From: a virus
Virus record (IMG/VR): IMGVR_UViG_3300036820_000009
Span: 1 to 64,000 of that record
Direction: 5' to 3' (one strand)
Length of the DNA stretch: 64,000 bases
Each line of letters opens with the position of its first letter. Position 1 is the stretch's first letter. The notes below the pieces were generated by a model. The model made no database searches, was not told where the DNA came from, and saw only the letters and a list, made by a program, of their open reading frames with translations. Of this stretch, positions 1-64,000 are shown piece after piece. The position numbers were made by a program, and so were the translations under genes.

Positions 1-2
1 TC

Positions 3-404
3 CCATGCCCGCGCACGTGGGAATTCGCGTCGCGGATTCTCGACAGCAAGGCGCCCGCCGATATCGAATTGCCGCTGTATACGGGCACGATTGGCGAGGG
101 CGCGGCGGCCGAGCTAATGGCATTCCTCAAGGTGTTCCGCACGTTGCCGTCGCCGGACGCGATCATCCTCGATCCGGTCAATGCGGCCGTGCCGACCGAT
201 CCCGCCACGCTTTACGCGATCGCGGGCGCGCTGGCGCGCCGCGCCAGCGACGCCAACTTTCAATCGATCGTGACCTATGCCAATCGCCTGCCCGACGAAT
301 TATCCGTGTTCCTGGTATCGAGCGCGGTGCGCCGCGATGCCGCCATCACCGGCACGCGCGCGTTCATCCAATGGGGTTCCGACCATAAGGACGTGCTGGT
401 CTAG
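3..404 (+). CDS. AAA+ ATPase (MoxR-like), C-terminal part, 5' truncated by window
   Basis: Frame open from base 3: PCPRTWEF (sensor-type PxPRxW) then helical lid GTIGEGAAAELMAFL; followed by a VWA partner gene. Confidence 0.75.
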   Translation, partial: PCPRTWEFASRILDSKAPADIELPLYTGTIGEGAAAELMAFLKVFRTLPSPDAIILDPVNAAVPTDPATLYAIAGALARRASDANFQSIVTYANRLPDELSVFLVSSAVRRDAAITGTRAFIQWGSDHKDVLV

Positions 405-480
405 ATTGCAGCTCATTGGCGGCGCTCCCGTGGCGCCGCCATCATGGTGCAATCTCGCATCGTTAGCCGGAGTCTAGATC

Positions 481-1356
481 ATGATGCAATTGACCGATAA
501 GGCGATGCTGGTGCGCGTCGCGGTGACGCAGTGGACGGCACGCAAGCACGACAAAAACATCTCGGCGGAAATCGCTGAGTCGCATGGCGCCACGATTGAC
601 GCGGGCCGTTACAATAAGGCGCTGATCGCCAAGGAAGCGCTGGCCACGATCCTATCGGCGGCCAACGCCGCGCGCGGGTTTCACTACGTCAATTCCCTGC
701 CCTGGCAGGATGACGGCTACCGCATTCTGCCGGCCGCCAACTACCTGACATACACGCGCGAAATGAGCGGGTTGCGCGACCGCTTCGATGCCGCCGTGCG
801 CGCGTTCCTCGCCAACTATGAGTCCTATGTGGATGACGCGCGGCGCCGGCTCAACGGCATGTTCAAGGATACCGATTATCCGGTCGCGGCGGAAATCGCG
901 CGCAAATTCACGTTCGATGTCGGAATCATGCCGATGCCGGACGCGGCGGATTTTCGCGTCAACGTGGCCGCCGACGAATTGTCGCGCATCAAGGCGGATA
1001 TCGAGACGCGCACCAACGCGGCCGTTGCCGGCGCCGTGCGCGATCTATGGCAACGCATCCATGATTGCGTGGCGCATATCAGCGAGCGGCTAGGCGCCTA
1101 CAAGATCGGCGCCGACGACAAGGTGTCGAATCCGTTCCGGGACTCGCTCGTCGGCAACATGCGGGACTTGGTGGAACTGTTGCCGCGCCTCAACGTCACC
1201 GGCGACGCGGACCTCGCCGGCATGACCGACAGGCTACAGGCGACGCTGTGCCGCTATGACGCGGACACCTTGCGCAATTCGCCGGTGGCCCAAGAGGAAA
1301 CCAAGGCGGCCGCCGATAAAATCCTGGCGGACATGGAAGCGTTCATGGGGCGATAG
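481..1356 (+). CDS. DUF3150-like phage protein
   Basis: 291 aa, GGAG RBS; LPWQDDGYRILP and FRDSLVGN motifs typical of the protein lying between phage AAA and VWA genes. Confidence 0.6.
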   Translation: MMQLTDKAMLVRVAVTQWTARKHDKNISAEIAESHGATIDAGRYNKALIAKEALATILSAANAARGFHYVNSLPWQDDGYRILPAANYLTYTREMSGLRDRFDAAVRAFLANYESYVDDARRRLNGMFKDTDYPVAAEIARKFTFDVGIMPMPDAADFRVNVAADELSRIKADIETRTNAAVAGAVRDLWQRIHDCVAHISERLGAYKIGADDKVSNPFRDSLVGNMRDLVELLPRLNVTGDADLAGMTDRLQATLCRYDADTLRNSPVAQEETKAAADKILADMEAFMGR

Positions 1357-1406
1357 CTAATCCGGCCGGGCGCACCATGCGCCCGGCTCAATTAGCTTAA
1401 CCTCTT

Positions 1407-1427
1407 GGCAACAGTTTCGCCTATAAT
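1407..1427 (+). promoter_or_regulatory. degenerate operator plus -10 box
   Basis: GGCAACAGTTTCG then TATAAT (1422-1427); -35 weak. Confidence 0.5.
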
Positions 1428-1453
1428 CTCAATCGCGCAACGGAGTCCGGACG

Positions 1454-2587
1454 ATGAAAACACCCTTGGAGAAATTCACCACGGCGCGCGCGCAATTGGT
1501 CGCCGCGCAACCGTTTTGGGGATCGCTGGCGTTGCATCTCAAAATCGAGGAATGCGCCGCGATCAAAACCGCCGATGTCGATGGCACCACGATCCGGTTC
1601 AATCCGGATTTCATCACCGGGTTGACGCAAGCGGAAACCATTGGCGTTTTCGCGCATGAGGTCGGCCATTGCGCGCTGGGCCATATCTGGCGCATGGCCG
1701 GCCGCGATCACGAGCGCTGGAATCAAGCCTGCGATCACGCAATCAATCCGATTCTGACGGCGGCCGGTTTCACGCTCCCGAACGACGCGCTGAACGATCC
1801 TAAATTCGCCGGCATGGCCGCCGACGAAATCTATGGCTTGCTGCCGGTCCCGCCACCGCAAGCCAAGAATGGCGCCGGCAAGCCGGGCGCCGGCAAGCCG
1901 GGCATGGGCGACATGCGGCAACCGACCGACGGCCAGGGCGCGCCCGCGTCGCCGGCCGAGGTCGCGCAACGCGCGGCCGATTGGCAGGTGGCCACCATCC
2001 AAGCCGTCAATGCCGGCCAGGCCGCCGGCCTGTTGCCGGCGGGCATGGTCGCGGCAATCGAGGCCACCAAGGAACCGCAAGCGGACTGGCAGGCCTTGCT
2101 GCGCCGATTCATCGCCAGTGCGTTGCCCAGCGACTATTCGTGGTTCCCGCCCAATCGCCGGCATATCGCGGCCGGGCTCTATCTGCCGGCGCTGAAGCCG
2201 GACCGGCTCGGCCTGGTCGCGGTGGTGCGCGACACGTCCGGCTCGACGGTCGCGTTGCAGGCCGAATTCCTGGCAGAGCTGACGGCAATCTTGGATGACG
2301 CGCAACCCGACCGCGTGTTGGTGATCGATTGCGACGCGAAGGTTCAAGCGGTCGCGGACTATCGGCCCGGCGATACCATCGAGCCGCGCATGACCGGTGG
2401 TGGGGGGACGGATTTCCGGCCGCCGTTCCAGTATCTCGCCACCGAGGGCGAGGCGCCCGCCGTGATGATCTACTTGACCGACCTTGAGGGCGCATTCCCC
2501 GATGTCGCGCCCGACTACCCCGTGCTATGGGCCGTCATCGGCCGCGCCAAGGATGCGCCGTTCGGCGAGACGCTGCGGATCGATTAG
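1454..2587 (+). CDS. DUF2201-like metallopeptidase/VWA-domain protein
   Basis: HEVGH (HExxH), DTSGS MIDAS, GGGTDFRPPF, YLTDLEG. Confidence 0.85.
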   Translation: MKTPLEKFTTARAQLVAAQPFWGSLALHLKIEECAAIKTADVDGTTIRFNPDFITGLTQAETIGVFAHEVGHCALGHIWRMAGRDHERWNQACDHAINPILTAAGFTLPNDALNDPKFAGMAADEIYGLLPVPPPQAKNGAGKPGAGKPGMGDMRQPTDGQGAPASPAEVAQRAADWQVATIQAVNAGQAAGLLPAGMVAAIEATKEPQADWQALLRRFIASALPSDYSWFPPNRRHIAAGLYLPALKPDRLGLVAVVRDTSGSTVALQAEFLAELTAILDDAQPDRVLVIDCDAKVQAVADYRPGDTIEPRMTGGGGTDFRPPFQYLATEGEAPAVMIYLTDLEGAFPDVAPDYPVLWAVIGRAKDAPFGETLRID

Positions 2588-3090
2588 AGCACGTGCGCCT
2601 TGCGTTTATAGGTTGCAATCTGATGAACATGCGTGATCGAAATCCCATAGCGTTCGGCAATCTGCCGCAATGGCATGCGATGCGCGCGCCAGCGTCGAAT
2701 CTCGCTGACTTGAGCATCGGTCAGTTTGTTGTGCCGGGGCTTGCGCGTGTGGCGCGGATCGAGAACCGCCCGCATGCGGCCTTTTTGAACGGCATCCAAA
2801 TAATTATCCCGTGCCGTGCCGAGAAACAAATGTTTCGGATTGATGCAGCGTCGATTGTCGCAGATATGCAGCACGTTCAAGCCGTGCGGAATTTCACCGC
2901 GCCAAGCACGCCAGGCCGCGCGATGCGCCAACCATCTTTGGCCCGCGATGCTGATCTGCCCATAGCCGCCGGTTTGCCGCGATCCCCGCCACAGCCAGCA
3001 CAGGGTTTCCGACGCGCGAATAATATTGCTGCGCAGGCGCCGGCGCAGCTTATGAGAAAAATCGGAACTTCTCGCCACCGAACATCGCAT
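2584..3090 (-). CDS. HNH homing endonuclease with C-terminal HTH
   Basis: CWLW..AHRAAW..VLHICDNRRCINPKHL..DN, KLTDAQVSEIR. Confidence 0.85.
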   Translation of the reverse strand: MRCSVARSSDFSHKLRRRLRSNIIRASETLCWLWRGSRQTGGYGQISIAGQRWLAHRAAWRAWRGEIPHGLNVLHICDNRRCINPKHLFLGTARDNYLDAVQKGRMRAVLDPRHTRKPRHNKLTDAQVSEIRRWRAHRMPLRQIAERYGISITHVHQIATYKRKAHVL

Positions 3091-3274
3091 AAGGCTACTT
3101 ATGATACATGCCGAATGGCCGAATCAAGCCGTTCTTATCGGTCGATTTCGATTATTCGGAAATTGCACCGCAGCAAATACAACATCTTGTGTCGCGGAAA
3201 TTTTAACCAAGCCGAAATTTTAGCAGGTGCAAGATATAGCCGCGTTTTTCGATCAACCCTCACGGAGTCTAGCC

Positions 3275-3559
3275 ATGATCCCGGTTTACATTCCCACCCC
3301 CGAGCAGGTGCGGCACAACAAGCGCCGCGTCAACCGCATTGGCATCGTGCTGTTGACGATCCTGGTCTTGTTCATGTGGTACCTGTGGGGCGATACGCCC
3401 GAGGGCGACGTCTTTTTCGGCCTGTGGGCCATCGCGTTCGCCACCGTGCTGCTCATTGCCCGCCGGCGCCGGCGCAACGCCACGGCGCGCGCGCGGCGCA
3501 ACGCGACGCGCATGCCGCTGGCAGGCACCCATACCGTGCACTGGTTTAGCTGGCGCTAA
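3275..3559 (+). CDS. small two-TM membrane protein
   Basis: GGAG RBS, two hydrophobic segments. Confidence 0.6.
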   Translation: MIPVYIPTPEQVRHNKRRVNRIGIVLLTILVLFMWYLWGDTPEGDVFFGLWAIAFATVLLIARRRRRNATARARRNATRMPLAGTHTVHWFSWR

Positions 3560-3905
3560 CCGCGACCATGCGTTCCAAGGCGCGCACCGCGCGGCGCCGC
3601 GCGCGCCGCTGAAGCCGCAGTTCCATCAACACCGCGTCGGGCACCGGGCCGCGCGCGCGTGCTATCTCCGTGACCGCTTGCACCGCTTGCCCCCAAGCGA
3701 CCCGCAACCTGCCCCTGCTCATGATGCGATAGCCCCGCGCCATCCACCAGTCGCTTGGCGCAAGCTTGCACAGCACCGCAACCTCGCCAGCCCCGTGCAG
3801 CATTTCGAATAGATCGTGAGGCGGCCCCTTGGCGCGAAGGATCACGCCCGCGTGTGCGGTGCCGCAAATATCGAACCGATCATTGTCGGTTAATGTTGCA
3901 ACCAT
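3546..3905 (-). CDS. hypothetical protein
   Basis: ORF from ATG at 3905 (MVATLTDNDRF). Confidence 0.45.
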   Translation of the reverse strand: MVATLTDNDRFDICGTAHAGVILRAKGPPHDLFEMLHGAGEVAVLCKLAPSDWWMARGYRIMSRGRLRVAWGQAVQAVTEIARARGPVPDAVLMELRLQRRARRRAVRALERMVAVSAS

Positions 3906-4019
3906 TAGTACCCATTCGCATTCTACGCGCGCATAAGCAAGCTGGCCCGCTCCGTCAACCCGAGACGGACGCGGTCGGCCCCCCTCTCTCCCCTCCCTCA
4001 ATTTCCCCTGCAATTTCAA

Positions 4020-4590
4020 TCACTTATCGTTCATCTGCCCATTATTTAAGCTTGCCTTGTTTTTTTCACATACCACCCCTTCCGTTTTCTATCACATCAT
4101 CTGTTGTATGTTACTGAGATACAATTGAATTCCTTTAGATCATTAATGAATTGTATCTAATATAGAAATCAATTTATATATAGGGAACAATAACTTACAA
4201 CATTGGAGTATATTACACCATAACAAACTCTCTATGGGGAGAGAGAGTGAAATACATATATAATCATGTAACATACAACCATATAGCACACGCCCTTACA
4301 CGTATGCGGGGGAACGTTTTTTGAATTTTTATTGACGTACAATTCCTCAATGATTTCAACTACATGAGCTGATTAATCACCAAGAGAACTCGTAGAAATT
4401 CTTAGGGAAGTCTTAGGGCTATCCTAATACTTCTTAGGGGGATAACTTTGCTCCCCGATGCCTGATTTTTCGAAACCGCCGTTTTGTAATGGTGTAAGTT
4501 ACCCCATCGGGATAAACTTGTGGCGGTAGGCAGGCACGCATTATACCGCGATCTTGACAAATCCCATAGGGGGGGGGGGGGGGGGGCTGA
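4020..4590. other. AT-rich non-coding island with TCTTAGGG repeats and G18 run (possible origin or packaging region)
   Basis: Sharp AT enrichment, no credible ORF; TCTTAGGG at 4400, 4411, 4432; G run 4569-4586. Confidence 0.45.
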
Positions 4591-4987
4591 CCAGTGAAGC
4601 ATGCCGTCGATTCCGGCGCGAAAACTGAAGTGTCCCACCTGGTGGCGACGCGCGGCCTGCGCGGCCAGCCGGTATGGGCCATCCATCACCGGCACTGCCC
4701 CGGCCAACGCCAGGCCTGGCTCGGTTCCGACCTGATCGCCTGCCATGCGCTCCAGCCCGACGAGGCGGGCCTAGGGATCGATATCCTGGTCGCCCGCTAC
4801 CATGGGGCCAGCGCGGCCCAAGATGCCCGCCTGGCGGCCCTGGTGGATGGCGGCTGATGCACCGGCGGGCATGGCCTACCCCGGCCTCACAGTCCGCAGC
4901 CGCGCGCCGCCAGCCCCACCAGCTCCACCACGCCGAACGCCGCGAACCCGTACACCACCACGCACCACGCCACCAGCCCGCCCCAAA

Positions 4988-5317
4988 TCATCGCACCCGC
5001 CATACCCGCACCCCTCGCACCAACTTCCCCACCGGCGCGCCGCCGATCTCGCCCGGTACCGCCTCCCGCGCTTCCTCGCACCGAAACGTCACTTCCGGCA
5101 AATTGCGCGTCCGCTTGTAATAATTCCACGACGCGATCAGCCGACCCTCCAATACCGTGATCGTCACCCCCTCCCGCGCATACTTCTCCCGCGCCGGCAA
5201 CGGCACGAAAAACGACTGCCCCGGCTTCAGCCCGCCCCACGGATACTGCACCCCGCGCTTGCGCCCAACCCGCGCCGCCGGCAACGGTACCCCATCGTCG
5301 ATCCGATATTCTCCCAT
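4988..5317 (-). CDS. small phage DNA-binding-like protein
   Basis: IDDGVPLP..YPWGGLKPGQSFFVP..GVRVWRV pattern of a common small phage protein. Confidence 0.6.
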   Translation of the reverse strand: MGEYRIDDGVPLPAARVGRKRGVQYPWGGLKPGQSFFVPLPAREKYAREGVTITVLEGRLIASWNYYKRTRNLPEVTFRCEEAREAVPGEIGGAPVGKLVRGVRVWRVR

Positions 5318-5415
5318 CCGTCGATCCCCTTCCGTCGCACCATCCGTCGCCGACATTATCCCGACACTTTTATGAAAATGCCACGCGATAGTTGCCGCGT
5401 CCGCGACGAATCGAC

Positions 5416-5445
5416 TTGACGTGGGGAAACTGTTTCCGGTAGAAC
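5416..5445 (+). promoter_or_regulatory. sigma70 promoter with palindromic operator
   Basis: TTGACG-18-TAGAAC, GGAAACTGTTTCC at 5425-5437. Confidence 0.75.
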
Positions 5446-5485
5446 AAGGCATCGCAACCGTTCAACCCGTCTAGGACAAAAGCTC

Positions 5486-5677
5486 ATGGCGACCGCCACA
5501 CTCAATATCAAGATTTGGACAGCGCGCCGCGCGTCCCTTCCGGCCGATACCTCCGAACTGGCGGAATGGCTCGCGCCGCATGTCGAGCATGTCGCGAAGG
5601 CTTGCGAGGAAGGTTACCTGGCCGGCGAAATCGTCGATGAACGGTTTTCCGGTTGGTGGGAAATCAAACGCAAGTGA
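5486..5677 (+). CDS. hypothetical early protein
   Basis: First ORF after promoter, AGGA RBS. Confidence 0.6.
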   Translation: MATATLNIKIWTARRASLPADTSELAEWLAPHVEHVAKACEEGYLAGEIVDERFSGWWEIKRK

Positions 5678-5700
5678 ATCGACGAAAGGAAACCGCGATC

Positions 5701-5877
5701 ATGTTCAAGCTGGAATTTTCGACCGATACCGCCGCGTTCGACGACGATTTATCTTGCCACGCGGAAACCCTCCGCATTTTCGCGCTCATTGCCGAATGCA
5801 TCCGCGCGGGGCAGGCACACGGAACAATCCGCGATGCCGACGGCACCGCCATCGGCAAATGGGAATTCACGCCATGA
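5701..5877 (+). CDS. hypothetical early protein
   Basis: AAGGA RBS; GTIRDADGTAIGKW motif. Confidence 0.65.
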   Translation: MFKLEFSTDTAAFDDDLSCHAETLRIFALIAECIRAGQAHGTIRDADGTAIGKWEFTP

Positions 5878-5987
5878 CGTTCGATCCCACCGCCTATCTC
5901 GGCTGGCGCCTGTTGTTCGCCGCCGCCGCGATTCAGGCCGTCGCCTGGTATTGGCTCGCCGACCATTTCATCGGATGGGCGCCATGA
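5874..5987 (+). CDS. small membrane peptide
   Basis: ATGA overlap on both sides, hydrophobic. Confidence 0.5.
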   Translation: MTFDPTAYLGWRLLFAAAAIQAVAWYWLADHFIGWAP

Positions 5988-6247
5988 GCGACACCCTAAC
6001 GCGGCCGCGCGCCGCTATCGACGTGACATTCGAAATCAGGCCGCCCCACGCCATTCTCACGCCGCGCACCGAGGCCGGCCGCGCCTGGCTCGCCGCGTTG
6101 CCCGCCGAAGCCGGCCTCGAATGGCGCGCCGATCGATTGTTCGTCGCGATCGGGACCGCGCACAATCTCGCCTCGCGTCTCAAACAGGCCGGCCTGTTCG
6201 TCGGTATCGCCGAGCCGCATAACGGTCGCGGCCGATCTTTCGATTGA
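5984..6247 (+). CDS. hypothetical protein
   Basis: ATGA-coupled ORF. Confidence 0.55.
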   Translation: MSDTLTRPRAAIDVTFEIRPPHAILTPRTEAGRAWLAALPAEAGLEWRADRLFVAIGTAHNLASRLKQAGLFVGIAEPHNGRGRSFD

Positions 6248-6261
6248 AAGGGAACCTCGCC

Positions 6262-6528
6262 ATGAAAGTATTCGTCGTTCAAGCCGTGTCGCGCATCGTG
6301 CCGGGCACGCCGCTGATCCCCTGCCGCACCCAAGCCCGCGCCAATCGCGAGGCCGCCGACCTGGTGCGCCTGCTCAACGAGGAAGAAGGCGCGGCCGGCA
6401 TCGCCCAGCCCATCACGCCAACCAATTGGCGCGCCAGCCTGCGCATGCTGCGCAGCAATTTGCGCCAGCTTGGCCTCGCCGGCGACGCGCCGGACGTGTG
6501 GTGCGACGCCATGGATCTGCGGCCATGA
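6262..6528 (+). CDS. hypothetical protein
   Basis: AAGGGA RBS, coupled to next gene. Confidence 0.55.
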   Translation: MKVFVVQAVSRIVPGTPLIPCRTQARANREAADLVRLLNEEEGAAGIAQPITPTNWRASLRMLRSNLRQLGLAGDAPDVWCDAMDLRP

Positions 6529-6728
6529 CCGCGCGCAAGCCATCCTACAAGGAACTGGTGGCCGCGCTCGGCGCGCTCCATGCCGAATATTGCGAGCTGG
6601 ACGCCATGCTCGATCAATTCATGGCCAATCCCAGCGAGCCAACAGCCGATGAATGCAAGGCCCACGCCGCGAACAATCGCATGGCAAGCCGCTATCTCGC
6701 GATCTATCGGCGCGCGGTGGCGTCGTGA
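6525..6728 (+). CDS. hypothetical protein
   Basis: ATGA-coupled ORF. Confidence 0.55.
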   Translation: MTARKPSYKELVAALGALHAEYCELDAMLDQFMANPSEPTADECKAHAANNRMASRYLAIYRRAVAS

Positions 6729-7060
6729 CCTGGCTCAACCTGTCGCCGGCGGACCTGGTGGCAATCAAACGCGCCAGCCGGCTCTTGACCAGGTTGCCGG
6801 CAACGCGCGGCGCCGTCGGCGCGCTCGCCCATATCGCCGGCCGCGCCGACGCGGCGCGCAAGATGGCCAATGACGATCTCGGCGTTGCCGTCGCCGCCGT
6901 GAAGCGCGCCGAAACGCTGATCTGGAACACGCGCGAAAAAGGCGCGAGCCTCGATTTGATCGTGCCGCCGCCCCTGCGGATCGAAGGCGGAAATATTTGG
7001 GTCGGCGTGTGGTTGCAAGTCGCGGAAGACACGGCCGATCCCATGGGAGCCAACAAATGA
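6725..7060 (+). CDS. hypothetical protein
   Basis: GTGA-coupled ORF. Confidence 0.5.
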   Translation: MTWLNLSPADLVAIKRASRLLTRLPATRGAVGALAHIAGRADAARKMANDDLGVAVAAVKRAETLIWNTREKGASLDLIVPPPLRIEGGNIWVGVWLQVAEDTADPMGANK

Positions 7061-7106
7061 TCGAGTATGATCGCGCGATGAATTTGTGAGGGACAAGCGA
7101 ATCCGC

Positions 7107-7136
7107 TTGACATAAGGAAACTGTTTCCGCTAGCAT
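7107..7136 (+). promoter_or_regulatory. sigma70 promoter with palindromic operator
   Basis: TTGACA-18-TAGCAT, GGAAACTGTTTCC at 7116-7128. Confidence 0.8.
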
Positions 7137-7185
7137 GAATCTATCATTATCGATCAACCTCCAACCGTCTATCGAGAGAATCAAC

Positions 7186-7482
7186 ATGGCGCACAAATTC
7201 ACCTATACGCCGGCGGCCTACAAGGTATGTCTCGGCGACATCGCGCTCGGCACCATCACGTTGCGCGTTCTATCGGTCGGGCCGGATAGCCAGCCAACGG
7301 CTTATGGCGTTCACGTTCATCACGGCGGCACCTATCACGTGCGCGTGCTGTGCTGGTATCCGACCATGGACAAAGCCGCAAGGGCGTTGCTGCGGGAGTA
7401 TCGCTACCAGCAACGCGGCATGGCGAAGCGCGACACGATGCGCGCGGCCGGCCAACCCGTCATGCCGGAGACCAGGTCATGA
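7186..7482 (+). CDS. hypothetical protein
   Basis: First ORF after promoter. Confidence 0.55.
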   Translation: MAHKFTYTPAAYKVCLGDIALGTITLRVLSVGPDSQPTAYGVHVHHGGTYHVRVLCWYPTMDKAARALLREYRYQQRGMAKRDTMRAAGQPVMPETRS

Positions 7483-7751
7483 TTATCGCGCTGCCCAAGG
7501 ATTTCATCCAGCGCTTGCGTGCCACGCAATGGCACTATGAAGGCAATGCAATCCGCGACCGGGATGGCCGCTGCCCGCTGGAATTTTATTACGACGTGGA
7601 ACGCGGGGAGGTCGAGCATATCGATTCGTCCCTGACGGAGGATGAGCGTGGCGTAATCATGCGTGCCGCCGATGGCGGGTGCGAGCTATCGAGCGACGAA
7701 AAACTCTTGCGCCGGCGCCTGCAACGCGCCTTGCGCCCAACCCGGAGGTAA
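7479..7751 (+). CDS. hypothetical protein
   Basis: ATGA-coupled ORF. Confidence 0.55.
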   Translation: MIIALPKDFIQRLRATQWHYEGNAIRDRDGRCPLEFYYDVERGEVEHIDSSLTEDERGVIMRAADGGCELSSDEKLLRRRLQRALRPTRR

Positions 7752-7756
7752 TTGCC

Positions 7757-8086
7757 ATGCCCACCTATGCCGTTCACGTCCGCCCGATTGTCCGCGTCCG
7801 GATCGAAGTCGAGGCAAAATCTCCCGAGGCCGCGCTGAAGCTTGCCGCCGATCGCGTCGCGGAATGGGCGCCGGTTTATTTCCGGGTCGGCGCGCCCATG
7901 CGCGGGCTGGCGGGCAGTACCGAAATGGAATTCGGCGACGATTTCGACAATGCCGGCGTCGATGAATTGGCGCCCGACCACCAACCCGGCGACCTCGATT
8001 ATCTGCGCTCCTGGCAGGAACGCGGCCGCACCACGGAAGGCCTGGAACTGGTCGAGGATTTAACCGAGGGAGCATGCGCGTCATGA
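7757..8086 (+). CDS. hypothetical protein
   Basis: GGAGGT RBS. Confidence 0.6.
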   Translation: MPTYAVHVRPIVRVRIEVEAKSPEAALKLAADRVAEWAPVYFRVGAPMRGLAGSTEMEFGDDFDNAGVDELAPDHQPGDLDYLRSWQERGRTTEGLELVEDLTEGACAS

Positions 8087-8361
8087 CCCATGCAATCCGC
8101 AAACGCATCGCCGGCGATTGGCTGGTGGACGGCTATATCGACAATCTCGGCCGCCAACGCTGCCTCGAACTCGTCATCGTCGGCACCAAGGCTTATGACG
8201 CCGACATGTACGATTTCGGGTTCCCGCTCGCGGAGTGCGAGCTGGTCGGGCACGCGCATGACGACACCATAACGGCTTGGGGCGCGAGCACCCGGTTTTC
8301 GCCCGACGAAGGGGAAATCGAGCGCGTCGCGCGGGAATGCTTTGGCTACGCATCCCTGTGA
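8074..8361 (+). CDS. hypothetical protein
   Basis: Coupled ORF, GGAG RBS. Confidence 0.55.
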   Translation: MRVMTHAIRKRIAGDWLVDGYIDNLGRQRCLELVIVGTKAYDADMYDFGFPLAECELVGHAHDDTITAWGASTRFSPDEGEIERVARECFGYASL

Positions 8362-8378
8362 GGAAGGAGTGACGAACG

Positions 8379-8606
8379 ATGATCTACGAAATTATCCGCT
8401 ACGCTGCCGATGGACACGCCGGGGAACCCGGTGACGGCGTGTCAATTCATTCCACCGACACAATCAATAAGGCGCGAGACTACCTGCGCCGACGGGTTGG
8501 CGACAACGGCCAGTGGATCGATGATAAAGGCCGCGAATGCTGGCACGAGAGTTTCGCCGAGGGGTGCGGCGGATATATTATATTATCCACTGGCGCCGAG
8601 GCTTGA
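8379..8606 (+). CDS. hypothetical protein
   Basis: AAGGAG RBS. Confidence 0.6.
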   Translation: MIYEIIRYAADGHAGEPGDGVSIHSTDTINKARDYLRRRVGDNGQWIDDKGRECWHESFAEGCGGYIILSTGAEA

Positions 8607-8608
8607 AA

Positions 8609-8860
8609 ATGCCAGACGTTCGCACCAAACCATTATCGGCATCGCCGAGCGCTTATGAGTTGATGGCCCATGTTGAGGCTATCGCCAAGCTACGTGGCGT
8701 TAATGGTGAAATCGAGGTCACGACTTTCTGCGCCGGATTTCTGTCTGGAATGCTGGCGTCGGTTTTGCCGTTTCTCCCACCGGAGGTTGTCGATCAGCTA
8801 TTGGATCGCCGCCGATCGCGCATTCGGGCTGCACCAGGGAAGAAATGGCCGAGCACCTGA
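8609..8860 (+). CDS. hypothetical protein
   Basis: GAGG RBS, adjacent to upstream stop. Confidence 0.5.
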   Translation: MPDVRTKPLSASPSAYELMAHVEAIAKLRGVNGEIEVTTFCAGFLSGMLASVLPFLPPEVVDQLLDRRRSRIRAAPGKKWPST

Positions 8861-8935
8861 AGGCCGTGCCCGGCCGGCCCTCGGGCACAACCTATTTTCC
8901 GGTCGAATTATTTTAATCGCGCCGGTCGATTTTCA

Positions 8936-8965
8936 TTGACAGGCCAGGAAACAGTTTCCTATGAT
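8936..8965 (+). promoter_or_regulatory. sigma70 promoter with palindromic operator
   Basis: TTGACA-18-TATGAT, GGAAACAGTTTCC at 8947-8959. Confidence 0.8.
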
Positions 8966-9007
8966 GCGCCTATCGTTCAACCCCAACCGTCTAGCCGTGA
9001 GGTTCCC

Positions 9008-9598
9008 ATGTCGAAGCAATCGGTCTATCCGTTCCCCGTTTATGTCGCGACCTTCGCCGATAATACGGTCGGCCGCATATCGTTCGCCACGCCGCAAGGC
9101 AAGCCTTACGATTTCGCGCGTGGCCGCCGCGTCGCCGCGTTGCTCTATGGCCGGCCGGACGGTGCGCCGTGGTGCAAGGTGCTGCCCTATGACGTCACCG
9201 CCACCGAGCGCGTCGGCTGGACCTGCAATGGGTGCCATAAGGAATTCGATTCCTTTTTCGTGCGCCGGAACATCGGCGGCCATCGCACCGGCTCGGAATG
9301 CCCGCACTGCGGGACCGACGAATCCGAATGCACGGAACGCATGGGCGAGGTCACGCGCCAGCAATACAACATCGTGCCGCTGGTCTATGCGCCGCGCGAC
9401 GTGATCGATGGTTATGTCGAGCACGACATGCCGGGCCAGCCTTTCGTGCGCGTGCGCGATCCGCATTTCGCGGCGCCCGGCGCCACCGTGGCCAAGGCAC
9501 CGCGGATCGTGTGGAAGGCAATTGCGGAACAGGCACGGCAGGCGCTCGAAAGCGGCAATGCCGCCGGCGCGCTGCAAATTCTGCAAGCGGCGGCCTGA
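9008..9598 (+). CDS. zinc-ribbon-containing hypothetical protein
   Basis: CNGC...CPHC pair, GAGG RBS. Confidence 0.6.
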   Translation: MSKQSVYPFPVYVATFADNTVGRISFATPQGKPYDFARGRRVAALLYGRPDGAPWCKVLPYDVTATERVGWTCNGCHKEFDSFFVRRNIGGHRTGSECPHCGTDESECTERMGEVTRQQYNIVPLVYAPRDVIDGYVEHDMPGQPFVRVRDPHFAAPGATVAKAPRIVWKAIAEQARQALESGNAAGALQILQAAA

Positions 9599-9600
9599 TC

Positions 9601-10125
9601 ATGGCCACGCAAAAGCGACAAGCCGGCCTGGACCCGGTCACGGAAATCGAGGCCTACGCGGTGATCATCCGCGCGTGCTGGTGTCGTGGGCCGGATCAGG
9701 CCGATGCCCTGGCCGAGCTGAAGCGGCGCGGCCTGTGGCTCACCGATGAACAGCGCCTAAAAGCCGGATTGGAGGATGGGACCATGAAGATCGCCAAGGG
9801 CGATATCGCGGCGGACCTGGACGCGCTGGTGCCGATCCGCAAGGATCATCATCGTCGTTATGGAATCGATTACGATCGAATCGTCTACAACGGACTGATG
9901 GCGGCATTGAGCACGCATGGCCTGGCCGGCGATGCCCATCGCCGCGTCGCGCTCGCCGCGTCGCTGTTCAAAACGCGGCCGGACGGATCGGTCTATCCTT
10001 CGCACTGGCCAACTCATGACGAAATCGAGAAGGCCACCGGCGCGCCGGTGCCGAGCCATCGCGCGCACAAGCAACGCGCCATGGCCGATGCGCAAGCGCT
10101 GATCGCGCGCATCGAGGCGCTTTAG
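9601..10125 (+). CDS. hypothetical protein (possible internal start at 9784)
   Basis: Coupled ORF; internal GGAGGA-ATG. Confidence 0.5.
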   Translation: MATQKRQAGLDPVTEIEAYAVIIRACWCRGPDQADALAELKRRGLWLTDEQRLKAGLEDGTMKIAKGDIAADLDALVPIRKDHHRRYGIDYDRIVYNGLMAALSTHGLAGDAHRRVALAASLFKTRPDGSVYPSHWPTHDEIEKATGAPVPSHRAHKQRAMADAQALIARIEAL

Positions 10126-10127
10126 CC

Positions 10128-10592
10128 ATGGCGAAGAATGGCTGGCGCCACCTGGAACGCGCGGTCATCAGGCCGGTATCGGATAGACATGTCCGCGAGA
10201 CAATGCGGCTCACGGGCTTGTCGGAAGCAGGCGCGCGCGCGCAATTGGAGCACGAAACGACACACGCCACCTATTGGCTCAACGATATCTATCAGGTGAC
10301 CTCGCACGAGCAGGATGGCGGGCTGGTGTGGATCAATATCCGGCGCCGCGACGGCGGCCCGATCTTGCGCGACTGGCGGCATTTCCAAGCCATCAAGAAC
10401 GACGTGCTCGGGCCGGACTGCGAGGCGGTGGAACTGTATCCGGCCGAGGATCGCAAGGTCGATACTTCGAACAAGTATCACCTGTTCGGGTTCCGCGATC
10501 CGAAATTCCGATTCCCGTTCGGGTTTGCCGAGCGAATGATCAGCGACGATTCGTCGGACCGCGCCGGGCTGAAACAACGCAAGGGAGCATGA
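10128..10592 (+). CDS. conserved phage hypothetical protein
   Basis: IRRRDG..DWRHFQAIKN..EAVELYPAEDR.VD..N.YHL motif. Confidence 0.7.
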   Translation: MAKNGWRHLERAVIRPVSDRHVRETMRLTGLSEAGARAQLEHETTHATYWLNDIYQVTSHEQDGGLVWINIRRRDGGPILRDWRHFQAIKNDVLGPDCEAVELYPAEDRKVDTSNKYHLFGFRDPKFRFPFGFAERMISDDSSDRAGLKQRKGA

Positions 10593-10595
10593 TCG

Positions 10596-10781
10596 ATGCG
10601 TCTCACGCGATTGGAAATCGAGGCCTTATTATCTGTCGCCGGCGAGGCCGATAGCCATGCCGCTTGCGAAGAATTCGGGAGGCTCCAAGAGAAGATGCAT
10701 AAGGCGTTCGAACGCGGCATGGAAAAACTACGTGCGCGCCTAGCCGAGCTTGAATCAACTTCCACCAACAAGGAAACATGA
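10596..10781 (+). CDS. hypothetical protein
   Basis: GGAG RBS. Confidence 0.5.
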   Translation: MRLTRLEIEALLSVAGEADSHAACEEFGRLQEKMHKAFERGMEKLRARLAELESTSTNKET

Positions 10782-10798
10782 ACAAGGGAGCATGAGCC

Positions 10799-11056
10799 AT
10801 GTCAAAGCTGACCGATGAGGATCGCAAGCTGATCGAGCGGAAATGGGAAGATTCATGCGTTCGGCCGCCCGAGCAGTGGCGACAGATTATCGATGCCGAG
10901 CCGACGCCAGAGGATGCGGCGGCGCGCATCTTCGGCGACCTGGTCTGCTATCGGAGCGATCGCGGTGCTTCGAACGAACGGCGGCCTGGCTTTATCGGCG
11001 ATGTTCAAAATCTGGCGAATGTCATTCGCGCGCTTCAAATGAAAGATGCGCCATGA
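10799..11056 (+). CDS. hypothetical protein
   Basis: AAGGGAG RBS. Confidence 0.55.
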   Translation: MSKLTDEDRKLIERKWEDSCVRPPEQWRQIIDAEPTPEDAAARIFGDLVCYRSDRGASNERRPGFIGDVQNLANVIRALQMKDAP

Positions 11057-11427
11057 ACATTCTCAAATTGCTTTTCGGAAAATCGGAAACCGGCCGCGCG
11101 GTCGCGCTGCGCGCAGCATGGCGCGGTGGCTGGCCAGGGCGGACGCGACGGGCCGCTTGCCCATGCTCGACCGCGAAGGCCATGCGATTTTCGCCGCGCA
11201 CGATACGTGCCTGCGATTATCGCGGCTGGGTGACCGAGCACAATCCGTGGCGATGCGGCGAACCGCCGGCCGAATGGTATAGCCTCACGGAACGCGGCTA
11301 CGCGGCGCTGGTGCGCGCGCAATATGCCTATGGCGAGAAGGTGCCGCCCGAGCTGCAACGCCGCTACGGGCCACCAGCGGCGACCGCAATGCCTATCCTG
11401 CTCGGCCCCGCGAGGCCACGCGCATGA
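11053..11427 (+). CDS. hypothetical protein (frame uncertain)
   Basis: ATGA-coupled at both ends, but the middle is Arg/Ala-rich like a shadow frame. Confidence 0.35.
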   Translation: MNILKLLFGKSETGRAVALRAAWRGGWPGRTRRAACPCSTAKAMRFSPRTIRACDYRGWVTEHNPWRCGEPPAEWYSLTERGYAALVRAQYAYGEKVPPELQRRYGPPAATAMPILLGPARPRA

Positions 11428-11684
11428 GCGGCGGCCAGGCCTGCACCTGTCCCGCTCCATCGCGCGGACAAAAGCATGCTTTTGTCCGGCAGGCGTGGCG
11501 CGTGCTGAATCGGAACTGCAACTTTTCCGCGTTCAATGGCTATCGCGAAACGCCATCGGCCTATTCCTCGATCCGCTGTTTGGAGTGCGGCGCCGTGTGG
11601 CGCAGCAAGGCGGACTATGTGATGACGCTGCCCGATGCGACCGAGACGGAAAGACTCCAAGCGCCGAAAAGGTGGCGATCATGA
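11424..11684 (+). CDS. small Cys-rich phage protein
   Basis: CTC..CNFSAFNG..CLECGAVWR. Confidence 0.6.
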   Translation: MSGGQACTCPAPSRGQKHAFVRQAWRVLNRNCNFSAFNGYRETPSAYSSIRCLECGAVWRSKADYVMTLPDATETERLQAPKRWRS

Positions 11685-12040
11685 GCGACGGCCGAATCAT
11701 CGCTGGGCTCTTCCTCGTCTTCCTATGTGGCGTGAGTTGCGGCGCGCTAATCGTCGACTGGCGCTGGCGACGCGCGGTGCGCAAGATGACGGGAGAATTC
11801 GCATCGATCAAAGAGGCGGTCGAGGCGCGTGCCACGTTGGCGCTGACGCGCGCGATTCTCGACGAAGTGGCTTTTAAGGTCGAGCGGGAGTTGAGCGCCG
11901 ACGCATTCTCTCTTGGCAATAAAATCCTCAATATGAATCCTCAAGAAATCGCCGCCGCCGCCGCCGCTTCGCTCGGCGCCAAAACAGCGGCGCCCGCGCC
12001 ACCGCCACCGCAATCCGAAATATCATTCCGAAAAGGATGA
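11681..12040 (+). CDS. N-terminally anchored membrane protein
   Basis: ATGA-coupled; TM segment IIAGLFLVFLCGVSCGALIV. Confidence 0.55.
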   Translation: MSDGRIIAGLFLVFLCGVSCGALIVDWRWRRAVRKMTGEFASIKEAVEARATLALTRAILDEVAFKVERELSADAFSLGNKILNMNPQEIAAAAAASLGAKTAAPAPPPPQSEISFRKG

Positions 12041-12291
12041 GTGCCATGACCCGCATCAATATCGCCACCGGCACCGATCTTGTCGCTTTCCGCGAACGGC
12101 ACGAGCTGACGGTCGACGAGCTGGCGGCCATCGTCGGCCGCGACCGGCGCGCCGTGAACTATTGGGAGCGCGGATTCAATTCGCGCGGCATTCCGACCGC
12201 GCCGCCGCACTGGATCAGCATGGTTCTGTCGGCATGGGTTGCCGACAATGTCCCTAAAAAGCACAAGAAAAGAGTTCACGCGAACGCTTGA
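12037..12291 (+). CDS. XRE-family helix-turn-helix protein
   Basis: RERHELTVDELAAIVGRDRRAVNYWERG. Confidence 0.8.
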   Translation: MSAMTRINIATGTDLVAFRERHELTVDELAAIVGRDRRAVNYWERGFNSRGIPTAPPHWISMVLSAWVADNVPKKHKKRVHANA

Positions 12292-12316
12292 CAGGGAAAC
12301 AGTTTCGCTTTATCTT
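12288..12316 (+). promoter_or_regulatory. sigma70 promoter with operator
   Basis: TTGACA-17-TATCTT, GGAAACAGTTTCG at 12295-12307. Confidence 0.75.
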
Positions 12317-12376
12317 TATTCATCGTTTTCGATCACTTCTATTTTCATCAACACCGTCTAGAGAAGGAAGCTCAAA

Positions 12377-12781
12377 ATGTCGGATACCACGGAACTTTTA
12401 ACGCCGCCCAGCGATGAAGCGTTGGCGGCGTTCGACCAGGCGCAACGGGCCTTGACCGAAGCGATTCGGTTCTGCCATGCCGCGTTCGAACAGGCGGACA
12501 AGGCAAAAATACCGCTGGCGGCGTGCGTCGATCGGCTCGGCATCATCAAGGCGCAGCTTGCCACCATCGGCGAAAGCGAAGAGGCGCTGAAAACGCGGCT
12601 GGCCAAGTCCGGCAAGCCGCGCATCGATGGCGAGCTGTTCTACGCGACGATCAGCGAAGGCGAACAGGCGCGGCTCGATATGGACGCGGTACGCGAAAAA
12701 CTTTCGCCGCAATTCATCGCCGCGCACACCAATCGGACTCCATTTGTCCGTGTGGACGTCCGATCCAGGCGACGGGTCTAA
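12377..12781 (+). CDS. conserved phage hypothetical protein
   Basis: AAGGA RBS; VDRLGIIKAQLA coiled coil, IDGELFYATIS. Confidence 0.65.
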   Translation: MSDTTELLTPPSDEALAAFDQAQRALTEAIRFCHAAFEQADKAKIPLAACVDRLGIIKAQLATIGESEEALKTRLAKSGKPRIDGELFYATISEGEQARLDMDAVREKLSPQFIAAHTNRTPFVRVDVRSRRRV

Positions 12782-12876
12782 AGCGCCCGCCTGGGTTACC
12801 GAGCGGCGCCGGCCACGCATCCCCCTGCCCCTGGCCGGCGCCCCTCACTCAATACCCCCAACCAAGGGAGCATGCC

Positions 12877-13341
12877 ATGTCCGAAAATCTCGATCCGCTA
12901 CCGGCGATCGATTCCGTGCAGAGCAACACGGTTCGAATCGTCACCAGTTTTTTATCCTTCAATCACCTGCCCGCCGGCGACCTGCCGAACCTGATCAGCA
13001 CGGTTCACAAGTCGTTGGTGGCCATCGACGAGCCGCCGCTCGGTCCGATGCCGGTAGCCGCGGTGGCGCGGCGCGATACTGTCGCCGGTATTTTCTGCCG
13101 GGTGTGCGGCAAGGGGCCGATGAAAACCCTGACGCGGCATTTGCGGCAGGCGCACGCTCTAACGCCGGGGAATTATCAGGTGGCGTTCAAGGGTGCGCGC
13201 GTCGTCTCGACCGGCTATAGCGCGTCGCGCTCGAAATTCGCGAAGTCGATTGGGCTCGGCCGGCCCGGTGGCTCGAAGCCGCCGGCGGTATCCGCGTCGC
13301 GCAACGCCACCAAGCGCAGCGGCGCGCGGCGGCGGAAATAA
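12877..13341 (+). CDS. mucR: Ros/MucR family zinc-finger regulator
   Basis: IVTSFLSFNHLPAGDLPNLISTVHKSL, CRVCGK.MKTLTRHLRQAHALTP..Y, YSASRSKFAKSIGLG. Confidence 0.9.
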   Translation: MSENLDPLPAIDSVQSNTVRIVTSFLSFNHLPAGDLPNLISTVHKSLVAIDEPPLGPMPVAAVARRDTVAGIFCRVCGKGPMKTLTRHLRQAHALTPGNYQVAFKGARVVSTGYSASRSKFAKSIGLGRPGGSKPPAVSASRNATKRSGARRRK

Positions 13342-13346
13342 GCGCG

Positions 13347-13568
13347 ATGAAACTCGCGCTGACGCCAACGTCCGTCATGCAATTTATCGACGGCGTCCAA
13401 TGCCGGCGATGGACGGGCGTGACCGACCGGGGCGTTGCGGTTCATGCCTATGTGGCGGTCATCATGCCGCTGACGAACGACGAAGCGGTGCTGCGGGATT
13501 TCGAGCATGCGTTTCAAAAGCTGCCGGAGCCGGAGATTTCGCCGGCGGAATTGAGGTTCCCGTCATGA
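13347..13568 (+). CDS. hypothetical protein
   Basis: Coupled ORF. Confidence 0.55.
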   Translation: MKLALTPTSVMQFIDGVQCRRWTGVTDRGVAVHAYVAVIMPLTNDEAVLRDFEHAFQKLPEPEISPAELRFPS

Positions 13569-13762
13569 CGTTCCTGGAACAGCTTGACGCGCATTTCGTC
13601 AAGGCGATCGATGACAGCCGATCGTGCGGCGCGTACCTCAAGACCCTGCGGCGCCGCGATGCGCTGTGGCTGGCGAAGATCATGGGCGCGCCCGAGCAGT
13701 ATCGGGCCGCGCAAGAAAAATTGGCGCCATGCGCTTCACCGCGAATCGCGCCTGTGCCATAA
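13565..13762 (+). CDS. hypothetical protein
   Basis: ATGA-coupled, GAGG RBS. Confidence 0.5.
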   Translation: MTFLEQLDAHFVKAIDDSRSCGAYLKTLRRRDALWLAKIMGAPEQYRAAQEKLAPCASPRIAPVP

Positions 13763-13989
13763 TCGGAATGTTTGAGCATGGACTGATAGACAAGTGCCTG
13801 CGGCCGCCTCGCCAACTAGCGAGGGCATCGAGCGTATCTTACAAGCGAGGCAGGAATCGCGAACCGGTTCGGTCCTAGGATGAACCTCTTGCTTGGGGCT
13901 TCGGTGAACCCCTTGCTTGAGATTTCTTTCATCATACGCCGGGAAAAGAACGCACGCGGCCGCCATTTTCGATCAATAGAGGAAGCGCG

Positions 13990-14868
13990 ATGAAATATGT
14001 GGTGGTGCTGGGAATCGACGGGCAGCTCGGTACCGCGTTAAAATATTACTGGCCGACCGACCTCATCTTAATCGGATACAATCGCCAACTTGATATCCGC
14101 ACTCCCGAAGCAATCATCAGGGCGCTGGCCGGAACGAAGCCTGACTTGGTGGTGAATTGCGCGGCCTATACCAATGTCGATTTGGCGGAAATCCATGTCG
14201 ACGAAGCCATGGGGGCGAACCATGTCGGCGCGCTCAATGTGGCGCGCGCCTGCGCGATGATGAATATTCCGTTGCTGCATCTCTCGACCGATTATGTTTT
14301 TTCCGGCGAACAGCAGCGACCCTATCGCGAAACCGATTCGACCGATCCGGTCAATATCTATGGCCGCTCCAAGCTGCACGGCGAGCGCGCGATCAGAACG
14401 GAGAAGCGCGGCGGTCATTTTATTTTGCGCGTCTCGTCGATCTATAGCCCGTGGGGCCGGAATTTCGTGAAAACCATGCTGGAGCTGGCCACGCGGCAAA
14501 CGGAAATCCGCATCGTCAACGATCAATACAGCGCGCCGACCGGCGCGCGCGCGATCGCGGAGGCAATCTTCACGCTGGCGCGCCGCGTGGCGGACCGAGG
14601 CACGAAATTCGGCACTTTCCATTTTTGCGGCGGCCGCGGCATGTCGTGGTTCGAATTTGCCCAATATATTTTCGATATCGCGGCCAGCTATGGGCACCGG
14701 CGCCCCACGCTGGTCGGCATCACCAGCGCCGAACGGAACAGCCCGGCGCGGCGGCCGCGCAATTCCTTGCTCAATTGCCTGCGCATCTATGAAACGCACC
14801 ACTTGATCTCGCCGCCGCTGGAAACCGAGCTGGAGCACTGTATTCGGCTGATTGGTCCGCCGACATGA
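13990..14868 (+). CDS. rmlD: dTDP-4-dehydrorhamnose reductase
   Basis: GIDGQLG, NCAAYTNVD, HLSTDYVFSG, YGRSKL.GE, NFVKTML, DQYSAPT. Confidence 0.93.
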   Translation: MKYVVVLGIDGQLGTALKYYWPTDLILIGYNRQLDIRTPEAIIRALAGTKPDLVVNCAAYTNVDLAEIHVDEAMGANHVGALNVARACAMMNIPLLHLSTDYVFSGEQQRPYRETDSTDPVNIYGRSKLHGERAIRTEKRGGHFILRVSSIYSPWGRNFVKTMLELATRQTEIRIVNDQYSAPTGARAIAEAIFTLARRVADRGTKFGTFHFCGGRGMSWFEFAQYIFDIAASYGHRRPTLVGITSAERNSPARRPRNSLLNCLRIYETHHLISPPLETELEHCIRLIGPPT

Positions 14869-15128
14869 GAGTTACCGCCACGCCGACCCGCGCGCAACTT
14901 TTGGGCATGGCACGCATCCGTGTTTATGGTTCAACGGGCTGGTGCAAGTTCCAGGCGCGCGCGGGCGGCGCGATCTCCCGCATGTTTGACCGCATGGCCA
15001 ACACGGGTTGGGTAACCAAACCACCGATAGAGCTGACACCCGTTGGCAATAGGGTGCTCGATGAATGGCTGCTCGATCATTTCGCCTATGGCATTGGCAC
15101 CATGCCCGGTCGGCGGAAACATCGCTAA
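14865..15128 (+). CDS. hypothetical protein
   Basis: ATGA-coupled to rmlD. Confidence 0.5.
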   Translation: MRVTATPTRAQLLGMARIRVYGSTGWCKFQARAGGAISRMFDRMANTGWVTKPPIELTPVGNRVLDEWLLDHFAYGIGTMPGRRKHR

Positions 15129-15157
15129 TCGCTCGCGTTGATAGCGGAGAATTCGTG

Positions 15158-15589
15158 ATGGCAACACCCTTCATCATCGGGCCCAACGAAAGAGCCGCAT
15201 TGGCCGACCTTCGCGACCGAGCCGCGATTCATCCCGTCGATATGCCGACGCTGATGAAGGCGATCAAAACGCCGGCCGGCAAGGCGGCGCACATGGCGCA
15301 GATGAACGAACAGACGGTCGAAATTCCGATTAATTTCCTGGTGACGTTCTCGATCGAAAACGGACATCCATCCGGCACCTGCCGGCACATGAGCATGTCG
15401 AGCGGCGCCATCGGCCGCGCGCCGACGCCGGGAGCGGCCTGGATGGTGGCGGAAGAACTAGGATTTATCGGCAGTCTCGATTATTGCCATGTCTATATCG
15501 AGGATTTGCAGCGCGGCGATGGCCGCCGGCACGCGATCAATATCGTGCAGCCGCTTTCCTTCAGCGTCGCCGCAGCACCCACTCAATAG
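15158..15589 (+). CDS. hypothetical protein
   Basis: GGAG RBS; VTFSIE..G.CRH.SMS motif. Confidence 0.6.
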   Translation: MATPFIIGPNERAALADLRDRAAIHPVDMPTLMKAIKTPAGKAAHMAQMNEQTVEIPINFLVTFSIENGHPSGTCRHMSMSSGAIGRAPTPGAAWMVAEELGFIGSLDYCHVYIEDLQRGDGRRHAINIVQPLSFSVAAAPTQ

Positions 15590-16136
15590 CGCATTCGGCC
15601 GGGCCCATCGTTTGATCGGTATGCAAATGCGGCTGATAGAATTCGCGCTGATATACCAGGCGCTCGGTGGAAGCTATCGACATCGCCCAATTCGCCATGG
15701 TGATCAAATTGATCGATACCGGCGACCAACTCTTCGCTTTATTCATCGTGAAGGTATGTTTGTGCTCGTTGCTGTAGATGCTCGGCCAATGGCCCTGTTC
15801 GTACATGTCTTCGTCGGGCACGGTGATGATCAGATAGCCGCCGGATCGTACCACGCGTATCCAATTGACCAGTGCCTCATAGGGTTGCTCCATATGTTCG
15901 AGGATGTGGCTGGCATGTAAAAACTCGAACGACTGATCAGGCACGCTCGATAGGGTTTGCGCATCGCCTTGCGCCTTGTCGAAATCCTCGATCGATTCGA
16001 TCAGGGGAAAAATTCCCTGATGTTGCCGCAAGCTGTCGCCGCCGGCGCCGACATCGATGCCCTTGCCGACGAAATAGCGCAGCGTGAACGCGGGATCGTA
16101 TATTCGGCGCTTGGCGGCTTTCGATTGTTCGTTCAT
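15561..16136 (-). CDS. class I SAM-dependent methyltransferase
   Basis: [29 protein letters not shown]. Confidence 0.85.
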
Positions 16137-16582
16137 GCCGGAGTTTCCTTGGGCCAGATGGTGGCGAACGTCGCGCCGGAAATCGGCGCCGCGATGGCGC
16201 TGAGGCGCCGCGGCACTTGGCTCCCCATGAACCGCGCGATGATATTGCCGGCGCGATCGTAGGCAGTCATGCTGCGATTGACGCGCTGGATCATGAAGGC
16301 GTCGTGCAGGCGGCTCAGCTCATCGCGGGCATGGAAGAAATAAAACGCATCGGTAATGCCGCGCGTCACGTTGCACAGATCGCAGGCCGCCACCAGATTT
16401 TCCCAATCGTCGCTGCCGCCCAGCGATTTGGGGATAACATGATCGATCGTCGCGCACAGCCGATCGCCGCGCATATCGATCATTTTGACGCCGCAATAGC
16501 AGCAGCGATGATTCTGCGCCTCGCTCAGCACCGCGCGCATTTGCGGCGCCGACAGAACTTGGCCACCGAAAAAATAACTCAT
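16133..16582 (-). CDS. HNH endonuclease
   Basis: [28 protein letters not shown]. Confidence 0.85.
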
Positions 16583-16604
16583 TTAAAATTTTATCAAATC
16601 GACG

Positions 16605-16633
16605 TTGACAAATCCACGACGAGTCCCGATGAT
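16605..16633 (+). promoter_or_regulatory. sigma70 promoter of the tRNA operon
   Basis: TTGACA-17-GATGAT preceded by an AT-rich UP-like tract. Confidence 0.6.
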
Positions 16634-16642
16634 CCGCGCGCC

Positions 16643-16777
16643 ATGTTATGTAGATATGATCATTCGCACCAATCACCGACCCGAGCGATAAGTTCGCAAG
16701 GGCGGCTACCCGCGTGCATGTCCATGTCGATCAATCCATGGGAAGCCACACAGGGGCAGGGGTCGAAGTCTATCTGA
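16643..16777 (+). CDS. putative attenuator leader peptide (44 aa)
   Basis: ATG 10 nt after the -10 box; 33 distinct codons; its 3' end overlaps the antiterminator arm. Confidence 0.65.
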   Translation: MLCRYDHSHQSPTRAISSQGRLPACMSMSINPWEATQGQGSKSI

Positions 16778-16799
16778 TCGACAGCGAGAGCGATCATAG

Positions 16800-16837
16800 A
16801 AAACCCCTCCCCGGCGAAAGCTAGCGAGGGGTTTTTT
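16800..16837 (+). terminator. intrinsic terminator of the attenuator
   Basis: AAAACCCCTC / GAGGGGTTTT stem, inner GAAA loop, T6 tract; left arm also complementary to 16753-16763. Confidence 0.8.
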
Positions 16838-16850
16838 GTTGGGTTCGATA

Positions 16851-16985
16851 TTGGTTTGTTGAGAGCGAAGGGGTTGGAAGTCACGAGCATGCGAGTCCCG
16901 ATTCGGACTCCCCTCGCCTACCAACGGTTCACCGCGCAAGCGGGCCATACCACCTGACAGCGGCGGGACTTGAAATGTCCTGCGG
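16851..16985 (+). ncRNA. unidentified structured RNA(s)
   Basis: Stems TTGGT/ACCAA, GCGAAGGGG/CCCCTCGC, GAGTCC/GGACTC, CCGC-GCAA-GCGG, GCGGGAC/GTCCTGC. Confidence 0.4.
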
Positions 16986-17030
16986 CCATGGAAAAGCACA
17001 GAGAAAATTATTTAATCGATTTCGATCAAT

Positions 17031-17107
17031 GGGCTCGTAGCTCAAATGGGAGAGCGCCTGTTTTGCACACAGGAGGCAGCGGGTTCGATACCTCGCCGGG
17101 TCCACCA
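17031..17107 (+). tRNA. tRNA-Ala(TGC)
   Basis: Cloverleaf, G3:U70, encoded CCA. Confidence 0.93.
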
Positions 17108-17143
17108 TTTTCATTATGATTCGGGGGCACGCACGGAACGAAT

Positions 17144-17218
17144 GCGGAAGTAGCTCAGGGGTAGAGCGTAACCTTGCCAAGGTTGAGGTCGCGGGTCCGA
17201 CTCCCGTCTTCCGCTCCA
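17144..17218 (+). tRNA. tRNA-Gly(GCC)
   Basis: Loop TTGCCAA, U73, CCA. Confidence 0.9.
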
Positions 17219-17222
17219 ATTC

Positions 17223-17297
17223 GGGCGCTTAGCACAATGGCAGTGCGAGCCGCTCATAACGGTTTGGTCGACGGTTCGATTCCGTCAGCGCCTACCA
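17223..17297 (+). tRNA. tRNA-Ile2/Met(CAT)
   Basis: Loop CTCATAA; acceptor stem resembles the lysidine-type Ile2 tRNA. Confidence 0.85.
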
Positions 17298-17310
17298 ATC
17301 GATCGATTAA

Positions 17311-17387
17311 TGCGGGATGGACTGGAGCGGCGCCAGCACGGTCTCATAAGCCGTCTCACGCGGGTTCAAATCCCGCTCCCGCAACCA
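17311..17387 (+). tRNA. tRNA-Met(CAT)
   Basis: Loop CTCATAA, U1:A72, CCA. Confidence 0.85.
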
Positions 17388-17420
17388 ATCCGGAGGTCCG
17401 TGGTTCGAATCCACGCCGTG

Positions 17421-17497
17421 TGCGGGGTGGAGCAGACCGGTAGCTCGCAAGGCCCATAACCTTGAGGTCGGGGGTTCAAATCCCTCCCCCGCTCCCA
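17421..17497 (+). tRNA. tRNA-fMet-like (CAT)
   Basis: 1:72 mismatch, initiator-like TGCGGGGTGGAGCAG 5' end, loop CCCATAA. Confidence 0.85.
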
Positions 17498-17501
17498 ATT
17501 T

Positions 17502-17578
17502 GCCCAAGTAGCCTACGCGGTTCACGGCGTTGGTCTGAAAAACCAAAGATGTTCGTTCGACTCGAACCTTGGGCACCA
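17502..17578 (+). tRNA. tRNA-Phe(GAA)
   Basis: Loop CTGAAAA, CCA. Confidence 0.88.
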
Positions 17579-17584
17579 GAATTC

Positions 17585-17658
17585 GCGGCATTGAGCGTAT
17601 TGGCGACGCTCCAGCCTTCCAAGCTGGCGAGCCGGTTCGATTCCGGTATGCCGCTCCA
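17585..17658 (+). tRNA. tRNA-Gly(TCC)
   Basis: Loop CTTCCAA, U73. Confidence 0.88.
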
Positions 17659-17673
17659 AATCACACCGGATTT

Positions 17674-17749
17674 TTCGGCGTAGCTCAGCAGGTAGAGCAC
17701 CTGACTGTTAATCAGGGTGTCGCAGGTTCGAGCCCTGCCGCCGGAGCCA
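17674..17749 (+). tRNA. tRNA-Asn(GTT)
   Basis: Loop CTGTTAA, U1:A72, G73. Confidence 0.93.
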
Positions 17750-17759
17750 ATTCCATTTT

Positions 17760-17833
17760 ACCGGGCTAGCACAGTGGAAGTGCCGCGGACTCCAAACCCG
17801 CTAACAGGGGTTCGATTCCTCTGCCCGGTGCCA
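17760..17833 (+). tRNA. tRNA-Trp(CCA)
   Basis: Loop CTCCAAA, G73. Confidence 0.9.
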
Positions 17834-17838
17834 GCTTC

Positions 17839-17911
17839 GCGCCGTAAGCCAAATGGAGAGGCATCGGTCTGCAAAACCGAATAACAGGTTCGATACCTGG
17901 ACGGTGCTCCA
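17839..17911 (+). tRNA. tRNA-Cys(GCA)
   Basis: Loop CTGCAAA, U73. Confidence 0.88.
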
Positions 17912-17919
17912 ATTACCGT

Positions 17920-17996
17920 GGCGATCGTGGCGAAGTGGCTAACGCGGCCGACTGTGAATCGGCTATTCGGGAGTTCGATCCTCTCCGATCGCCCCA
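17920..17996 (+). tRNA. tRNA-His(GTG)
   Basis: Loop CTGTGAA, encoded G-1 and C73. Confidence 0.92.
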
Positions 17997-17998
17997 AT

Positions 17999-18074
17999 GC
18001 CCGGCTAGCTCAGCGGTAGAGCAGCGCTTTTGTAAAGCGAAGGTCGCGGGTTCGATTCCTCGCGCTGGGCTCCA
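17999..18074 (+). tRNA. tRNA-Thr(TGT)
   Basis: Loop TTTGTAA. Confidence 0.9.
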
Positions 18075-18084
18075 ATTCGATCGA

Positions 18085-18159
18085 TGCGGCTTACCTCAAT
18101 GGTAGAGGAACCGGCTCTGACCCGGTCTATCGTGGGTTCGATTCCCCGAGCCGCTGCCA
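18085..18159 (+). tRNA. tRNA-Gln(CTG)
   Basis: Loop CTCTGAC, G73. Confidence 0.87.
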
Positions 18160-18166
18160 GTTTCAT

Positions 18167-18244
18167 AGCGGTGTAGCTCAGTCCGGAAGAGCAGCGCGTT
18201 TTGAGCGCGCGGGTCGCAGGTTCAAATCCGTGCCACCGCTGCCA
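18167..18244 (+). tRNA. tRNA-Gln(TTG)
   Basis: Loop TTTTGAG, G73. Confidence 0.85.
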
Positions 18245-18250
18245 ATTCAT

Positions 18251-18325
18251 CGCGCGTTCGACTTCAGGGAGGTCACCGGTCCCTCAAACCGGTCAGGCAG
18301 GGTTCGATTCCCGCACGCGCGGCCA
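18251..18325 (+). tRNA. tRNA-Glu(CTC)
   Basis: Loop CCCTCAA (C33). Confidence 0.85.
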
Positions 18326-18330
18326 ATTTA

Positions 18331-18415
18331 GCGGACATGGCGAAATCGGTAGACGCGATGGACTTAAAATCCGTTGTCGAAAGGCGTGGGAGTTCGATTC
18401 TCCCTGTCCGCACCA
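18331..18415 (+). tRNA. tRNA-Leu(TAA)
   Basis: Loop CTTAAAA, long variable arm. Confidence 0.93.
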
Positions 18416-18419
18416 AATT

Positions 18420-18504
18420 GCGTAGGTGGCGAAACTGGTAGACGCGCACGACTCAGAATCGTGTGGCTTCGGTCATGAGAGTTCGAATCTCTCCCTGCGC
18501 ACCA
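18420..18504 (+). tRNA. tRNA-Leu(CAG)
   Basis: Loop CTCAGAA, long variable arm. Confidence 0.93.
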
Positions 18505-18511
18505 AACCTTT

Positions 18512-18596
18512 GTCCGCGTGGCGAAACTGGTAGACGCACTGGCTTGAGAGGCCAGCGCCGCAAGGCATGGAAGTTCGAGTCTTCTCGCGGACACCA
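18512..18596 (+). tRNA. tRNA-Leu(GAG)
   Basis: Loop TTGAGAG, long variable arm. Confidence 0.93.
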
Positions 18597-18603
18597 ACCT
18601 CTT

Positions 18604-18695
18604 GGGCGGTTGGCAGAGTGGTCGATTGCACCGCGTTGGAAACGCGGCATGCCCGTTCAAGGGTATCGCTCGTTCAAATCGAGCACCGCCCGCCA
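18604..18695 (+). tRNA. tRNA-Ser(GGA)
   Basis: Loop TTGGAAA, long variable arm, G73. Confidence 0.92.
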
Positions 18696-18714
18696 TTTAT
18701 GATATTATTCGAGG

Positions 18715-19245
18715 ATGACGAGCGGGCGAAGAGAGATTCGTCGCTTCATGGGGCAATTGTTTGCCGCGGCGATCTATTACGACGGCATCGGCGAATCGAA
18801 CCGCGCCGAGGATTGCCGCCAGCATGCGCGCACGGTGCTGATCAAATCGTCGGAATATCGCACGCCATGGGGCAGCATGACGCGCGCGGAGCTGCGCACG
18901 CTGCTGTCCGAAGAACAAAATCATCATTGCTGCTACTGCGGTTGCGAAATGACCGAGCCGCCGACCGATACCAGCTTGTCGCGACCGACCGATATCTCGA
19001 TCGAGCACATCATTCCGATATCGCATCAAGGTCCGCACGATTGGGAAAACACGGCCGCCTGTTGCTTCGCCTGCAATAATTCGCGGCCGTCAAATGTGCC
19101 GGCGCTGATCTATTGGGAATACCGATTGGAGATCCAGCGCGTGCGCCGCAAGCGCCGGCTGCGCGCGTCGCGCGCCAAGTATTACGAGCGGCCACGGCCG
19201 CCGCGCGCGACGATCGAGCTCGCCGGCATGCAGTTTCAGTTGTGA
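18715..19245 (+). CDS. HNH endonuclease inside the tRNA array
   Basis: QNHHCCYC..SIEHIIP..WENTAACCFACN. Confidence 0.85.
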   Translation: MTSGRREIRRFMGQLFAAAIYYDGIGESNRAEDCRQHARTVLIKSSEYRTPWGSMTRAELRTLLSEEQNHHCCYCGCEMTEPPTDTSLSRPTDISIEHIIPISHQGPHDWENTAACCFACNNSRPSNVPALIYWEYRLEIQRVRRKRRLRASRAKYYERPRPPRATIELAGMQFQL

Positions 19246-19333
19246 GGATGGGTGGCAGAGTGGACGATTGCGCCGGCCCCGAAAACCGGAGTGCTTCGCG
19301 GCACCGTGGGTTCAAATCCCACCCCATCCGCCA
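19246..19333 (+). tRNA. tRNA-Ser(CGA)
   Basis: Loop CCCGAAA (C33), long variable arm; starts right after the HNH stop. Confidence 0.9.
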
Positions 19334-19337
19334 AATT

Positions 19338-19426
19338 GGGTGCGTGGCAGAGCGGCTTATCGCAGCGGTCCTGAAAACCGCCGTGCCCCAAGGGCATCGG
19401 GAGTTCGAATCTCCCCGCACCCGCCA
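19338..19426 (+). tRNA. tRNA-Ser(TGA)
   Basis: Loop CCTGAAA (C33), long variable arm. Confidence 0.92.
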
Positions 19427-19440
19427 ATTCGAAGAGATAG

Positions 19441-19541
19441 TCAGGCCGGAGATACCGGGCCTGGCGAGGGACAGGAAGGCGGCGACCGGCCGCGCTCTCC
19501 AAAGGCAAATCCGAGAGCCTTCCTGTCCCGGCGCTTTTTTT
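19441..19541 (+). ncRNA. unidentified structured RNA or terminator-like element
   Basis: 13-bp perfect stem 19468-19480 / 19517-19529, upstream hairpin, T7 tract. Confidence 0.45.
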
Positions 19542-19633
19542 GGTGCCGTGGCAGAGTGGTCGATCGCGGTGGTTTGCTAAACCATTGATCGGCGAAATCC
19601 GATCCGGAGGTTCGAATCCTCCCGGCACCGCCA
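19542..19633 (+). tRNA. tRNA-Ser(GCT)
   Basis: Loop TTGCTAA, long variable arm. Confidence 0.92.
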
Positions 19634-19634
19634 A

Positions 19635-19663
19635 TTTGTACATGTTTGTACATGTTTGTACAT
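19635..19663 (+). repeat. tandem TTTGTACATG x3
   Basis: 10-bp unit containing the TGTACA palindrome. Confidence 0.9.
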
Positions 19664-19676
19664 TGAGGGACTTTCC

Positions 19677-19751
19677 GCCCGGTTGGCGCAGTGGTAGCGC
19701 AGCGCCTTGGTAAGGCACAGGTCATCGGTCCGATTCCGATACCGGGCTCCA
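19677..19751 (+). tRNA. tRNA-Thr(GGT)
   Basis: Loop TTGGTAA. Confidence 0.88.
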
Positions 19752-19758
19752 TATTTTT

Positions 19759-19842
19759 GCATCCGTGGGTGAGCGGCAAAACCGGCAGACTGTAAATCTG
19801 TTGCCTATGGCTACGAAGGTTCGAGTCCTTCCGGATGCACCA
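19759..19842 (+). tRNA. tRNA-Tyr(GTA)
   Basis: Loop CTGTAAA, variable arm. Confidence 0.92.
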
Positions 19843-19880
19843 CTCCGCACCATCATGCACGATGACGCATCATCATCCGT

Positions 19881-19955
19881 GTGCTCGTAGCTCAATGGCA
19901 GAGCAATCGCTCGATAAGCGATCGACGTAAGGTTCGATTCCTTCCGGGCATACCA
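19881..19955 (+). tRNA. tRNA-Ile(GAT)
   Basis: Loop TCGATAA (C33). Confidence 0.88.
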
Positions 19956-19962
19956 ATGATGC

Positions 19963-20040
19963 GCGCGCGTAGCTCAGCCAGGCCAGAGCCGCCGGCCCTT
20001 AACCGGTAGGTCGGGGGTTCGAATCCCTCCGCGCGCACCA
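19963..20040 (+). tRNA. tRNA-Lys(CTT)
   Basis: Loop CCCTTAA (C33). Confidence 0.9.
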
Positions 20041-20050
20041 ATTTGTGTTT

Positions 20051-20124
20051 GCTCCCATCTGTCAGCGGTAGGCAACCGGCTTGTCACGCCGGCAACAGCG
20101 GTTCGATTCCGCTTGGGAGCGCCA
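20051..20124 (+). tRNA. tRNA-Asp(GTC)
   Basis: Loop TTGTCAC, G73. Confidence 0.87.
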
Positions 20125-20201
20125 CGGGGTGTAGCTCAGTCTGGCAGAGCGCCTGCTTTGGGAGCAGGATGCCGGGGGTTCAAATCCTCTCGCCCCGACC
20201 A
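20125..20201 (+). tRNA. tRNA-Pro(TGG)
   Basis: C1:G72, loop TTTGGGA. Confidence 0.93.
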
Positions 20202-20204
20202 ATT

Positions 20205-20280
20205 GCCCGCGCAGCACGATCGGACGTGCATCCGAATCCTAGTCGGAAGGCTGCCAGTTCGAGCCTGGCCGTGGGCGCCA
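20205..20280 (+). tRNA. tRNA-Arg(CCT)
   Basis: Loop ATCCTAG (unusual A32). Confidence 0.83.
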
Positions 20281-20310
20281 TATTTTCCGGAATATATGCC
20301 ACAATTTTCC

Positions 20311-20460
20311 GGCATTAGGTAGCAAGCCTAGCGGCGTCTTGCCACGAAAAAGCCGGGGTTCGTGGCCCCGGCCTTTGTGGTAACCCGCAATGCTTGAACC
20401 ACCCTGCGGAGACTCAACGTACGCCTCAAAATAGTGATTATGGGGAAGAGGGTCAAGGCG
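20311..20460 (+). ncRNA. unidentified structured RNA
   Basis: Nested stems GCATT/AATGC, TAGGT/GCCTA, GCGG/CCGC, TTGCCACGAA/TTTGTGGTAA, GCCGGGG/CCCCGGC. Confidence 0.45.
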
Positions 20461-20468
20461 GCAATTTT

Positions 20469-20546
20469 CGGGGTATAGCTCAGCCTGGCAAGAGTGTTCG
20501 CTTCGGAAGCGAGAGATCGCTGGTTCAAATCCAGCTACCCCGACCA
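20469..20546 (+). tRNA. tRNA-Pro(CGG)
   Basis: C1:G72, loop TTCGGAA. Confidence 0.92.
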
Positions 20547-20585
20547 CTATCGCAATTTTGTTATATGATTTGCGTTATATGATTT

Positions 20586-20660
20586 GCTCCGTTAGCTCAG
20601 CGGCAGAGCGCCTGGCCTACACCCAGGATGTCGGCGGTTCAATTCCGTCACGGAGTACCA
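20586..20660 (+). tRNA. tRNA-Val(TAC)
   Basis: Loop CCTACAC (C33). Confidence 0.9.
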
Positions 20661-20662
20661 GC

Positions 20663-21196
20663 ATGTTGCCATCGATCGTGCCGCTCGCGTGTCTCGATGC
20701 CATGAGCGAGCTGGCGGCCGCGGCGCCGGCGGGCTGCTTTGTCGAGATCGGCGTTTACAAAGGCGGCTCGGCGCTGCGGCTCTACGAGATCGCGCTGCGC
20801 CAGGATCGCACGCTGCATCTCTTCGATACGTTCGCCGGCATGCCGATCGCAACATCGGCCGACCGCCATCAAATCGGCGATTTCGGCGACGTCGACCTGG
20901 ACACGATTCGCGCGGCGCTGCCAGCGGCGATTTTTCATGTCGGCGTCTATCCCGCCACGCATCCGCCCGACCTGCGCGATGTCGCGTTCATTCATTGCGA
21001 CTGCGATCAGTATGACAGCTATCAGGCGGTGATCCGCACGATGTACCCGCTGCTGGTGCCGCATGGCGTGCTGCTATTCGATGATTATTTCGATCTGCCG
21101 GGCGCGCGCCGCGCGATCGAGGAACATTTTCCGGCCAGCCGATTGATACCGACCGCCGGCGGCCGCTGCTACGTCAAAATGCCACGTTCTTACTAG
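20663..21196 (+). CDS. TylF/MycF-family sugar O-methyltransferase
   Basis: VEIGVYKGGS, LFDTFAGMP, FIHCDCDQY, LLFDDY. Confidence 0.85.
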   Translation: MLPSIVPLACLDAMSELAAAAPAGCFVEIGVYKGGSALRLYEIALRQDRTLHLFDTFAGMPIATSADRHQIGDFGDVDLDTIRAALPAAIFHVGVYPATHPPDLRDVAFIHCDCDQYDSYQAVIRTMYPLLVPHGVLLFDDYFDLPGARRAIEEHFPASRLIPTAGGRCYVKMPRSY

Positions 21197-21256
21197 CGGC
21201 CAGGTGGCTGGACCTTCACTCCAGAGACAGGGGTTCGAGTCCCCTACGTGGCACCA
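21181..21256 (+). tRNA. tRNA-Glu(TTC)
   Basis: GCCACGT/ACGTGGC acceptor, loop CCTTCAC; overlaps the TylF stop. Confidence 0.82.
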
Positions 21257-21265
21257 GTTTTCCCT

Positions 21266-21342
21266 GCGCCCTTAGCTCAACTGGATAGAGCGCCTGACTA
21301 CGGATCAGGAGGTTAGGGATTCGAGTTCTCTAGGGCGCGCCA
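21266..21342 (+). tRNA. tRNA-Arg(ACG)
   Basis: Loop CTACGGA. Confidence 0.92.
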
Positions 21343-21346
21343 ATTC

Positions 21347-21424
21347 GCTTCCGTAGCTCAGTCGGATTAGAGCAGCGGCCTTCTAAGCCGCGGGTCGCCG
21401 GTTCGATTCCGGCCGGGAGCACCA
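21347..21424 (+). tRNA. tRNA-Arg(TCT)
   Basis: Loop CTTCTAA. Confidence 0.93.
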
Positions 21425-21425
21425 T

Positions 21426-21502
21426 GCATCCGCAGCTCGACTGGACCGAGCGTCCGCCTCCGAAGCGGAAGATTGCGAGTTCGACTCTCGCCGGGTGCGC
21501 CA
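21426..21502 (+). tRNA. tRNA-Arg(CCG)
   Basis: Loop CTCCGAA. Confidence 0.9.
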
Positions 21503-21509
21503 ATTCGTT

Positions 21510-21594
21510 GCGCGGCTGGCGAAACTGGTAGACGCGCCGGTCTCAAAAACCGGTACCGAAAGGCATGCGGGTTCGATTCCCGCGCTGCGCACCA
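21510..21594 (+). tRNA. tRNA-Leu(CAA)
   Basis: Loop CTCAAAA, long variable arm. Confidence 0.93.
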
Positions 21595-21595
21595 A

Positions 21596-21671
21596 GGGTC
21601 CGTAACTCAGTCGGTAGAGTTCCCGGCTTTTAACCGGGATGTCGCGGGTTCGATCCCCGCCGGGCCTACCA
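21596..21671 (+). tRNA. tRNA-Lys(TTT)
   Basis: Loop CTTTTAA. Confidence 0.92.
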
Positions 21672-21675
21672 AATC

Positions 21676-21749
21676 GCCCTTGTAGCTCAGTGGCAGAGCA
21701 GCGTCCTCGTAAGGCGCCGATTTCGGTTCGATTCCGTGCAAGGGCTCCA
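21676..21749 (+). tRNA. tRNA-Thr(CGT)
   Basis: Loop CTCGTAA. Confidence 0.88.
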
Positions 21750-21797
21750 CTTGACTTCGATCGCCGGCTCGCGCATATAGCTCGCCAACAAGCATTT

Positions 21798-21872
21798 GCG
21801 TTGGTAGCTCAGCGGCAGAGCGGTCCACTCTAAAGGGACTGGTCGCAGGTTCGATCCCTGCCCGACGCGCCA
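21798..21872 (+). tRNA. amber suppressor tRNA (CTA)
   Basis: Canonical cloverleaf, stem GTCCA/GGGAC, loop CTCTAAA, short variable loop, G73, CCA. Confidence 0.88.
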
Positions 21873-21887
21873 AATTGAAGGTTCGAC

Positions 21888-22262
21888 ATGCTGTAGATTG
21901 ATTCGACCCTCCGTCTTTACGCTATTCTGCGCGGCGATCTCGACATGCCCGCAGGCAAGGCGGCCAGCCAGGCTGGCCACGCCTTCCTTGGATCCTTCCT
22001 CTCAGCTCCCACCGACGTTTCGCACCGCTATCAGGCCGATGGCGTGGGCACCAAGATCGTGCTCATGGCGCCCGGCGAGCCCGATTTGCGCGCCGCCTAT
22101 GACCAGGCGCGCGAAAGGGGCCTGCCGTGCGTTCTGGTGGCCGACAAAGGGCATGTCATGCCACCGGCGTTCACGGGTGCCCCGATCGTGACGGCCCTCG
22201 GAATCGGGCCCGCGCTGCGGCGCCAGGTGCGCGATATCACCGCGAGGTTTCCCTTGATGTAA
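21888..22262 (+). CDS. pth2: peptidyl-tRNA hydrolase Pth2-like, with in-frame TAG at codon 3
   Basis: RLYAILRGDLDMPAGKAASQAGHA..KIVL..VADKG..TALGIGP; GAAGG-6nt-ATG CTG TAG in frame. Confidence 0.8.
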
Positions 22263-22267
22263 TTCAA

Positions 22268-22348
22268 TCCGGGGTAGCTCAGCGGTCAGAGCGGCTGGCT
22301 TCGCAAGAGGCCGGCAGATCGGAAGTTCGAATCTTCCCCCCGGAGCCA
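22268..22348 (+). ncRNA. tRNA-like RNA without an anticodon loop
   Basis: Normal acceptor (TCCGGGG/CCCCGGA-GCCA), D and T arms; anticodon arm is a 9-bp stem with a GCAA tetraloop. Confidence 0.8.
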
Positions 22349-22369
22349 TCGAATGCAGAGGAAGGATCC

Positions 22370-22975
22370 ATGTCCAGCGTGCTCACCAAGGAACGAAGGC
22401 CGACGCGGACCCTCGTACTCAATGCCGACTACCTGCCGCTCTCGACCTGGCCGCCCTCGCTGATTTCCTGCGAGAACGCGGTGCATGCGCTGTACCGCGA
22501 CCGCGTCACGGTGGTCGATACCTGGCCGGGCTACTTCATGCGGTCGCCCTCGGTATCGATCCCGGTGCCGCGGATCGTGGCGCTGCGCCATTACGCGCCG
22601 GTCGCCGGCGAACCGAAATTCTGCCGGCGATCGGTCTATCTGCGCGATCGCTACCGCTGTCAGTATTGCGGCGCGCCATTCCCGACCGAAGAGCTGACGC
22701 TCGATCATGTGATCCCGCGCGCCAATGGCGGCAAAACGGTGTGGGAGAACATCCTGGCGTGCTGCGTCGGCTGCAATTCCAAGAAGGGCCACAAGCCGGC
22801 TAATTTCAGCGGCCGGCGCGGCGTGGTCGGCGCCGATGGCAGCATGCGGCCGCTGAAACAGCCACGACGGCCGACGCGCGCCGAGCTGCTGCGCGCGGGA
22901 CTTGAATTATTGCCCGCTGACATCAAGAATGATTTTGGCGATTGGCTCTATTGGGACGCTGAATTGCAGCCTTGA
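22370..22975 (+). CDS. HNH endonuclease (McrA-like, LVLNAxY type)
   Basis: TLVLNADYLPL..RDRYRCQYCG..LTLDHVIPRANGG..WENILACCVGCNSKKG. Confidence 0.9.
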   Translation: MSSVLTKERRPTRTLVLNADYLPLSTWPPSLISCENAVHALYRDRVTVVDTWPGYFMRSPSVSIPVPRIVALRHYAPVAGEPKFCRRSVYLRDRYRCQYCGAPFPTEELTLDHVIPRANGGKTVWENILACCVGCNSKKGHKPANFSGRRGVVGADGSMRPLKQPRRPTRAELLRAGLELLPADIKNDFGDWLYWDAELQP

Positions 22976-23610
22976 TGTCGATTCGCGAGCATTTCACCCT
23001 CAGCGGCGCCGCGATCGCCGCGGCGCTGCTCGACGAAGAGCTGGAAGCGGCCGCCGCGCATGCCGCCGACACGATGGCGCAATGCCTGATCGCCGACGGC
23101 AAGATCCTGCTCGCGGGCAATGGCGGCAGCGCCGCCGGCGCGCAGCACATCGCCGGCGAGCTCATGGGCAATCTCAATTTTCCGCGGCCGGCGCTGCCGG
23201 CGATCGCGCTGACGGCCGACAGCGCGGTGCTGACCGCGCTGGCCAATGATTTCGGCTACGATTGGGCGATCGCGCGGCAGATCGAGGCACTCGGCATGAT
23301 CGGCGACATTTTCATCGGGCTATCGACATCGGGCAATTCGTCCAACATCATCCAGGGGCTCAAGCGCGCGCGGCAGCTTGGCTTGACCACCATCGGCATG
23401 ACCGGCCGCAGCGGCGGCGCGATGCTGCCTCTCTGCGATATCTGCCTGCGCGTGCCATCGCACCGCACTTCGCTGATCCAGGAAGTTCATCTTGTCGTCG
23501 CGCATGCCATCTGCGCGCAGGTCGAGGCCGCGCTTTTTAGCCCGGTCGAGAATATAGCCAGCCCTCCGCATGGTGCGGATCCGGCTCGCGGGTCCAGCCC
23601 AGCCGCGTAA
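22972..23610 (+). CDS. gmhA: phosphoheptose isomerase (SIS domain)
   Basis: GNGGSAA.AQHIA.EL, LTALANDFGY, STSGNSSN, IQEVH. Confidence 0.92.
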   Translation: MMSIREHFTLSGAAIAAALLDEELEAAAAHAADTMAQCLIADGKILLAGNGGSAAGAQHIAGELMGNLNFPRPALPAIALTADSAVLTALANDFGYDWAIARQIEALGMIGDIFIGLSTSGNSSNIIQGLKRARQLGLTTIGMTGRSGGAMLPLCDICLRVPSHRTSLIQEVHLVVAHAICAQVEAALFSPVENIASPPHGADPARGSSPAA

Positions 23611-26212
23611 ATATTTTCTGCACCCGCAATAATTCCTGACGCGACCATCGACCGGTTTCGATATTGAGGCAGGAACCGAGCACATCCTCGGGACTCATTT
23701 TCGACAGCACCGATGCCTGGAGATGCCGCGCGATCTTGCTGTGCCAAGGATCGCCTTGCTGGCGCGCGCTTTGCTCCAGCGTCGCGGTTTCGACGATTTC
23801 GTCATCGGTGAGATACCATTTGGCGCCATGCCGATAGGCCGCCACGGCTTCGGCGAAGAGCTGGTCGCGGTCCTGCGCCAATGAATCGATATCGATCTCG
23901 CCGCACCGTACCGGCCAGAATCGGCGGCCGCCGGTATCGTCGCGGATCCAGGCTTCCTCGTTGGTGGTGCCGAAAAATACGGTTTCGCGATGCCGGTCGA
24001 CGACGAAATGGCCAAACGGCGGCCGGTAGTGATCCAGCTTGCGCGAGATGAACGCCTTGATGATGTCGATTTCAGATTTGCTGATCGATTGCAGCTCGGA
24101 CAGCTCCATCAACCACACGCCCTCAAGCTGCATCGGCGCGTCTTTCGAGCCGAAATTGGCGACGTCGTCGCGGAACCATGGTCGCGCCAGCGTTTCGGCC
24201 ACCATCGATTTCTTTTTGCCCTGCGGGCCTTCCAATGTCAGTACGGTATCGACCTTGCAGCCCGGATTGAGGATCCGCGCCACCATGGAAATCAGGAACG
24301 CGCTGCCGATCGCCGATAGATAGGACGCGAATTTGAGCTGATCCGCCCATGACGGCGCCTCGGCGCCGATGTAATAGGCGAGCCAGCGCTCGATGCGCGG
24401 CTGTTTATCCCATTCCAGATTTTCGAGATATTCGCGGACCGGGTGAAAATGGAATTTGTCGGCGCAGAATTCCATGCCCTGCCGCACGATCGTCGATGGC
24501 GCATGAATCCCGAGATTCTGGATCCAATTAGTGGCCGACAGCGTGTCCGCGTCCTCGATCGACCGTATCTGCCAATTGCCTGGCCAGCTCGCTTCCCATG
24601 GCGGCCGCTTCACCATCACCGGCCGCCGCGCGAAATCGTCGAATCCGAAAATACCGCGGCATGAGGGCTCTTCATCGAACACGACGGCGATGTTCGACAT
24701 GATGTGTTTCGGTTCGCCGTTTTCCCATAGCGCCATTTTGCTCATCCAAGTCGGCAGATTGACCGGCACGCTGGTATGCAGCCGCTTGCGCTGCGCCTTC
24801 AGCTCATCCTCCAGCACCGTCATGCTGACACCGGTGGCGCGCTTCAGCTCGTTGAACAGATTGCGCCGATCGAGCGGCTCGATCTGGTGCGACGCCATGC
24901 CGATGATGATGTCCTTGACGTCGTCGAACGATGATTTCGCCGGCAGCGCGCGCGCGCGGTCCAGCAGCATTTGCGCGATGCCCTGGCCCGGAATCACCAC
25001 GCCGCCCGGCGCGATCGCGGCAACCGGCGCGATCGCCGCAATCGGTTCGCTCGGCACCGCCGGCGCCGTCAAATCGATGATCCCGGTCGGCGCCGGCGCC
25101 GGCGCCGGATCCGGCACGGGCGGCTCGACGATCGGTTCGGCGGCCGTCACTGCCGGCGCCGGCGGCAACAGCACGATGCCGCGCCGCACCATGAGGTCAT
25201 GATTGAAATCGTCGCCATGCTCGGGAAGCATGACTTCGGTCTCGATTTGCAGCGCCATCAGCTTGGTGGCCAGCGCCCTGGCGCACGCTTCGCCATCGCG
25301 GCCGCTATCGGCGAATATGGTGACATGGGAGATGCCCGCCGGCGGCCGGAAATTGATGAAATTGCCGGCCGACACCAGCGACCAGGTCGGAATCCCGAAT
25401 AGGATCCGCGCCGCGATCGCCGTCTCGATGCCCTCGGCGACGCCGAGGCGGCCATTCTCGGGCGCGTAGAGCTGCACGGCGGCGGCATCGGTGGCGAACG
25501 TGCCCAGCGATTTCTTGCGATTGCCGGCCGGCAGCGGCGCCTTGCCCTGGCCATCCTCGGCGAGATAGGTGCGATGGATCGCGCCGAGCAAATCCCTTTC
25601 CGGCGTGCGCAGCCGCGCGACGATGCCAGGCCAGCCGCGTTTGCCCTCCCATTCGGTCAGATCCGGACAGAACAGCAGATCCTCGCACTGCGGATCGGTC
25701 AGGCCGCGCGCCTGAAGATAGGTTTCACCCAACGTGCCGGCGAGCGGCTGGCATTTCGCCAGCGTGAATTCTATTTCCTGCTGCGCCTTCGATTTGCGGT
25801 TGGTGTTCTTTTTGATGTCCGCGGCGCGTGGCGCGCCCGCCGCGCCATTGAGCGAAATGCCGGCGATCTCGGCCGCCCGATCGAGCAGCGCGCGGCCCGT
25901 CAGCGCCGTGGCGTAGGACAGCGCGTCGAGCGGCCCGCCGCCCTGTCGCATCGAAAAATCGTAGATCTCGCCGGCATGCTCGCCCTTCAGCGAGAGAACG
26001 GTCGAGCCTTGCTTCTTGGGCGCGCGGCCGAAAAGATCGGCCATGCGCAAACTGTCGCCTTCGAGCCGGCCGAACGGAAAGAGTTCCGGGCCCCATGTCC
26101 CGGCATGCCGGCGCAATCCATCGACGATGCGGTCAATATCGTGGCGCTGGAAAAGCGACGCGCCCTCGACATCGTTGAGGTCAATGACGAAATCCCCCAC
26201 GCAACTCCCCAC
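23537..26212 (-). CDS. TOPRIM primase fused to VapE/VirE-type helicase
   Basis: IHRTYL, AEGIETA, FADS..DDFN; LEGPQGKKKS, ELSEL, GTTNE..DDTGGRRFWP. Confidence 0.9.
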   Translation of the reverse strand: MGSCVGDFVIDLNDVEGASLFQRHDIDRIVDGLRRHAGTWGPELFPFGRLEGDSLRMADLFGRAPKKQGSTVLSLKGEHAGEIYDFSMRQGGGPLDALSYATALTGRALLDRAAEIAGISLNGAAGAPRAADIKKNTNRKSKAQQEIEFTLAKCQPLAGTLGETYLQARGLTDPQCEDLLFCPDLTEWEGKRGWPGIVARLRTPERDLLGAIHRTYLAEDGQGKAPLPAGNRKKSLGTFATDAAAVQLYAPENGRLGVAEGIETAIAARILFGIPTWSLVSAGNFINFRPPAGISHVTIFADSGRDGEACARALATKLMALQIETEVMLPEHGDDFNHDLMVRRGIVLLPPAPAVTAAEPIVEPPVPDPAPAPAPTGIIDLTAPAVPSEPIAAIAPVAAIAPGGVVIPGQGIAQMLLDRARALPAKSSFDDVKDIIIGMASHQIEPLDRRNLFNELKRATGVSMTVLEDELKAQRKRLHTSVPVNLPTWMSKMALWENGEPKHIMSNIAVVFDEEPSCRGIFGFDDFARRPVMVKRPPWEASWPGNWQIRSIEDADTLSATNWIQNLGIHAPSTIVRQGMEFCADKFHFHPVREYLENLEWDKQPRIERWLAYYIGAEAPSWADQLKFASYLSAIGSAFLISMVARILNPGCKVDTVLTLEGPQGKKKSMVAETLARPWFRDDVANFGSKDAPMQLEGVWLMELSELQSISKSEIDIIKAFISRKLDHYRPPFGHFVVDRHRETVFFGTTNEEAWIRDDTGGRRFWPVRCGEIDIDSLAQDRDQLFAEAVAAYRHGAKWYLTDDEIVETATLEQSARQQGDPWHSKIARHLQASVLSKMSPEDVLGSCLNIETGRWSRQELLRVQKIFTRLGWTREPDPHHAEGWLYSRPG

Positions 26213-26258
26213 ACGACTGCCGCGCGACTCACTTTCGGATGCTGGAAACGGAAAGCAA

Positions 26259-26288
26259 ATCGTAGGGATAAGTCAGTTAACGCGTCAA
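26259..26288 (-). promoter_or_regulatory. sigma70 promoter for the primase-helicase gene
   Basis: TTGACG-18-TACGAT on the minus strand. Confidence 0.6.
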
Positions 26289-26325
26289 ACACATTCGGGC
26301 GATCGTGTCCGCGATCGCCTGCGAA

Positions 26326-27603
26326 TCATCCGATAATCACCAATCCGTTCTCCGCTCGCGTAATTGCAGTATAGACGAGCCGGCGCCGATCTTCGTCGGT
26401 GCGACCCATGCCGTCATCGTAGAAGACAACATTGCGCCATTGCGATCCTTGCGATTTGTGAACGGTCAATGCATAGCCCCACGTGCATTCGACCATTCCT
26501 TTTTTGGTGAACGAATCGCGATAGTTGCGATCCTTGTCGAAATTCAGGTGATCCTGGAAATGGCCAAGATAGACCGTGTGCGTGCCGACGTTTTCATTGT
26601 CCTCCGTGGTAATCGTGGCCGACATCACCAGCACGCCATTGCGGCCTTCGCGGACTTCCGAGACTTTGTCCAGCGTCAGGAATTGACCATTCACCAATCC
26701 GATTTTTTTATTGTTCTTGAGGCACAGGATCTTCTCCCCGCGGCCGGTGGGAAACGGCTCGTCGAATCCCGCCGCGCGCCGCATCACGTTATTGAGATTC
26801 ATACGCGTATTGTTGCGGCCGCAAATCACCTGGTCGGCGTGAACCAATTGCGATTCCGGAATATCGAAGCGATGCACCTTCATCACTTCGTCGCTGAAAC
26901 GGCCATGCGGAATCGGCTTGCCCTCGCGCGCCAGCATCGAAAGCCGGATGATCGGATTGTCGAGCGCCTGCCGATGAATTTCGGTCAGCATCACATCCGG
27001 CTCTTGCTGGGTGAACGCGCCCTCGCCCTTGATCGGCGGGAGCTGGCCGGGATCGCCGAGCACCAGGATTTTCTTTTCGAACGACACCAGGTCGGCCGCC
27101 ATGTCCTGGTCAACCATGGATACTTCATCGAGAATCAGCAGCTTGGCGTCGCACAACGCCGATTCCTCGCTCAATGAAAAATCCGGATCGAACATATTGC
27201 GCAATTTGCGCTCTTCGATCGCCAGCTTTTTGGTTGCCGCTTCGCGCTCGTCGGGCGGCATGGCGAATTCCAATCCCTTTTGCAGCTTATGAACGACCGC
27301 GCGTTGCACGTCGACTTCGGCTTCGGTGATTTCGCGGACCCGATAGATCAAGGAATGGATGGTCGAGCACGGCATGCCGTGACGCGTCAGCACCAATGCG
27401 GCTTTGCCGGTATAGGTGGCGGCCAGCACGCTGGAACCGATATGGAGACCAAGATCCTCGATAAAGTATTTGACCAGCGTCGATTTTCCAGTGCCCGCGA
27501 AACCGAAAAGTCGAAATACCTGTGGCGAATTTTCGTCATTGAACCATTTGACGATTTTTTGCACCGCGCTCTTTTGAGCTTCCGACAGAATGATGTCGCT
27601 CAT
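26326..27603 (-). CDS. RecD/Dda-like SF1B helicase
   Basis: GFAGTGKST, LDEVSMV, GDPGQLPP, TVHKSQGSQW, YTAITRA. Confidence 0.92.
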   Translation of the reverse strand: MSDIILSEAQKSAVQKIVKWFNDENSPQVFRLFGFAGTGKSTLVKYFIEDLGLHIGSSVLAATYTGKAALVLTRHGMPCSTIHSLIYRVREITEAEVDVQRAVVHKLQKGLEFAMPPDEREAATKKLAIEERKLRNMFDPDFSLSEESALCDAKLLILDEVSMVDQDMAADLVSFEKKILVLGDPGQLPPIKGEGAFTQQEPDVMLTEIHRQALDNPIIRLSMLAREGKPIPHGRFSDEVMKVHRFDIPESQLVHADQVICGRNNTRMNLNNVMRRAAGFDEPFPTGRGEKILCLKNNKKIGLVNGQFLTLDKVSEVREGRNGVLVMSATITTEDNENVGTHTVYLGHFQDHLNFDKDRNYRDSFTKKGMVECTWGYALTVHKSQGSQWRNVVFYDDGMGRTDEDRRRLVYTAITRAENGLVIIG

Positions 27604-28358
27604 GCCGGATCGACCTCCCAACAGCGTTTGTTGCGGCTGCACCACCGGCACAAATAATAATCCGGCCGGCTGGCGATGCGCGGCGGCAATGTGCGCGCAT
27701 CGATCGCGCGCAACAAATCAACCGTCTTGTCGCTGACCCGCTGCGCTTCCTGGCGATCGAACGGTACCAGCTCATGCCATAGTTCTTGCGTGTTTTTGTT
27801 GGTGATCGAAAACAGGAAATGTTCCAATTCCAGGTACGCCATGTAGGTCTGCATTTGCGCGTAATAGATCGGCTTCGATGCCTTGACCTTGCGCTTGACG
27901 CAATCGCTCCAAGACTTTTCGTTGAGCGCCTTGTGCTCCCAACCCAACGGATAAGGTAACGCGACCGGCCCGTTCATCAGCACGCCGTCGATATGGCCGC
28001 CGATGCGGCCTTGCGCGGTCATGAACCCGAATTGATTGCCGTCCTGGCCATGCGTTCGCAGTTCGAATGTCGCTTCCCGGAACCATTGAGTCGCCAATGT
28101 CTCGAACAGCGTGCCGGCATCCCAATAGCGGACGGTGCGGCCGGCCAGCGGCACGTCGACCGGCACATCGAACCATTCGTAAAATAGCTTGCGGTTGCAA
28201 GGATCGCCGACAATCGATGCGCCGACATAAGTGCGCCGCGGCTCGGTCGCCTTGCGGCGCAGCGCGCCGAGATCGATCGCGGCATTGATCAATTCGACGA
28301 TCGGCGCTTGCTTGCCGGGCACATAGCCGGAATGATGGTTCAAATCGATCATCACCAA
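27600..28358 (-). CDS. Cas4-like PD-(D/E)xK exonuclease
   Basis: GASIVGDPC, GHIDG, WEHKA, YYAQMQTYM, CRWC...C. Confidence 0.85.
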   Translation of the reverse strand: MVMIDLNHHSGYVPGKQAPIVELINAAIDLGALRRKATEPRRTYVGASIVGDPCNRKLFYEWFDVPVDVPLAGRTVRYWDAGTLFETLATQWFREATFELRTHGQDGNQFGFMTAQGRIGGHIDGVLMNGPVALPYPLGWEHKALNEKSWSDCVKRKVKASKPIYYAQMQTYMAYLELEHFLFSITNKNTQELWHELVPFDRQEAQRVSDKTVDLLRAIDARTLPPRIASRPDYYLCRWCSRNKRCWEVDPA

Positions 28359-28567
28359 TCAATGCCTTTGTCCTTGAGCCACCATTCGATCACCATGATG
28401 GCGTCGTCGCCGACATCGACATCGTCGCCATGGAAGATCTGCGATCGCGGGATCCAGATCGGTTCATCAGCCGCAACATTTTCCAGATCCAACTCGAATA
28501 GCACCGCCTTCTCGGTGGTGCGTTTCACGCGGCCGTGCAGCGTATGATAAGGTTCGGCGCGACTCAT
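28352..28567 (-). CDS. small hypothetical protein
   Basis: TEKAVL..WIPRSQI..EWWL..KG motif. Confidence 0.65.
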   Translation of the reverse strand: MSRAEPYHTLHGRVKRTTEKAVLFELDLENVAADEPIWIPRSQIFHGDDVDVGDDAIMVIEWWLKDKGIDW

Positions 28568-28608
28568 AATATTTCCATTTTCTGCGTTTTTTTATCGTTT
28601 CATAGTAA

Positions 28609-29019
28609 TTAAAATGGAATTTCGTCGTCTAACTTTGACATTTTCTGCATTTCGATCCGGAATCCTTCGACCGCATGCGCGATCAATTGATCGATTTGCG
28701 CGGGCTCCAAATTCATGACGGAAGCGGCTATCCCGGTTTCCTGACATCCGGTCCAGAACATCGGCCGCGCGCGCTCGATCGCCATCCGCTCCATATAGGT
28801 CAATTTGAGCATATTGATCACGCCGGTTTTCTCCGCTAGCTGCATGCCGAGATCGCTGCAAATCTTCGAACAGAAATAATAAACCCGGAATTTCAGTTTG
28901 GAATTTGGGTTTTGCGGTCTTTGATAGGAAATGCCCTGTTCCTGATGGAAGCAAATCACACAGAGATCGCGCTCGGATCCTCTAACCGAAACGGGAGTTC
29001 GCGATTTGCCGCTTTGCAT
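28609..29019 (-). CDS. Zn-finger phage protein
   Basis: CVIC..FCSKIC, C-terminal DDEIPF; start uncertain. Confidence 0.6.
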   Translation of the reverse strand: MQSGKSRTPVSVRGSERDLCVICFHQEQGISYQRPQNPNSKLKFRVYYFCSKICSDLGMQLAEKTGVINMLKLTYMERMAIERARPMFWTGCQETGIAASVMNLEPAQIDQLIAHAVEGFRIEMQKMSKLDDEIPF

Positions 29020-29252
29020 GCCGTGCGCCTCGCCACCATCTGCGCGATGAATTCCGCGATCACCGCGTCCGCGATCGTCTCCAGCTCATCCAGTCTCAGG
29101 TCGCGAATTCGTTTTCCCAAGGCGCGCATGTCGGTAAATGTCACGCCAAGTTGGAGCGCGCAATTGCGCCGCAGCCATTTATCGAATTCGTTATCGCCGA
29201 TCCTATCGAGCTGTGCCGGGAGCGGATTTACGGTTGTTTCGGCTGAAGCCAT
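28956..29252 (-). CDS. hypothetical protein
   Basis: Fills the gap in the operon; start uncertain. Confidence 0.45.
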   Translation of the reverse strand: MASAETTVNPLPAQLDRIGDNEFDKWLRRNCALQLGVTFTDMRALGKRIRDLRLDELETIADAVIAEFIAQMVARRTACKAANRELPFRLEDPSAISV

Positions 29253-30040
29253 ACGGGCACGTTGGCGGCTGGTGGCGGCGCCGGACTAGCCGCGGGCGGT
29301 TGTGCCGGCGGCGGCGCTGCCGCGGCGGCATGCTGCATCGGCTGCTGCGCCGCCGGCGCAGCACCATTGGGTGCTGGCGGGCCCCAAGGCGATCCGGCGG
29401 TCGCAACGCCACTGACTGGCGGCGCACCGGCCCATACCGACGCCGGCGCGGCGCCGGCTACCGGCGTTGCGGTCGCCGCATGCGCGATTTCCTCGCCACG
29501 CATGACCGCGAGATATTGCGGATCCTTCGAAGTCAGCACGTCGCCGATGATGTTCTTGTCGGGATAGACGCCGCTGCCGTCGGCTTTTTTCTCGCCGGGC
29601 CGGATATCGATCCGCGCCGCGAATTCAATGCCGTTGAACGCGCGGAACCCATTGATGCGCCGCATCGCGCGCGCCTGCTCGCTGTTGTCGTCGGGATTGA
29701 GGCCCATCGCCGAATCGATGATCGAGCGAAACATCGATTTGCTGATGTTCCAACCGAGACTTTCGCCTTTGTCGCTGACCTTGCCGCCGCTGACGGTGAA
29801 CGAATGCCACAGTTTTCGCTTGGTATATTTGCCGAGAATCACGGTCAGTTCGGTGTCGAGATAATAGACATCGGATGACGTCGACGCCTTCATGATCATG
29901 CCGTCCGCCGGATCGGGACTGGCGTAGTCGCCCGGCCGGATCGCCATTTTGACCTTGACGAAGGTCTTGTCGGGAATGAGCTCGCCGAAGCCCTCGTAGC
30001 CCGGCGTGTCCGCATAATCGAAGAAGCCGCCGACAGACAT
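29228..30040 (-). CDS. phage single-stranded DNA-binding protein (DUF669-like)
   Basis: ELIPDKT..YLDTELTV..GKY.KRK, Pro/Ala tail ending VPVW; follows Sak4. Confidence 0.75.
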   Translation of the reverse strand: MSVGGFFDYADTPGYEGFGELIPDKTFVKVKMAIRPGDYASPDPADGMIMKASTSSDVYYLDTELTVILGKYTKRKLWHSFTVSGGKVSDKGESLGWNISKSMFRSIIDSAMGLNPDDNSEQARAMRRINGFRAFNGIEFAARIDIRPGEKKADGSGVYPDKNIIGDVLTSKDPQYLAVMRGEEIAHAATATPVAGAAPASVWAGAPPVSGVATAGSPWGPPAPNGAAPAAQQPMQHAAAAAPPPAQPPAASPAPPPAANVPVWLQPKQP

Positions 30041-30049
30041 AGTTCCCTC

Positions 30050-30913
30050 CTATTGTGCCGCGGCCGCGATCGCGGCGGGCGGCGGATTGAGTTTGGCGAT
30101 GATCTTGGTGAGGTTGGGTTCTTCGACCAGGTCGAGCCGGCCGTTGCCGCGATTCTTGCCCGGCAATCCCCATGGATTTTCGCCATAGCAACAGAGCGCG
30201 CGGATCTTGCCGTTGGGGAAACTGTGAACCCAGCCGCCGGTCGGGCCCGACACGTAATCGAAATAGCTCATGGTGAAGATATTATCGACGATGCCGGCGA
30301 GCTCGCGTCCGATCCGCTGGCCCTCCAATTGCATCTGCCATTCCACCTTGCCGAATTCGTCCTTCCATTGTTCCAGGATGCAGGTGAAGAACACGTTCAC
30401 CATGGGCGCGCGCTGCAAATGCTTCAGGAGGTCGAGCGTCTGCCGCGCCAATTCCCCGTAGGCACCGCGCAGATCCTCGCGACCGGTGCGTTCGCTGATG
30501 GCCGCGGGCGTGGTTTTCGCGAATTCCATGCCCATGCGCGTCAGATCGGTCAGCGAATCGACGAACAAATTTCGATAGTTGGGCAGCGATGCGGCGATCT
30601 CCGGATATTGCTGCTTGACGAAGCCGTAATGCGCTTCGCTGAAAAAATCCTGCTGTCGACGGCCGAGCACCGGGCCGCCCAGCAGGCAGGCGATATCGGT
30701 GACTTCGCGAAAATTTTCCGGCTTGATTTCGGCAAACGGCACTTCCTGCACCGCCTTCAATCCCGCTTCGAGATTCACCACCAACGTCGTTTGCGGATCG
30801 AGCGTGCGAATGAGCGACGTCTTGCCGACATTGGTCGGACCGACGATCAGCGCCGTGTTCTTTTGTTGAAGCGTTATCAGCCGCTCTTCGGCGCCGATGA
30901 TTTTGAGCGCCAC
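30050..30913 (-). CDS. Sak4-like AAA ATPase (ssDNA annealing)
   Basis: GPTNVGKTS, FVDSLT, GAYG, LDLVEEPNL; GTG start overlapping the upstream TAG. Confidence 0.85.
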   Translation of the reverse strand: MALKIIGAEERLITLQQKNTALIVGPTNVGKTSLIRTLDPQTTLVVNLEAGLKAVQEVPFAEIKPENFREVTDIACLLGGPVLGRRQQDFFSEAHYGFVKQQYPEIAASLPNYRNLFVDSLTDLTRMGMEFAKTTPAAISERTGREDLRGAYGELARQTLDLLKHLQRAPMVNVFFTCILEQWKDEFGKVEWQMQLEGQRIGRELAGIVDNIFTMSYFDYVSGPTGGWVHSFPNGKIRALCCYGENPWGLPGKNRGNGRLDLVEEPNLTKIIAKLNPPPAAIAAAAQ

Positions 30914-31395
30914 TATTTTTCTCCCGGAAATTCGATGGTGTATTTGGGTTTGCCGGGTTTCACCGTGCGCGCCGGTTCGAAGGTCGCGCGGATATCGGCC
31001 GGCCACGCGGTATAGTTCCGTTCCGGCACGTCATAGGTAATGTTGATGTAGGTCTTGGGATCGCGGCCGGAATTGGCGATCATGCGCGAGATTTCGGCAA
31101 GCTTTTCCTGATCCCATTCCACTTTTTTCGGCAGATCGCAGGAAATCGTCGCGGGTCCATCGAGGATTCGGATCACGCCGAAATCCTTCTGTTCCTCGGT
31201 TCGGCGCAGCGCCGCGCGCGTTTTGAATCGTTCGTCCAGCGCGCCGAACAGACCCTCGCTATAGGTTTTATATTGCAACGCGAGCGCGCCAAGTTCGTCG
31301 CCGAGCGCTTGCAGGCTCTCGATCGACACTTCGCGTTTTTCTTCGGGCATCATGGCGATGAATTGTTCGAGCGTGATCGTATTGCGCATCGCCAT
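30913..31395 (-). CDS. conserved phage protein of the Sak4 module
   Basis: LPKKVEWDQEKL..VPERNYTAWP..FEPARTVKPGKP. Confidence 0.7.
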   Translation of the reverse strand: MAMRNTITLEQFIAMMPEEKREVSIESLQALGDELGALALQYKTYSEGLFGALDERFKTRAALRRTEEQKDFGVIRILDGPATISCDLPKKVEWDQEKLAEISRMIANSGRDPKTYINITYDVPERNYTAWPADIRATFEPARTVKPGKPKYTIEFPGEK

Positions 31396-31582
31396 TCCCC
31401 CCTCTATCCAAGCGACAACCGGAACTTGATCCCAGGAAATTGATTCCGAGTGCCGGCCTTTAGCGCGCACGCCTGGACATAGCCGAGCAGTTCCGGTGTC
31501 TTTGACTGGATAATTCTGGTCTCGCAATCGGCACGGGGATCAATCCGTGTATGGTTAACATTTGCACCGAGCCGGGTTTCGG

Positions 31583-32200
31583 TCAATCGGCTTTTATGAT
31601 TTTTCGATAGATATTCACAGGAAGTTCCTTGTAGCCAGCGCGCCAAACGTACCAAGCGTGATTCTCACGCGGCGACGGTTTCGGCTTGCCGTTTTCGTCG
31701 TGAGTCGGCAGTCCAAGCCAGCGGATGCGAAATCCGATCGGCACCTTGGCGTAGAACGGCGGCGCAAACAAATGGCCGCGGCTCGTCAGCGCAGTATCGA
31801 ATGCGTGCGGCAACAGGAATGCCGCCATGCCACCGGTCTGGCGGATGATCGATAACGCACGTTCGATAAAAGCGTCCGCCAAATTGAACGGCGGATTGGT
31901 GATGACATGCTGCACACGAGGCGGCAGCAACATGGATCTGACGAAATCGAGGCCCTCGCTGTTGTGATCGAGATTCTCGCGAATATCGGATGTATAGCAG
32001 ACATAGCCGTAATCCTTGATCACCTTGGCCATGTCGCCCGAGCCGGCCGCCGGTTCCCAAATATTGCCCGAGGCGGCCGGTGACGGAAAATTGATGTTCT
32101 CGAACAGGATTTTCGTCACCTGCGGCGGCGTGCGGTAATTGTCGAATTCGATGCGCTCATAGCCGCGCTCGCCGATCGCCGGCGAATTTCGCGCTTTCAT
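31583..32200 (-). CDS. DNA N6-adenine methyltransferase
   Basis: DNYRTP, WEPAAGSG, VITNPPF. Confidence 0.85.
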   Translation of the reverse strand: MKARNSPAIGERGYERIEFDNYRTPPQVTKILFENINFPSPAASGNIWEPAAGSGDMAKVIKDYGYVCYTSDIRENLDHNSEGLDFVRSMLLPPRVQHVITNPPFNLADAFIERALSIIRQTGGMAAFLLPHAFDTALTSRGHLFAPPFYAKVPIGFRIRWLGLPTHDENGKPKPSPRENHAWYVWRAGYKELPVNIYRKIIKAD

Positions 32201-33072
32201 CTTGGCCGTCTCCCTTGAAACGCCGCGCCGTGAAGGATAAATCCGATGGTTTTGCGGCGCGCGGCTGGCGCCCAGCACAATCCGCAGGTCGCGCATGCGC
32301 GCGTCTTGCCGGTTTCAACCGGGCACAGAATCACGTTCTTCGATCGCGGCGCCGCCGCATGGTCCAGCACGATAGCGCGTCGCGGGCCCGGCCGATCCGA
32401 GGAAAATCGAATGGCAAACCGTTCGAACCCGATAGTCTCGATCGCATGGCCAATGGTGCTGTCGCGGAAATGCGCCGTGTATCCGAAGACATGGATGTTG
32501 GGATAAAGCTGCAACCATCGTTGCCACCGCCTGACATATTCGACCGAATAAAAATCGCCCAGCGTATGCAACCGGATCAGCGTTTTTCGGCGATTGAGAA
32601 TCCTGAGCTCTTGCCCGATCTTCGCTTCGAGCGCGGGTCCGGCCTTGAACCGGATCGCGAAATTCATCGAATTGCCGTAGCACGTCAGCCATTGGGGACA
32701 GTGCCGCGGGCAAGTCGCGCGTTCTTCCAATGTGAGCGAATAGATCCGCGCGCCGGCGAGCGCACCCTTTTCGACCACATCGCCGAGTTTCCGATTGTCC
32801 TTACCCGGTTTGAAGACATCGAGATCGGCGCGCACATCGCGCACGCGCGACTGATAGACCGCGCGGCCATCGCGCGCGGGGCCGCTTTCGGGACGCAAAC
32901 CGATCACAGCTTCGGATTGCGCCGGATAATGGAGATTGAGCCGCATCGACCGGCCCGCGACCTGGCCGATCCTCAATCCCATTTTTTCGGCGCAGACCGC
33001 GGAATTGGGCGTTACCGTCCAATGCCGCCGCAGTTCGTCGTCGCGGGCCGGCCAAGGACTATTACGACGCAC
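32197..33072 (-). CDS. GP88-like Cys-rich protein with N-terminal GcrA-like HTH
   Basis: NRKLG..SLTLEERATCP..C...CYG, RLHTLGDF, CP...C..C.LCW; N-terminal WPARDDELRRHW..GQVAGRSMRL. Confidence 0.65.
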   Translation of the reverse strand: MRRNSPWPARDDELRRHWTVTPNSAVCAEKMGLRIGQVAGRSMRLNLHYPAQSEAVIGLRPESGPARDGRAVYQSRVRDVRADLDVFKPGKDNRKLGDVVEKGALAGARIYSLTLEERATCPRHCPQWLTCYGNSMNFAIRFKAGPALEAKIGQELRILNRRKTLIRLHTLGDFYSVEYVRRWQRWLQLYPNIHVFGYTAHFRDSTIGHAIETIGFERFAIRFSSDRPGPRRAIVLDHAAAPRSKNVILCPVETGKTRACATCGLCWAPAARRKTIGFILHGAAFQGRRPR

Positions 33073-34096
33073 CTTCCGGCCAGCCAAGCGTGAGCGGGCA
33101 CGTGGTCGCGGTGGCAGCGCGCTGGGCTTCGTTGAGCGTCGCATTGTCCAGCACGCGACGCCATTCGAACAAGGTCAGGTACCATTCGATCGGGCCGCCC
33201 GCCTTGCGCCGATATTGCAGGCGTACCGGCAGAATGATCTCGGACTCGTTTTGGAAAATCGGAATCCGGATCAGGAACATCTCGGGCACTTTGATTTTGC
33301 GGCCCGCCCGATCCTTGGTTTCGTGCTCTTCCTGGAAATTCACCACGCGTTCGCCGGTATTGTCGTCATAGCCTTCGGTCGATTTGGCGTTGACGGAAAT
33401 CTCGATGGTGCGCGACATCTGAAGCAATCGCTGCGCGCTGCCGAACCGGATTTTGCGCAGCTTGTACAGCGCCGATCGCGGAATCAGCCGGTCGGCATCC
33501 TCGCCCTCTTCGGTGTCGTCGTCGATGGTGCCGATATCGTCGGCCAGGTTGAGGATCCACAGCATGCGCGTGAGCGTATCGCCCTGCACCAGCATCCAGT
33601 CGACCGGCGGATTGACCAGGTCGAATCGGCGTTCCTGCATGAAGGCGGCAAAATCCATATTGTTCATGCCGCCTTCGGACGCATCGCTCCAAGCCTTGAG
33701 CCGGTCCGATGGCTGAAACGTGTAGATCGCGCGATGGGCGCCGAACCGCGGCTCGCTGGTGGCTTCGTGGAAATCGAGAACCGTCATCAATCGCGCGTTC
33801 CGCCCATGGTCCGATGGCGTCAAAAACAGCCGCGTGCCGGCCGATTTGAAATTGTTGGTATAATCGATCAGCGAATCGACGGACAGCATGAGCGCCTTGG
33901 TTTCGATGCGGCGCGGCTTGTCGCGCAATTTGTCGAGATAGGGCTTGGCGTCCTCGATCTTCATGCCTTGCGGCATGACCAGCAGCCCAAGATTGTCTTG
34001 GGCAAAATCGGTGCCGGTAACGAGTTTCGGCTGATAGCTCTCTTTGGCGAATTGCAGCGCATCGCCGACATCCGTATTCGACTTGACCGGATCCAT
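33062..34096 (-). CDS. DUF2303 (YfdQ-like) protein
   Basis: VLDFH..FGAHRA.Y, FAAFMQE, VPEMF.IRIPIF. Confidence 0.8.
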   Translation of the reverse strand: MDPVKSNTDVGDALQFAKESYQPKLVTGTDFAQDNLGLLVMPQGMKIEDAKPYLDKLRDKPRRIETKALMLSVDSLIDYTNNFKSAGTRLFLTPSDHGRNARLMTVLDFHEATSEPRFGAHRAIYTFQPSDRLKAWSDASEGGMNNMDFAAFMQERRFDLVNPPVDWMLVQGDTLTRMLWILNLADDIGTIDDDTEEGEDADRLIPRSALYKLRKIRFGSAQRLLQMSRTIEISVNAKSTEGYDDNTGERVVNFQEEHETKDRAGRKIKVPEMFLIRIPIFQNESEIILPVRLQYRRKAGGPIEWYLTLFEWRRVLDNATLNEAQRAATATTCPLTLGWPEGAS

Positions 34097-34125
34097 GGAC
34101 TTCTCCCCGTTTCCTCGAATTGAAA

Positions 34126-34491
34126 TCAGCCGGTGGCGCGGCCCGACGCGCGGCCGAGATCGGTGCCGGGCATCATCGTGTCGCGCGCCGGATCCTGCAT
34201 GGTCAGGCGCCCTTCGTCGGTCAGGAACATGCGCTCGCGAATGACCGGCCGCGGCGGTTCCTTGATCTTGGTGTGCATCGTCACGTCGACGCCGTTTTCG
34301 TCGGCCGCCAGATCGATGACGATGGAGAATTGACCCTTATGCTTGCCGTGATAGCGCGAGACGCGCGTCGCCAGCAGCTCCATGAGATTGTTGAATTCCT
34401 GCGTCGCGATCGCGCCGTCGTCGCCATGATTGATCGTGGCGATCAGCCGATCCGGCGTACGGATCTCCCATGCCTTATCGTTGTCGCTCAT
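34126..34491 (-). CDS. small partner of DUF2303 (YfdP-like)
   Basis: KGQFSIVIDL..KIKEP..FLTDEGRLTMQDP. Confidence 0.65.
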   Translation of the reverse strand: MSDNDKAWEIRTPDRLIATINHGDDGAIATQEFNNLMELLATRVSRYHGKHKGQFSIVIDLAADENGVDVTMHTKIKEPPRPVIRERMFLTDEGRLTMQDPARDTMMPGTDLGRASGRATG

Positions 34492-34512
34492 TATCGGCTC
34501 CCTTGTCGACGA

Positions 34513-34857
34513 TCAGAACAGGTCGGGCCGCAGCTCGTGCTCCGTTACGCGGTTTCCGCACGCAACCACGATTTTCGGCACCGCGTAGGCCGGCACCACG
34601 CCATCTTTGGAATGCAGCCAATGCCAGAGCGTCGCCTGCGAACATTCGATCGCATCCGCGAGTTTGTGCTGGCTGCCGACGATTTCGATTGCCTTCTTGA
34701 ACGCGCGCAACACGCCCGGCAATTGGTTCTGGCGCAACGTATGAGTCGTGCGATCGACCTGGCGCCGCTTGGACGGTTTTGGCGCGATGCGAGCCTTGAC
34801 GGATCGCTTGCGCGCGACGGGCGTCGCGCGCGCCTTTGTTTTTTTCAATTCCCCCAC
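34513..34857 (-). CDS. Cro/YdaS-like HTH protein
   Basis: AIEIVGSQHKLADAIECSQATLWHW..VTEHELRPDLF. Confidence 0.85.
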   Translation of the reverse strand: MGELKKTKARATPVARKRSVKARIAPKPSKRRQVDRTTHTLRQNQLPGVLRAFKKAIEIVGSQHKLADAIECSQATLWHWLHSKDGVVPAYAVPKIVVACGNRVTEHELRPDLF

Positions 34858-34968
34858 CCGCGATTTGATTGCGTCGCGATTAGCGCAGATGCGATTCCGC
34901 TTGTCAAGAATCCGCTGATCGATTTCAATCGAAATCGATCACGTGAAAAATATGGAGGGAAATTGGGG

Positions 34969-35298
34969 ATGCCAAAAACGCAATCGCCGCAGGAAATGCA
35001 AGTTCTGATTCGAATTCGCATGTCCGAAGACGCCAACCTGCTCGATCGGATTTCGACCGATGGCGCGGTTTCCACCGCCATGAAACAAATTCTGAAAGAG
35101 ATGATCGCGCAGGCGGCCGAGTTCAAATTGCCGGTGACGATCGAGCAGCGCATCGCATCGGTGCGCGCGCCACGTAAATCGAGCACCGGCACGCGCAAGA
35201 AAAAGAATATAACGGAGGATCAGGCCGACAGCGGGAAACTAGCGGCGAATGTTTCCGCCGCGCAGCCTGTCAGGAATGCGCCGCCGGTCGAAGGCTAG
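34969..35298 (+). CDS. hypothetical protein divergent from the Cro-like gene
   Basis: GGAGG upstream; MPKTQSPQEMQV; basic C-terminus. Confidence 0.5.
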   Translation: MPKTQSPQEMQVLIRIRMSEDANLLDRISTDGAVSTAMKQILKEMIAQAAEFKLPVTIEQRIASVRAPRKSSTGTRKKKNITEDQADSGKLAANVSAAQPVRNAPPVEG

Positions 35299-35301
35299 CT
35301 T

Positions 35302-35640
35302 CTAGCTGCCGAAAATCGGTTGCCGGTATTTGGCGATATCGGGCGACGCCTCGATACTGTCGAGCGGGATGCCGCGCGCCACGGCATCCTGCGCGCCATT
35401 GATATAGGCCTTCGCTTGCGGCGATTCGCTCACCATCGTCGACGCCACTTTTTGAATGGCGCCGGCGAATACCGGATTTGCCAGCACTTCGGCGCCGCCC
35501 TCGGTGATCTTCAGCACGTCTTCCAAAATCAGGAACACGGTGGCGGCGCCGGGAAACAGGCTGGCGACGAGCGTGGCGCCTTCCAACAGGATGGATGCGC
35601 CCTTCTCGACGTCGCCGGCGATGGTGATGACGTCGGTCAT
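35302..35640 (-). CDS. hypothetical lysis-region protein
   Basis: ATGA-coupled, hydrophobic. Confidence 0.6.
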   Translation of the reverse strand: MTDVITIAGDVEKGASILLEGATLVASLFPGAATVFLILEDVLKITEGGAEVLANPVFAGAIQKVASTMVSESPQAKAYINGAQDAVARGIPLDSIEASPDIAKYRQPIFGS

Positions 35641-35894
35641 TGCGTGGCGGGCGCCGCGGCCGCGGGTGCCGCCGCTGGCGTGCTACTGCCGCCGACCGCC
35701 GAAATCAGATTGACCAGCGCCGAGCCGAAGGCCTGCACCGGCGCGATGACCGCCGACAGGAAGCTGGCCGTGGCGCTGGCATCGTTGGTGACCGTCGTGG
35801 TGGTGCCAGCGATGGTCGACTGTGTCGATTCCGATGTGCCGGCGCAGCCGCTCAGCGCAAGCGCCGCCGCAAACAGGATGAATCTTGTTCTCAC
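35637..35894 (-). CDS. lipoprotein (possible spanin-like)
   Basis: Lipobox LSGC after a signal sequence. Confidence 0.65.
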   Translation of the reverse strand: MRTRFILFAAALALSGCAGTSESTQSTIAGTTTTVTNDASATASFLSAVIAPVQAFGSALVNLISAVGGSSTPAAAPAAAAPATQ

Positions 35895-36103
35895 AATCCC
35901 TCCGCATCCGTGGCGATCTGCGCGCCATCGTTGAGAATTTTATTGATCAGCGCGAGATCGTCATCGCTGATCGAAAGCGGCTGACCGGCTCTCGCCGCGT
36001 CAACCAGGCCGGTGATCACCGCGGATCCCTGCTTAAGATCGCCCGCCAGGCCGATCGCGGCGCTGCCCAGCTCGAACAGCTTGGGAATGTCGGCGAGATT
36101 CAT
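35891..36103 (-). CDS. small hypothetical protein
   Basis: AAGGGAG RBS, coupled. Confidence 0.6.
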   Translation of the reverse strand: MNLADIPKLFELGSAAIGLAGDLKQGSAVITGLVDAARAGQPLSISDDDLALINKILNDGAQIATDAEGL

Positions 36104-36118
36104 CGATAGTTCTCCCTT

Positions 36119-36364
36119 CTATTTCGACAGATTGTTGATGGTCTGGTCTTTCACGTGATTCGATGCCGATGAACCGAAGTAATAGTTGACAATACTGCCC
36201 AGCGCGCCAACGAGCGCGCCGGCAATCACCATGAGCGCATTGGCGTTGCCGATCGGAACGGTGACGAAGCACAGCACCAGCACCAGCGCGATCAGGCCGA
36301 GTGCCACCAGCACGGTCAGCGCGAACGGCACGCTGATGAATCGGCTCGGTTCATCGGCTGGCAT
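36119..36364 (-). CDS. holin-like two-TM protein
   Basis: Two TM segments then IVNYYFGSS. Confidence 0.7.
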   Translation of the reverse strand: MPADEPSRFISVPFALTVLVALGLIALVLVLCFVTVPIGNANALMVIAGALVGALGSIVNYYFGSSASNHVKDQTINNLSK

Positions 36365-36535
36365 GGTTGCCCCCGGCGCAGCTACCACCAATGGAATTGT
36401 CCCCGATGTAAAAATGGGTCGAGCCGAGTTCCCCCTACTCGACCCAAGTTTGGGAGGAAACGCCCCTTGCGAAGCGCCGGGCGGTAGCATGTCCGAAAAC
36501 CGCCCAGCCGTTTCACTATATCGAATTGGCCGCCG

Positions 36536-37012
36536 TTACGCCATCGGTTCATTGCCCGCCGCGTAGGCGATTTGCATGAGCCGCTTGGTCCAGCCGTCAT
36601 CGTACCGCGCGGCATCGGGCTCGGCGGCATAGCGCTTGGCGCGCAGCATCATGAAATAGGCGAAGCGTTCGGTCGACGCTTTCAGCAACGCCGCGATCGT
36701 CACCGGCCCGATATCGCCATCGGGCTTGAGGCCAAGCGCTTCCTGCGCATAAGGCACGGCCGCGGGCTCATTGACCGCCGTGTCGAAAATGCCGAGCGCC
36801 CATGGCCATGGCAATTCATCGCAATTGTGCTTGGCCCAATAGGTCGACCGATAGATGTCGACCGCTTGCGCCAGTGTCGGCGGCCATGGAATCTTGGGAT
36901 GCGCGCGGCGCGAAATCCCATAGACCGTTTCGCCGCCCGGATCGTTCGGATCGTTGGAAGGCGCGCCTTCGATCGCCAGGATGATCGCGACCGCGGCCGC
37001 GCATTTATCCAT
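36536..37012 (-). CDS. endolysin, glycoside hydrolase family 108
   Basis: EG..NDPNDPGGETVYGIS, FDTAVN, DGDIGPVT, GW.KR. Confidence 0.9.
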   Translation of the reverse strand: MDKCAAAVAIILAIEGAPSNDPNDPGGETVYGISRRAHPKIPWPPTLAQAVDIYRSTYWAKHNCDELPWPWALGIFDTAVNEPAAVPYAQEALGLKPDGDIGPVTIAALLKASTERFAYFMMLRAKRYAAEPDAARYDDGWTKRLMQIAYAAGNEPMA

Positions 37013-37202
37013 AGCGGCGCATCATTTCCGCGAAGGACGAGCGTGGCAGCTTCCAGGATCCGAGCCTGGACCCATCCTGCAATTCGCGTTTGACCGATTC
37101 GGCGCTGGTCAGCATTTCCTGCGCCGCGGCACGTCGCTGCGAGAGTTCGGGCGATTTGCTGCGCGGACTGCTGCGCAACATATCTAGCAGTTTGCGAATC
37201 AT
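37005..37202 (-). CDS. hypothetical protein
   Basis: GGGAG RBS, overlaps the endolysin start. Confidence 0.5.
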   Translation of the reverse strand: MIRKLLDMLRSSPRSKSPELSQRRAAAQEMLTSAESVKRELQDGSRLGSWKLPRSSFAEMMRRYG

Positions 37203-37215
37203 GGTCGCTCCCTGT

Positions 37216-37500
37216 CTACGTACCATGGCGCCCCCGAAGCATGGTAGCAATTTCGATCAATAAATCCCGTTGCGACCGCATTTCTTGTGCCAACTCATTG
37301 ATTGAATTCGGCACTTGAAGAATCGCTTCGGCATTGGCACGAAGCGCCGCGGCGAGATCGCTGTCCACGTCGTGGAAAGTGTCGCGCTCGGCCTTCTCCC
37401 GCAAGCGGCGCTTGACGCCGCCATAGGTAACAAACGCGGCGGCAGCCGCACCTATCCCGGCTCCGATGTCTCTAATCGTATCAATTGGAGCCGATGACAT
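37216..37500 (-). CDS. single-TM coiled-coil protein (holin/antiholin-like)
   Basis: N-terminal TM, position before the endolysin. Confidence 0.5.
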   Translation of the reverse strand: MSSAPIDTIRDIGAGIGAAAAAFVTYGGVKRRLREKAERDTFHDVDSDLAAALRANAEAILQVPNSINELAQEMRSQRDLLIEIATMLRGRHGT

Positions 37501-37507
37501 CAGGTGT

Positions 37508-39850
37508 CTAGCCCGCGTTGAGGACAACTGTCCAGGTCACCGGGCCTGAATTATCATCGTTGGTCAGGTTGCTCCATGTCACCGAACCGGACACCGAACT
37601 ATTGGCCGGGATGCCAACTTGCCCGGCCGCGAAAAAATACGAGACGCCGCCGGTGCTCCAATGATTCGCGACAACCTCCGTGTAACCGGTAAAGGCCGGC
37701 GTCGCCGTATTGTCGAGATCGGCCAAAAACGAAAGCGCGATCGCGAGCGCGGGCCCAACATGGGGAATCGCGATCGGAAACGTCAGTGTATTTGTACTTT
37801 CGGCGCCGACTCCCGCGAAATTCGTGGCGGCGATATCGATCCCGCCGCAGTTCGACACTTCCAACCCAATGACACCCAGCGATAATTGCGCATTGAATGC
37901 CCATGACGCGCCATCGCCGGTTTGCACGGCGCGCGTCGCAACCGTCAGGTAGACGCCTTCGTACTGGCCGAGAAAGTACGGATTGACGCCCGCCGGAAAC
38001 CAGGCCGGCTTAAGCGCGCTGCGGCTGTCGCTATCGGTAAAAATGAAAAACAACAGCGTATTGCCGACAGTGGGCGCGCTGCCGAAGTCAATCGTGGCGG
38101 GACTGCCGGTAAGTGCTTCCGCGCTTGTCGATTGCACGATTGCCGGCTGCACGCCGCCGCTGCCGCCACCGCCGCCGGCGCCGCCGCCGACCGGCCCCGG
38201 ATCCTCCCATGCGACAATCGCGACCTGCGTGTTCGAGCCGCGCGAATAAATGGCGAGGATGCCGGGCGTCTCGAAATCGATTTGGCCCTGGCCATTGACG
38301 CCGGTGCTGATACCGGAAAACTGAAGCGTCAGCGCGCCGCGATTGGTCGAAGTCGGCGTCGTGCTGAAATTGATGTTCGGATGCACCATCAGCAAGCCGT
38401 CATTGCTGCCGGTTTCTTGCAGATAGGCGCTGACAACCGCGCGGATCGCGAGCGGCGAACAGTATCCATTGGTCGCGAAATAACCCGGTCCGTAAGGGCC
38501 GCCGCTGATCAGGGACGGCGATGCGACTTGCGCGCCTTGCGATACCCAATGGCCATAGCGACCATGATATTGATTTTGGGTGAGCGTGCCGTCGTTATTG
38601 GTGAAGATCCATGACATCTGCGCGAAATACACAAACCCGCTCGGCAATGTCGGCGATGTCGGATTGGTCGATGCAAGGCCGGCGACCGTTTGCGTCGTGG
38701 GATTGTAGATGAAATATTCGTAATAGTTGGTGCCGCCGGTAACGCTGCCCTGATCGATACCGTTCGCGCCGGTGGTCGCGTAATTGATGGTGACGTTCGG
38801 ATTTTGGATGCGAATGACATCGCCGAATGCGTCCTGCAAAATGACGACACTGGCGGTCAGCGTCCGTTCGCTGGTGGATGCGCTCGGATTGTTGGCGGTG
38901 AACCCGGCCGCGGTGCCCCCGATGGTCGCGACCGATTCGCCGGCGAACGCGGTGACCTGGAACGCCACGCCATCGCTATAGAATTCGCCGGCCTGGCCAT
39001 TCTGGAACGCGATCGATTGAACGCCGATGCCTGGCGAGGTCGGACCGCCGAAAATGACGTTGGGCTGACTGGTCAGCGGATCGGTTTGGGTTTGGACGGT
39101 GGTGCCGTTCGAAGCGCGCGAATAGATCGGAAACGACAGGCCGCTGCATTCCGATGCCGGCGGCAAGGTGAAGGTCACGCCGACGACGTCTTTCTGCGCG
39201 ACGCCGGTATCGGTCGCCACCAATGTCGTATTGACCGATACCGCGACGAAATTCTGATCCTTGAGCGCGGTCACCAGGTATGGGTGCGAGATATCGACAA
39301 ACGTGATGGCGGTTTGGCCCGCGGTCAGCGTGACGCGGAACAATTCGAAAGTCGTGGTATTGTTGGCCGCCGTCAGCGTCGGCACGATCACCAAGCTGTC
39401 GGTCGACAGCGCATAGGCGGTGAACGGCACGAAATCCGGATCGTAGTCGGGATGGCCCGGCGGTGGTCCGATCACCTGATAGGGACTTTGCGCGATCTGC
39501 GCATAGCTCGCGATCGCATAGGCGGTGACCGAGCCCGAGCCCGGCACCAGCGACGTGAAATCGAGCGCGTAGGATTGCGAGTCCTGGCCGGTGAGCGTGC
39601 CATGCGCCTGCGCGAAGATCGCGCCCAGCTCGTAATCGCTTTGCGGGAAGAACACGCCGAACGGTGGGCCGGCCGCGATCGTGACCGTCAAGCTGGCGAA
39701 CGTGAACCCGAGCCGATCGGCGCGAATGAGGCCGGCCGCATTGCTGAGCGCGCCGGCGAGCGCGGTGATGTTGTCCGCGATCGCGGCCGCCGCGGCATTC
39801 AATGCGCCGTCGTTAAGATATTCCTTGCTCGCGAAGTTCGGATTTTCCAT
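37508..39850 (-). CDS. tail fibre / receptor-binding protein
   Basis: 780 aa Gly/Ser/Thr-rich, follows baseplate genes. Confidence 0.75.
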   Translation of the reverse strand: MENPNFASKEYLNDGALNAAAAAIADNITALAGALSNAAGLIRADRLGFTFASLTVTIAAGPPFGVFFPQSDYELGAIFAQAHGTLTGQDSQSYALDFTSLVPGSGSVTAYAIASYAQIAQSPYQVIGPPPGHPDYDPDFVPFTAYALSTDSLVIVPTLTAANNTTTFELFRVTLTAGQTAITFVDISHPYLVTALKDQNFVAVSVNTTLVATDTGVAQKDVVGVTFTLPPASECSGLSFPIYSRASNGTTVQTQTDPLTSQPNVIFGGPTSPGIGVQSIAFQNGQAGEFYSDGVAFQVTAFAGESVATIGGTAAGFTANNPSASTSERTLTASVVILQDAFGDVIRIQNPNVTINYATTGANGIDQGSVTGGTNYYEYFIYNPTTQTVAGLASTNPTSPTLPSGFVYFAQMSWIFTNNDGTLTQNQYHGRYGHWVSQGAQVASPSLISGGPYGPGYFATNGYCSPLAIRAVVSAYLQETGSNDGLLMVHPNINFSTTPTSTNRGALTLQFSGISTGVNGQGQIDFETPGILAIYSRGSNTQVAIVAWEDPGPVGGGAGGGGGSGGVQPAIVQSTSAEALTGSPATIDFGSAPTVGNTLLFFIFTDSDSRSALKPAWFPAGVNPYFLGQYEGVYLTVATRAVQTGDGASWAFNAQLSLGVIGLEVSNCGGIDIAATNFAGVGAESTNTLTFPIAIPHVGPALAIALSFLADLDNTATPAFTGYTEVVANHWSTGGVSYFFAAGQVGIPANSSVSGSVTWSNLTNDDNSGPVTWTVVLNAG

Positions 39851-39901
39851 GCATCTTCCCCGTGTTGCAAAGATAAACCCTGCCGCGCGGAAACGCCTAT
39901 A

Positions 39902-40600
39902 TCACGGCCCGATCAGCGCCACGCCGGATGCCGCGAAACTCGGATTGAGCGTCGGGTCGATCAGGAATAGATCCGGCAAAAGCGGCTGCGCGTTATTCGT
40001 CGACGGCCCGATGCCGAGATCCTGCAAGGTGCCGCTGCCGCCCGCCAGGAACGCGCCGGCCGCGCGCGGCGCGTCGAGAAAATTGATGGTGGTCAGATAG
40101 GTGCCGGCGCCGCCGCCCGCGCCGCCGCCGCTTTCGACCAGTACCGTGAAAGGCACGCCGGCGGGCCGGACATACGCAATACTGAGAATCATCGCCACCA
40201 ATTGCGGTGTCGTGACCACGGGCGGAAACAACAAGCTGTAGCCGACACCGGGAATATTTTCGGATATTTCCACCGTGATGCCGAAAACCACGCTGAGCCA
40301 GCGGATGATCTGCACCGGCGGGCCGCCGCTGACATTGACGGTATAGGCGATCTGGTTCGAATAATTGGCGTCGCGCTGATTCTGCTGGCGCGCGATGTTG
40401 AAGAGCAGGCCCCACGTATCGAGCCAGCCATATTGCGCCTGGCTGAAATCGGTGCCTTCGGCCGCGACGCCATCGGCCGCGATGCCGCCGCGCGTCAATG
40501 CCGACACCAGCGCATCGATGTATTGCAAAAACGGATTGCCCGGCCGGCGGAAGGTCGCGGGCAAATCGTTGAGAATGGTCTGGATCTGCTGAAAATTCAT
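39902..40600 (-). CDS. baseplate wedge protein
   Basis: WLDTWG.LF.I.R..D.NY, VRPAGV; follows the J-like gene. Confidence 0.75.
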   Translation of the reverse strand: MNFQQIQTILNDLPATFRRPGNPFLQYIDALVSALTRGGIAADGVAAEGTDFSQAQYGWLDTWGLLFNIARQQNQRDANYSNQIAYTVNVSGGPPVQIIRWLSVVFGITVEISENIPGVGYSLLFPPVVTTPQLVAMILSIAYVRPAGVPFTVLVESGGGAGGGAGTYLTTINFLDAPRAAGAFLAGGSGTLQDLGIGPSTNNAQPLLPDLFLIDPTLNPSFAASGVALIGP

Positions 40601-40605
40601 GTCGA

Positions 40606-41799
40606 TTATCCGTTGTTGAGGCTAATCGACAGGCTATTGAGCAGCACCCGGCTGATAGGCATCGGTTGCAGCAGCACCAAGGGATCGGTGGTGCCAGACG
40701 CATAGAGCGACACCGCGAGACTCGACAGCAGGCCTTGCGCGGAATTGCCGACCACCGCCGCGATCTGGGCTTGCTCGGCGGGCGTGCCGAACGGCAGCGA
40801 AAAATAGCCCGATACCGCCTGCACCATCGCGCCCGATACGACAGATTCGGTCGTAACCGAAATCGTGGTGCCGGAAATCGCGACGTCGGCATAGATCGGC
40901 GATACCGGGAACACGCCGTAGGGCACGCCGGCATCGCGGTATTGTACGATGCCCGAGGCCGCGTCGGTGGATCCCGACACGGTCGGCCCGAGCTTCTGGA
41001 TCACGGCCGCGATCAAGCCCGAGGTCGCGGCGCCTTGCCCGTTATCGATGTAGAGCTGCCAGCCCGCGGTGCCGCTGGCTTCGCCCGAGCCCGCCGCGAT
41101 CCACGGTTCGAATAGCGTCGAGAACATGACGCGCTCGCCGGTATCGGGATCGGTAACGCCGATCGCGGCATTGGCGATCGCGACCGGCGAGGAAGCCGGC
41201 AGCGCCGCCACCGTCGATGCGAAGCGGGACAAGGTTTCCGACAGGGTTTCGGCATCGGCGCCGCCGCTGAGCGCCGCGGTATTGGTGACGAAAAGCGGAT
41301 AGGGAATGCCGGTGACCAGCGTATTGACCGCGCCCGGCGGCACGTTGGTCGCGACGCCGGTTTTGACCGCGACGACGGGAATGGTCACGCTGCTCGATCC
41401 CGCCGCCAGCAATGCCGCTTGCGTGGTGACGAATTGAATGCCGCCGCTGGTCTGGACAATCGTATTTTGCGGGATCGTCACGTTTTGCGTCGCCGGCGGC
41501 GGCGTCGGCAGCAGGCTGGTCATGAACGTGACCAAGCCGCTGGCGCCATTGCCCTGATTCGCGACGATCTGGAACAACGCCATGGCGCCATAGACCATGC
41601 CCTGGAACACCAGCGCGCGGGTCCAGATGCCTTGCGTTTCGGTCGCCGCGCCGACACTTTCCGCCCAGGTGCGGATCTGCGAGCCCGAATTGTAATCGGT
41701 GGTCACGCCGCTCAAGGCCGCCATGCTGGCCAGCAACGTCGCCGCGGTATCCTGCGTGGTCGGCGGCGCCGCGATCGTCGGTTCGTTGGTTATCGACAT
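40606..41799 (-). CDS. baseplate J-like protein
   Basis: TDYNSGSQIRT, GVATNVPPG, GGADAET, YRDAGV. Confidence 0.85.
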   Translation of the reverse strand: MSITNEPTIAAPPTTQDTAATLLASMAALSGVTTDYNSGSQIRTWAESVGAATETQGIWTRALVFQGMVYGAMALFQIVANQGNGASGLVTFMTSLLPTPPPATQNVTIPQNTIVQTSGGIQFVTTQAALLAAGSSSVTIPVVAVKTGVATNVPPGAVNTLVTGIPYPLFVTNTAALSGGADAETLSETLSRFASTVAALPASSPVAIANAAIGVTDPDTGERVMFSTLFEPWIAAGSGEASGTAGWQLYIDNGQGAATSGLIAAVIQKLGPTVSGSTDAASGIVQYRDAGVPYGVFPVSPIYADVAISGTTISVTTESVVSGAMVQAVSGYFSLPFGTPAEQAQIAAVVGNSAQGLLSSLAVSLYASGTTDPLVLLQPMPISRVLLNSLSISLNNG

Positions 41800-41808
41800 G
41801 GCATCTCT

Positions 41809-43242
41809 CTATGGCAGCGGACTGATCACTTCGTTGATTTCTGTGGGCAGCGCGCCGAAGCCCGCCGGCAACACGGTGCCCTGGAACGCCACCTTGCCAT
41901 TGGATTGGAGCGCCGCGACCGCGGCGAGGATTTTCGACACGCGCGGATCCGAAAACAGGGCGCTCTTGCCGAACGCGGCGATGCGCTGCGGCGTCTGCGT
42001 TGCCTGCACCGCGCCGACCTGCGGCGGAATGCGGCTGCCGTAATCGGGATGATAGATCAGCGCGGACAAGGTGGTTTGCAGCCGCCGGCCCAACGCCCAA
42101 GCCAGATTGTTGTAGCCCGAAATCACCTGGAAATCGCCGCTCCAAACCGGCATCGAGCCATTGATCGGGCCGACATAGACATCGGTGCCGAGAAAATTGA
42201 TTTCATAGGAGGGCGGCAGCCCGGTCGCGGATTGTTGCGTGCCCGGCGACGGCAGAATGAGCTGCGTGCCCCAACCCGCGATACCCGACACGCTGAGCGG
42301 TCCGGTATAAGGCGGCGTCAGATTGTTGAGCGTCGCGATTTCGGTCCACAGCTCGAAATTGCCGAGCGCGCGCGCGGCCACGTCCATCAGGCTTTCGCCG
42401 TTGCGCAGCGTCGTCAGGTTGACGATGGTCGATTGCGGCTTGCGCAGGATCAGCAGGAAATTCTCGACCTGCGCGGCGAGACTGAGCATGGCATAGCGAA
42501 TGCAGGCCGATTGCTGATTCTGATAGAGGAACGGCGGCGTGCTGATGATCGATGCCGACATGGTCATCGCCGGCAGCACCGCCAATTCGTTCCACAATCC
42601 GCTGACCGACAGCGCCGCGGCTGAAAACGGGCTCGACGTGATTTGCTGAAGAATATAGGTGGCGGCATTCGCGCATGCCGATTCGCGTGTCGCGAAATCG
42701 TAGAGCTGATTGGGCGATGCGCCCTGGAACGCGATGATGGCGTTCGCGATCGCCGTGAAATTGGTGGCGACGCCCGATGCATAGGCGATGAGGCTGGCGG
42801 CCGCGACGCCGCTCGGCGGCGTTTCATAATTGAAGTTTTCGTAAAATGCCAACAAGCCCATGTCCGGCACGATCGGCGTGCCGCTGCCGATGGTTTGCGC
42901 CGCGCCTTGAAACGGCGGCTGCGGCAGCAGTGCATTGAGCGCCAGCGCCGCGGAGATGTAGCTGTCGGTGCGGCTGAGCAGCGTATAGAGCGATGCGGGA
43001 TTGAGCGTCAGCGGCAGCGTTTGGATTTCCTGCAATCCGTTCGCGGCCGAATTCCACGAATAGACCATATTGTTCGCATTGATCGCGTCGATGCCATTGA
43101 GCAGGCTTTCGAGCATCGCGTTCGACATCGCGGTAACGGTCGCCGGATCGGTCGCGGCCGCCAATTGGTCCATGTAATAGGAAAGCGCCTGGTAGATCGT
43201 CTGCCAGATGGTGCCGGAATAGGAGCCGAAGACATTCTGCAT
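41809..43242 (-). CDS. baseplate protein with LysM-like and gp25-like domains
   Basis: GESLMDVAARALG..W.EIA.LN.L; YHPDYGS; DPRV. Confidence 0.7.
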   Translation of the reverse strand: MQNVFGSYSGTIWQTIYQALSYYMDQLAAATDPATVTAMSNAMLESLLNGIDAINANNMVYSWNSAANGLQEIQTLPLTLNPASLYTLLSRTDSYISAALALNALLPQPPFQGAAQTIGSGTPIVPDMGLLAFYENFNYETPPSGVAAASLIAYASGVATNFTAIANAIIAFQGASPNQLYDFATRESACANAATYILQQITSSPFSAAALSVSGLWNELAVLPAMTMSASIISTPPFLYQNQQSACIRYAMLSLAAQVENFLLILRKPQSTIVNLTTLRNGESLMDVAARALGNFELWTEIATLNNLTPPYTGPLSVSGIAGWGTQLILPSPGTQQSATGLPPSYEINFLGTDVYVGPINGSMPVWSGDFQVISGYNNLAWALGRRLQTTLSALIYHPDYGSRIPPQVGAVQATQTPQRIAAFGKSALFSDPRVSKILAAVAALQSNGKVAFQGTVLPAGFGALPTEINEVISPLP

Positions 43243-43247
43243 GGCGC

Positions 43248-43940
43248 TTACACCGCGAGCCCGATGGTCGCGAGGCCGCCAGGCGTGAATCCGGCATAGC
43301 TCGACAACGAGACATTGATGCTGGCCGACAGCGTCGCGGTGGCCTGGCTGGCGCCGATCGAGAAATCGGCCGCGATCGGATCCTGAAGCACGGTGACGGG
43401 CGGCGCCGCGAGATTCTGCACGCCATAGAGCCGGAAATAATATTCGTAGAGCAGCGGCCGGCGTTCCGATTGGAAGATGCCCTGGCGGCCGATCGGCACT
43501 ACCTGCCAGAATTCATTGGTGAAATAGTCATAGAATTCGAGGGTGTAGAGCGGTTGATTCGATTGCGCCTGCGCGACATTGAGCTGCGCGTATTGCTCCA
43601 CCAGGTTTTGAATCGCGAGTACCGACTGCATGCCGGTCAGCGCGAACGCATCGGCCGAATGATATTGCCAGCCGGTGGTGCCCTCCAACGTATAGACCAC
43701 CGGTTCGATGCCGTAGAAATCGATTAAGCGCTGCACGCCGTTTTGCTGCGCCGAGCCGGCGACCGAAAACGCATTGGCCTTCGACACGAATTCCTTGCGC
43801 ACCGACGATGGCGTCAAGGGAAACGTATAGCTCGCGATCGGCGTGCCGCCGGAATTCGGCGCGATGATGGCCAGCCCATAAATCGGCTGCGTGAGATTCG
43901 GCAGCGGGATGGTGCTGAAGACTTGGTCGCCCGGCAGCAT
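43248..43940 (-). CDS. tail tube initiator / baseplate protein
   Basis: FPLTPS..LEGTTG..LEFYD..RPLLYEY. Confidence 0.6.
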   Translation of the reverse strand: MLPGDQVFSTIPLPNLTQPIYGLAIIAPNSGGTPIASYTFPLTPSSVRKEFVSKANAFSVAGSAQQNGVQRLIDFYGIEPVVYTLEGTTGWQYHSADAFALTGMQSVLAIQNLVEQYAQLNVAQAQSNQPLYTLEFYDYFTNEFWQVVPIGRQGIFQSERRPLLYEYYFRLYGVQNLAAPPVTVLQDPIAADFSIGASQATATLSASINVSLSSYAGFTPGGLATIGLAV

Positions 43941-43943
43941 TTT

Positions 43944-44570
43944 CTAGAACCTTGGCGCCAAGAGAAACATGCCCTTGGTCGGATCCGTGGCCGGGCCGGC
44001 CGACCAGGGCGAAAATCCCGCCGGCGGTGCATTGGTGAACAGCGCGGTAGTGTCCTGCAATCGCGCGGTGAAAGAAGGATTTTGCGCCACCGCGCCAACG
44101 GCCATCAAAGTACCGTTTACCGCGATCTGATTCGCGATGCTGATGCCACCGGTATTGGTGCTGGGATCGGCGGTGCCGCTGTTGTTCCAGTCGCCGGTAT
44201 TGGCGCGCACCCATAACATCGCATGCGTGAAATCGATCGCCCAGCCGAACACTGTCGCGGCCGTGAACGTGTAAGTCTCGACGGTTATGCTGTTGCTGGC
44301 GAGTGCGCCATCCGCCTGGATCCCGATGGCATTATAACCATTATGCGTAATGTTGCCCGACGTCGATGTGCCGGCGCCAAATCCGATCTCGACCGAATTG
44401 TAGCCGCTGAATCCCGAGCCGGTGTTCAACAGCTCGCAATACCAAAGCCCGCTACTGTGGATCGTGGCGCCCAGCGCAACATTGGTCCCTTCGCCGCTAT
44501 TGCCGGCGATATTCGGCCCGTCGATGCCGGGGTTGCCAAAAAGTGGCGTGGGGTTCCAGCCGCTTGTCAT
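43944..44570 (-). CDS. SPRY/lectin-like virion protein
   Basis: SGLWYCE, GWAIDF...LW, PPAGFSPW. Confidence 0.6.
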   Translation of the reverse strand: MTSGWNPTPLFGNPGIDGPNIAGNSGEGTNVALGATIHSSGLWYCELLNTGSGFSGYNSVEIGFGAGTSTSGNITHNGYNAIGIQADGALASNSITVETYTFTAATVFGWAIDFTHAMLWVRANTGDWNNSGTADPSTNTGGISIANQIAVNGTLMAVGAVAQNPSFTARLQDTTALFTNAPPAGFSPWSAGPATDPTKGMFLLAPRF

Positions 44571-44573
44571 CGA

Positions 44574-45833
44574 TCAATAGCCGCGGCTATACGCCAAGAG
44601 ACACCATTTGCTCAAATCGGCGCTGTATTGGACCATGACATAATCGACCAGATTGGCGCCGGTCGACGCGGTGAAACTGGTGACATCGGTGCCGAACGCG
44701 ACGGAACTGTCAAACGCCACGGTGCGCGAACCGGTCGCATCCTGGATTAATTCGAGCAGCGCGATTTGACCATTGGTGCCGGCATCGAGCGTGAAGGTGA
44801 CATTGCTTTCGAGCGTAATGGCGTATTTGCCGACATCGGCCGCCATGGCCAGCGTTTCCGTGCTGCCGCTTACGGTAAGGGCGCTGACCACCGGCACCGC
44901 GTTCGGTGTCAGCGTCGCGGCGCTCGAACTGCCGCCAACCGTCATGTTCGTCGCGGTGATCTTGGTGACGCCGGTCAGATTATGCGTGCCATCGGTCAAT
45001 TCGAGTGGCGCGCCGGCACCGCTCACCGACAGAATGCCGCCGCTCACCGTGATCGTGCTGTTATCGGGCTGCACCAGGCCGGCCGCGCCGCTGGTGGCGA
45101 GCTGCACCGCTGGCGCCGCATCGGAAGGCATATAGGTCGCGGCCGTGCCATTGATCGCGACCGGGCCCGCCACGGCGGTCGGCACGCCGCTCGCCGCGCC
45201 CGCGCCGTCGCTCGCCGCGGTGATCTGCCCCTTGGCATTGACGGTGATGTTGGCGCTGACGAAGGTGCCGACATCGCTATTGACGGTATAGAGTGTGACC
45301 GCGCCGTCCGGCGCCAAGGTAGCATCGCCGGACACGGTCACGCCGAGTGGCGCGCCCGATACTTGGCCAACGAGGATCTGGCCGCTGCCCAGCGCCGCGC
45401 CCGCCGGCGACGACGTGCTGTTCGAAATCACGACATCGTCGGTGGCGGGCCATACCACGCCGCCGCTGCCGCCGGCGACCGCGGAAATGATGCCGCCTTC
45501 GGAAATGGTGATGGTCGAGCCATCGGGCTGCACCAGGCCGGCCTGACCGATCGATGCGATCTGCACCGCCGGCGCCGCGTCGGAAGGCATATAGGTCGCG
45601 GCCGTGCCATTGATCGCGACCGGGCCCGCCACGGCGGTCGGATCGGCGCCGACCGGAATATCGGCCTGCATCGCGATTTGCACGCCGCCCGAGGTCACGC
45701 CGTCGAAAATCCACATCTTGCCGGTATCGGTGACATAGACCGGCACATAGCTGATGCCGCCGGGCTGCGTCAGCGTCGCGCGCACCGCATCGGTCACGGA
45801 ATTGATGCCGAGGATGTTGGGCGAGTCGGTCAT
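44574..45833 (-). CDS. tail fibre-like protein with internal repeat
   Basis: ITVNAKGQITAA, IQDATGSRT; duplicated module. Confidence 0.7.
   Translation of the reverse strand: MTDSPNILGINSVTDAVRATLTQPGGISYVPVYVTDTGKMWIFDGVTSGGVQIAMQADIPVGADPTAVAGPVAINGTAATYMPSDAAPAVQIASIGQAGLVQPDGSTITISEGGIISAVAGGSGGVVWPATDDVVISNSTSSPAGAALGSGQILVGQVSGAPLGVTVSGDATLAPDGAVTLYTVNSDVGTFVSANITVNAKGQITAASDGAGAASGVPTAVAGPVAINGTAATYMPSDAAPAVQLATSGAAGLVQPDNSTITVSGGILSVSGAGAPLELTDGTHNLTGVTKITATNMTVGGSSSAATLTPNAVPVVSALTVSGSTETLAMAADVGKYAITLESNVTFTLDAGTNGQIALLELIQDATGSRTVAFDSSVAFGTDVTSFTASTGANLVDYVMVQYSADLSKWCLLAYSRGY
45121..45641. repeat. 62-bp identical direct repeat (45121-45182, 45580-45641)
   Basis: Encodes PTAVAGPVAINGTAATYMPS twice. 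Confidence 0.85.
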
Positions 45834-47809
45834 GACAACACTCCAAGCCGCATGGTTTCGATCGGTGCCGGGCCCAATCCACCGCAGGGGAAAACGCCGC
45901 TCGCCGGCAAATCGTCAAGACTGCCGAGACTTAGATTGCCGCGCGCGAAATACGGAATCATCATGAACGGACTGGTGCTAAACATGAGCTGGAGGCTCGA
46001 TCCGCTGCCCAGGATCTCGACCAGCGAATCGTTGAGGCTGGTCACGCCATAGAGCGTGTCGTCGAGCCACAACAGCCGCGACAGGCCGATTGGCGTCCCT
46101 TGCGGCTGCCCCGAGAATTGAGGAATTTGGCCGGTGCCGCTCGCCAGCACGCCGCTGGCCGGATTGATCGTGTAGAGCGTGTTCATGAACGTGGCGACGC
46201 TGATATTGCCGGACGGATCCCATGCCATCGCTTCCGGCAACTGGCCGGCCGCGAGCGTCTGCGTGGTCCATCCGCTGCCCTGATAGATCGATACCAGGCC
46301 GAGCCGCGCCGGTTCCAATTGATAGGGCGACGTGAACTGGAATTCGAAGGTTTCGCTGGCGCTCGACACCAGCAGATAGGGCAGCGCGAACGCCATCGCG
46401 GTCATCGCCGCGGAAATCGATTTGGCGGTTGCCGGCACGAACCCGACGCCGGTCACGTTCGGCTGATAGACATTGATCGTTTCATCGCCGGCGATGACGA
46501 GCTGGCCCTGGATCCAGGCGACGCCCGACGCGATGCCGCTGAAGCTACCGGTGGCGATCAGCGCCGCGTCGCCCATCATGGCGTAATAGCCGAGCGCGCC
46601 GCTGGTGCCGACCGCATAGAGATTTTCGTTCGGATCGACCGCGAACGCGGCGGGCACGAACGGCAGCGCGATGGTGCCGCCCAGCACCCAGCCGCTCGCG
46701 CCGAGATCGATGAACGCGACGCCGCCGGAATAGCCCGCCACCATCTGCGTCGCGGTCAACGGAAACAGGCTGGCGACGCCGGTCAGCGGAATGATGGCGC
46801 CGCTTGTCCACAGCGTCGTGTTGTCGAATACCGTGATCTGATTCAGCGACGGTTGCGCCACCAGCGCATAGTCCGACGACGGCGCGATCGCGATCGGGCC
46901 GGCGCCGGACAGCGGAATGGTCTGCGCCAGCGCCAGGATCGTGGTGATGTAGCTCGCGACATAGACGTTGCCCGATGCCGGATCCGACACCAGCAGCCCG
47001 AGCCCGTTCGGAATCCAGGCCACCTGGTCGGGACCGCCGAGGCCCGATAGCGATTGGTTGAGCGACCAGCCGCCGCCGGACGCGGGCACCCAAAGCCCGA
47101 GCAGCCCGGATGCCGGCGTCACGGTGCCGAGCAAGGTGGCGCCGGCATTCGGCGCCATCGCCGCGAATCCCGAGCCGATGGTATAGACGCTCCAACCGCC
47201 GACCGCGACCGCGCCCGAGGTCGCTGCGAGACAGAACGGATGGGCCATCGGCGTGGCGATCATGCCGGACGTGCCGCTGGTGGCGCTCGACAGCGCGAAC
47301 GTGCCGAGCCCCGATACCGCCGGCAACAGCGTGAACAGCGTGGTGCCGGACGCGTCGAGCCCAAACGCCGGCGCCGAACCGAATGCCGGCGCCGGCGCGA
47401 CCGCGGCGATCGCGGCGCCGCTCACGGTGTAGAGATCGGCCTTCGAATTGACGATGTAGGGCTCGGCATAGCCGCTGACGAAAGCCAGGCCGTTAAAAGC
47501 CGCGCCAGAGCCACCAGGAAGCGCGTAGGAGAGGAAGCCGCCGCTCGCCGCATACTTGACCAGCGCGTCGACATGCTGGCTGAAATAGACGTTCCCCGAC
47601 GCGTCCGCGCCCGCCGTCGAAAACCCGCCCGACACCGCGCCGGACGGATTGAGCGGCAGTCCCGACACACCGGTTTGGATCAGCACGCCATCCTGGAGCA
47701 ACCAGGCATCGATATCGTACCAGGCCGGCACGAACGGCGCGCCGCTGAACGCGGTCAGCGCCATCGCCTGAAGATCGATGTTGGGCGTCGGACGAAAGAA
47801 AATCGACAT
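45830..47809 (-). CDS. beta-propeller-like virion protein
   Basis: Repeated P..(A/V)W/DP.GN blade motifs. Confidence 0.6.
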   Translation of the reverse strand: MSIFFRPTPNIDLQAMALTAFSGAPFVPAWYDIDAWLLQDGVLIQTGVSGLPLNPSGAVSGGFSTAGADASGNVYFSQHVDALVKYAASGGFLSYALPGGSGAAFNGLAFVSGYAEPYIVNSKADLYTVSGAAIAAVAPAPAFGSAPAFGLDASGTTLFTLLPAVSGLGTFALSSATSGTSGMIATPMAHPFCLAATSGAVAVGGWSVYTIGSGFAAMAPNAGATLLGTVTPASGLLGLWVPASGGGWSLNQSLSGLGGPDQVAWIPNGLGLLVSDPASGNVYVASYITTILALAQTIPLSGAGPIAIAPSSDYALVAQPSLNQITVFDNTTLWTSGAIIPLTGVASLFPLTATQMVAGYSGGVAFIDLGASGWVLGGTIALPFVPAAFAVDPNENLYAVGTSGALGYYAMMGDAALIATGSFSGIASGVAWIQGQLVIAGDETINVYQPNVTGVGFVPATAKSISAAMTAMAFALPYLLVSSASETFEFQFTSPYQLEPARLGLVSIYQGSGWTTQTLAAGQLPEAMAWDPSGNISVATFMNTLYTINPASGVLASGTGQIPQFSGQPQGTPIGLSRLLWLDDTLYGVTSLNDSLVEILGSGSSLQLMFSTSPFMMIPYFARGNLSLGSLDDLPASGVFPCGGLGPAPIETMRLGVLS

Positions 47810-47855
47810 CGCGCGCGATCATATCGCGGCTATCCGGGATTACCGATCACAGCGC

Positions 47856-48698
47856 CTAATTGCTGATGTCGATGATGGTCGAGCCCACGCCGGCGCCGGT
47901 GATCGGCGCGCTCGGCGGACTGCTTTCGCCGGATGGCGTCGGATGGGTGTGCGCGTTGTAGGCCGCCACCAGTTTCGATGCGAGCACCAGGAAATCGTTC
48001 GGCGCGCCGCCGCCTTGGGTGATGTTGAACTTGTCGGCGCCTGCCAGCGCCAGTGTGGCATTGCCGCTGGAATCGATTTTCAGCGACGATTGGCCGAATA
48101 CCAGCGAGATGCTGGCCATGGCGCCGCCGGACACCAGGAAATTGCCGCTGCTGTCGAGCCGCACCGTGAGTCCTGAGCCGGCCTGGACGAAACTGCCCTG
48201 GAATGGCGGCGGCGGTGTCGCCACGCGCTGCGCGAACGTCAGGGCTTGTTGTTGCTGTTGGTTGTTTTCGACGATATGTCTATAAATCGTCGGTAGTATA
48301 GCGCCCGATCCGAAGGTCGCATAACTTCCGTCAGCGAACTGCTGTGCATAATTTCCTTTTCCATCAAGGAGATGCCAGTTCCCGGAGAAGTGTGCATCAT
48401 AATCGATGAACGGATCGGTCGCGTCGCCTGTCGTATGGATGGCGTCTAGCATGCTGGGATAGTAGGAACGTAGCCAGATACCATTGCGGGGATCGCCAGA
48501 GGGAAACGCCGCGAGTCCCCATGTGCCGATGCCTGGTAGCGGTTTTTGGCTAACCCGCAACGCATCCGCCGCATTATTGAAGCCGATGAAGATCGGAATG
48601 CCAGGGATATTGGCCTGCGAGATAAGCTGCACCATCATTTGCTGGCGCTGCGGCAGGTGCGCAATAACCTGGACCTTCGCGAGCAACGGCATATCCAT
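47856..48698 (-). CDS. baseplate spike (gpV-like)
   Basis: C-terminal YNAHTH..SGES.PP metal-tip motif. Confidence 0.75.
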   Translation of the reverse strand: MDMPLLAKVQVIAHLPQRQQMMVQLISQANIPGIPIFIGFNNAADALRVSQKPLPGIGTWGLAAFPSGDPRNGIWLRSYYPSMLDAIHTTGDATDPFIDYDAHFSGNWHLLDGKGNYAQQFADGSYATFGSGAILPTIYRHIVENNQQQQQALTFAQRVATPPPPFQGSFVQAGSGLTVRLDSSGNFLVSGGAMASISLVFGQSSLKIDSSGNATLALAGADKFNITQGGGAPNDFLVLASKLVAAYNAHTHPTPSGESSPPSAPITGAGVGSTIIDISN

Positions 48699-48701
48699 GG
48701 G

Positions 48702-49046
48702 CTACGATTCCCGTAATAGCTGTGGCACGGGCTGACGCCTTAATTCCCGCATCCTATTTAATAGCCGATGCAAAGCACGATGATGCAACGGGCAAACCCA
48801 GAAAACTCGCCAATGATCATGATAATCTGGATGGTGCATCTCGCTGGGCACACCACAAAAAATACACGGTTCTGGAATTAAAATACCACGAATTTTCAAC
48901 TGTCGCGATGCGACACGGGCCCGTATTTTCTGTTTTTTGACCTCACTCAACGTACTGTAGGGAATCGGGTAATCATGGCGCCAAGACCGCATGTTGGCCG
49001 CATGGCAGGCGCCGCAATACGAGTGCGGATAACCGTTTCGGCGCAT
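48702..49046 (-). CDS. HNH-like endonuclease
   Basis: CGAC, PCIFCG..EMHHPDY..VFWVCPLHH. Confidence 0.7.
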   Translation of the reverse strand: MRRNGYPHSYCGACHAANMRSWRHDYPIPYSTLSEVKKQKIRARVASRQLKIRGILIPEPCIFCGVPSEMHHPDYHDHWRVFWVCPLHHRALHRLLNRMRELRRQPVPQLLRES

Positions 49047-49161
49047 GCGTGAGTGTTCTGCGCCGCAACTATAACATGTAGTCGAAATCGATGCCTCGAA
49101 ACAGAAATCTCTAACCTATTGTTTTTGGCCTGTTCCTTGTGAAACAATCCCGCAATAGGTG

Positions 49162-49788
49162 TTAAGCATCGTCATAGGCGGGACTGACATCGAACCGTGC
49201 GGCATTCCGGTCTTTTGCCGACATGGTGAGGTTGGCACCATGTCCAATCGGCCAGCGGATGTCCAGCGTCGGATCATCCCACCGAATGGCGCGATCGTAG
49301 GCCGGATTGTGATAGCTGGTGGTCATGTAGACCACGCTGGCGCCGAGCTCGAACGTCATGAATCCGTGTGCGAAGCCAGGCGGCACATAGAGGGCGCATG
49401 GCGTCATTTCGTCGAGAATCGCGGTACAATGCTTGCCGAAGGTCGGCGAATGGCGACGCAGGTCGATCGCGACATCGAAAATTTTGCCCTGGATGATCTG
49501 CACCAGTTTGCCTTGCGGCCGGGGGTGCTGATAGTGCAAACCGCGCAGCACATAGGGCCGCGACCGTGAGAAGTTGCTTTGGACAAACCGGACCGGGTCC
49601 GCTGACGGGATGGCATCCATCAGCTCGGTCGCGCGAAAAAATTCGGTGAATACGCCGCGACTATCCCAGGTCACGCGGTTGGGGATGATCAAAAATACTT
49701 CCGGAATTTCGAGCGGCTTGATGCGAAATTTAGTCTCGACCGTGACCTGCGCGACAATCCCTTGTGTCGCGCCCGCGCTCTCTGTCAT
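49162..49788 (-). CDS. rmlC: dTDP-4-dehydrorhamnose 3,5-epimerase
   Basis: DSRGVFTE, VLRGLHYQ, QGKLV, DLRRHSPTFG, PPGFAHGF. Confidence 0.93.
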   Translation of the reverse strand: MTESAGATQGIVAQVTVETKFRIKPLEIPEVFLIIPNRVTWDSRGVFTEFFRATELMDAIPSADPVRFVQSNFSRSRPYVLRGLHYQHPRPQGKLVQIIQGKIFDVAIDLRRHSPTFGKHCTAILDEMTPCALYVPPGFAHGFMTFELGASVVYMTTSYHNPAYDRAIRWDDPTLDIRWPIGHGANLTMSAKDRNAARFDVSPAYDDA

Positions 49789-49817
49789 GATTCCCCTCCG
49801 GTGTGCAGGGGGAAAGC

Positions 49818-50891
49818 ATGACACTAGGAACTCCATCGGACAAGTCGGCCGGTATCGAGGGTGTCGCGCCCAAGAAAATTTTGTGCATCGGTGGTGGCGG
49901 CTATATCGGCAGCCGATTGGTGCCGATCCTGCTGGCGGCCGGTCACCATGCCGAAGTGCTGGACACGTTTTGGTTCGGCGATCGCGGCGATGCGGCATGG
50001 AAAACAGCGGACGATGCGTGGAATCTCGATCTTAATACGCTGAGTGCGTTCGATTGCGTGATCTGGTTGGCCGGCATGTCCAATGATCCGATGGCCGATT
50101 TTTCGCCGGCGATGAACTTCATCGAGAATGCCGCGGCACCCTGCTACATCGCGCACCTGGCGAAGCGCGCCGGCGTGCGTCGGTTCATCAATGCGAGCTC
50201 GTGCTCGGTCTATGGCTTCGCGCCGGACCATCAAAGCATCGAGCGGTCGCAACCCCAAACCATGTTTCCCTACGGCATCGGCAAGCTGATGGCGGAACGC
50301 GGCTGCCATCAATTGGTCGACGAGAATTTTTCGGTGATTTCGCTGCGCAAGGGCACGGTGTCGGGCTATAGCCCGCGCATGCGGTTCGATCTTATCGTCA
50401 ACACCATGTTCCGCGATGCGGTGCGAGCGCATGCCATCCACGTCGCGCCGGGTGAAATCTGGCGGCCGATCGTCGCGATGACCGACGCGGTGCGCGCCTA
50501 TCTGCTGGCGGTGGAAGTCGGCGCGGCGCTGAGCGGCGTGTTCAACATCGTGACCGAGAACGCGACCGTGTTCGATGTTGCACAGCGCGTGCAACAGCGT
50601 GTCAAGACGCAGCTTGGCATCAATGCGGTGCTGATCGAACGACCAGTGATCGAGAACAAGCGCAGCTATCGCGCATCCGGCCTGCGCGCGAAAGACGCGC
50701 TCGATTTCGTGCCAACCGGATCGGTCGAATCGATCGTCGACGAATTGTGCGCGCGGCTTGACGAATGGCCGGATTTCGCCGACCCGATGTATTACAACAT
50801 CGAGATCTTCAAGGGATTGCGCCTGACGCGCCAGTCATTTGGGGTGTCGCATATATCTGCGCCGAGAGAGCCAGCCACGACGCAAAATTAG
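49818..50891 (+). CDS. NAD-dependent NDP-sugar epimerase/dehydratase (extended SDR)
   Basis: GGGGYIG, LAGMSNDP, ASSCSVYG, YGIGK, RMRFDLIVN. Confidence 0.88.
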   Translation: MTLGTPSDKSAGIEGVAPKKILCIGGGGYIGSRLVPILLAAGHHAEVLDTFWFGDRGDAAWKTADDAWNLDLNTLSAFDCVIWLAGMSNDPMADFSPAMNFIENAAAPCYIAHLAKRAGVRRFINASSCSVYGFAPDHQSIERSQPQTMFPYGIGKLMAERGCHQLVDENFSVISLRKGTVSGYSPRMRFDLIVNTMFRDAVRAHAIHVAPGEIWRPIVAMTDAVRAYLLAVEVGAALSGVFNIVTENATVFDVAQRVQQRVKTQLGINAVLIERPVIENKRSYRASGLRAKDALDFVPTGSVESIVDELCARLDEWPDFADPMYYNIEIFKGLRLTRQSFGVSHISAPREPATTQN

Positions 50892-52500
50892 AATAGCTGA
50901 TGCCCTGAAGCGTGGTGCCGCTGGTCGGATTGCCGACGACGTACTTCCCTTCCTGCCGCATCATATTTCCTTTCAGCGCATTCATCAGCATGCCGCCGAT
51001 CGAAGTATCGGCATAAACCGTTGTCGGAAGGCCGCGCGATAGGCTGATCTCGGTACTCGACGGACCGCCGAAAACCCAATGGTTTTTTACTTCGTCGATA
51101 TAGAAATCATAGGTCGGTTCATTCTTGAAGGGTTGGCAGCGAAACCGACAGCCAGGAAAAATATCTGGACGCAGCGGCAACATCTGTACGCCGCGCGCCA
51201 TGATCGCGACCGGTTCATAATAGGCCGAGAATTGACCGAGCAGATCGGCGACAATCTGACCGAGCGGCTGTTGCTGGGTACCGCTCGGATCGTTGAACCA
51301 AGACACGGTGCCGTTCGCCGGCCGATAGCCATAACGATGAATCGACGCGATGTCGCCAGCCATGCCGTTGCTGATCAAGAGCGGCGCGATACCGCCATTG
51401 CCGCCGCCCTGAGCATTGCCGCCATAGAGCGCGGTCGCTGGCGTCGCGTTCACCGTGAAGACATTGACAACTTGCTCTTCGGTGAAATTGATGCCGCTTT
51501 CGAGGAACGGAAACAGACTCGCCGGCGCGGGGCTATCGACATAGAACAGCGGCAATGCGTTCCATAATGATGCGTCGATGCCATCGAGCGGCGCGCCGTT
51601 GCCGCCACCGTCCGAACTGTTGGTAAGTCGCGGCTGCGGGTTGACGCGACAGATCAGCATCGGGCCCGCGCTCGCCGCGCTGCCTAATTCTGCCGATGAA
51701 AATTGATAGCCCGCGGTGGCGCCGGGATAAAGGCTAGCGGGCGCGCTAATAATGAAAACCTCGTACCAGGGGAATGGCAGAATATCGTGGAATTTTTTAA
51801 TCCATGGTCCTTCGCTGCCGATGAATACATCGGCGTCGGGAATTTGGTAAACGGACGATGGGTAGGGTTGAAAATAGGTGCCCATCGCGGTGCCGAACGG
51901 CACGCGACTATCCTGATACGGGACATAGGTTTGCGACAGGATACCGGACGTGCCGGCCATCACATTGTTATACCAAGCACTTGCAATCTGATCGGGCGGC
52001 CCAGCCAAATAGGCCAGCGACGATTGATAGGGCCATGTGCCGGCGCCGCTGGCTGGCGGCAGCGTCGCGGCGCCACCGAAGATCGATAGATACCAGAGCG
52101 CATAGAACGAAAACGATTCGAAGAAACTGCCGAAATCCTTTCCGGTCACCGTGATCGATCGAGTGACCGGTCCTTCGCTTTCCCATGCTTGGCTTTCGTA
52201 AATCTTGGTGACAATGCCGACCATGGAAACGGCGATCTCGCCCATGCGCGCCATCGCGATGATGGCGAGCGAACGCGGCGTGATTATTTCGGTCCATGAT
52301 GGCACGCTATCGACGCCGGCAGGGCCGCCGGGAACCAGCTCGATCGAAAATTCACCGCAAGTTTCGCCGATGTTTTTGCGCGTTATGCATTCGAGAATCT
52401 GTGCCCCTTGCAATGTGTAGGTGCCGCCTTCGAACGGATAGATATCGACCGTGCAAAGCGGCATCGCGACGGGTGAAAACATGCCTTCCGCGACGCTCAT
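50809..52500 (-). CDS. baseplate hub-like protein
   Basis: Follows the tape measure; ITVTGKDFG, FYIDEV.N.W..T...L.RG. Confidence 0.65.
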   Translation of the reverse strand: MSVAEGMFSPVAMPLCTVDIYPFEGGTYTLQGAQILECITRKNIGETCGEFSIELVPGGPAGVDSVPSWTEIITPRSLAIIAMARMGEIAVSMVGIVTKIYESQAWESEGPVTRSITVTGKDFGSFFESFSFYALWYLSIFGGAATLPPASGAGTWPYQSSLAYLAGPPDQIASAWYNNVMAGTSGILSQTYVPYQDSRVPFGTAMGTYFQPYPSSVYQIPDADVFIGSEGPWIKKFHDILPFPWYEVFIISAPASLYPGATAGYQFSSAELGSAASAGPMLICRVNPQPRLTNSSDGGGNGAPLDGIDASLWNALPLFYVDSPAPASLFPFLESGINFTEEQVVNVFTVNATPATALYGGNAQGGGNGGIAPLLISNGMAGDIASIHRYGYRPANGTVSWFNDPSGTQQQPLGQIVADLLGQFSAYYEPVAIMARGVQMLPLRPDIFPGCRFRCQPFKNEPTYDFYIDEVKNHWVFGGPSSTEISLSRGLPTTVYADTSIGGMLMNALKGNMMRQEGKYVVGNPTSGTTLQGISYSNFASWLALSAQIYATPQMTGASGAIP

Positions 52501-54719
52501 TGCGGCGGCGCGCCGGTGACACGGGTCGATTGCTGCGGATGCCTGACCCAGGGGGACATGCGCGGACCGCTGCGAGCGGATGCCTGTTCAATCGCCCTTA
52601 TCATGCCGTCGAATCCCTGTTTCATCGCGCGCGCGCCGTCGATCATTTGGGTAATGGTATCGCTGGCATATTTTACGGCCGGCAAAAAAACATTCGCGGC
52701 ACGTTCCGATCCAGCCATTTCCATTTGCGACGCGCTCGACAACGCCGGATTGAACCAAGGCTGATCGCCGCCGCCCAAGGGAACATTGCCCGTATGCTCA
52801 AGCGCGGCGGCGCCGGCATGCTGCCTGATCGTCGCGACGTAATTATGGGTTTCGCCGATCGGAATGGCGGCCGCGAAAGCGGCATCGCTGAGTTGGCCGG
52901 TGCGCGGATCGCCAATCGTCTTCAGCCAGCCCCGATGATAAATGCCGCTTTTGTCGCGATAGCCTTCGAGCCGCCCCATGCCGGCATTATAGGCAGTTAG
53001 AGCAAGCGTCGTGTCGCCGTTATATCGTTTCAGCAGCATATTCATATAGAATTGGCCGAGCTTTCGATTATAGGCGGCATCGGTCCGCGCAAGCTGGCGA
53101 TCGACCGGCGCACCCGTCGCGCGTTCGATATCCTTGATCGCGCCCTCGGTAATTTGCATGACGCCGAAGGCTCCCTTCGACGACGTCAATGTGTGGCCTT
53201 TGGTGTCGAATTGATTGCCGCCGCTTTCCGTTCGCTCCATGGCGTGAAAAAGATCGCTGCTGGATGCTCCACCCGCGGCGCCGGCGAGCGGACCGCCGGT
53301 ATGCATGAGCGCGAGCGCTTGATCCATCGACGAAGTGCTGGTATCGCCGAATCCCATCTGCGCCAGAACGCGCGCGCGAATACCCGGCGACAATCCCGGC
53401 AGAATCGATCCCGCGATATTTTGCACGGTCTGCAACAACTGCGGCGAACCGCGGCCTAGCTTGAACAGCAAATCGATCGCGTTACCGGTATGACCCAGCC
53501 GGAATTCCGTCTGAATCATGCCGATCTGTTCGTTCCAATAACTTTGCTCGACCTTGTCTGGCTTGCCACCAATCAATGCCTCGATATCACCCTTCGATCG
53601 AAAACCGTTGAATTGCCGCATCAGCGGGCCGGCCATGAGCAGTGCCGTGGGATTGCTCATGATATTGCCGAAATTCGCGGCCGCCGATGTTGCGATGTTG
53701 GCGCCCAATTCACCGGTCATCGCTTGCGGTGTGCCGATGCGGCCGGTTTGCAGGAGGAAATTCATCATCCAACTGCTGCCGCCTTGCGGACCGCCCATGC
53801 GCGCGACGGTTTCCATCGCATCGAGCATGGAATTCAGTACCTTTGATTTATCGAGCCCTTCCGCTTGCGCTTGTACCAATGCGGCATTGATTCGCGTCAA
53901 ATATTGTTCAATGCCGGCGCCGGTCGGTTGAATGAAGCCGCGACCGAGGGCTTCGCGCGTGACATTGCCGGCAGTCCCGTCCGGCAGATTGGCGAAGCCT
54001 TCCGATCGCATTGCGAGCGATACCGCGCGAGCGGCGCGGTCGGGGCTCGCATATCGATTGATGCCGCGCGCGCGCGCTTCCGGAAGCACGCCGACACTCC
54101 CAAGATTTCGGATCGCCTCTTCCGGTGAAACATTATATTTGAGCATCCAACCGGGGATATCCATGCCGCCATGCGGATTTCCGAGCGTATAGAATTGCCG
54201 CATGAATGAATCGGCGCCATAGCCACCAGCACGCGCCACTTCATAGGCGCTGCCGGCGAAGCCGGTGAATCGCTGCGCTGGGCCTGTCGCCATTTTCCAA
54301 AATTGCGACATGATCGTTTGCGGCATGAAGGTCGCGGTGCCGAGGCCTAGGATCGCGAGCAATTCCGGCGCCATCATGCCCATGGCGCCGCTTATCATCC
54401 CGCCAGCACTCCCGGCGCCAGCAAGGAACGATAGCGCGCGGCCACGCATGCCACCGCCACCACCGCCGCCACCGCCGCCGCCCGGTCCAGGTCCACCGGG
54501 GCCACCGGGGCCACCGGGAACGTTGCCGGATCCGGTGGCATTCAGCGTGACATTGGCTTGCGCGACATGGATGACGGCCTGATTGATGAACAGTACCGCG
54601 CGACCGATATTTCCGGTGAATTGGGCTTGTTGTCCGTTCTGATAAGCATTACGCCACGGATCGCCGCCGCTAGTCGTCGCGGGTACGTTGCCGCGTCCCC
54701 ACATATTGATAACCGGCAT
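52497..54719 (-). CDS. tape-measure-like protein with lytic transglycosylase (SLT) domain
   Basis: ESGG, GAFGVMQI, ALTAYNAG, ETHNYV; follows the chaperone genes. Confidence 0.8.
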   Translation of the reverse strand: MPVINMWGRGNVPATTSGGDPWRNAYQNGQQAQFTGNIGRAVLFINQAVIHVAQANVTLNATGSGNVPGGPGGPGGPGPGGGGGGGGGGGMRGRALSFLAGAGSAGGMISGAMGMMAPELLAILGLGTATFMPQTIMSQFWKMATGPAQRFTGFAGSAYEVARAGGYGADSFMRQFYTLGNPHGGMDIPGWMLKYNVSPEEAIRNLGSVGVLPEARARGINRYASPDRAARAVSLAMRSEGFANLPDGTAGNVTREALGRGFIQPTGAGIEQYLTRINAALVQAQAEGLDKSKVLNSMLDAMETVARMGGPQGGSSWMMNFLLQTGRIGTPQAMTGELGANIATSAAANFGNIMSNPTALLMAGPLMRQFNGFRSKGDIEALIGGKPDKVEQSYWNEQIGMIQTEFRLGHTGNAIDLLFKLGRGSPQLLQTVQNIAGSILPGLSPGIRARVLAQMGFGDTSTSSMDQALALMHTGGPLAGAAGGASSSDLFHAMERTESGGNQFDTKGHTLTSSKGAFGVMQITEGAIKDIERATGAPVDRQLARTDAAYNRKLGQFYMNMLLKRYNGDTTLALTAYNAGMGRLEGYRDKSGIYHRGWLKTIGDPRTGQLSDAAFAAAIPIGETHNYVATIRQHAGAAALEHTGNVPLGGGDQPWFNPALSSASQMEMAGSERAANVFLPAVKYASDTITQMIDGARAMKQGFDGMIRAIEQASARSGPRMSPWVRHPQQSTRVTGAPPQ

Positions 54720-54725
54720 GGCGCA

Positions 54726-55090
54726 TCATCCTTTCGGCGTTCTAGCCTTGCGTTTGAGCTGGGCAAAATCCGTCTTCATCTGCGCCAATCGCGCGCGCGT
54801 CTTTTCGCTGATTTTGAATGGCGCCATGAAATTCTCATGCGCTTTGCCGATCAGCCGATGTTCCAGCGCTGCCCGTTGTTCCATCGCGTTTTTTGGTTTA
54901 TCGCCGCCGCGGGAGAAGGTGCCGCGCTTCGGATCGTCCTTCACCCACATCTCAAGAATGAAATCGAGATGCGTTTCGCTGAGATCGAGCAGCTCAGCCT
55001 TGAACGGGTTCCTGTGTCCCTGAATCTCCGCTACCTGCCACAGCTTGATCAGTAGGCGGTTTTGGATAGGGAAACCGGTTCCTCCGAAAG
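54726..55090 (-). CDS. tail assembly chaperone extension (+1 frameshift product)
   Basis: +1 frame open across ACC TTT CGG, no good start of its own. Confidence 0.6.
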
Positions 55091-55449
55091 GTGGCAAGTT
55101 GGGTCTGGAAGTCGTAATAGACCTCCATGACCTCTTCCGTCCTATCCGTTGAAAATTTTGTCGAATCGATCGTCGGACCGGTCGCGCCCGGTTGATATAC
55201 CCAGCTTGCCGACGTTTTTTCGAGCAGGATCTCGAACGCCGCGCACGCGCGGAGCATTTCCGACGTGCCAAAATCGATGCCGACTTCCGAGATGGAAACG
55301 GTCGGATCAATGCGAATGCGGATATCGCGCATCCGCAGGCCGAGCTTGATGTCATCGGCGATCGATGGAATTCGAAAGATGAATTCGTCGTCTTTATAGC
55401 GCGCCAGTTTGACCGAAAGATGCGTCTTGAGAACGTCGGTTTCAGCCAA
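54994..55449 (-). CDS. tail assembly chaperone
   Basis: Between tube and tape measure; TTG start with GGGGGA RBS; LATFR. Confidence 0.7.
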   Translation of the reverse strand: MAETDVLKTHLSVKLARYKDDEFIFRIPSIADDIKLGLRMRDIRIRIDPTVSISEVGIDFGTSEMLRACAAFEILLEKTSASWVYQPGATGPTIDSTKFSTDRTEEVMEVYYDFQTQLATFRRNRFPYPKPPTDQAVAGSGDSGTQEPVQG

Positions 55450-55471
55450 GAACCATTCCCCCTACCAGGCG

Positions 55472-56008
55472 CTATAGCGACGCCGAAGCCGCGATATTGA
55501 GGCCGAGGCCGTTTCCGGCGACCGCCGTGGTCGACGGCAATTGGAAGGCGCCTGGGATATTCAAGAGGGAATTTCCGTCCTGGTCAAGCACGTCCATGGC
55601 CAAGAATGTCAGCGCATCCGACACCGGCTGGTTGGCGGGAATGTTTTCGTCGAAACTCGACGATACGCAGCCGATATAGGAAAATAAAACTTCCTGCGCC
55701 AATCCATCGATCACCGCGATATCGAACGAATTGTTCGACAGCAATGCGGCGAGACTGGCGCCGCCGGTAATCAGGGCCTCGCCGGCCTGCGTTAGCGCGA
55801 ATTCGTTGAGCGTGATGGTCGGACCGACGCGGAGCTGCTGGATTTCCTGCGGCTTCGCGGAACCGACGCCATAGATGCCCGTCGTGGTGTAGCCGAAGCT
55901 GTGATTGACGGTTTGCGCGAACGCGACGGCAATATCGCCAATATACATCGCGACGGAATTCGCATTCCGCGCGTTGTATTGGAGTTGCTTGGCGTTGAAA
56001 CCTGGCAT
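55472..56008 (-). CDS. tail tube protein
   Basis: Follows the sheath; GIYGVGS..PQE. Confidence 0.8.
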   Translation of the reverse strand: MPGFNAKQLQYNARNANSVAMYIGDIAVAFAQTVNHSFGYTTTGIYGVGSAKPQEIQQLRVGPTITLNEFALTQAGEALITGGASLAALLSNNSFDIAVIDGLAQEVLFSYIGCVSSSFDENIPANQPVSDALTFLAMDVLDQDGNSLLNIPGAFQLPSTTAVAGNGLGLNIAASASL

Positions 56009-56023
56009 CGCTCAAAACTCCTG

Positions 56024-57859
56024 TTAGGCCGCGATCGCCGTGCCGGTATTGGTGAGCGTGGTCGTAAAATTGAGCGGCTGGATCGGCACGAAGATGGTGA
56101 TGAAGCGGTTCTGACCGACCAGCGTGATATTGACCGATAGCGCCGCCGTCTGATTGATGCCGGTATAGACGATTTGCAGCGTGCTCGAATCCCAGGACGC
56201 CAGCACGCCGAGGCCGGTGCCGGTATAGACCAGCGCATTGAGCGCTTTCTGCGCGGCGCGCAGGATGTTGACTTCGCCGTTCGGCGCCGCGATGCCGCCG
56301 GCGTAGGGCTGAATCGCATTGACCAGCGTATAGGCGGTGAAATCGCGGCACGCGATCTGCTGGTTGAACACGTTGGCCGGATTGGCGTCGTTCTGCCAGG
56401 TGGTGAAGTCCGATGCGATCGTCGGAATGCCGGGCGTGTTGCTCGGAATATAGATCGGCATCACGCCGGCTTGCTGAAGCTCGTTGATTTGGTCGACGCC
56501 AAGCGACAGCTCGACGCCGGTGCCGGTGACCTGCTTGTTGGTCAGCGGCATGTTCGCCGGATTGCCGGTGGCCATGCCGGCCGCCATCGCCGCGACATAG
56601 AGGCCTTCGAACAGCGTGTTGACGCCGGTGGTCGGATCGTTGGCATAGATGCCGGGATAGGCAAACGTGGTACGCGACGAGGCCTGTGCCTGCGCGGTGG
56701 TGACGGCGGTCGAAATCGAGGCGCCTTGGCTCGATCCGGTGAAGAACCGGCGCCATTTGGCATTGACGGTTTCGCTCGCGGTCAAGGCGTGCTGGGTGCC
56801 CAGCGCGATCACGCCCGAGCTGTTGCTGTCCGCGAACACCGACCAGGCCGGCAGCGTCAGCGCCAGATTGAATGCGTTGGCGTAATCGTCGAGTACCGGC
56901 GGCACGCTGACCGCGCCCGAAAACGAAGTGAACGGAATGACATTGGGCAGCAGCGCCGCGATCGGCACGACGCCGCTGGTGGCGGTGGCGATCGCCATCG
57001 GATTGCCGTTCTGGCCCAACGCGAAATTGTTGATCCAGTAAACCGGATCGAGCATCGACGCGGTAACGTCGACATATTGCGGTTGGCCCATGACCGGCAC
57101 GGGCAACGCGATGCCGCTGGTCACGTTGTCCAGCATCGCGGCCGGCAATTGGCCGTTGGTCGAACTGAGCGGAATCGCCGAATACAAACCGGTGCCGTTC
57201 AAATATTCGACGACGGCCTGCACGGTGCCGTACTCGGCCGAGCTGAGCGGAATGGTGACCGATTCGCCGGACGTCGAACTCGACACATTGAAGCTGGTGG
57301 CAACACCGCCCGAATAGGCGACGGTGTAAGCGACGGCACTTGCCGCACCGAGATACGCGAGCAGGAACGGCACGCCGAGATCGTCGCCCTGCTGCGCGAT
57401 GTTGGAATAGGCATCGTACAGCGTGATGAACACGCCGGCGGTCGAGCCCGCCTGCACCTGGATCTGAAGCAGGTTGGACGGCAATCCATAATCGGCCGAA
57501 ATCAGGCTCGCGACGCCCGACGTGGCGCCGGTCGCGCCGGCGTAGAGCTCCAGCGCCGATTGCGTGTTCTCGCCGACATTGATGAACGTGATCTGCTGCG
57601 CGCCGTTGAGGTTCGGCGATGGATTGGTCAGGAACGGCACGAAGCCCGAACATGGGCCGCCGCGAATTGCCGCCAGCAAATCGTTCGGATCGATATAGGT
57701 GTTCGCGGTTTGCGGCTTGGTGCCATAGCCATAACCGATGAAAATCAGCGGCGGACTGGTCGGCGGCTGCGCTTGCAGCACCGCGCTGACGTTGTCCGCG
57801 TAATAGGCGCCCGGAATGACAAGGGTCTGGCCCTCGAACTGGACGTTCATGTTGGGCAT
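56024..57859 (-). CDS. contractile tail sheath protein
   Basis: IPGAY, PLTNK, INELQQAGV, NRFITI; 611 aa. Confidence 0.85.
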   Translation of the reverse strand: MPNMNVQFEGQTLVIPGAYYADNVSAVLQAQPPTSPPLIFIGYGYGTKPQTANTYIDPNDLLAAIRGGPCSGFVPFLTNPSPNLNGAQQITFINVGENTQSALELYAGATGATSGVASLISADYGLPSNLLQIQVQAGSTAGVFITLYDAYSNIAQQGDDLGVPFLLAYLGAASAVAYTVAYSGGVATSFNVSSSTSGESVTIPLSSAEYGTVQAVVEYLNGTGLYSAIPLSSTNGQLPAAMLDNVTSGIALPVPVMGQPQYVDVTASMLDPVYWINNFALGQNGNPMAIATATSGVVPIAALLPNVIPFTSFSGAVSVPPVLDDYANAFNLALTLPAWSVFADSNSSGVIALGTQHALTASETVNAKWRRFFTGSSQGASISTAVTTAQAQASSRTTFAYPGIYANDPTTGVNTLFEGLYVAAMAAGMATGNPANMPLTNKQVTGTGVELSLGVDQINELQQAGVMPIYIPSNTPGIPTIASDFTTWQNDANPANVFNQQIACRDFTAYTLVNAIQPYAGGIAAPNGEVNILRAAQKALNALVYTGTGLGVLASWDSSTLQIVYTGINQTAALSVNITLVGQNRFITIFVPIQPLNFTTTLTNTGTAIAA

Positions 57860-57862
57860 GGA

Positions 57863-58135
57863 TTAACCCCTGCTATAGGCCGGCTGCCGGCGATAGCCGT
57901 CGATCAGCGCCATCCATTGCGAGAAGGTGCGGCCGCCAACATGATTCTGGCGCAACAGGCTGAGATAGACCTCGTCTTTGGTGGCGCGCAAATGCGTGGC
58001 GAAGGTCGAGAGGGTCATGATCAGTTCCGGCCCGCGCGGCGCCTGCGGCGATTTGAGCGGGCCGCGGATCGCGGCCCGCACGCTCGCTTTGACAGGCGGC
58101 CGTTTCGGCACGACTCGTGGGAATGGATTCGGCAT
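57863..58135 (-). CDS. hypothetical protein
   Basis: GAGGGA RBS, in operon. Confidence 0.55.
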   Translation of the reverse strand: MPNPFPRVVPKRPPVKASVRAAIRGPLKSPQAPRGPELIMTLSTFATHLRATKDEVYLSLLRQNHVGGRTFSQWMALIDGYRRQPAYSRG

Positions 58136-58204
58136 GATATTCCCTCTTCGGCGTCGGCGCGCATCCTAAGCCCAAGCGGGAAATCCACCTATATCGCCGC
58201 ACAG

Positions 58205-59092
58205 TCAGCCGGCGATCGGCACCTCGACCTGAATCTCGGCCGCGGGCACGCCGCTCGGCGCGCCGCACACGGTGGCCGCCATGGTGATGGTGCTGATCAC
58301 GCCATAGCTGCCGGTGATGATCAGGTTCATCGTGCCGGTCAGCTCGATCATGATTTCGGCAAACCAGAAGCCCGGAAGGTTTTGCGCCGGCTCGTTGGAA
58401 ACCTGGCCGGTCGATGCCTGGTAGCGATGGGTAACGTCAAGCCCGATTTGCGCGAATGTCGACGGCAGCACAGCATTGAAAATGCCGATAACCGCGTTTT
58501 TGTAGAAATCGCGCTCGACAACACTATCGGCCAGCACGGAAACGCGCCAGATTCTTTTGGCGAATCCCGTCATCACCCATTCGTTCTTGGCGTTGTAATT
58601 GGCAACATCCTGCCCGATCGGAATCTGATCCTGTTGTTCGAGGTCCAGATTGACGGTGACGAACGGCATCGGCGGCAAGCCGCCCAGCGGCATCGACGAC
58701 AGCACCTTGGCGCGGCGCACGCCGGCGGGATTCGGCACCATGGAATTGATGCCGGCCTGCAACAGCCGGATCAGGATTTCGGTCAGCGGCGACGGCAGCA
58801 GCGTCAGCGCCGCCACGGGTTGAATCGCCGGCGTCTGCACGGTGCCGTCGACGTCGGTGAGCTGGTAGACGTAAAGCTGCGTCGGATCGAGCGGTTCGGG
58901 CAGGCCGTCGCCGGTGTCGAGATAGAGGCGTAACGGATCCGTTACGTCCGCGCTGTACAATATGGTGAACGCGCCGAGCCCGCTGCTGCCGGACACCGCG
59001 CGTTCCAGCGTCACGGTGCCGCTCGGCGCGGTATCAATCGATAGCGTGATGGCACCGCCGGTCGGTACCACGGTGCCGGAAATTCTAGGCAT
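58205..59092 (-). CDS. tail completion/terminator-like protein
   Basis: Position before the sheath; PFVTVNL..IGQ. Confidence 0.55.
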   Translation of the reverse strand: MPRISGTVVPTGGAITLSIDTAPSGTVTLERAVSGSSGLGAFTILYSADVTDPLRLYLDTGDGLPEPLDPTQLYVYQLTDVDGTVQTPAIQPVAALTLLPSPLTEILIRLLQAGINSMVPNPAGVRRAKVLSSMPLGGLPPMPFVTVNLDLEQQDQIPIGQDVANYNAKNEWVMTGFAKRIWRVSVLADSVVERDFYKNAVIGIFNAVLPSTFAQIGLDVTHRYQASTGQVSNEPAQNLPGFWFAEIMIELTGTMNLIITGSYGVISTITMAATVCGAPSGVPAAEIQVEVPIAG

Positions 59093-59632
59093 TCAAATGC
59101 CCCATGTTTTGCGCATCAGGTTGGAAAAATACTCGGCTGGCGCATAGGCCGCCATCGGCGGAATGATCCAGCCCGACATCGGCCGCGCCTCGCCGGCTTT
59201 GGGTGTCGCCGCAAATCCGCTGAAACCGGTGCCGCGAATTTGCGCCCAGATGTTATTGCGCAGCGCGCGCGTCGACCGGTCGAACCGCGGCGCGCCACCA
59301 CCCCCGCCGAACGGACCGGCGCCCCCGCGGTGCATGGGATAGACGCGGCCCGGTTCGAGATAGCGCTTCATATCGATCGCGCCATGGCCCGATTCGATTA
59401 TCGCGGCTTCCGGCGCGCGCCATTCGTCGACGATGACCGCGACATGGCCCGGTCCTTTCGAGTCGATCCGGATCGCCGATGCATAGCGGCCGGTCGGATG
59501 CGCGATGCGCTTGCCATTGATTTCCAAGCCGCCCATCGCGAAATCGACCCACATGCGGAAGATTTCAAGCCCGACGCGGGTCAGCGAATCATGCGATAGG
59601 TCGGTATAGACGTTGAGCTCTGGTAGTGGCAT
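59093..59632 (-). CDS. neck protein
   Basis: TGRYASAI, IESG...DMK, GWIIP. Confidence 0.6.
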   Translation of the reverse strand: MPLPELNVYTDLSHDSLTRVGLEIFRMWVDFAMGGLEINGKRIAHPTGRYASAIRIDSKGPGHVAVIVDEWRAPEAAIIESGHGAIDMKRYLEPGRVYPMHRGGAGPFGGGGGAPRFDRSTRALRNNIWAQIRGTGFSGFAATPKAGEARPMSGWIIPPMAAYAPAEYFSNLMRKTWGI

Positions 59633-59745
59633 TCAGCAGCTATTTTTGTCGTCTAATATTTGATTTATCATAACCATGATTTGATCCGTGAAAAAATGGC
59701 GACGAACCGAATCTGAAATTGCCGAAATCGCTGTTCGACATTTTG

Positions 59746-61593
59746 TCAGAATGCCCGCGCATTGAAGGTCACGAGGTCGGCGGATGCCATGGTGCCGGTG
59801 AAGGTGCAGGAAGTGGTCGAGTAGGCCGATTGCTTCATCGCATCTGCCATGGTCGTCAGATCGTTCGCTTCGCAATACCAACCATGGGGAGCGGTCGCGG
59901 AGAAAGTGAGTATGACTGTCCCCGCCGCACACGCTCCATTAGCTTGGAAAGAGCCGGTAGTATTGCCGCCAACTTGGGTGTTGATGGGACAAGTGCCGGT
60001 CGGCGTCGGGGGCGAACCGCCAGCCGCCATGTTGTTCATCGTGCCCATTGTGGCGGGATTGATCGTCACGGTGCCGGTGCCGGTCGGCGAAATCAGAACA
60101 TTAAAATTGGATGGATCAAGGTTGACAGTGCCTCCGGTAATGATCGCACCACCTTGAAGCAAGGTGGTGCCGCTAGAAACCTTCAACGCGCGTGCGGTCC
60201 CGATGGTTACATTCATGCCTGCCACCGGCGGCCCGGTGATCACCACGGTATCCGCATCATTGTAAGTGGTGGGGCTGCTGGCGACGAGCGTCGGCGCCGT
60301 CATCACATAGTCAAAATTCGTGGCGACCGTTCCGCTCGAACTCGTGTCCGTCAGGGTCGCGGCGGCGCCTTGAAACTGTAGTCCCGCCGAACCCCACGCG
60401 GCGGACGAAATATTGCCCTGCAACAGCAATTCGCGCGTCAGGACTTCTTGATTGAAGAAGCCCTCGCCAGCCATCGTGACAAAAAATTCCTCGGCGGAAT
60501 TTTCGGCGTTGGAAACCCGGAAGGCCCGATTGGTCGTATAGTCGGTATCGTCTGCGGGATAGGCATAGAATCCGGCGCCGCCCGCCGTTCCGGTGACATT
60601 TGCGATGTAGGCCACGCCGTCGTTGACGGAGACGACCACTGCGTTTTTGGTGCCGTCGACTGTTGCCTCAATCGCGTGACCGTTTGCACAGTAGGGCACA
60701 TACCCCGCAGGCGTGCTGCCGCACAAATTGAAGACCGAGAGAGCGTTCCCGCCGCCCTCCTGATTGATCCAAATGCCGCTTGTATCCCCACCATTGTCGG
60801 GCGGCGTGTAGAGCGAGATGGCGATGCCACCAGTGTTGATCAGGCCGATGGCGCTTTGCGTGCCGGTTTGTGATCCCGTCGTGTTGACGGCCGAGCCGCT
60901 CGGGGTCGTAGAGATCTCAAAGGTATTTGTCGTGATCGACGATCCGACCACATAATAATTCGTTCCGGTCGCCAAGCCGGTCGGGAGGGCGCCAGTGGTG
61001 TAGAACTGCACCTCGGCATTCGCGGCAAGCCCGTGGTTGGCCCACGTCACAACACCGGGAGATGCTATCGAGATCGTCACGACGGTTGGGACCGTCCTGA
61101 CGTTCATCGTGATGCCTCTCTTGACGTAATTCGAGAGGTTGGTCAGGTCGAAATCCAACGGCGCATTCAGCCACGTATTGGTATTGAGCCCCCCCGCCTC
61201 GCTGTAGCGCATATAGGCTTGAGTATCGGAGATCCCGACACCCGGCATGTCTTGTGCGGTAATTTCCCCGTTTACGGTAATCGTATTAAAGGTTTGCAAA
61301 CCGCTCCAAGTGTTTGGGTTGGTAAGATTGATATCCAATTCGGTATTGATTGTTGTGCCGCTAACTGTAAGCGTACTATTCGGTGACGTGATAGTGTCAC
61401 CACTGCCTTCACCGGTAATATTTAATTTCAAATTGCCATTGGCGTCACATTGTAGTGGCGCAGTTTGACCAGGTAGCAGAAGGATTGGGTTTTCGTTATA
61501 TTGACAAAGAATGGCCGCTTTTGCTTGTTGTGAGATACTTATCAGTGAATGTATCCCTAAGCAAATAATGGCTATTGCTGTAAACTTTTTCAT
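59746..61593 (-). CDS. fibre-like protein with N-terminal signal peptide
   Basis: Signal-like N-terminus; ISIASPGVVT..HGL..TGALPTGL..GT.YYV domain; Thr/Gly-rich. Confidence 0.65.
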   Translation of the reverse strand: MKKFTAIAIICLGIHSLISISQQAKAAILCQYNENPILLLPGQTAPLQCDANGNLKLNITGEGSGDTITSPNSTLTVSGTTINTELDINLTNPNTWSGLQTFNTITVNGEITAQDMPGVGISDTQAYMRYSEAGGLNTNTWLNAPLDFDLTNLSNYVKRGITMNVRTVPTVVTISIASPGVVTWANHGLAANAEVQFYTTGALPTGLATGTNYYVVGSSITTNTFEISTTPSGSAVNTTGSQTGTQSAIGLINTGGIAISLYTPPDNGGDTSGIWINQEGGGNALSVFNLCGSTPAGYVPYCANGHAIEATVDGTKNAVVVSVNDGVAYIANVTGTAGGAGFYAYPADDTDYTTNRAFRVSNAENSAEEFFVTMAGEGFFNQEVLTRELLLQGNISSAAWGSAGLQFQGAAATLTDTSSSGTVATNFDYVMTAPTLVASSPTTYNDADTVVITGPPVAGMNVTIGTARALKVSSGTTLLQGGAIITGGTVNLDPSNFNVLISPTGTGTVTINPATMGTMNNMAAGGSPPTPTGTCPINTQVGGNTTGSFQANGACAAGTVILTFSATAPHGWYCEANDLTTMADAMKQSAYSTTSCTFTGTMASADLVTFNARAF

Positions 61594-61775
61594 TCGCTAA
61601 CCCCCAATAGATTTCCATTCTTGTCGCATTGAAGCGGTGCTGATTTTCCAGGCAAAATAATAATCGAACTGGAATTATATTGACAAGTTGCAGCTTCCTG
61701 CGCGATCGACTCGCGATCCGCATAAAAATTCAAAATCAATGCAATAAGAAGGAAAAATAAAATCACCTGTTTCAT
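61590..61775 (-). CDS. small secreted protein, paralog of the N-terminus of the next gene
   Basis: CQYN..LPG..APLQCD.NGNL shared. Confidence 0.65.
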   Translation of the reverse strand: MKQVILFFLLIALILNFYADRESIAQEAATCQYNSSSIIILPGKSAPLQCDKNGNLLGVSE

Positions 61776-61799
61776 CGATATATCTCCCAATCAAGGCAG

Positions 61800-62579
61800 T
61801 TATAAGCCGGTCGGCGGATCGCCTGGGAATCGCGCGCGCGTCCACAGATCGAGCGTTTGCAGCATGAATCGGCGCGGCTCGTCGAGATTGCCGAAGGGCC
61901 GCATGTGCGTCATGCCGCCGACGCGCCGAAACGCGACATAGGTCGGCGCCGCGGTGAAATCGACGATTAGCGATGTGCCGCTGACGATGCCGCCGGATAC
62001 CGTGATCGACACGCCGGACACGGTATAGCCCAGCACCGGCACCACGATCTTGTTCACCGGATCGTACATGGTCACGGCGCCGCTCGGCGCGATCGTCACG
62101 CTTTGCTGGTAGGGCACCGACATGCGATAGGGATATTCGAGCTGCGCGTTGAACCGTTCGAGCGCGTTCACTTCGGTAAAAGCGTCGTACAGATTCGCCT
62201 CGCCATAGACATCGCCGGCAATCGATGGAATCGTCAGCGTCGGCGTGGCATGCTGGATCAGGCCGCGATGCGTATCCATCAGCGCGCCAGGTTCATCCGG
62301 CGCCGGCGCGAAATGCGCCCATGTGATCAGCCCGATAAACGGCGCGGCCGGCAGATCCCAATAGAAGCCGCGGCCGAAACATGTCTCGCATGCCGGATCC
62401 GGCGAACCTTCCACCGGACCGCCGAACAGGCAGGGGCAGGTGTGCGATTTGCTCCAAAGCAGCGTGATGCCATAGGCGGTGATCAATTGATCGAACGGCG
62501 CCGTTGGCAGCACATAGGGATCGATCGGCGGAAGATACGGAACGAAATCGCTTGGGGTTGGCGGGCCGCTCATGGTCAC
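61800..62579 (-). CDS. head-tail joining/neck protein with Cys motif
   Basis: W.KS..CPC..C.TC.GRG. Confidence 0.7.
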   Translation of the reverse strand: MTMSGPPTPSDFVPYLPPIDPYVLPTAPFDQLITAYGITLLWSKSHTCPCLFGGPVEGSPDPACETCFGRGFYWDLPAAPFIGLITWAHFAPAPDEPGALMDTHRGLIQHATPTLTIPSIAGDVYGEANLYDAFTEVNALERFNAQLEYPYRMSVPYQQSVTIAPSGAVTMYDPVNKIVVPVLGYTVSGVSITVSGGIVSGTSLIVDFTAAPTYVAFRRVGGMTHMRPFGNLDEPRRFMLQTLDLWTRARFPGDPPTGL

Positions 62580-63583
62580 ACCATATTGATCACAGGACCG
62601 GCCACCATGTTCTTCGCGCGGTCCATCAAGCGATCGCGCATTTTTTGGAAATTATTGATCAGGCCGGCATAGGCGCCAAGTTTATCGAATTCGCGGCGCT
62701 GCAACAGGCCGTCGACCTGCGTCGTCATCGCCGCGGTGCCGAGATTGATCGTGCCCTGGATCGACGACAGCGCGATCGTCGCCGCTTCCGCAAGCACAAG
62801 CTGCTTCATGAACGAAAATCGATTGTTGTAATCGAACGGCGTCAGGCCCGCCGTGTATTGCAGCCATATCGCGCCCGGCACGTTCTCGGCGAAGCCCATG
62901 AACGCGAGCTGCATCGCGAACAGCGGCAACATCTGGACATTGGCGGCGGGCACATAGCGCACCAATCCGAAATCGCGATCCTCCACGTTCCAGGTCCGCG
63001 GCATCCGGAAGTAAGTATTGAGCAGCGGATAGATGAAGGCCGTGTTCTTGATCGCGGTATAGTTCAAGGGATCGTAGCTGAAACTCTGCACCGGCCGATA
63101 GCGCAGCGTCAGGTACATCCAGCCTTCGTCTTGCGCGCGCGAAAACATGAAATCGTAGGCGGCATCGGGCAGGTCGTAATCGATACCCTGATTCTGATAG
63201 CCGCCCGAACCGCTCGATACCAGCAGCCCGACCGCATTGGTGCTCTCGGGCGTCGGCGTCGGCGGCGACGCGACCCAGGTCTGGCACAGCAGGATGCTGG
63301 TGTCTTGCTCGACGGTGTCTTCGGCGTCGCGGATCCAGCCGAGAATGGTGCTCGGGTCGACCGGCACCGGCGGATTGCCGTAATAATAGAGCGGCACGCC
63401 GACGAAATTCTGAAGATCGGTCGCCTGCAAGCCGGTCTTGGTGTTGGTGTAGACGCCATTGCCCTGCGGATAGCCCGATACGCTCGGAATCGGCGCGCCG
63501 GACGTCGGCGTGGTCCACAGCCACAAGGCTTGCGTCGGAATGAACGGGGTATTGCCCTGTCCAAAGGCAGTGTCGTTCGGCAT
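62576..63583 (-). CDS. head-tail adaptor-like protein
   Basis: L.YRPV, LQYTAG, VDGL, AYAG. Confidence 0.65.
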   Translation of the reverse strand: MPNDTAFGQGNTPFIPTQALWLWTTPTSGAPIPSVSGYPQGNGVYTNTKTGLQATDLQNFVGVPLYYYGNPPVPVDPSTILGWIRDAEDTVEQDTSILLCQTWVASPPTPTPESTNAVGLLVSSGSGGYQNQGIDYDLPDAAYDFMFSRAQDEGWMYLTLRYRPVQSFSYDPLNYTAIKNTAFIYPLLNTYFRMPRTWNVEDRDFGLVRYVPAANVQMLPLFAMQLAFMGFAENVPGAIWLQYTAGLTPFDYNNRFSFMKQLVLAEAATIALSSIQGTINLGTAAMTTQVDGLLQRREFDKLGAYAGLINNFQKMRDRLMDRAKNMVAGPVINMV

Positions 63584-63997
63584 TTACCGCTCGGTATGTG
63601 CCTCGGCTTCATGCTGGGCCGCATCTTCATGCTGGGCGACGTCGCCGGCGCGTGCCGGCGCCGCGCTGGCCATCGGCGGCGGCGGCGATGGCGGGCTCAC
63701 GGATTTCGGTGGCGGCGGCGGTGGCGGTGGCGGGCTGGTGGATTCCAGCGATGCCGATTTGGAATCCAATTTGGTCGCGGCGATCGCGGCCGGCGCCGGC
63801 GCGGTGCCCATGGTTTCAATGGTCACCTGCGGATGCGATCCGACCGCGGCGAGTTGATGCGGTTCGAGATCGGCGGCGACGAAAACCTTGCCGCGGCGCC
63901 GGAACAGCACGCCGCCGATGGCGCCGGCCTGCCGGCCCTGTCGGCGCCACATGCGGTCGATTTCGGATCCGGCCCTGAGAATGGCGTGCATGATCAT
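63584..63997 (-). CDS. hypothetical Pro-rich protein
   Basis: ORF abutting the next gene; start near window edge. Confidence 0.5.
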   Translation of the reverse strand: MIMHAILRAGSEIDRMWRRQGRQAGAIGGVLFRRRGKVFVAADLEPHQLAAVGSHPQVTIETMGTAPAPAAIAATKLDSKSASLESTSPPPPPPPPPKSVSPPSPPPPMASAAPARAGDVAQHEDAAQHEAEAHTER

Positions 63998-64000
63998 CGG

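What the first reader, a model, noticed from the sequence alone, without database searches (positions are those of the whole stretch)
16605..16837. Pan-codon attenuator: a leader peptide that may switch on the tRNA array when translation stalls
Seen: a TTGACA-17-GATGAT promoter, then an ATG 10 nt later with no SD (near-leaderless) opening a 44-codon ORF, MLCRYDHSHQSPTRAISSQGRLPACMSMSINPWEATQGQGSKSI. It uses 33 different codons and 18 amino acids, including TTA, TGT, AGA, TCA, CGA, ATA, AGT, CTA, ACA and CCA, which look uncommon in this GC-rich genome. An intrinsic terminator follows (AAAACCCCTC 16800-16809 / GAGGGGTTTT 16826-16835 plus T tract), upstream of all tRNAs. The terminator's left arm can instead pair with the 3' end of the leader: GGGG 16753-56 with CCCC 16809-12, AGGGGT 16758-63 with ACCCCT 16803-08, TCTA with TAGA, and TGATCG 16775-80 with CGATCA 16791-96. 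Established: trp/his-type attenuation has this geometry but uses runs of one codon type. Inference: a ribosome reaching the stop masks the antiterminator arm and transcription terminates. Stalling at almost any codon (tRNA cleavage by host defence nucleases, starvation) frees the antiterminator and transcribes the replacement tRNA set, making this a general tRNA-depletion sensor.
Basis: partly seen in the sequence, partly recalled or inferred. Interest (0 to 1): 0.92.

Follow-up and report, generated by a model that had tools for sequence, protein, structure and literature searches.

The report
Switchable terminator before phage tRNA array
A strong promoter, a folded leader of about 200 bases and a transcription stop signal with a competing hairpin sit in front of this uncultured phage's 40 tRNA genes, but the "all-codon test peptide" proposed to control them looks statistically like ordinary non-coding sequence.

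Summary
Three exceed chance:
- The promoter (TTGACA-17-GATGAT) is one of only five sites in the 93.7-kb genome that match 10 of 12 consensus positions. Four of those five are intergenic.
- The intrinsic terminator at 16796-16841 is strong (-23.7 kcal/mol, U6 tail).
- A competing hairpin at 16753-16812 (-27.1 kcal/mol) gives z -2.9 to -4.9 against shuffles. Nine control hairpins gave z -1.6 to +0.8.

The translated, "pan-codon" part does not exceed chance:
- 33 distinct codons: random sequence of this composition gives 31.4 +/- 2.2.
- 9 rare codons: random gives 8.9, real genes 2.0.
- 27 of 44 codons matching the phage anticodons: random gives 27.1.
- The coding score is below that of every called gene.
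- There is no Shine-Dalgarno sequence, and the AUG is paired in a 100-nt 5' hairpin.

The phage is a singleton, so no covariation test was possible, and no expression data could be obtained.

Best reading: an attenuator-like, conditionally read-through terminator in an untranslated leader of the tRNA operon, with the input unknown. Ribosome-mediated control remains possible at about 0.17.

This scan has noted similar "leader ORF + terminator before phage tRNA array" cases on other DNA. I did not verify those notes.

The parts
16133..16582 (-). Divergent neighbour: HNH endonuclease gene, whose start faces the leader region
   Evidence: Pfam HNH E 1.5e-11; PHROGs HNH families; coding score +79.5
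16583..16604 (.). AT-rich patch (21% GC). It looks like an UP element for the + strand promoter and holds a weak - strand promoter candidate (TGGATT-17-TAAAAT, 16616 to 16588) for the HNH gene
   Evidence: function inferred
16605..16633 (+). Sigma-70-type promoter TTGACA-17-GATGAT (10 of 12). The start is probably G16640 (inferred)
   Evidence: Best site in 15500-23500; one of 5 sites at >=10/12 in the genome, 4 of them intergenic
16641..16741 (+). Long imperfect 5' hairpin of the leader RNA. Its base pairs CCAUG (16641-45, including the AUG) with CAUGG (16737-41)
   Evidence: MFE -35.3 kcal/mol, z -2.17, 5 of 200 shuffles as good, MFE frequency 0.15
16643..16777 (+). 44-codon ORF (the proposed leader peptide), statistically indistinguishable from a chance ORF
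   Evidence: no family or homologue
16753..16812 (+). Hairpin A (candidate antiterminator). Its 3' arm overlaps the 5' arm of the terminator, and the ORF's TGA lies in its 5' arm
   Evidence: -27.1 kcal/mol; it is the MFE of nascent transcripts ending at 16812-16830; stronger than shuffles
16796..16841 (+). Intrinsic terminator T: a 14-bp outer stem with a small inner GAAA-capped stem, then UUUUUUGUUG. It also reads as hairpin + UUUUCUAU on the - strand (bidirectional form)
   Evidence: -23.7 kcal/mol
16989..17016 (+). Weak candidate second promoter TGGAAA-16-TTTAAT in an AT-rich patch (25% GC), 14 nt before tRNA-Ala
   Evidence: 9 of 12; AT-rich patches are enriched in intergenic DNA; not verified
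17031..22348 (+). Array of 40 tRNA or tRNA-like genes, all on the + strand, interrupted by HNH and methyltransferase genes
   Evidence: ARAGORN; Rfam tRNA hits; Pfam

Best explanation
P16605 is a host-type (sigma-70) promoter that fires rightwards into an untranslated, highly folded leader RNA of about 200 nt.

The leader ends in a strong intrinsic terminator (T, 16796-16841). The 5' arm of T is also the 3' arm of an equally strong upstream hairpin (A, 16753-16812).

A is completed before the 3' arm of T is made. Each polymerase therefore faces a kinetic choice:
- If A persists, transcription runs on into the tRNA genes.
- If T displaces A, a short leader RNA of about 195 nt is released.

The element is thus an attenuator-type gate, or a deliberately leaky terminator, on transcription entering the tRNA array.

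Nothing in the sequence identifies what tips the balance. It could be polymerase speed or NTP level, a phage or host RNA-binding factor, or Rho loading on the C-rich stretch near 16660-16700. I consider translation of the 44-codon ORF the less likely input.

Shown: the promoter match, the two hairpins, their overlap and its statistical excess, and the order in which they form.

Inferred: the transcription start, actual termination and read-through, and any regulation.
For: - Promoter: best site in 8 kb. The genome has only 5 sites at >=10/12, and 4 of them are intergenic, so such sites are probably used.
- Terminator T: -23.7 kcal/mol with a U6 tail.
- Hairpin A: -27.1 kcal/mol, overlapping T at 16796-16812.
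- Pairing of the T 5' arm with upstream sequence exceeds shuffles: 0 of 300 with the post-hoc arm, and 2 of 100 with a uniform 10-nt arm. It is the most extreme of 10 hairpins tested. The same hairpin read on the - strand shows no such partner.
- The two states are near-isoenergetic: -71.7 kcal/mol (T) against -72.1 (A). MFE and centroid disagree.
- A is the MFE for nascent RNA ending at 16812-16830, and T only from 16835 onwards.
- The 5' two-thirds of the leader form one well-defined hairpin, z -2.2.
- No + strand promoter of >=9/12 with A2/T6 lies between 16633 and 23323.
- ORF statistics match non-coding sequence.
Against: - There are no relatives, so there is no covariation and no conservation evidence for either hairpin.
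- No ligand- or protein-binding motif was recognised, and Rfam gives nothing significant.
- At equilibrium T wins with P about 0.99, so read-through rests on unverified kinetics.
- A weak promoter-like site downstream (16989-17016) could make the array independent of this gate.
- The ORF's stop codon does sit where a terminating ribosome would unzip A. That fits the rival.
Confidence: 0.42

Rival explanations
1. The 44-codon ORF is translated from a near-leaderless AUG. A ribosome reaching the TGA (16775-77) masks the 5' arm of A, so T forms. A ribosome stalled anywhere upstream leaves A intact, and the tRNA array is transcribed. This would be a general decoding or tRNA-depletion sensor.
For: - The geometry is right. 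The stop codon lies inside the 5' arm of A, so a footprint of about 16760-16790 would remove most of A.
- An ATG within 15 nt of the -10 whose ORF ends in that window occurs in only 5% of shuffles.
- Many genes of this phage also lack a clear Shine-Dalgarno sequence; only 13-31 of 79 have one. The divergent HNH gene may itself be leaderless.
- Codons 2-4 (TTA, TGT, AGA) are the three rarest in the ORF, and the array supplies matching tRNAs.
- Other notes of this scan report similar leader ORFs before phage tRNA arrays (unverified, not independent).
Against: - Nothing marks the ORF as selected. It has 33 distinct codons against a random 31.4 +/- 2.2 (30% of random sequences reach 33). It has 9 rare codons against 8.9, and 27 of 44 Watson-Crick anticodon matches against 27.1.
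- The coding score is -0.31 bits per codon, below every called gene.
- There is no Shine-Dalgarno sequence.
- The preferred start G16640 would give a 3-nt leader, which is poor for leaderless initiation (established knowledge from E. coli and mycobacteria; inference here).
- The AUG is paired in a stable hairpin.
- The region 1:2 pairing is weaker than in shuffles, z +0.96, so no pause or synchronising hairpin is evident.
- Any ATG ORF of at least 15 codons ending in the window arises in 34% of shuffles.
- With 44 codons and weak initiation, the ribosome would rarely reach the stop before T is transcribed. The switch would sit ON and sense little (inference).
- The peptide has no homologues.
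Confidence: 0.17
2. P16605 to T is a self-contained gene for a phage small RNA of about 195-200 nt. The tRNA array would be transcribed from its own promoter(s), for example 16989-17016 or AT-rich sites inside the array. The A/T overlap would be incidental, or would serve sRNA folding.
For: - Promoter, about 200 nt, then terminator is the standard sRNA gene layout.
- The 5' hairpin is well defined.
- An A-rich stretch precedes the terminator and a U6 tail follows it.
- There are 195 nt between T and the first tRNA, ending in an AT-rich patch with a 9-of-12 promoter-like site 14 nt before tRNA-Ala.
- Further AT-rich, repeat-bearing patches inside the array could be internal promoters.
- At equilibrium T dominates.
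Against: - The alternative pairing is stronger than chance and is absent at the control hairpins. A plain sRNA does not need it.
- The second promoter is weak, lacks the A at -10 position 2, and failed the tool's criteria.
- There is no Rfam match, no relative and no target prediction.
Confidence: 0.22
3. The hairpin is mainly a bidirectional insulator. It would stop antisense transcripts coming out of the tRNA region before they reach the HNH and methyltransferase genes, and stop stray rightward transcription. The upstream complementarity and the ORF would be coincidences.
For: - An A-tract upstream and a T-tract downstream give terminator form on both strands: -16.7 to -21.1 kcal/mol, then TTTTCTAT on the - strand.
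- It lies between divergent units.
- The shuffle result with a uniform arm is only 2 of 100, and the feature was picked out by eye from a 64-kb window.
Against: - No - strand gene or promoter is evident in the array that would need stopping.
- The strongest promoter in the region points straight at the hairpin from 165 nt away.
- The alternative pairing is specific to the + strand.
Confidence: 0.12
4. The ORF is an ordinary small protein gene (44 aa) with its own promoter and terminator.
For: It has an ATG start and an open frame, and it is flanked by a promoter and a terminator.
Against: - The coding score is below all called genes. GC3 is 0.59 against 0.71. It has 9 rare codons against the 2 expected for a gene.
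- It has no Shine-Dalgarno sequence.
- It has no Pfam, PHROG or sequence homologue.
Confidence: 0.03

Closest known systems
Leader-peptide transcription attenuators of amino-acid operons (trpL, hisL, leuL, thrL, ilv leaders; Rfam His_leader RF00514)
   Same: - A promoter-proximal intrinsic terminator whose 5' arm is shared with an upstream antiterminator hairpin.
- A short ORF whose stop codon lies in the 5' arm of the antiterminator.
- The best, but non-significant, Rfam alignment of 16728-16839 is to His_leader.
   Different: - There is no run or enrichment of any regulatory codon.
- There is no Shine-Dalgarno sequence.
- There is no significant 1:2 pause hairpin.
- The ORF is long (44 codons) and composed like non-coding sequence.
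- tRNA genes, not biosynthetic enzymes, lie downstream.
- The Rfam score is 16.6 bits against a gathering threshold of 49, E = 2.7.
Ribosome-stalling attenuators that answer to general translation inhibition (for example the macrolide-inducible mef/mel leader, PMC4335068; others from my own knowledge: ermK, vmlR, bmrCD)
   Different: Those leaders have recognisable ribosome-binding sites and conserved arrest peptides, and they control resistance genes. Here translation is unsupported and the target is a tRNA array.
Sinorhizobium meliloti trpL attenuator and its released sRNA rnTrpL (PMC6614838, PMC7968998)
   Same: It is an alphaproteobacterial precedent for a terminated attenuator RNA that is itself a stable, functional small RNA. 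The likely host here is alphaproteobacterial, judged only from the primase relatives.
   Different: trpL is a 14-codon ORF with consecutive Trp codons and is conserved. Nothing comparable can be shown here.
T-box riboswitches (tRNA-sensing antiterminator/terminator leaders)
   Same: The conceptual fit is the same: a leader RNA that chooses between antiterminator and terminator according to tRNA status.
   Different: - There is no Rfam T-box hit even at E <= 10.
- There is no UGGN bulge in hairpin A, no specifier loop and no Stem I features.
- T-boxes are mainly found in Gram-positive bacteria.

Membership tests
Leader-peptide (ribosome-mediated) transcription attenuator | Intrinsic terminator between the promoter and the regulated genes | tested here: met
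   T at 16796-16841, -23.7 kcal/mol, U6 tail. It lies 165 nt after the -10 and 190 nt before the first tRNA.
Leader-peptide (ribosome-mediated) transcription attenuator | Antiterminator hairpin mutually exclusive with the terminator | tested here: met
   A at 16753-16812, -27.1 kcal/mol, shares 16796-16812 with T. z -2.9 to -4.9 against shuffles; controls z -1.6 to +0.8.
Leader-peptide (ribosome-mediated) transcription attenuator | Short ORF with credible translation start signals | tested here: inconclusive
   There is no Shine-Dalgarno sequence. The ATG lies 10 nt after the -10, giving a probable 3-nt leader. The AUG is paired in the 5' hairpin. However, Shine-Dalgarno use in this phage is low, at 13-31 of 79 genes.
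Leader-peptide (ribosome-mediated) transcription attenuator | Enrichment of the codons whose decoding is sensed | tested here: not met
   Distinct codons, rare codons and anticodon-matched codons all equal the random expectation.
Leader-peptide (ribosome-mediated) transcription attenuator | Stop codon placed so that a terminating ribosome masks the antiterminator 5' arm | tested here: met
   TGA at 16775-77 lies inside the 5' arm of A. The chance rate is 5-34%, depending on the definition.
Leader-peptide (ribosome-mediated) transcription attenuator | Region 1:2 (pause or anti-antiterminator) hairpin inside the ORF | tested here: not met
   The predicted pairing of 16651-16670 with 16761-16776 gives ddG -10.9. 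This is weaker than the shuffle mean of -13.7 (z +0.96).
Leader-peptide (ribosome-mediated) transcription attenuator | ORF and hairpins conserved or covarying in relatives | not testable with these tools
   No relative closer than 49% protein identity was found, and no DNA homologue of the leader.
Rfam His_leader (RF00514) and other curated leaders or riboswitches | Score at or above the family gathering threshold | tested here: not met
   Best hits are His_leader at 16.6 bits (threshold 49, E 2.7) and the rnk leader at 15.3 bits (threshold 55). No riboswitch or T-box hit appears at E <= 10.
Terminator-bearing bacterial or phage small RNA gene | Own promoter, discrete 50-300 nt transcript, intrinsic terminator | tested here: inconclusive
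   The promoter and terminator are present at the right spacing.

The most novel reading that the evidence does not exclude
The 44-codon ORF really is translated, and the A/T switch couples read-through into a complete 40-gene tRNA set to the speed of decoding. This would be the limiting 'all-codon' member of an unpublished class of ribosome-mediated attenuators in front of phage tRNA arrays. The phage would then replenish tRNAs when host defence nucleases or starvation slow translation.
Probability: 0.15. Interest if true: 0.85.

Novelty: new variant of a known kind. Interest (0 to 1): 0.4.

Why it matters
How phages time and dose the expression of large tRNA arrays is essentially unknown. 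Meanwhile phage tRNAs are now known to counter tRNA-cleaving defences (for example PARIS, PMC11464382).

A conditional terminator at the head of a complete tRNA set would be a concrete control point that can be tested with simple transcription assays.

This locus also carries a caution for the whole class of "codon-matched leader" claims. When the array is complete, the "pan-codon" signature is mathematically the same as non-coding sequence, so it cannot count as evidence. Only start-codon and recoding experiments, or covariation in relatives, can decide.

Tried and rejected
Searches for relatives or homologues that found nothing useful:
- blastn (distant mode) of 16500-17110 against 50,697 phage records matched only tRNA-Ala. 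Megablast of 12 kb matched only single tRNAs.
- The primase gave no IMG/VR relative as a single protein. Its best protein relatives are <=49% identical.
- 80 loci found with a primase profile carry no tRNA arrays, so they are unrelated phages.
- A structure-anchored DNA pattern in IMG/VR gave one hit (L002). It has no tRNAs and no further similarity, so I treat it as chance.
- A 22-mer from the terminator found nothing in the metagenome contigs.
- The scan index holds no look-alike stretch.
- The peptide has no homologue and no PHROG family. The same holds for the three other small ORFs across the region.

Other attempts:
- Rfam at E <= 1 and E <= 10 gave nothing significant.
At equilibrium T wins with every mask and with none.

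Readings considered and rejected:
- A degenerate tRNA or tRNA-like minihelix at about 16865-16922 that ends in ACCA. ARAGORN and the Rfam tRNA model find nothing there, and the fold is no better than shuffles, z -0.49.
- A boxA or nut-type antitermination site. I saw no convincing motif by eye.
- T-box. See the membership test.

Analogy survey, too small and heterogeneous to use as evidence:
- Rhizobium phage RHph_Y65 and Roseobacter phage DSS3P8 have tRNAs interspersed with co-directional ORFs and no discrete head.
- Stenotrophomonas phage Moby has a promoter without a terminator before its first tRNA. It also has a depositor-annotated terminator 5 nt before an internal Trp-Cys pair.

Full report
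**Setting**

The window is the first 64 kb of a 93,725-bp IMG/VR virus record with direct terminal repeats, rated 100% complete. GC content is about 60%.

ARAGORN finds 40 tRNA or tRNA-like genes, all on the + strand, between 17031 and 22348. Rfam confirms them. The array is interrupted by HNH endonuclease and methyltransferase genes.

Immediately left of the finding lies an HNH endonuclease gene on the - strand (16133-16582). It follows a methyltransferase gene (15561-16136, - strand). The interval 16583-17030 is therefore a 448-nt divergent intergenic region at the head of the tRNA array.

Yes, base for base.
- TTGACA lies at 16605-10, then a 17-nt spacer, then GATGAT at 16628-33.
- The ATG is at 16643. 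The 44-codon ORF ends at TGA 16775-77 and uses 33 distinct codons and 18 amino acids.
- The terminator arms are 16800-09 and 16826-35, followed by TTTTTTGTTG.

**Which parts exceed chance**

*Promoter.* It is the best sigma-70-type match in 15500-23500. Genome-wide, on both strands, only five sites reach 10 of 12. Four of the five lie in the 16% of the genome that is intergenic. Such sites are therefore probably functional in this phage. An AT-rich patch (21% GC) sits just upstream.

*Terminator.* Its energy is -23.7 kcal/mol with a U6 tail. It is one of the few clean hairpin-plus-T-run elements in the genome. It also has terminator form on the - strand.

*Competing hairpin A (16753-16812, -27.1 kcal/mol).* I measured how much the nascent RNA gains by pairing the terminator's 5' arm with upstream sequence.
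- With the post-hoc 17-nt arm the real value is -15.1 kcal/mol, against -3.1 +/- 2.5 in 300 dinucleotide shuffles. None reached it.
- With a uniform, blind definition (10-nt arm) the result is z -2.9 (2 of 100).
- Nine other hairpins in the genome gave z from -1.6 to +0.8. One of these was the same hairpin read on the - strand.

The full-length states are near-isoenergetic: -71.7 kcal/mol with T and -72.1 with A. For the 89-nt switch region the MFE shows T and the centroid shows A. Growing-chain folds have A as the MFE from 16812 to 16830, and T only once 16835 is made. This is the anatomy of an attenuator expression platform.

**Which parts do not exceed chance**

Everything specific to the "pan-codon leader peptide" is at chance level.

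| Property | ORF | Random codons, local composition | Real genes (44-codon windows) |
|---|---|---|---|
| Distinct codons | 33 | 31.4 +/- 2.2 (30% reach 33) | 25.7 +/- 3.0 |
| Rare codons | 9 | 8.9 | 2.0 |
| Watson-Crick match to the 36 phage anticodons | 27 of 44 | 27.1 +/- 3.2 | not computed per window (63% of gene codons match) |

- With a refined gene model the ORF scores -13.4 bits (-0.31 per codon). The lowest called gene scores +0.07 per codon and the mean is +0.40.
- The window holds 149 ATG ORFs of 35-60 codons.
- An ATG ORF of at least 15 codons that stops in 16745-16790 appears in 34% of shuffled leaders. If the ATG must lie within 15 nt of the -10, it appears in 5%.

High codon diversity and rare codons are therefore the signature of untranslated sequence. 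Because the array is nearly complete, "matches the array" has no discriminating power here.

**Translation signals**

- There is no Shine-Dalgarno motif before 16643.
- This is weak evidence. Only 13 of 79 crude gene calls have a core Shine-Dalgarno sequence at their longest start. That rises to 31 of 79 if any early start is allowed, against a 5.5% background.
- The HNH gene may itself be leaderless.
- The usual start position, 7 nt after the -10, is G16640. That would give a 5'-GCC-AUG leader. From established work on leaderless initiation, extra 5' nucleotides strongly reduce it. That step is my inference.
- The AUG is paired (CCAUG with CAUGG) at the base of a 100-nt hairpin that occupies codons 1-33. 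This hairpin has MFE -35.3 kcal/mol, z -2.17 and MFE frequency 0.15.
- The region 1:2 pairing expected in a classical four-region attenuator is predicted (16651-70 with 16761-76), but it is weaker than in shuffles, z +0.96.
- Masking a ribosome footprint at every position does not change the equilibrium outcome. T wins in every case.

**Relatives**

None are usable.
- DNA searches against phage records hit only individual tRNAs.
- The primase has no relative above 49% identity among 5.8 billion proteins.
- Profile-recruited IMG/VR loci lack tRNA arrays.
- Pattern scans of IMG/VR and of the metagenomes gave one chance hit and nothing, respectively.
- The peptide has no homologue or family.
- Rfam gives no significant hit. 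The best alignments of 16728-16845 are to His_leader (16.6 bits against a threshold of 49, E 2.7) and the rnk leader. They reflect the generic antiterminator/terminator topology only.

**Is there a promoter downstream of the terminator?**

Possibly. The last 40 nt before tRNA-Ala are AT-rich (25% GC). They contain TGGAAA-16-TTTAAT (9 of 12), which would start transcription about 7 nt before the tRNA.

AT-rich patches are rare (40 in the genome), and about half of them lie in intergenic DNA, which is only 16% of the genome. Several lie inside the array and carry short tandem repeats.

**Weighing the explanations**

I consider it likely (about 0.6) that the A/T overlap is functional. In that case the element gates, or bleeds, transcription from P16605 into the array and releases a leader RNA of about 195 nt.

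What sets the balance is not visible. The only candidate input one can point to is the ORF, whose stop is well placed. Every independent test of translation or codon design is neutral or negative, and the kinetics look unfavourable (44 codons, weak initiation, no pause hairpin).

My estimates are:

| Explanation | Probability |
|---|---|
| Ribosome-independent gate | 0.42 |
| Separate sRNA gene, with the tRNAs transcribed from their own promoter | 0.22 |
| Ribosome-mediated model | 0.17 |
| Insulator plus coincidence | 0.12 |
| Small protein gene | 0.03 |

**Relation to other notes of this scan**

A word search shows that other first readers and follow-up agents reported [quoted passage not shown] in at least eight other genomes. 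Two of these were "pan-amino-acid" cases. These are unverified AI notes and not independent evidence. They raised my prior for the ribosome model slightly.

In my own small look at cultured phages:
- Stenotrophomonas phage Moby has a depositor-annotated terminator 5 nt before an internal tRNA-Trp/tRNA-Cys pair. A 27-codon ORF containing Cys-Lys-Trp precedes it.
- Its hairpins barely overlap, and its first tRNA has a promoter but no terminator.
- RHph_Y65 and DSS3P8 show no discrete array head.

The class needs a blind survey with a composition-matched null before any member is believed on codon content.

**Literature**

Full-text searches found no account of attenuation controlling phage tRNA genes. 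They did find the classical and antibiotic-responsive attenuators and the Sinorhizobium rnTrpL case, which serve as the closest known systems.

**Verdict**

This is a real and moderately unusual RNA architecture: a promoter, a folded leader and a bistable terminator at the head of a complete phage tRNA set. It is worth a simple transcription assay. The headline claim of a pan-codon leader-peptide sensor is not supported by anything beyond stop-codon placement.

Noticed in passing
16620-16630 and 16892-16902: The 11-nt string CGAGTCCCGAT occurs twice within 270 nt. One copy lies in the spacer/-10 of P16605. The other lies in a hairpin (GAGTCC...GGACTC) between the terminator and the first tRNA. 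Both are preceded by CACGA. This may be a shared protein-binding site.
   Followed up: partly
19633-19657, 20546-20586, 18695-18718: AT-rich patches inside the tRNA array carry short tandem repeats (TTTGTACATG x2; GTTATATGATTTG x2) or a TATGAT -10-like hexamer just before the internal HNH ORF. They are candidate internal promoters or operators.
   Followed up: no
20352-20372: A 9-bp GC hairpin in a tRNA-free gap of the array reads as a terminator on both strands. On the - strand it is followed by TTTTTCGTGG. Three - strand promoter-like sites lie at 20428-20491.
   Followed up: no
4041-4347: An unusually AT-rich region of about 300 bp with no called gene, in a 60% GC genome. It holds several patches at <=25% GC. 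It could be an origin or a regulatory hub.
   Followed up: no
16133-16582 (-), 18715-19245 (+), 22127-22975 (+), 20558-21196 (+): Three HNH endonuclease genes flank or interrupt the tRNA array, and a TylF-like methyltransferase gene lies inside it.
   Followed up: partly
21798-21872 and 22268-22348: A tRNA with a CUA (amber-reading) anticodon, called tRNA-Pyl by ARAGORN, and a final 81-nt tRNA-like gene called Cys(gca) lie at the end of the array. Other notes of this scan discuss them.
   Followed up: no
13990-14868 (+), 22972-23610 (+): Sugar-nucleotide enzymes lie next to the array: an RmlD-like reductase (E 1e-83) and an SIS-domain isomerase-like protein.
   Followed up: no
L085 (Stenotrophomonas phage Moby MN095772.1) 8755-8896; also 8063-8091: A depositor-annotated intrinsic terminator lies 5 nt before tRNA-Trp/tRNA-Cys inside the array. 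A 27-codon ORF containing Cys-Lys-Trp and a long hairpin precede it. The first tRNA of the array has a TTGACA-17-TAACAT promoter and no terminator. Because this phage is cultured, it is a more tractable place to test the 'leader before tRNAs' idea.
   Followed up: partly

What the first reader, a model, noticed from the sequence alone, without database searches (positions are those of the whole stretch)
16605..22975. Integrated translation-rescue operon: sensor, full tRNA set, suppressor, Pth2, mimic and HNH
Seen: 38 sense tRNAs covering all 20 amino acids, all on one strand with encoded CCA and partly grouped by amino acid (3 CAT, Gln-Gln-Glu, 3 Leu, 4 Ser, 3 Arg), bracketed by an attenuator-like leader and the suppressor-pth2-mimic-HNH tail. 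Established: large phage tRNA arrays, and phage tRNAs offsetting host tRNA destruction, are known. Inference: the parts form one inducible counter-defence circuit; I do not know of a description of this combination.
Basis: inference. Interest (0 to 1): 0.75.

Follow-up and report, generated by a model that had tools for sequence, protein, structure and literature searches.

The report
Phage tRNA island with suppressor-gated Pth2
A 94-kb soil phage carries a near-complete tRNA gene set that ends in a small conserved cassette: a stop-codon-reading tRNA, a peptidyl-tRNA hydrolase gene that apparently can only be translated with that tRNA's help, and an anticodon-less tRNA look-alike. The cassette may explain why normal-code phages keep "suppressor" tRNAs.

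Summary
There are 40 tRNA-type genes on one strand, all with encoded CCA: 38 sense tRNAs covering 20 amino acids, one CUA tRNA, and one tRNA-shaped RNA whose anticodon loop is a GCAA-capped helix. The "one inducible operon with a leader sensor" reading is only partly supported.

The leader is just a promoter-like site, a chance-sized ORF and a terminator. The array holds further terminator-like hairpins, homing-type HNH genes and a sugar-type methyltransferase.

The tail is a real, conserved unit. Full-length Pth2 needs read-through of TAG at codon 3 (SD-ATG-CTG-TAG). I fetched 57 further loci of this Pth2 subfamily from viral contigs (26 clusters at 65% identity with the window). The same early in-frame stop recurs in them. 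A matching suppressor tRNA lies within 10 kb on the same strand in 41 of the 58, with none mismatched. TGA pairs with UCA and TAA with UUA. Five loci keep the sealed tRNA look-alike on the same strand 3' of Pth2.

In at least five clusters the order is array, suppressor, Pth2, as here. Elsewhere the cassette mostly stands alone.

This scan has already noted the gated-Pth2 cassette in many other genomes. I found no paper describing it. Nothing here is experimental.

The parts
16605..16633 (+). Sigma-70-like promoter site (TTGACA, 17 nt, GATGAT). It is the only consensus-like + strand site upstream of the array.
   Evidence: 10 of 12 matches. Consensus match only; no expression data.
16643..16777 (+). 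No support for coding or for a sensing role.
   Evidence: Sequence. No Pfam hit on the enclosing ORF. It lies in a lower-GC intergenic stretch and has no runs of any one codon.
16796..16839 (+). Intrinsic-terminator-like hairpin followed by a U run.
   Evidence: -24.8 kcal/mol, z -3.66; the only leader-family matches are non-significant and driven by this hairpin.
17031..21749 (+). 38 sense tRNA genes (35 anticodons, all 20 amino acids), all with encoded CCA. Eight carry C33 instead of U33.
18715..19245 (+). HNH endonuclease gene inserted between tRNA-Ser genes. It is a paralogue of the minus-strand HNH at 16133-16582, so homing-type.
   Evidence: PF01844, E 7.7e-7. (37-39% identity between the two, E about 1e-17).
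19468..19541 (+). Long hairpin plus U7 (terminator-like) inside the array. It abuts tRNA-Ser(GCU).
   Evidence: z -3.86.
20663..21196 (+). TylF / Methyltransf_24-type SAM methyltransferase inside the array. Probably part of the phage's sugar-modification gene set, not of translation.
   Evidence: PF05711, E 1.3e-14. Neighbours are RmlD at 13990-14868 and GmhA-like at 22972-23610.
21798..21872 (+). Amber suppressor tRNA: anticodon CUA, loop CUCUAAA, discriminator G73, CCA. A TTGACT-17-CATATA promoter-like site lies at 21751-21779.
   Evidence: 59.2 bits; homologous suppressors beside Pth2 in 31 other loci keep the cloverleaf, with compensatory changes at 19 of 20 pairs.
21877..21896 (+). Gate: SD GAAGG (21877-21881), 6 nt, then ATG CTG TAG (21888-21896), in frame with Pth2.
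   Evidence: The same architecture is seen in 44 of 58 loci.
21888..22262 (+). Pth2-family peptidyl-tRNA hydrolase gene. Full-length protein, including strand beta1 (codons 21897-21944), requires read-through of TAG 21894-21896. ATT 21897 aligns with the start Met of homologues.
   Evidence: (2zv3, E 2.9e-12, residues 2-114). No ATG/GTG/TTG between the TAG and the invariant internal Met at 21945.
22268..22348 (+). tRNA-shaped RNA without an anticodon loop. It has a 7-bp acceptor stem (U1-A72, G73, CCA), D and T arms, and a 9-bp helix capped by GCAA. It starts 5 nt after the Pth2 stop and ends 21 nt before the HNH ATG.
   Evidence: RF00005, 55 bits with a 9-nt insert in the loop; cloverleaf MFE -41.1 kcal/mol, 70% of the ensemble. 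The same kind lies 3' of Pth2 in L059, L060, L091 and L081.
22370..22975 (+). HNH-domain protein of a family that recurs downstream of Pth2 in other phages. It is distinct from the two homing-type HNHs of the island.
   Evidence: HNH_5, E 2.8e-17. (36-39% identity, E about 1e-38, to Atu_ph07 and Phosso proteins about 2.4 kb downstream of their Pth2). (same strand, +2.4 to +7.3 kb, in 19 loci).

Best explanation
The region is two things joined end to end.

(1) An unusually complete but otherwise ordinary phage tRNA island. It has 38 sense tRNAs for all 20 amino acids in a 94-kb DTR myovirus of a probable alphaproteobacterial host. HNH homing endonucleases have invaded it, and it shares its strand with sugar-modification genes. 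It most likely keeps phage translation going when host tRNAs are limiting or under attack.

(2) At its 3' end, a conserved cassette: a suppressor tRNA, a Pth2-family hydrolase gene, and a tRNA-shaped RNA with a sealed anticodon arm, often with a particular HNH protein nearby. The Pth2 frame opens with SD-ATG, one to nine sense codons and an in-frame stop.

How the cassette works. Ribosomes start at ATG 21888 and meet UAG at codon 3. They make full-length Pth2 only when the phage's own tRNA-CUA outcompetes release factor 1. Pth2 output is therefore tied to the amount of working suppressor tRNA relative to termination activity.

What is shown and what is inferred. The gate, its conservation, and the match between stop codon and anticodon are shown by sequence and comparison. 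The purpose is inferred: Pth2 supply is matched to read-through or translation stress so that peptidyl-tRNAs are recycled. The sealed tRNA look-alike most likely serves as a non-decoding tRNA-shaped element. It could be an RNase P/Z processing point at the end of the Pth2 message, or a decoy or partner RNA. Its job is unknown.

The upstream leader is not shown to be a sensor, and the whole locus is not shown to be one operon.
For: Genome context:
- 93,725-bp virus record with direct terminal repeats and a tail sheath gene.
- Primase-helicase relatives lie in Bradyrhizobium, Reyranella and Rhodospirillales.

Array.

Gate in the window:
- SD-ATG-CTG-TAG is in frame with Pth2.
- The residues between the TAG and Met-21945 align with strand beta1 of solved Pth2 (2zv3 residues 2-13) and with homologue N-termini of the form MDxTLRLYAI.
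- There is no canonical start in between.
- This is the only such TAG site in the genome.

Comparative evidence from 57 loci of this subfamily, taken from 67 viral-contig loci fetched with a Pth2 alignment, plus the window (58 in all):
- The first upstream in-frame stop is TAG in 50 of 58. The background is 23% of 1300 long ORFs in the same loci, p 3.6e-24.
- An ATG lies 1-9 codons before the stop in 44 of 58; the background for an ATG with an SD in that position is 15 of 1300.
- A suppressor tRNA is on the same strand within 10 kb in 41 loci, often as the only tRNA there. The stop matches the anticodon in 41 of 41.
- The exceptions covary: TGA with UCA in L057 and L061; TAA with UUA in L096. 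In Atu_ph07 the TGA gate is matched by a UCA tRNA elsewhere in the genome, verified at L123 (PMC6102473). Phosso has TAG with CUA.
- There are 26 clusters at 65% identity, with three switches of stop type inside clusters.
- Ten distant Pth2 homologues in viral contigs (L107-L116) have ordinary starts and no suppressor within 10 kb, and Myrna Pth2 has an ordinary ATG start and no tRNA within 9 kb; Fisher p 1.4e-6.
- The suppressors are real tRNAs kept by compensatory changes.

Sealed look-alike: all five copies lie on the same strand 3' of Pth2 and keep a 7-10 bp helix with different sequences.

Array, then suppressor, then Pth2 also occurs in L066, L078, L106, L074 and L063/L065.
Against: - Nothing is experimental. 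It is unknown whether the tRNA-CUA is expressed or charged, and with which amino acid.
- TAG ends 22 of 90 phage genes of 100 aa or more. Strong suppression would therefore extend many phage and host proteins, so read-through must be partial or timed.
- ATT 21897 sits where homologues have their start Met. Weak AUU initiation, or termination-reinitiation, could give some Pth2 without the suppressor.
- About 14 of the 58 loci lack a clear SD-ATG mini-ORF. In 20 there is a possible alternative start.
- The NCBIfam equivalog cut-offs for Pth2 are not reached (66 against 126 bits). Hydrolase activity is assumed from family membership.
- Many loci come from related jumbo phages, so locus counts overstate the number of independent cases.
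- The physiological purpose is inference, and so is any link to host defence.
Confidence: 0.75

Rival explanations
1. The leader, array, suppressor, Pth2, mimic and HNH form one co-transcribed, inducible counter-defence operon. Its leader peptide and terminator sense translation stalling and switch the array on.
For: - All parts are co-directional.
- The only consensus-like promoter upstream of the array (16605) is followed by a strong terminator. Transcription from it must therefore read through.
- The order array, suppressor, Pth2 recurs in at least five Pth2 clusters.
- Eight tRNAs carry C33, in line with the published idea of nuclease-evading loop variants (PMC10264068).
Against: - No leader family matches: His_leader scores 16.6 bits against a cut-off of 49.
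- The 44-codon ORF has no regulatory codon runs and no homologue.
- Extra terminator-like hairpins lie inside the array, and a promoter-like site sits before the suppressor.
- Homing HNH genes, a sugar-type methyltransferase and GmhA share the block.
- In most related loci the cassette has no array within 10 kb.
Confidence: 0.1
2. Chance neighbours and decay. Pth2 has simply lost its start codon or gained a nonsense mutation. The tRNA look-alike is a dying tRNA gene. The CUA tRNA is an unrelated passenger of the array.
For: - Phage tRNA clusters do hold pseudogenes; XacN1 has one (PMC5852040).
- ATT 21897 looks like a mutated ATG.
Against: - The early in-frame stop is conserved in 26 clusters and matches the suppressor anticodon in 41 of 41 loci.
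- Look-alikes keep perfect helices through compensatory change in several lineages.
- The Pth2 core stays open, and its conserved residues are kept.
Confidence: 0.04
3. General stop-codon recoding. The phage reads TAG as an amino acid in many genes (as in code 15), and the Pth2 TAG is just one of them.
For: - A suppressor tRNA is present.
- TAG-ending genes are more often in frame with a long downstream ORF: 8 of 22 against 9 of 68, p 0.026.
Against: - TAG ends 24% of genes.
- In three TAG junctions tested, the domain hits stop at the TAG and the downstream part is a separate family.
- Only one gate-like TAG site exists in the genome.
- Making TAG a sense codon raises ORF cover less than making TGA a sense codon does.
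Confidence: 0.03
4. uORF coupling without read-through. The 2-codon mini-ORF ends and ribosomes re-initiate at the next codon. The suppressor tRNA plays no part in Pth2 expression.
For: - The codon after the stop is ATT here and ATT, ATC, GTT or GTG in many loci, some of which can initiate weakly.
- Stop and restart are adjacent.
Against: - In many loci the next codon cannot initiate: GAA, GAT, AAC, ACT, GCT.
- Re-initiation does not predict that the stop codon type should follow the anticodon of the linked tRNA, yet it does in 41 of 41 loci, with three switches inside clusters.
Confidence: 0.05

Closest known systems
tRNA-rich phages with a suppressor tRNA and Pth: Xanthomonas phage XacN1 (PMC5852040), Agrobacterium phage Atu_ph07 (PMC6102473)
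   Same: They have tRNA sets for all or nearly all amino acids, an amber (XacN1) or opal (Atu_ph07) suppressor tRNA, a tRNA pseudogene and a peptidyl-tRNA hydrolase in one genome. Atu_ph07 Pth2 is 46% identical to the window's.
   Different: Those papers list the genes separately and found no target for the suppressor. Here, and in Atu_ph07 itself on re-reading, the Pth2 gene carries the matching early stop. Here the parts are contiguous in a 94-kb genome; in the jumbo phages Pth2 lies 75-240 kb from the main arrays.
Stop-codon recoding in phages with phage-encoded suppressor tRNAs (bioRxiv 10.1101/2021.08.26.457843; crAss-like and Lak phages, code 15)
   Same: A phage-encoded suppressor tRNA makes in-frame stops readable and can thereby time or gate translation of phage genes.
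   Different: Recoded phages carry in-frame stops in many, mostly late, genes. Here TAG remains an ordinary stop, and the only gate-like site is codon 3 of one small gene.
prfB (RF2) autoregulation through an early in-frame UGA (textbook knowledge, not tested here)
   Same: An early in-frame stop in a translation-factor gene makes its own synthesis depend on the competition between termination and an alternative decoding event.
   Different: prfB uses a +1 frameshift and senses its own product. Here the alternative event is read-through by a dedicated, virus-encoded tRNA, and the product is a hydrolase rather than the release factor.
PTH2 of jumbo phages, proposed to rescue ribosomes jammed by cleaved tRNAs (PMC7824862); phage tRNAs that evade or replace targets of tRNA-cutting defences (PMC10264068, PMC11464382, PMC11555353)
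   Same: Phage Pth2 and phage tRNAs are seen as means to keep translation running under host attack. The C33 loop variants in 8 of 38 tRNAs here fit the 'loop mutation' idea.
   Different: None of these describes the suppressor-Pth2 linkage, the gate or the sealed tRNA look-alike. No defence system is identified for this phage.
tRNA-like non-decoding RNAs: the tmRNA tRNA-like domain and bacterial Y RNA (YrlA) tRNA-like modules (PMC4201824)
   Same: They have a tRNA-shaped acceptor/T-arm body without a working anticodon.
   Different: The look-alike here is a full cloverleaf of tRNA size with CCA. Only the anticodon loop is sealed by a GNRA tetraloop. There is no Rfam match other than tRNA, no Ro60 gene nearby, and no tag reading frame.

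Membership tests
PTH2 peptidyl-tRNA hydrolase (Pfam PF01981) | Profile score above the Pfam gathering cut-off | tested here: met
   52.1 bits against 23, E 8.8e-14. PDB 2zv3, E 2.9e-12.
PTH2 peptidyl-tRNA hydrolase (Pfam PF01981) | Complete fold, including the N-terminal strand beta1 | tested here: met
   Met only if the frame is read from upstream of Met-21945. Residues LRLYAILRGDLD align with 2zv3 residues 2-13 and with all homologues.
PTH2 peptidyl-tRNA hydrolase (Pfam PF01981) | Conserved Lys of the GK motif and the acidic residue before the conserved His | tested here: met
   G20, K21 and H86 are invariant. D83 is present here, and is D or E in relatives. Which residues are catalytic is recalled from the literature, not tested.
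PTH2 peptidyl-tRNA hydrolase (Pfam PF01981) | NCBIfam equivalog score (NF003314, TIGR00283) | tested here: not met
   66.2 against 126 bits, and 59.9 against 82 bits. It is a diverged subfamily.
PTH2 peptidyl-tRNA hydrolase (Pfam PF01981) | Hydrolysis of peptidyl-tRNA | not testable with these tools
   Needs an enzyme assay.
Canonical tRNA (Rfam RF00005) | Cloverleaf score above the gathering cut-off | tested here: met
   37 of 38 sense tRNAs, the CUA tRNA (59.2 bits) and the look-alike (55 bits) pass. 17311-17387 scores 27.3 against 29.
Canonical tRNA (Rfam RF00005) | 7-nt anticodon loop with an anticodon (applied to 22268-22348) | tested here: not met
   The arm is a 9-bp helix closed by GCAA. 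It is tRNA-shaped but cannot decode.
Stop-codon-recoded phage (code 15 type) | In-frame TAG in many genes, with TAG not used as a terminator | tested here: not met
   22 of 90 genes end in TAG. Domain hits end at TAG in 3 of 3 junctions. One gate-like site only.
Suppressor-gated Pth2 cassette (recurrent in this scan; no publication found) | SD-ATG, 1-9 sense codons, an in-frame stop, then the Pth2 core with no other start before beta1 | tested here: met
Suppressor-gated Pth2 cassette (recurrent in this scan; no publication found) | Cognate suppressor tRNA on the same strand nearby | tested here: met
   The tRNA-CUA ends 15 nt before the ATG. The stop matches the anticodon in 41 of 41 loci.
Leader-peptide transcription attenuator (His/Trp/Thr type) | Leader ORF enriched in regulatory codons, plus alternative terminator and antiterminator folds | tested here: not met
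   There are no codon runs (sequence). His_leader scores 16.6 against 49 bits. Only the terminator is clear. Alternative folds could not be tested by covariation because no relatives of the leader exist.
HNH homing endonuclease | HNH motif | tested here: met
   16133-16582(-), 18715-19245 and 22370-22975 all hit PF01844 / PF14279.
HNH homing endonuclease | Presence/absence polymorphism at the insertion site | tested here: inconclusive
   No close relatives were found. The source-sample contigs were swamped by other organisms' tRNAs.

The most novel reading that the evidence does not exclude
The cassette is a self-contained read-through sensor. Pth2 output reports the contest between the phage's suppressor tRNA and host release factor. 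The phage thereby raises peptidyl-tRNA recycling when termination or tRNA supply is disturbed, for example by tRNA- or ribosome-targeting host defences. The anticodon-less tRNA look-alike is a working partner: a decoy or regulator for Pth2, or for a tRNA-binding nuclease. Where the cassette closes a full tRNA array, as here, the whole locus acts as one co-transcribed translation-maintenance unit.
Probability: 0.2. Interest if true: 0.85.

Novelty: new variant of a known kind. Interest (0 to 1): 0.7.

Why it matters
Normal-code phages have long been known to carry suppressor tRNAs with no known target. The XacN1 authors searched for one and found none. A conserved, early, anticodon-matched stop in the phage's own Pth2 gene gives those tRNAs a concrete target. 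It also turns the question into a simple reporter experiment, and cultured phages (Atu_ph07, Phosso) carry the same layout.

The finding also points to a natural single-gene translational switch built from a tRNA and a stop codon. And it points to a class of selected, non-decoding tRNA-shaped RNAs that travel with Pth2.

For this window in particular, it shows which parts of an impressive-looking 'operon' are a real unit (the tail) and which are ordinary or unsupported (the array as such, and the leader).

Tried and rejected
- Close relatives of the phage: none in the phage collection by DNA, and none in viral contigs with single-protein queries for Pth2 or primase-helicase. Synteny of the leader and of the array start could therefore not be compared.
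I replaced it with an alignment-based scan of viral contigs.
- Expression: no RNA holder was listed for the stretch; the only holder is the soil metagenome it was probably assembled from.
- Laying that run's contigs was dominated by other organisms' tRNAs. It gave no usable information on HNH presence/absence or on the gate codon.
- TAG recoding: three TAG-separated in-frame gene pairs (40606-43242, 43248-44570, 29228-31006) were read through with X. Domain hits do not span the junctions, so this was rejected.
- The ORF-cover test under changed codes is not discriminating in GC-rich DNA.
- Leader: the Rfam sensitive scan gave only non-significant hits. The stretch 16851-16930, proposed elsewhere as a structured RNA, folds no better than shuffles (z -0.29).
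- A covariance model of the look-alike was not built, because the MAFFT alignment (A3) misaligned the helices. I used a custom structural scan instead. With relaxed settings that scan produces noise, so only hits with tRNA D/T arms and CCA were counted.
- The amino-acid identity of the suppressor could not be assigned. Its nearest paralogue in the array is tRNA-Asn at 75%, and its G1-C72, C2-G71 and G73 do not single out one synthetase.
- The weak PtuB/retron HNH hit of the mid-array HNH (25 bits against 150) is motif-level only.

Full report
**What the window is.** The window is the first 64 kb of a 93,725-bp virus record with direct terminal repeats. It is about 60% G+C and encodes a tail sheath, baseplate proteins and a primase-helicase. 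The closest primase-helicase relatives, about 38% identical, lie in Bradyrhizobium, Reyranella, Rhodospirillales and similar Alphaproteobacteria. The closest phage Pth2 proteins are those of Agrobacterium phage Atu_ph07 and Sinorhizobium phage Phosso. The only sequencing run that holds the DNA is a soil metagenome. No close relative of the phage exists in the collections I could search.

**The observation.** ARAGORN finds 40 tRNA-type genes between 17031 and 22348, all on the + strand.
- All 40 have an encoded CCA.
- Thirty-eight are sense tRNAs with 35 different anticodons, covering all 20 amino acids. One of them (17311-17387) is just under the Rfam cut-off.
- Under strict wobble rules (my reading of the anticodon list, not a tool result) the set leaves CUA uncovered. 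The C-ending codons of the Ala, Val and Pro boxes also depend on U34 chemistry. GCC and GTC are among the phage's commonest codons. So the set looks like 'one of everything', not a codon-usage supplement.
- Eight sense tRNAs have C33 instead of the near-universal U33. In a sample of 70 tRNAs from Myrna, Atu_ph07 and Phosso the figure is 4 (Fisher p 0.024).

**What else sits in the block.**
- Two paralogous HNH genes, 16133-16582 on the minus strand and 18715-19245.
- A TylF-type methyltransferase at 20663-21196.
- Flanking sugar-pathway genes: RmlD at 13990-14868, a GmhA-like isomerase at 22972-23610, and a second methyltransferase-like ORF at 15561-16136.
These are not translation genes.

**The leader.** Upstream of the array lie a TTGACA-17-GATGAT site, a 44-codon ORF and a strong intrinsic terminator.
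- A sensitive Rfam scan gives only non-significant matches, and these rest on the terminator hairpin.
- The ORF has no homologue, no codon runs and no family hit.
- The stretch between the terminator and the first tRNA folds no better than shuffled sequence.
- Inside the array there is a second long hairpin followed by U7 (19468-19541) and a third terminator-like hairpin (20352-20380). A TTGACT-17-CATATA site lies directly before the suppressor tRNA.
- It is fair to say that the only consensus promoter upstream must read through a terminator. Beyond that, the 'sensor' is unsupported, and one single transcript is not shown.

**The tail: the gate in this genome.**
- After the suppressor tRNA (21798-21872) come GAAGG, 6 nt, then ATG CTG TAG ATT and onward, in frame with Pth2.
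- The residues between the TAG and Met-21945 align with the first beta strand of solved Pth2 (2zv3 residues 2-13). They also align with the N-termini of some 38 metagenomic homologues, which read M-D-x-T-L-R-L-Y-A-I.
- Including these residues gives an NCBIfam Pth2 match that spans almost the whole profile, positions 6-117 of 117, at 66 bits. Without them the Pfam match starts only at profile position 13 of 115. The two scores come from different libraries and are not directly comparable.
- There is no ATG, GTG or TTG between the TAG and the invariant structural Met.
- ATT 21897 sits exactly where homologues have their start Met.
Full-length Pth2 therefore needs read-through of the TAG, or else inefficient AUU initiation.

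**The tail: comparative test.** A scan of viral contigs with the Pth2 alignment returned 67 loci with 10-kb flanks. In the 57 of them that belong to the same subfamily, plus the window (58 loci in all):
- The first in-frame stop upstream of the core is TAG in 50 of 58. Among 1300 other long ORFs of the same loci it is TAG in 23% (p 3.6e-24).
- An ATG lies 1-9 codons before that stop in 44 loci, usually behind a good SD. An ATG with an SD in that position precedes only 15 of the 1300 control ORFs.
- 38 loci have no canonical start before beta1.
- A suppressor tRNA lies on the same strand within 10 kb in 41 loci. Very often it is directly before or after Pth2, and often it is the only tRNA in 20 kb.
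- The stop type equals the complement of the suppressor anticodon in 41 of 41.
- The exceptions prove the rule. L057 and L061 have TGA and tRNA-UCA. L096 has TAA and tRNA-UUA.
- Atu_ph07 has M-I-G-E-H-F-TGA and a UCA tRNA elsewhere in its genome, which I verified. Its authors reported that tRNA (PMC6102473). Its relatives, and Phosso (ATG AAG TAT TAG), have TAG and tRNA-CUA.
- The loci fall into 26 clusters at 65% identity, with three switches of stop type inside clusters.
- Ten more distant Pth2 homologues in viral contigs (L107-L116) have ordinary starts and no suppressor within 10 kb; Myrna Pth2 starts at an ordinary ATG and has no tRNA within 9 kb.
- The suppressors themselves are genuine tRNAs: 19 of 20 base pairs show compensated double changes.
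- In the window genome the Pth2 site is the only TAG with this signature. TAG is otherwise an ordinary stop.

**The tRNA look-alike.** The RNA at 22268-22348 folds as a cloverleaf in which the anticodon arm is a 9-bp helix closed by GCAA. The MFE fold accounts for 70% of the ensemble. It begins 5 nt after the Pth2 stop and ends 21 nt before the next ATG.
- The same kind of RNA lies on the same strand 3' of Pth2 in L059 (GUAA), L060 (GAAA), L091 (GCAA) and L081 (GCAA). The first three start within about 100 nt of the Pth2 stop; the L081 copy starts 1373 nt after the Pth2 match begins.
- Each has a fully paired 7-10 bp helix of different sequence.
- In four of the five loci it has a U1-A72 / G73 acceptor stem resembling tRNA-Asn.
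- In L062 a tRNA with the same acceptor stem but a real CUA loop occupies that place.
So this is a selected, non-decoding tRNA-shaped RNA and not a decaying gene. What it does is open. I favour a processing or 3'-end element that any tRNA shape can provide, perhaps doubling as a decoy, but I have no test for this.

**The tail HNH.** The HNH protein at 22370-22975 is unrelated, beyond the motif, to the two homing-type HNHs. It is 36-39% identical over its full length to proteins about 2.4 kb downstream of Pth2 in Atu_ph07 and Phosso. Homologues lie on the same strand, 2.4-7.3 kb downstream of Pth2, in 19 of the 67 loci, which fall in about eight clusters. This makes it a recurrent neighbour. 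Whether that exceeds chance for a common phage family I could not quantify.

**Is the whole thing one unit?**
- In L066, L078, L106, L074 and L063/L065 the cassette also closes or sits in a co-directional tRNA array, with the suppressor as the last tRNA before Pth2. The window's layout is therefore a recurrent one.
- In most loci, however, the cassette stands alone.
- In Myrna, Atu_ph07 and Phosso the main arrays lie 75-240 kb from Pth2.
- Array and cassette are thus separable modules that often dock together.

**What is known.**
- Full tRNA sets with suppressor tRNAs, a tRNA pseudogene and Pth are published for XacN1 and Atu_ph07. The XacN1 authors looked for suppressor targets and found none.
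- PTH2 of jumbo phages was proposed to rescue ribosomes jammed by cleaved tRNAs.
- Phage tRNAs with altered anticodon loops were proposed to evade anticodon nucleases.
- Stop-codon recoding with phage suppressors is known as a genome-wide phenomenon.
- Full-text searches found no paper linking Pth2, a suppressor tRNA and an in-frame stop, and none describing anticodon-less tRNA look-alikes in phages.
- Within this scan the gated-Pth2 cassette and the sealed look-alikes have been noted many times on other DNA. 415 findings in at least 252 genomes hold the search words. One later check priced the bold 'self-contained switch' reading at 20/100 because nothing is experimental. My independent survey agrees with those notes. 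For this window it adds the docking of the cassette onto a complete array in a small genome.

**Verdict.** The suppressor-Pth2-look-alike tail, with its HNH neighbour, is a conserved functional cassette, and the evidence for a stop-codon gate is strong. The array is a rich but ordinary tRNA island. The leader sensor and the single inducible operon are not supported. The counter-defence purpose remains inference.

Noticed in passing
window 17421-21256 (tRNAs 5, 15, 20, 21, 25, 26, 31, 32): Eight sense tRNAs have C33 instead of U33: Met-CAU, Glu-CUC, Ser-CGA, Ser-UGA, Ile-GAU, Lys-CUU, Val-UAC, Glu-UUC. A sample of 70 tRNAs from Myrna, Atu_ph07 and Phosso has 4 (Val-GAC twice, Pro-GGG, Ile-GAU). 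Fisher p 0.024.
   Followed up: partly
window 29228-31006, 40606-43242, 43248-44570 (minus strand) and others: Genes ending in TAG are more often in frame with a long downstream ORF: 8 of 22, against 9 of 68 for TGA/TAA (p 0.026). Domain hits show separate proteins. With a suppressor present, though, some read-through fusions (for example of two baseplate proteins) would be made.
   Followed up: partly
window 19634-19676 and 20547-20585: There are short tandem repeats in array spacers. TTTGTACATG occurs three times, each with a TGTACA palindrome, just before tRNA-Thr(GGU). GTTATATGATTT occurs twice before tRNA-Val. They may be operator or promoter elements.
   Followed up: no
window 13990-16136 and 20663-23610: Sugar-pathway genes bracket and interrupt the tRNA island: RmlD, a GmhA-like isomerase and two SAM methyltransferases. 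The array looks as if it was inserted into a glycan-modification gene set.
   Followed up: partly
L050, L069, L072 (Pth2 core); L092, L093 (leader): Some relatives carry a second in-frame TAG. In three it is at a conserved spot after a D-P dipeptide inside Pth2. In two there are two TAGs in the leader.
   Followed up: no
L052:1052-1126 and L091:10326-10399: A second type of CUA tRNA lies directly 3' of Pth2. It has an unusual T loop (UGCAA instead of UUCRA), an acceptor stem that begins GGGUG in both, and A73. In L091 it is followed by the sealed look-alike.
   Followed up: no
L011/L015, L012, L074, L100; Myrna (W01): There are tRNA genes with 8-nt or 6-nt anticodon loops, some containing CUA. 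They appeared in phage contigs found by the pattern scan or lying beside Pth2.
   Followed up: no
window 22175: One lower-depth contig of the source metagenome shows a 3-nt deletion inside Pth2. This in-frame variant may come from a related strain.
   Followed up: no
L006:8881-9333 (Atu_ph07) and L007 / L126 (Phosso): The deposited Pth2 annotations start at the internal structural Met. The conserved beta1 strand and the gate (TGA in Atu_ph07, TAG in Phosso) lie upstream of the annotated start.
   Followed up: yes

Follow-up and report, generated by a model that had tools for sequence, protein, structure and literature searches.

A phage gene for a predicted peptidyl-tRNA hydrolase, Pth2, appears to be held behind a translational lock whose key is encoded immediately upstream: it is very probable that full-length Pth2 is made only when an amber suppressor tRNA reads through an early UAG, the third codon of the gene. 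Read-through, on which the original prediction had already made full-length Pth2 depend, is supported because no alternative start exists upstream of the first strand of the protein, because the early stop (the gate) is conserved across distant phages with the stop codon covarying with the suppressor anticodon, and because in two relatives a gate in which the short ORF is shifted by +1 pairs with a tRNA that carries an 8-nt loop containing UCUA. This comparative evidence is strong and forms the decisive part of the support for a read-through gate. With an early stop after a short ORF, no canonical start and a matching suppressor, the locus typifies a device that is widespread and apparently unpublished, here in the form with the tRNA next to the gene; a full-text literature search found no published description of a stop-gated Pth2.

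The suppressor tRNA and Pth2 locus

The window, that is the whole 64-kb stretch of DNA analysed here, is the first part of a virus record of 93,725 bp, which is complete, has direct terminal repeats and shows a G+C content of 60.7%. Its virus is an ordinary tailed phage, as judged from such genes as those for baseplate J, a VapE-type primase and a tail tube initiator; no release-factor gene was found in the phage genome, and a similarity search of the locus DNA against cultured phages returned matches at the tRNA level only. ARAGORN called 40 tRNA genes on a single strand (17031-22348), a total that counts the tRNA-like RNA described below, and 38 of them are sense tRNAs that form an array on the plus strand (17031-21749) upstream of the suppressor tRNA. 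The array is split by a gene for a TylF-type methyltransferase (20558-21196), whose TAG stop overlaps a tRNA-Glu. Since no promoter-like or terminator-like site was found from about 21200, in the 3' part of the array, through to Pth2, the gene is probably co-transcribed with the array, and would then lie inside a tRNA transcript.

The suppressor tRNA, with anticodon CUA, occupies positions 21798-21872 of the plus strand (75 nt; called by ARAGORN, Rfam RF00005 at 59.2 bits) and has the anticodon loop CU-CUA-AA, an encoded CCA and discriminator G73. Suppressor tRNAs are diverse between phages, and the best similarity of this one to the other 38 tRNAs of the phage, 76% to tRNA-Asn, is uninformative for its amino-acid identity. 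The tRNA shares the strand of the gene and ends 15 nt short of an ATG at 21888 and 21 nt short of the TAG, and the sequence that follows reads as a Shine-Dalgarno-like GAAGG (21877-21881), 6 nt (TTCGAC) and then the start and gate, Met-Leu-amber (21888-21896, plus strand). The ATG, the CTG at 21891, the TAG at 21894-21896 (next base A) and the ATT at 21897 all share the frame of an ORF closed by TAA 22260-22262. The Pth2 gene body after the TAG comprises 121 codons plus the TAA (21897-22262, plus strand; Pfam PF01981, E 1.2e-17). For the tRNA, the GAAGG, the ATG-CTG-TAG and the frame they share with Pth2, every coordinate in the original prediction proved exact when compared with the sequence and the ARAGORN and Rfam calls. 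Its observation that the only in-frame ATG with a Shine-Dalgarno motif precedes the TAG held equally: the sole in-frame ATG of the window locus with a ribosome-binding site is that at 21888, and the interval from the TAG to strand 1 contains no ATG, GTG or TTG. The mechanical ORF list opens the gene at an internal Met, residue 17 after the TAG (21945-21947, plus strand), as does the public protein P0001 (105 aa).

By profile, motif and modelled fold the window ORF is a Pth2, a predicted peptidyl-tRNA hydrolase. The PF01981 (PTH2) profile matched at 64.6 bits, against a cut-off of 23, with profile positions 2-114 of 115 aligned to residues 6-120 after the TAG. An AlphaFold2 model (pLDDT 91.9) placed β-strand 1 at residues 5-12 (LRLYAILR; 21909-21932, plus strand), and Foldseek superposed this model on the solved Pth2 2zv3 (TM 0.86/0.90, rmsd 1.7 Å) as well as on 3erj, 1q7s, 1wn2 and 1xty, the TM values being 0.8-0.9 over the set that includes 2zv3. 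When a profile of the clade was compared with solved Pth2 chains, 2zv3 was matched with an E value of 3.7e-21 from crystal-chain residue 4, and the solved chains start merely about 3 residues ahead of strand 1. The GKxxAQxxHA motif is present, with K21, Q25 and H28 invariant in the clade alignment, and the segment VADKGH aligns with RDAGHT of 2zv3, its acidic position being D or E throughout the clade; the Lys of the motif and the acidic residue of a D-x-G-H/T motif were reportedly identified as catalytic in Pth2 by Fromant et al. in 2005. The original prediction had taken the residues upstream of Met 21945 for the first strand of Pth2, and both the profile alignment, which begins well upstream of that Met, and the model agree with it. 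A product starting at 21945 would, on this model, lack β-strand 1.

Conservation of the early stop and of the matching suppressor

A profile search returned 67 viral loci, of which 57 fall in this Pth2 clade and, together with the window, make up the 58 loci analysed. At about 50 of the 58 viral loci (relatives at 40-60% identity) Pth2 is preceded by a short ORF that runs into an early in-frame stop, a recurrence well beyond what chance would give; the nearest upstream in-frame stop is TAG in 49 of the 58, and a Shine-Dalgarno-like motif lies ahead of the ATG of the short ORF in nearly all relatives. At least 35 of the gated viral loci lack a canonical start in the interval from the stop to strand 1; in 16 relatives the gates are ambiguous, since a TTG, GTG or ATG that might serve as a start is found near strand 1. 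Applied to 66 archaeal Pth2 loci as a control, the same script flagged none of them (0/66), all 66 having an ordinary start in the interval. Six close viral relatives (51-55% identity) show the pattern in detail: five of them have an ATG-led short ORF of 2-7 codons, a TAG and then Pth2, with a mostly clear ribosome-binding site and, in each of the five, a tRNA-CUA within about 100 nt of the gene. On the FastTree phylogeny the window locus belongs to a clade with 96% support, made up of seven TAG-gated loci that all have a tRNA-CUA within 100 nt.

A purine directly follows the stop in 48 of 50 non-redundant gates, where the first codon positions of the same genes would lead one to expect 61% (naive binomial p 8.5e-9, a value that ignores the kinship of the loci). 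This bias fits efficient suppression: purines following UAG are said to favour suppression in E. coli, according to Bossi and to Miller and Albertini, both in 1983. The peptide encoded ahead of the gate is alike across several clades (MLTNSFL, MNNTFT, MTAFT, SSDFT and ANSFT, each running up to the stop; similar peptides are found at L035, L040, L042-L044, L047, L048, L063, L039, L029, L054 and L045), which suggests, at the level of sequence, that selection acts on the leader peptide itself. The gates of two loci, L050 and L051, are double, since strand 1 is preceded by two in-frame TAGs (MNTNTNS, VPDT and AQE... in the former and MMDIS, IKPET and VDE... in the latter, separated by the stops).

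As expected from the original prediction, an early TAG co-occurs with a tRNA-CUA in homologues: this is so in 38 TAG-gated records, in which the tRNA lies beside the gene, up to 2.5 kb away or at another site of the genome (the last in G001, G010, G012, G015, G017, G019, G020, G021, G022, G027 and Sinorhizobium phage Phosso). Three records combine a TGA gate with a tRNA-UCA, namely G006 and G008, in each of which the tRNA is about 4 kb away, and Agrobacterium phage Atu_ph07. One record, G024, combines a TAA gate with an adjacent tRNA-UUA, which is the only tRNA detected in this 203-kb record. Among the gated loci examined, no record carrying only a mismatched suppressor was seen. On the FastTree tree of Pth2 proteins, many forks of which are weakly supported, TGA arose twice and TAA once, each within TAG clades, so that the switches of gate and anticodon, as read from this tree, are three independent matched events.

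The ochre suppressor tRNA (UUA) of G024 lies at L054/L127 (G024:167858-167929), 112 nt upstream of the TAA-gated Pth2. Since this pair occurs without a tRNA array, the tRNA and Pth2 appear to form a self-contained module rather than a sensor of the whole array. A tRNA-CUA was not found in ten TAG-gated records, nine of which are 6-82% complete according to CheckV. G005 (543 kb, CheckV complete, 66 tRNAs called) has no tRNA-CUA among the tRNA-family matches listed, and shows one partial tRNA-like match with an AUC anticodon. ARAGORN misses odd tRNAs, an example being an uncalled tRNA-like sequence in L013 that has a UUCUAAA loop and lies about 45 nt upstream of the ribosome-binding site.

In the cultured phages Atu_ph07 (L075, MF403008.1) and Phosso (L076, PV764938.1) GenBank annotates Pth2 from an internal Met, at locus 1537-1869 in both, leaving out strand 1; the CDS of Atu_ph07 (AUZ95035.1) is labelled hypothetical. 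The true start of the gene is likely the ATG at locus 1420 in Atu_ph07, followed by a TGA gate at 1438, and likewise the ATG at locus 1375 in Phosso, followed by a TAG gate at 1384. In Atu_ph07 the tRNA with the UCA anticodon is the sole suppressor tRNA of the phage (PMC6102473).

What appears to be the strongest single argument for the tRNA carrying the ribosome over the gate comes from two loci, L032 and L058, in which the short ORF is shifted by +1 and joins Pth2 only when UAGA is read as one codon (ATG TTG TAGA TGT GAC in L032; ATG ACC TCA TAGA TGC GAT in L058). Both have a tRNA with an 8-nt anticodon loop upstream, reading CC-UCUA-AU in L032 (L032:2273-2346, 98 nt upstream) and AU-UCUA-AA in L058 (L058:2281-2357, 123 nt upstream), and the two loci look like natural four-base gates. 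L012 (G003) and L056 are candidates for further +1 gates, since their Pth2 leaders require a +1 shift at CAG-UAG-G (UAGG) and a shift at UAGC, respectively. No matching tRNA was found for either gate, and at L056 no tRNA was found at all; the only tRNA on the 41-kb fragment of L012 (L206:1501-1578) has the loop CGCCUAA, with G at position 33, and this loop holds CCUA, the complement of UAGG.

Other accounts of the in-frame stop

The suppressor would be irrelevant if ribosomes terminated after Met-Leu and restarted at AUU 21897, or used this AUU as a plain start. AUU is a rare bacterial start codon, used for example by infC, and in about 18 of 50 gates the codon after the stop is ATT or ATC. 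The window locus is one of them, and its ATT is a weak non-canonical start at which some reinitiation, or a low level of initiation independent of the suppressor, is possible. We nonetheless consider this account unlikely: GAAGG stands 15 nt from the ATT versus 6 nt from the ATG, and the codon after the stop is non-initiating in most relatives (GAA, GTT, AAC, GAC, GAT, ACT, GCT or AAG). Reinitiation moreover predicts neither the covariation of stop and anticodon nor the pairing of UAGA with 8-nt loops, and it fails for L032 and L058 because there the short ORF and Pth2 join only via UAGA. A start at the internal Met (ATG 21945), with the upstream region and its TAG serving as an untranslated leader, would require that a stretch conserved at the protein level in all relatives, the residues from the stop to that Met (LRLYAIxRxDL), be left untranslated. 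It would also yield a product without β-strand 1 of the Pth2 fold, from a codon that has no ribosome-binding site ahead of it. This start is the one chosen by gene callers here and in many homologues of 105-106 aa, and the one that GenBank gives for the Atu_ph07 and Phosso genes, but we regard it as quite improbable.

It is highly improbable that the whole phage is TAG-recoded in the manner of code 15, with the TAG of Pth2 as one among many sense TAGs, although the phage does encode a tRNA-CUA, as recoded phages do (10.1101/2021.08.26.457843). That phage-encoded suppressor is a trait it shares with them; the many in-frame stops and fragmented code 11 calls of such phages were not found. Among 118 ORFs judged coding-like by a GC3-based screen, TAG is the stop of about 28 (about 24%), TAA of 29 and TGA of 61, long genes run uninterrupted under code 11, and no further in-frame TAG was found within coding sequence. 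TAGs with coding signal on both sides turned out to be antisense-frame artefacts or gene junctions only, at a rate like that of TAA and TGA. In Atu_ph07, whose version of the device is built on TGA, many genes nevertheless end in TGA (PMC6102473). A scan of the window's genome for a second gated gene (ATG, at most 12 codons, a stop and a coding-like ORF) found only Pth2, the remaining matches being antisense-frame artefacts or ordinary gene junctions. Read-through fusions of TAG-ended genes with an in-frame next gene (43946, 41811 and 30052, minus strand) were considered and set aside, being no commoner than for TAA or TGA. Finally, the window comes from a single metagenome-derived record, in which the TAG could be a sequencing or assembly error or the gene a decaying pseudogene. 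An error is very unlikely because the stop is conserved across relatives, its position being shared by dozens of independent assemblies that include the cultured Atu_ph07 and Phosso, and the remainder of the gene is intact with clear conservation at the protein level; we give practically no credence to either possibility.

Related systems and possible roles

In the read-through mechanism that we favour, the Pth2 message would be part of the tRNA-array transcript, flanked by the suppressor tRNA and the tRNA-like RNA. Ribosomes would initiate at AUG 21888 via GAAGG, make fMet-Leu and reach the UAG as codon 3. If release factor 1 won there, only the dipeptide would result; if the charged phage tRNA(CUA) won, an in-frame Pth2 of 124 residues would be made, with its first β-strand intact. 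The output of Pth2 would in that case track the balance between active suppressor tRNA and release factor, and the idea in the original prediction that competition with RF1 makes Pth2 a reporter of release-factor activity is plausible. As to why a hydrolase should be controlled in this way, we would suggest, with low confidence, that the supply of Pth2 is coupled to the activity of a tRNA whose action brings about both read-through and abortive translation. Another possibility is that a hydrolase that might do harm is kept off until the tRNA machinery of the phage works.

Several known systems resemble the gated Pth2 in part. The gene for release factor 2, prfB, is autoregulated by an early in-frame UGA that is escaped by +1 frameshifting without a special tRNA. 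In both cases an early in-frame stop ties output to the efficiency of stop recognition; in prfB, however, the product itself reads the stop, whereas the gated Pth2 has a dedicated tRNA and its product is a hydrolase. The bar minigenes of phage lambda, reportedly linked to peptidyl-tRNA drop-off by Guarneros and colleagues, likewise consist of a ribosome-binding site, an AUG, one sense codon and a stop, and have a conceptual link to Pth. Those minigenes are free-standing, whereas the short ORF of Pth2 runs in frame into a conserved protein, and the window locus accordingly has no stand-alone ORF of two to three codons. Its length in relatives varies from 2 to 23 codons (23 in the leader of L027), and the part of the original prediction in which a Met-Leu minigene feeds Pth through drop-off was thus not borne out as a conserved property.

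Recoded phages, such as the crAss-like and Lak phages (Borges et al.; 10.1101/2021.08.26.457843), also encode a suppressor tRNA that decodes in-frame stops, for which timing control has been proposed. There many genes, chiefly those for late functions and lysis, carry numerous in-frame stops, and the coding density collapses when code 11 is applied, whereas the window phage keeps the standard code and has one gene with one stop, at codon 3, beside the tRNA. The preprint on stop recoding does not mention Pth or a hydrolase, and a survey of jumbo phages noted PTH2 in phages but not the gate (PMC7824862). Quadruplet-decoding tRNAs (sufD, sufJ, SufB2 and the evolved UAGN decoders of PMC4764823) are mutants or engineered; L032 and L058 share the UAGA codon and the 8-nt UCUA loop with the engineered systems (PMC4764823) but look natural and conserved, and compared with them the window locus is the ordinary three-base version.

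Atu_ph07 (PMC6102473) and XacN1 (PMC5852040) are standard-code phages that have a suppressor tRNA without a known target, and the targets of the two CUA tRNAs of XacN1 could not be identified by its authors (PMC5852040). Atu_ph07 differs in that its TGA-gated Pth2 (AUZ95035.1) offers a concrete target for the tRNA-UCA. The Pth of XacN1 was considered as a gated target and rejected: it is only distantly homologous, starts at an ordinary ATG, has no gate and so does not account for the suppressors of that phage.

If the read-through reading is right, the gated Pth2 would be a natural single-gene genetic-code lock, in which one tRNA opens one gene, and would provide a concrete target for the 'orphan' suppressor tRNAs of standard-code phages, a question left open in the Atu_ph07 and XacN1 papers. 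The key varies (UAG, UGA, UAA, and UAGA with an 8-base loop), and the last of these may be natural four-base decoding. Annotation would also need correcting, since many phage Pth2 genes would be about 16 or more residues too short or are labelled hypothetical. For genetics, cultured pairs are at hand in Atu_ph07 with Agrobacterium tumefaciens C58 and in Phosso with Sinorhizobium meliloti.

A tRNA-like RNA (22268-22348, plus strand; ARAGORN, Rfam at 55 bits, RNAfold) begins 5 nt past the Pth2 stop and may belong to the same module as the gated gene. Its acceptor (U1:A72, G73, CCA), D arm and T arm are normal, but where the anticodon arm would be there is a 9-bp helix closed by a GCAA tetraloop. 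A similar design, an 8-bp helix with GUAA, GGAA or GCAA, is found beside Pth2 in L017, L018 and L049, where the acceptor begins with UCC or UCU, and in L026 a related tRNA-like RNA lies 319 nt downstream. It is conceivable, though doubtful, that the suppressor tRNA, the locked Pth2 and this anticodon-less tRNA-like RNA make up a self-contained feedback circuit that limits read-through. In such a circuit the target of Pth2 would be either the suppressor tRNA or the tRNA-like RNA, which the enzyme might, for instance, deacylate. Read-through would in this way yield an enzyme that holds read-through back, and decoding in the infected cell would be under feedback control by a device whose key may have diversified naturally to all three stop codons and a four-base codon. 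Directly 3' of the tRNA-like RNA are an HNH endonuclease gene (window 22370-22975; PF14279 and PF01844) and then a SIS-domain gene (window 22972-23610).

A leader ORF before the tRNA array contains TGTAGATATGATCATTCGCAC (window 16644-16670), which resembles the Pth2 gate TGTAGATTGATTCGAC (21890-21907), possibly by chance. An out-of-frame ATG-TAG is present at 16648-16653 within this ORF, and the upstream leader as a whole (16644-16778) showed no clear relation to the Pth2 gate. Related Pth2 genes, whose start site is ambiguous, occur on Pseudomonas megaplasmids of about 1 Mb (L209, L214 and L218). Two contigs of Verrucomicrobia MAGs (L212 and L215) carry a TAG-gated Pth2, with M..AMT before the stop and V.DPILRLY after it, together with an adjacent tRNA-CUA.
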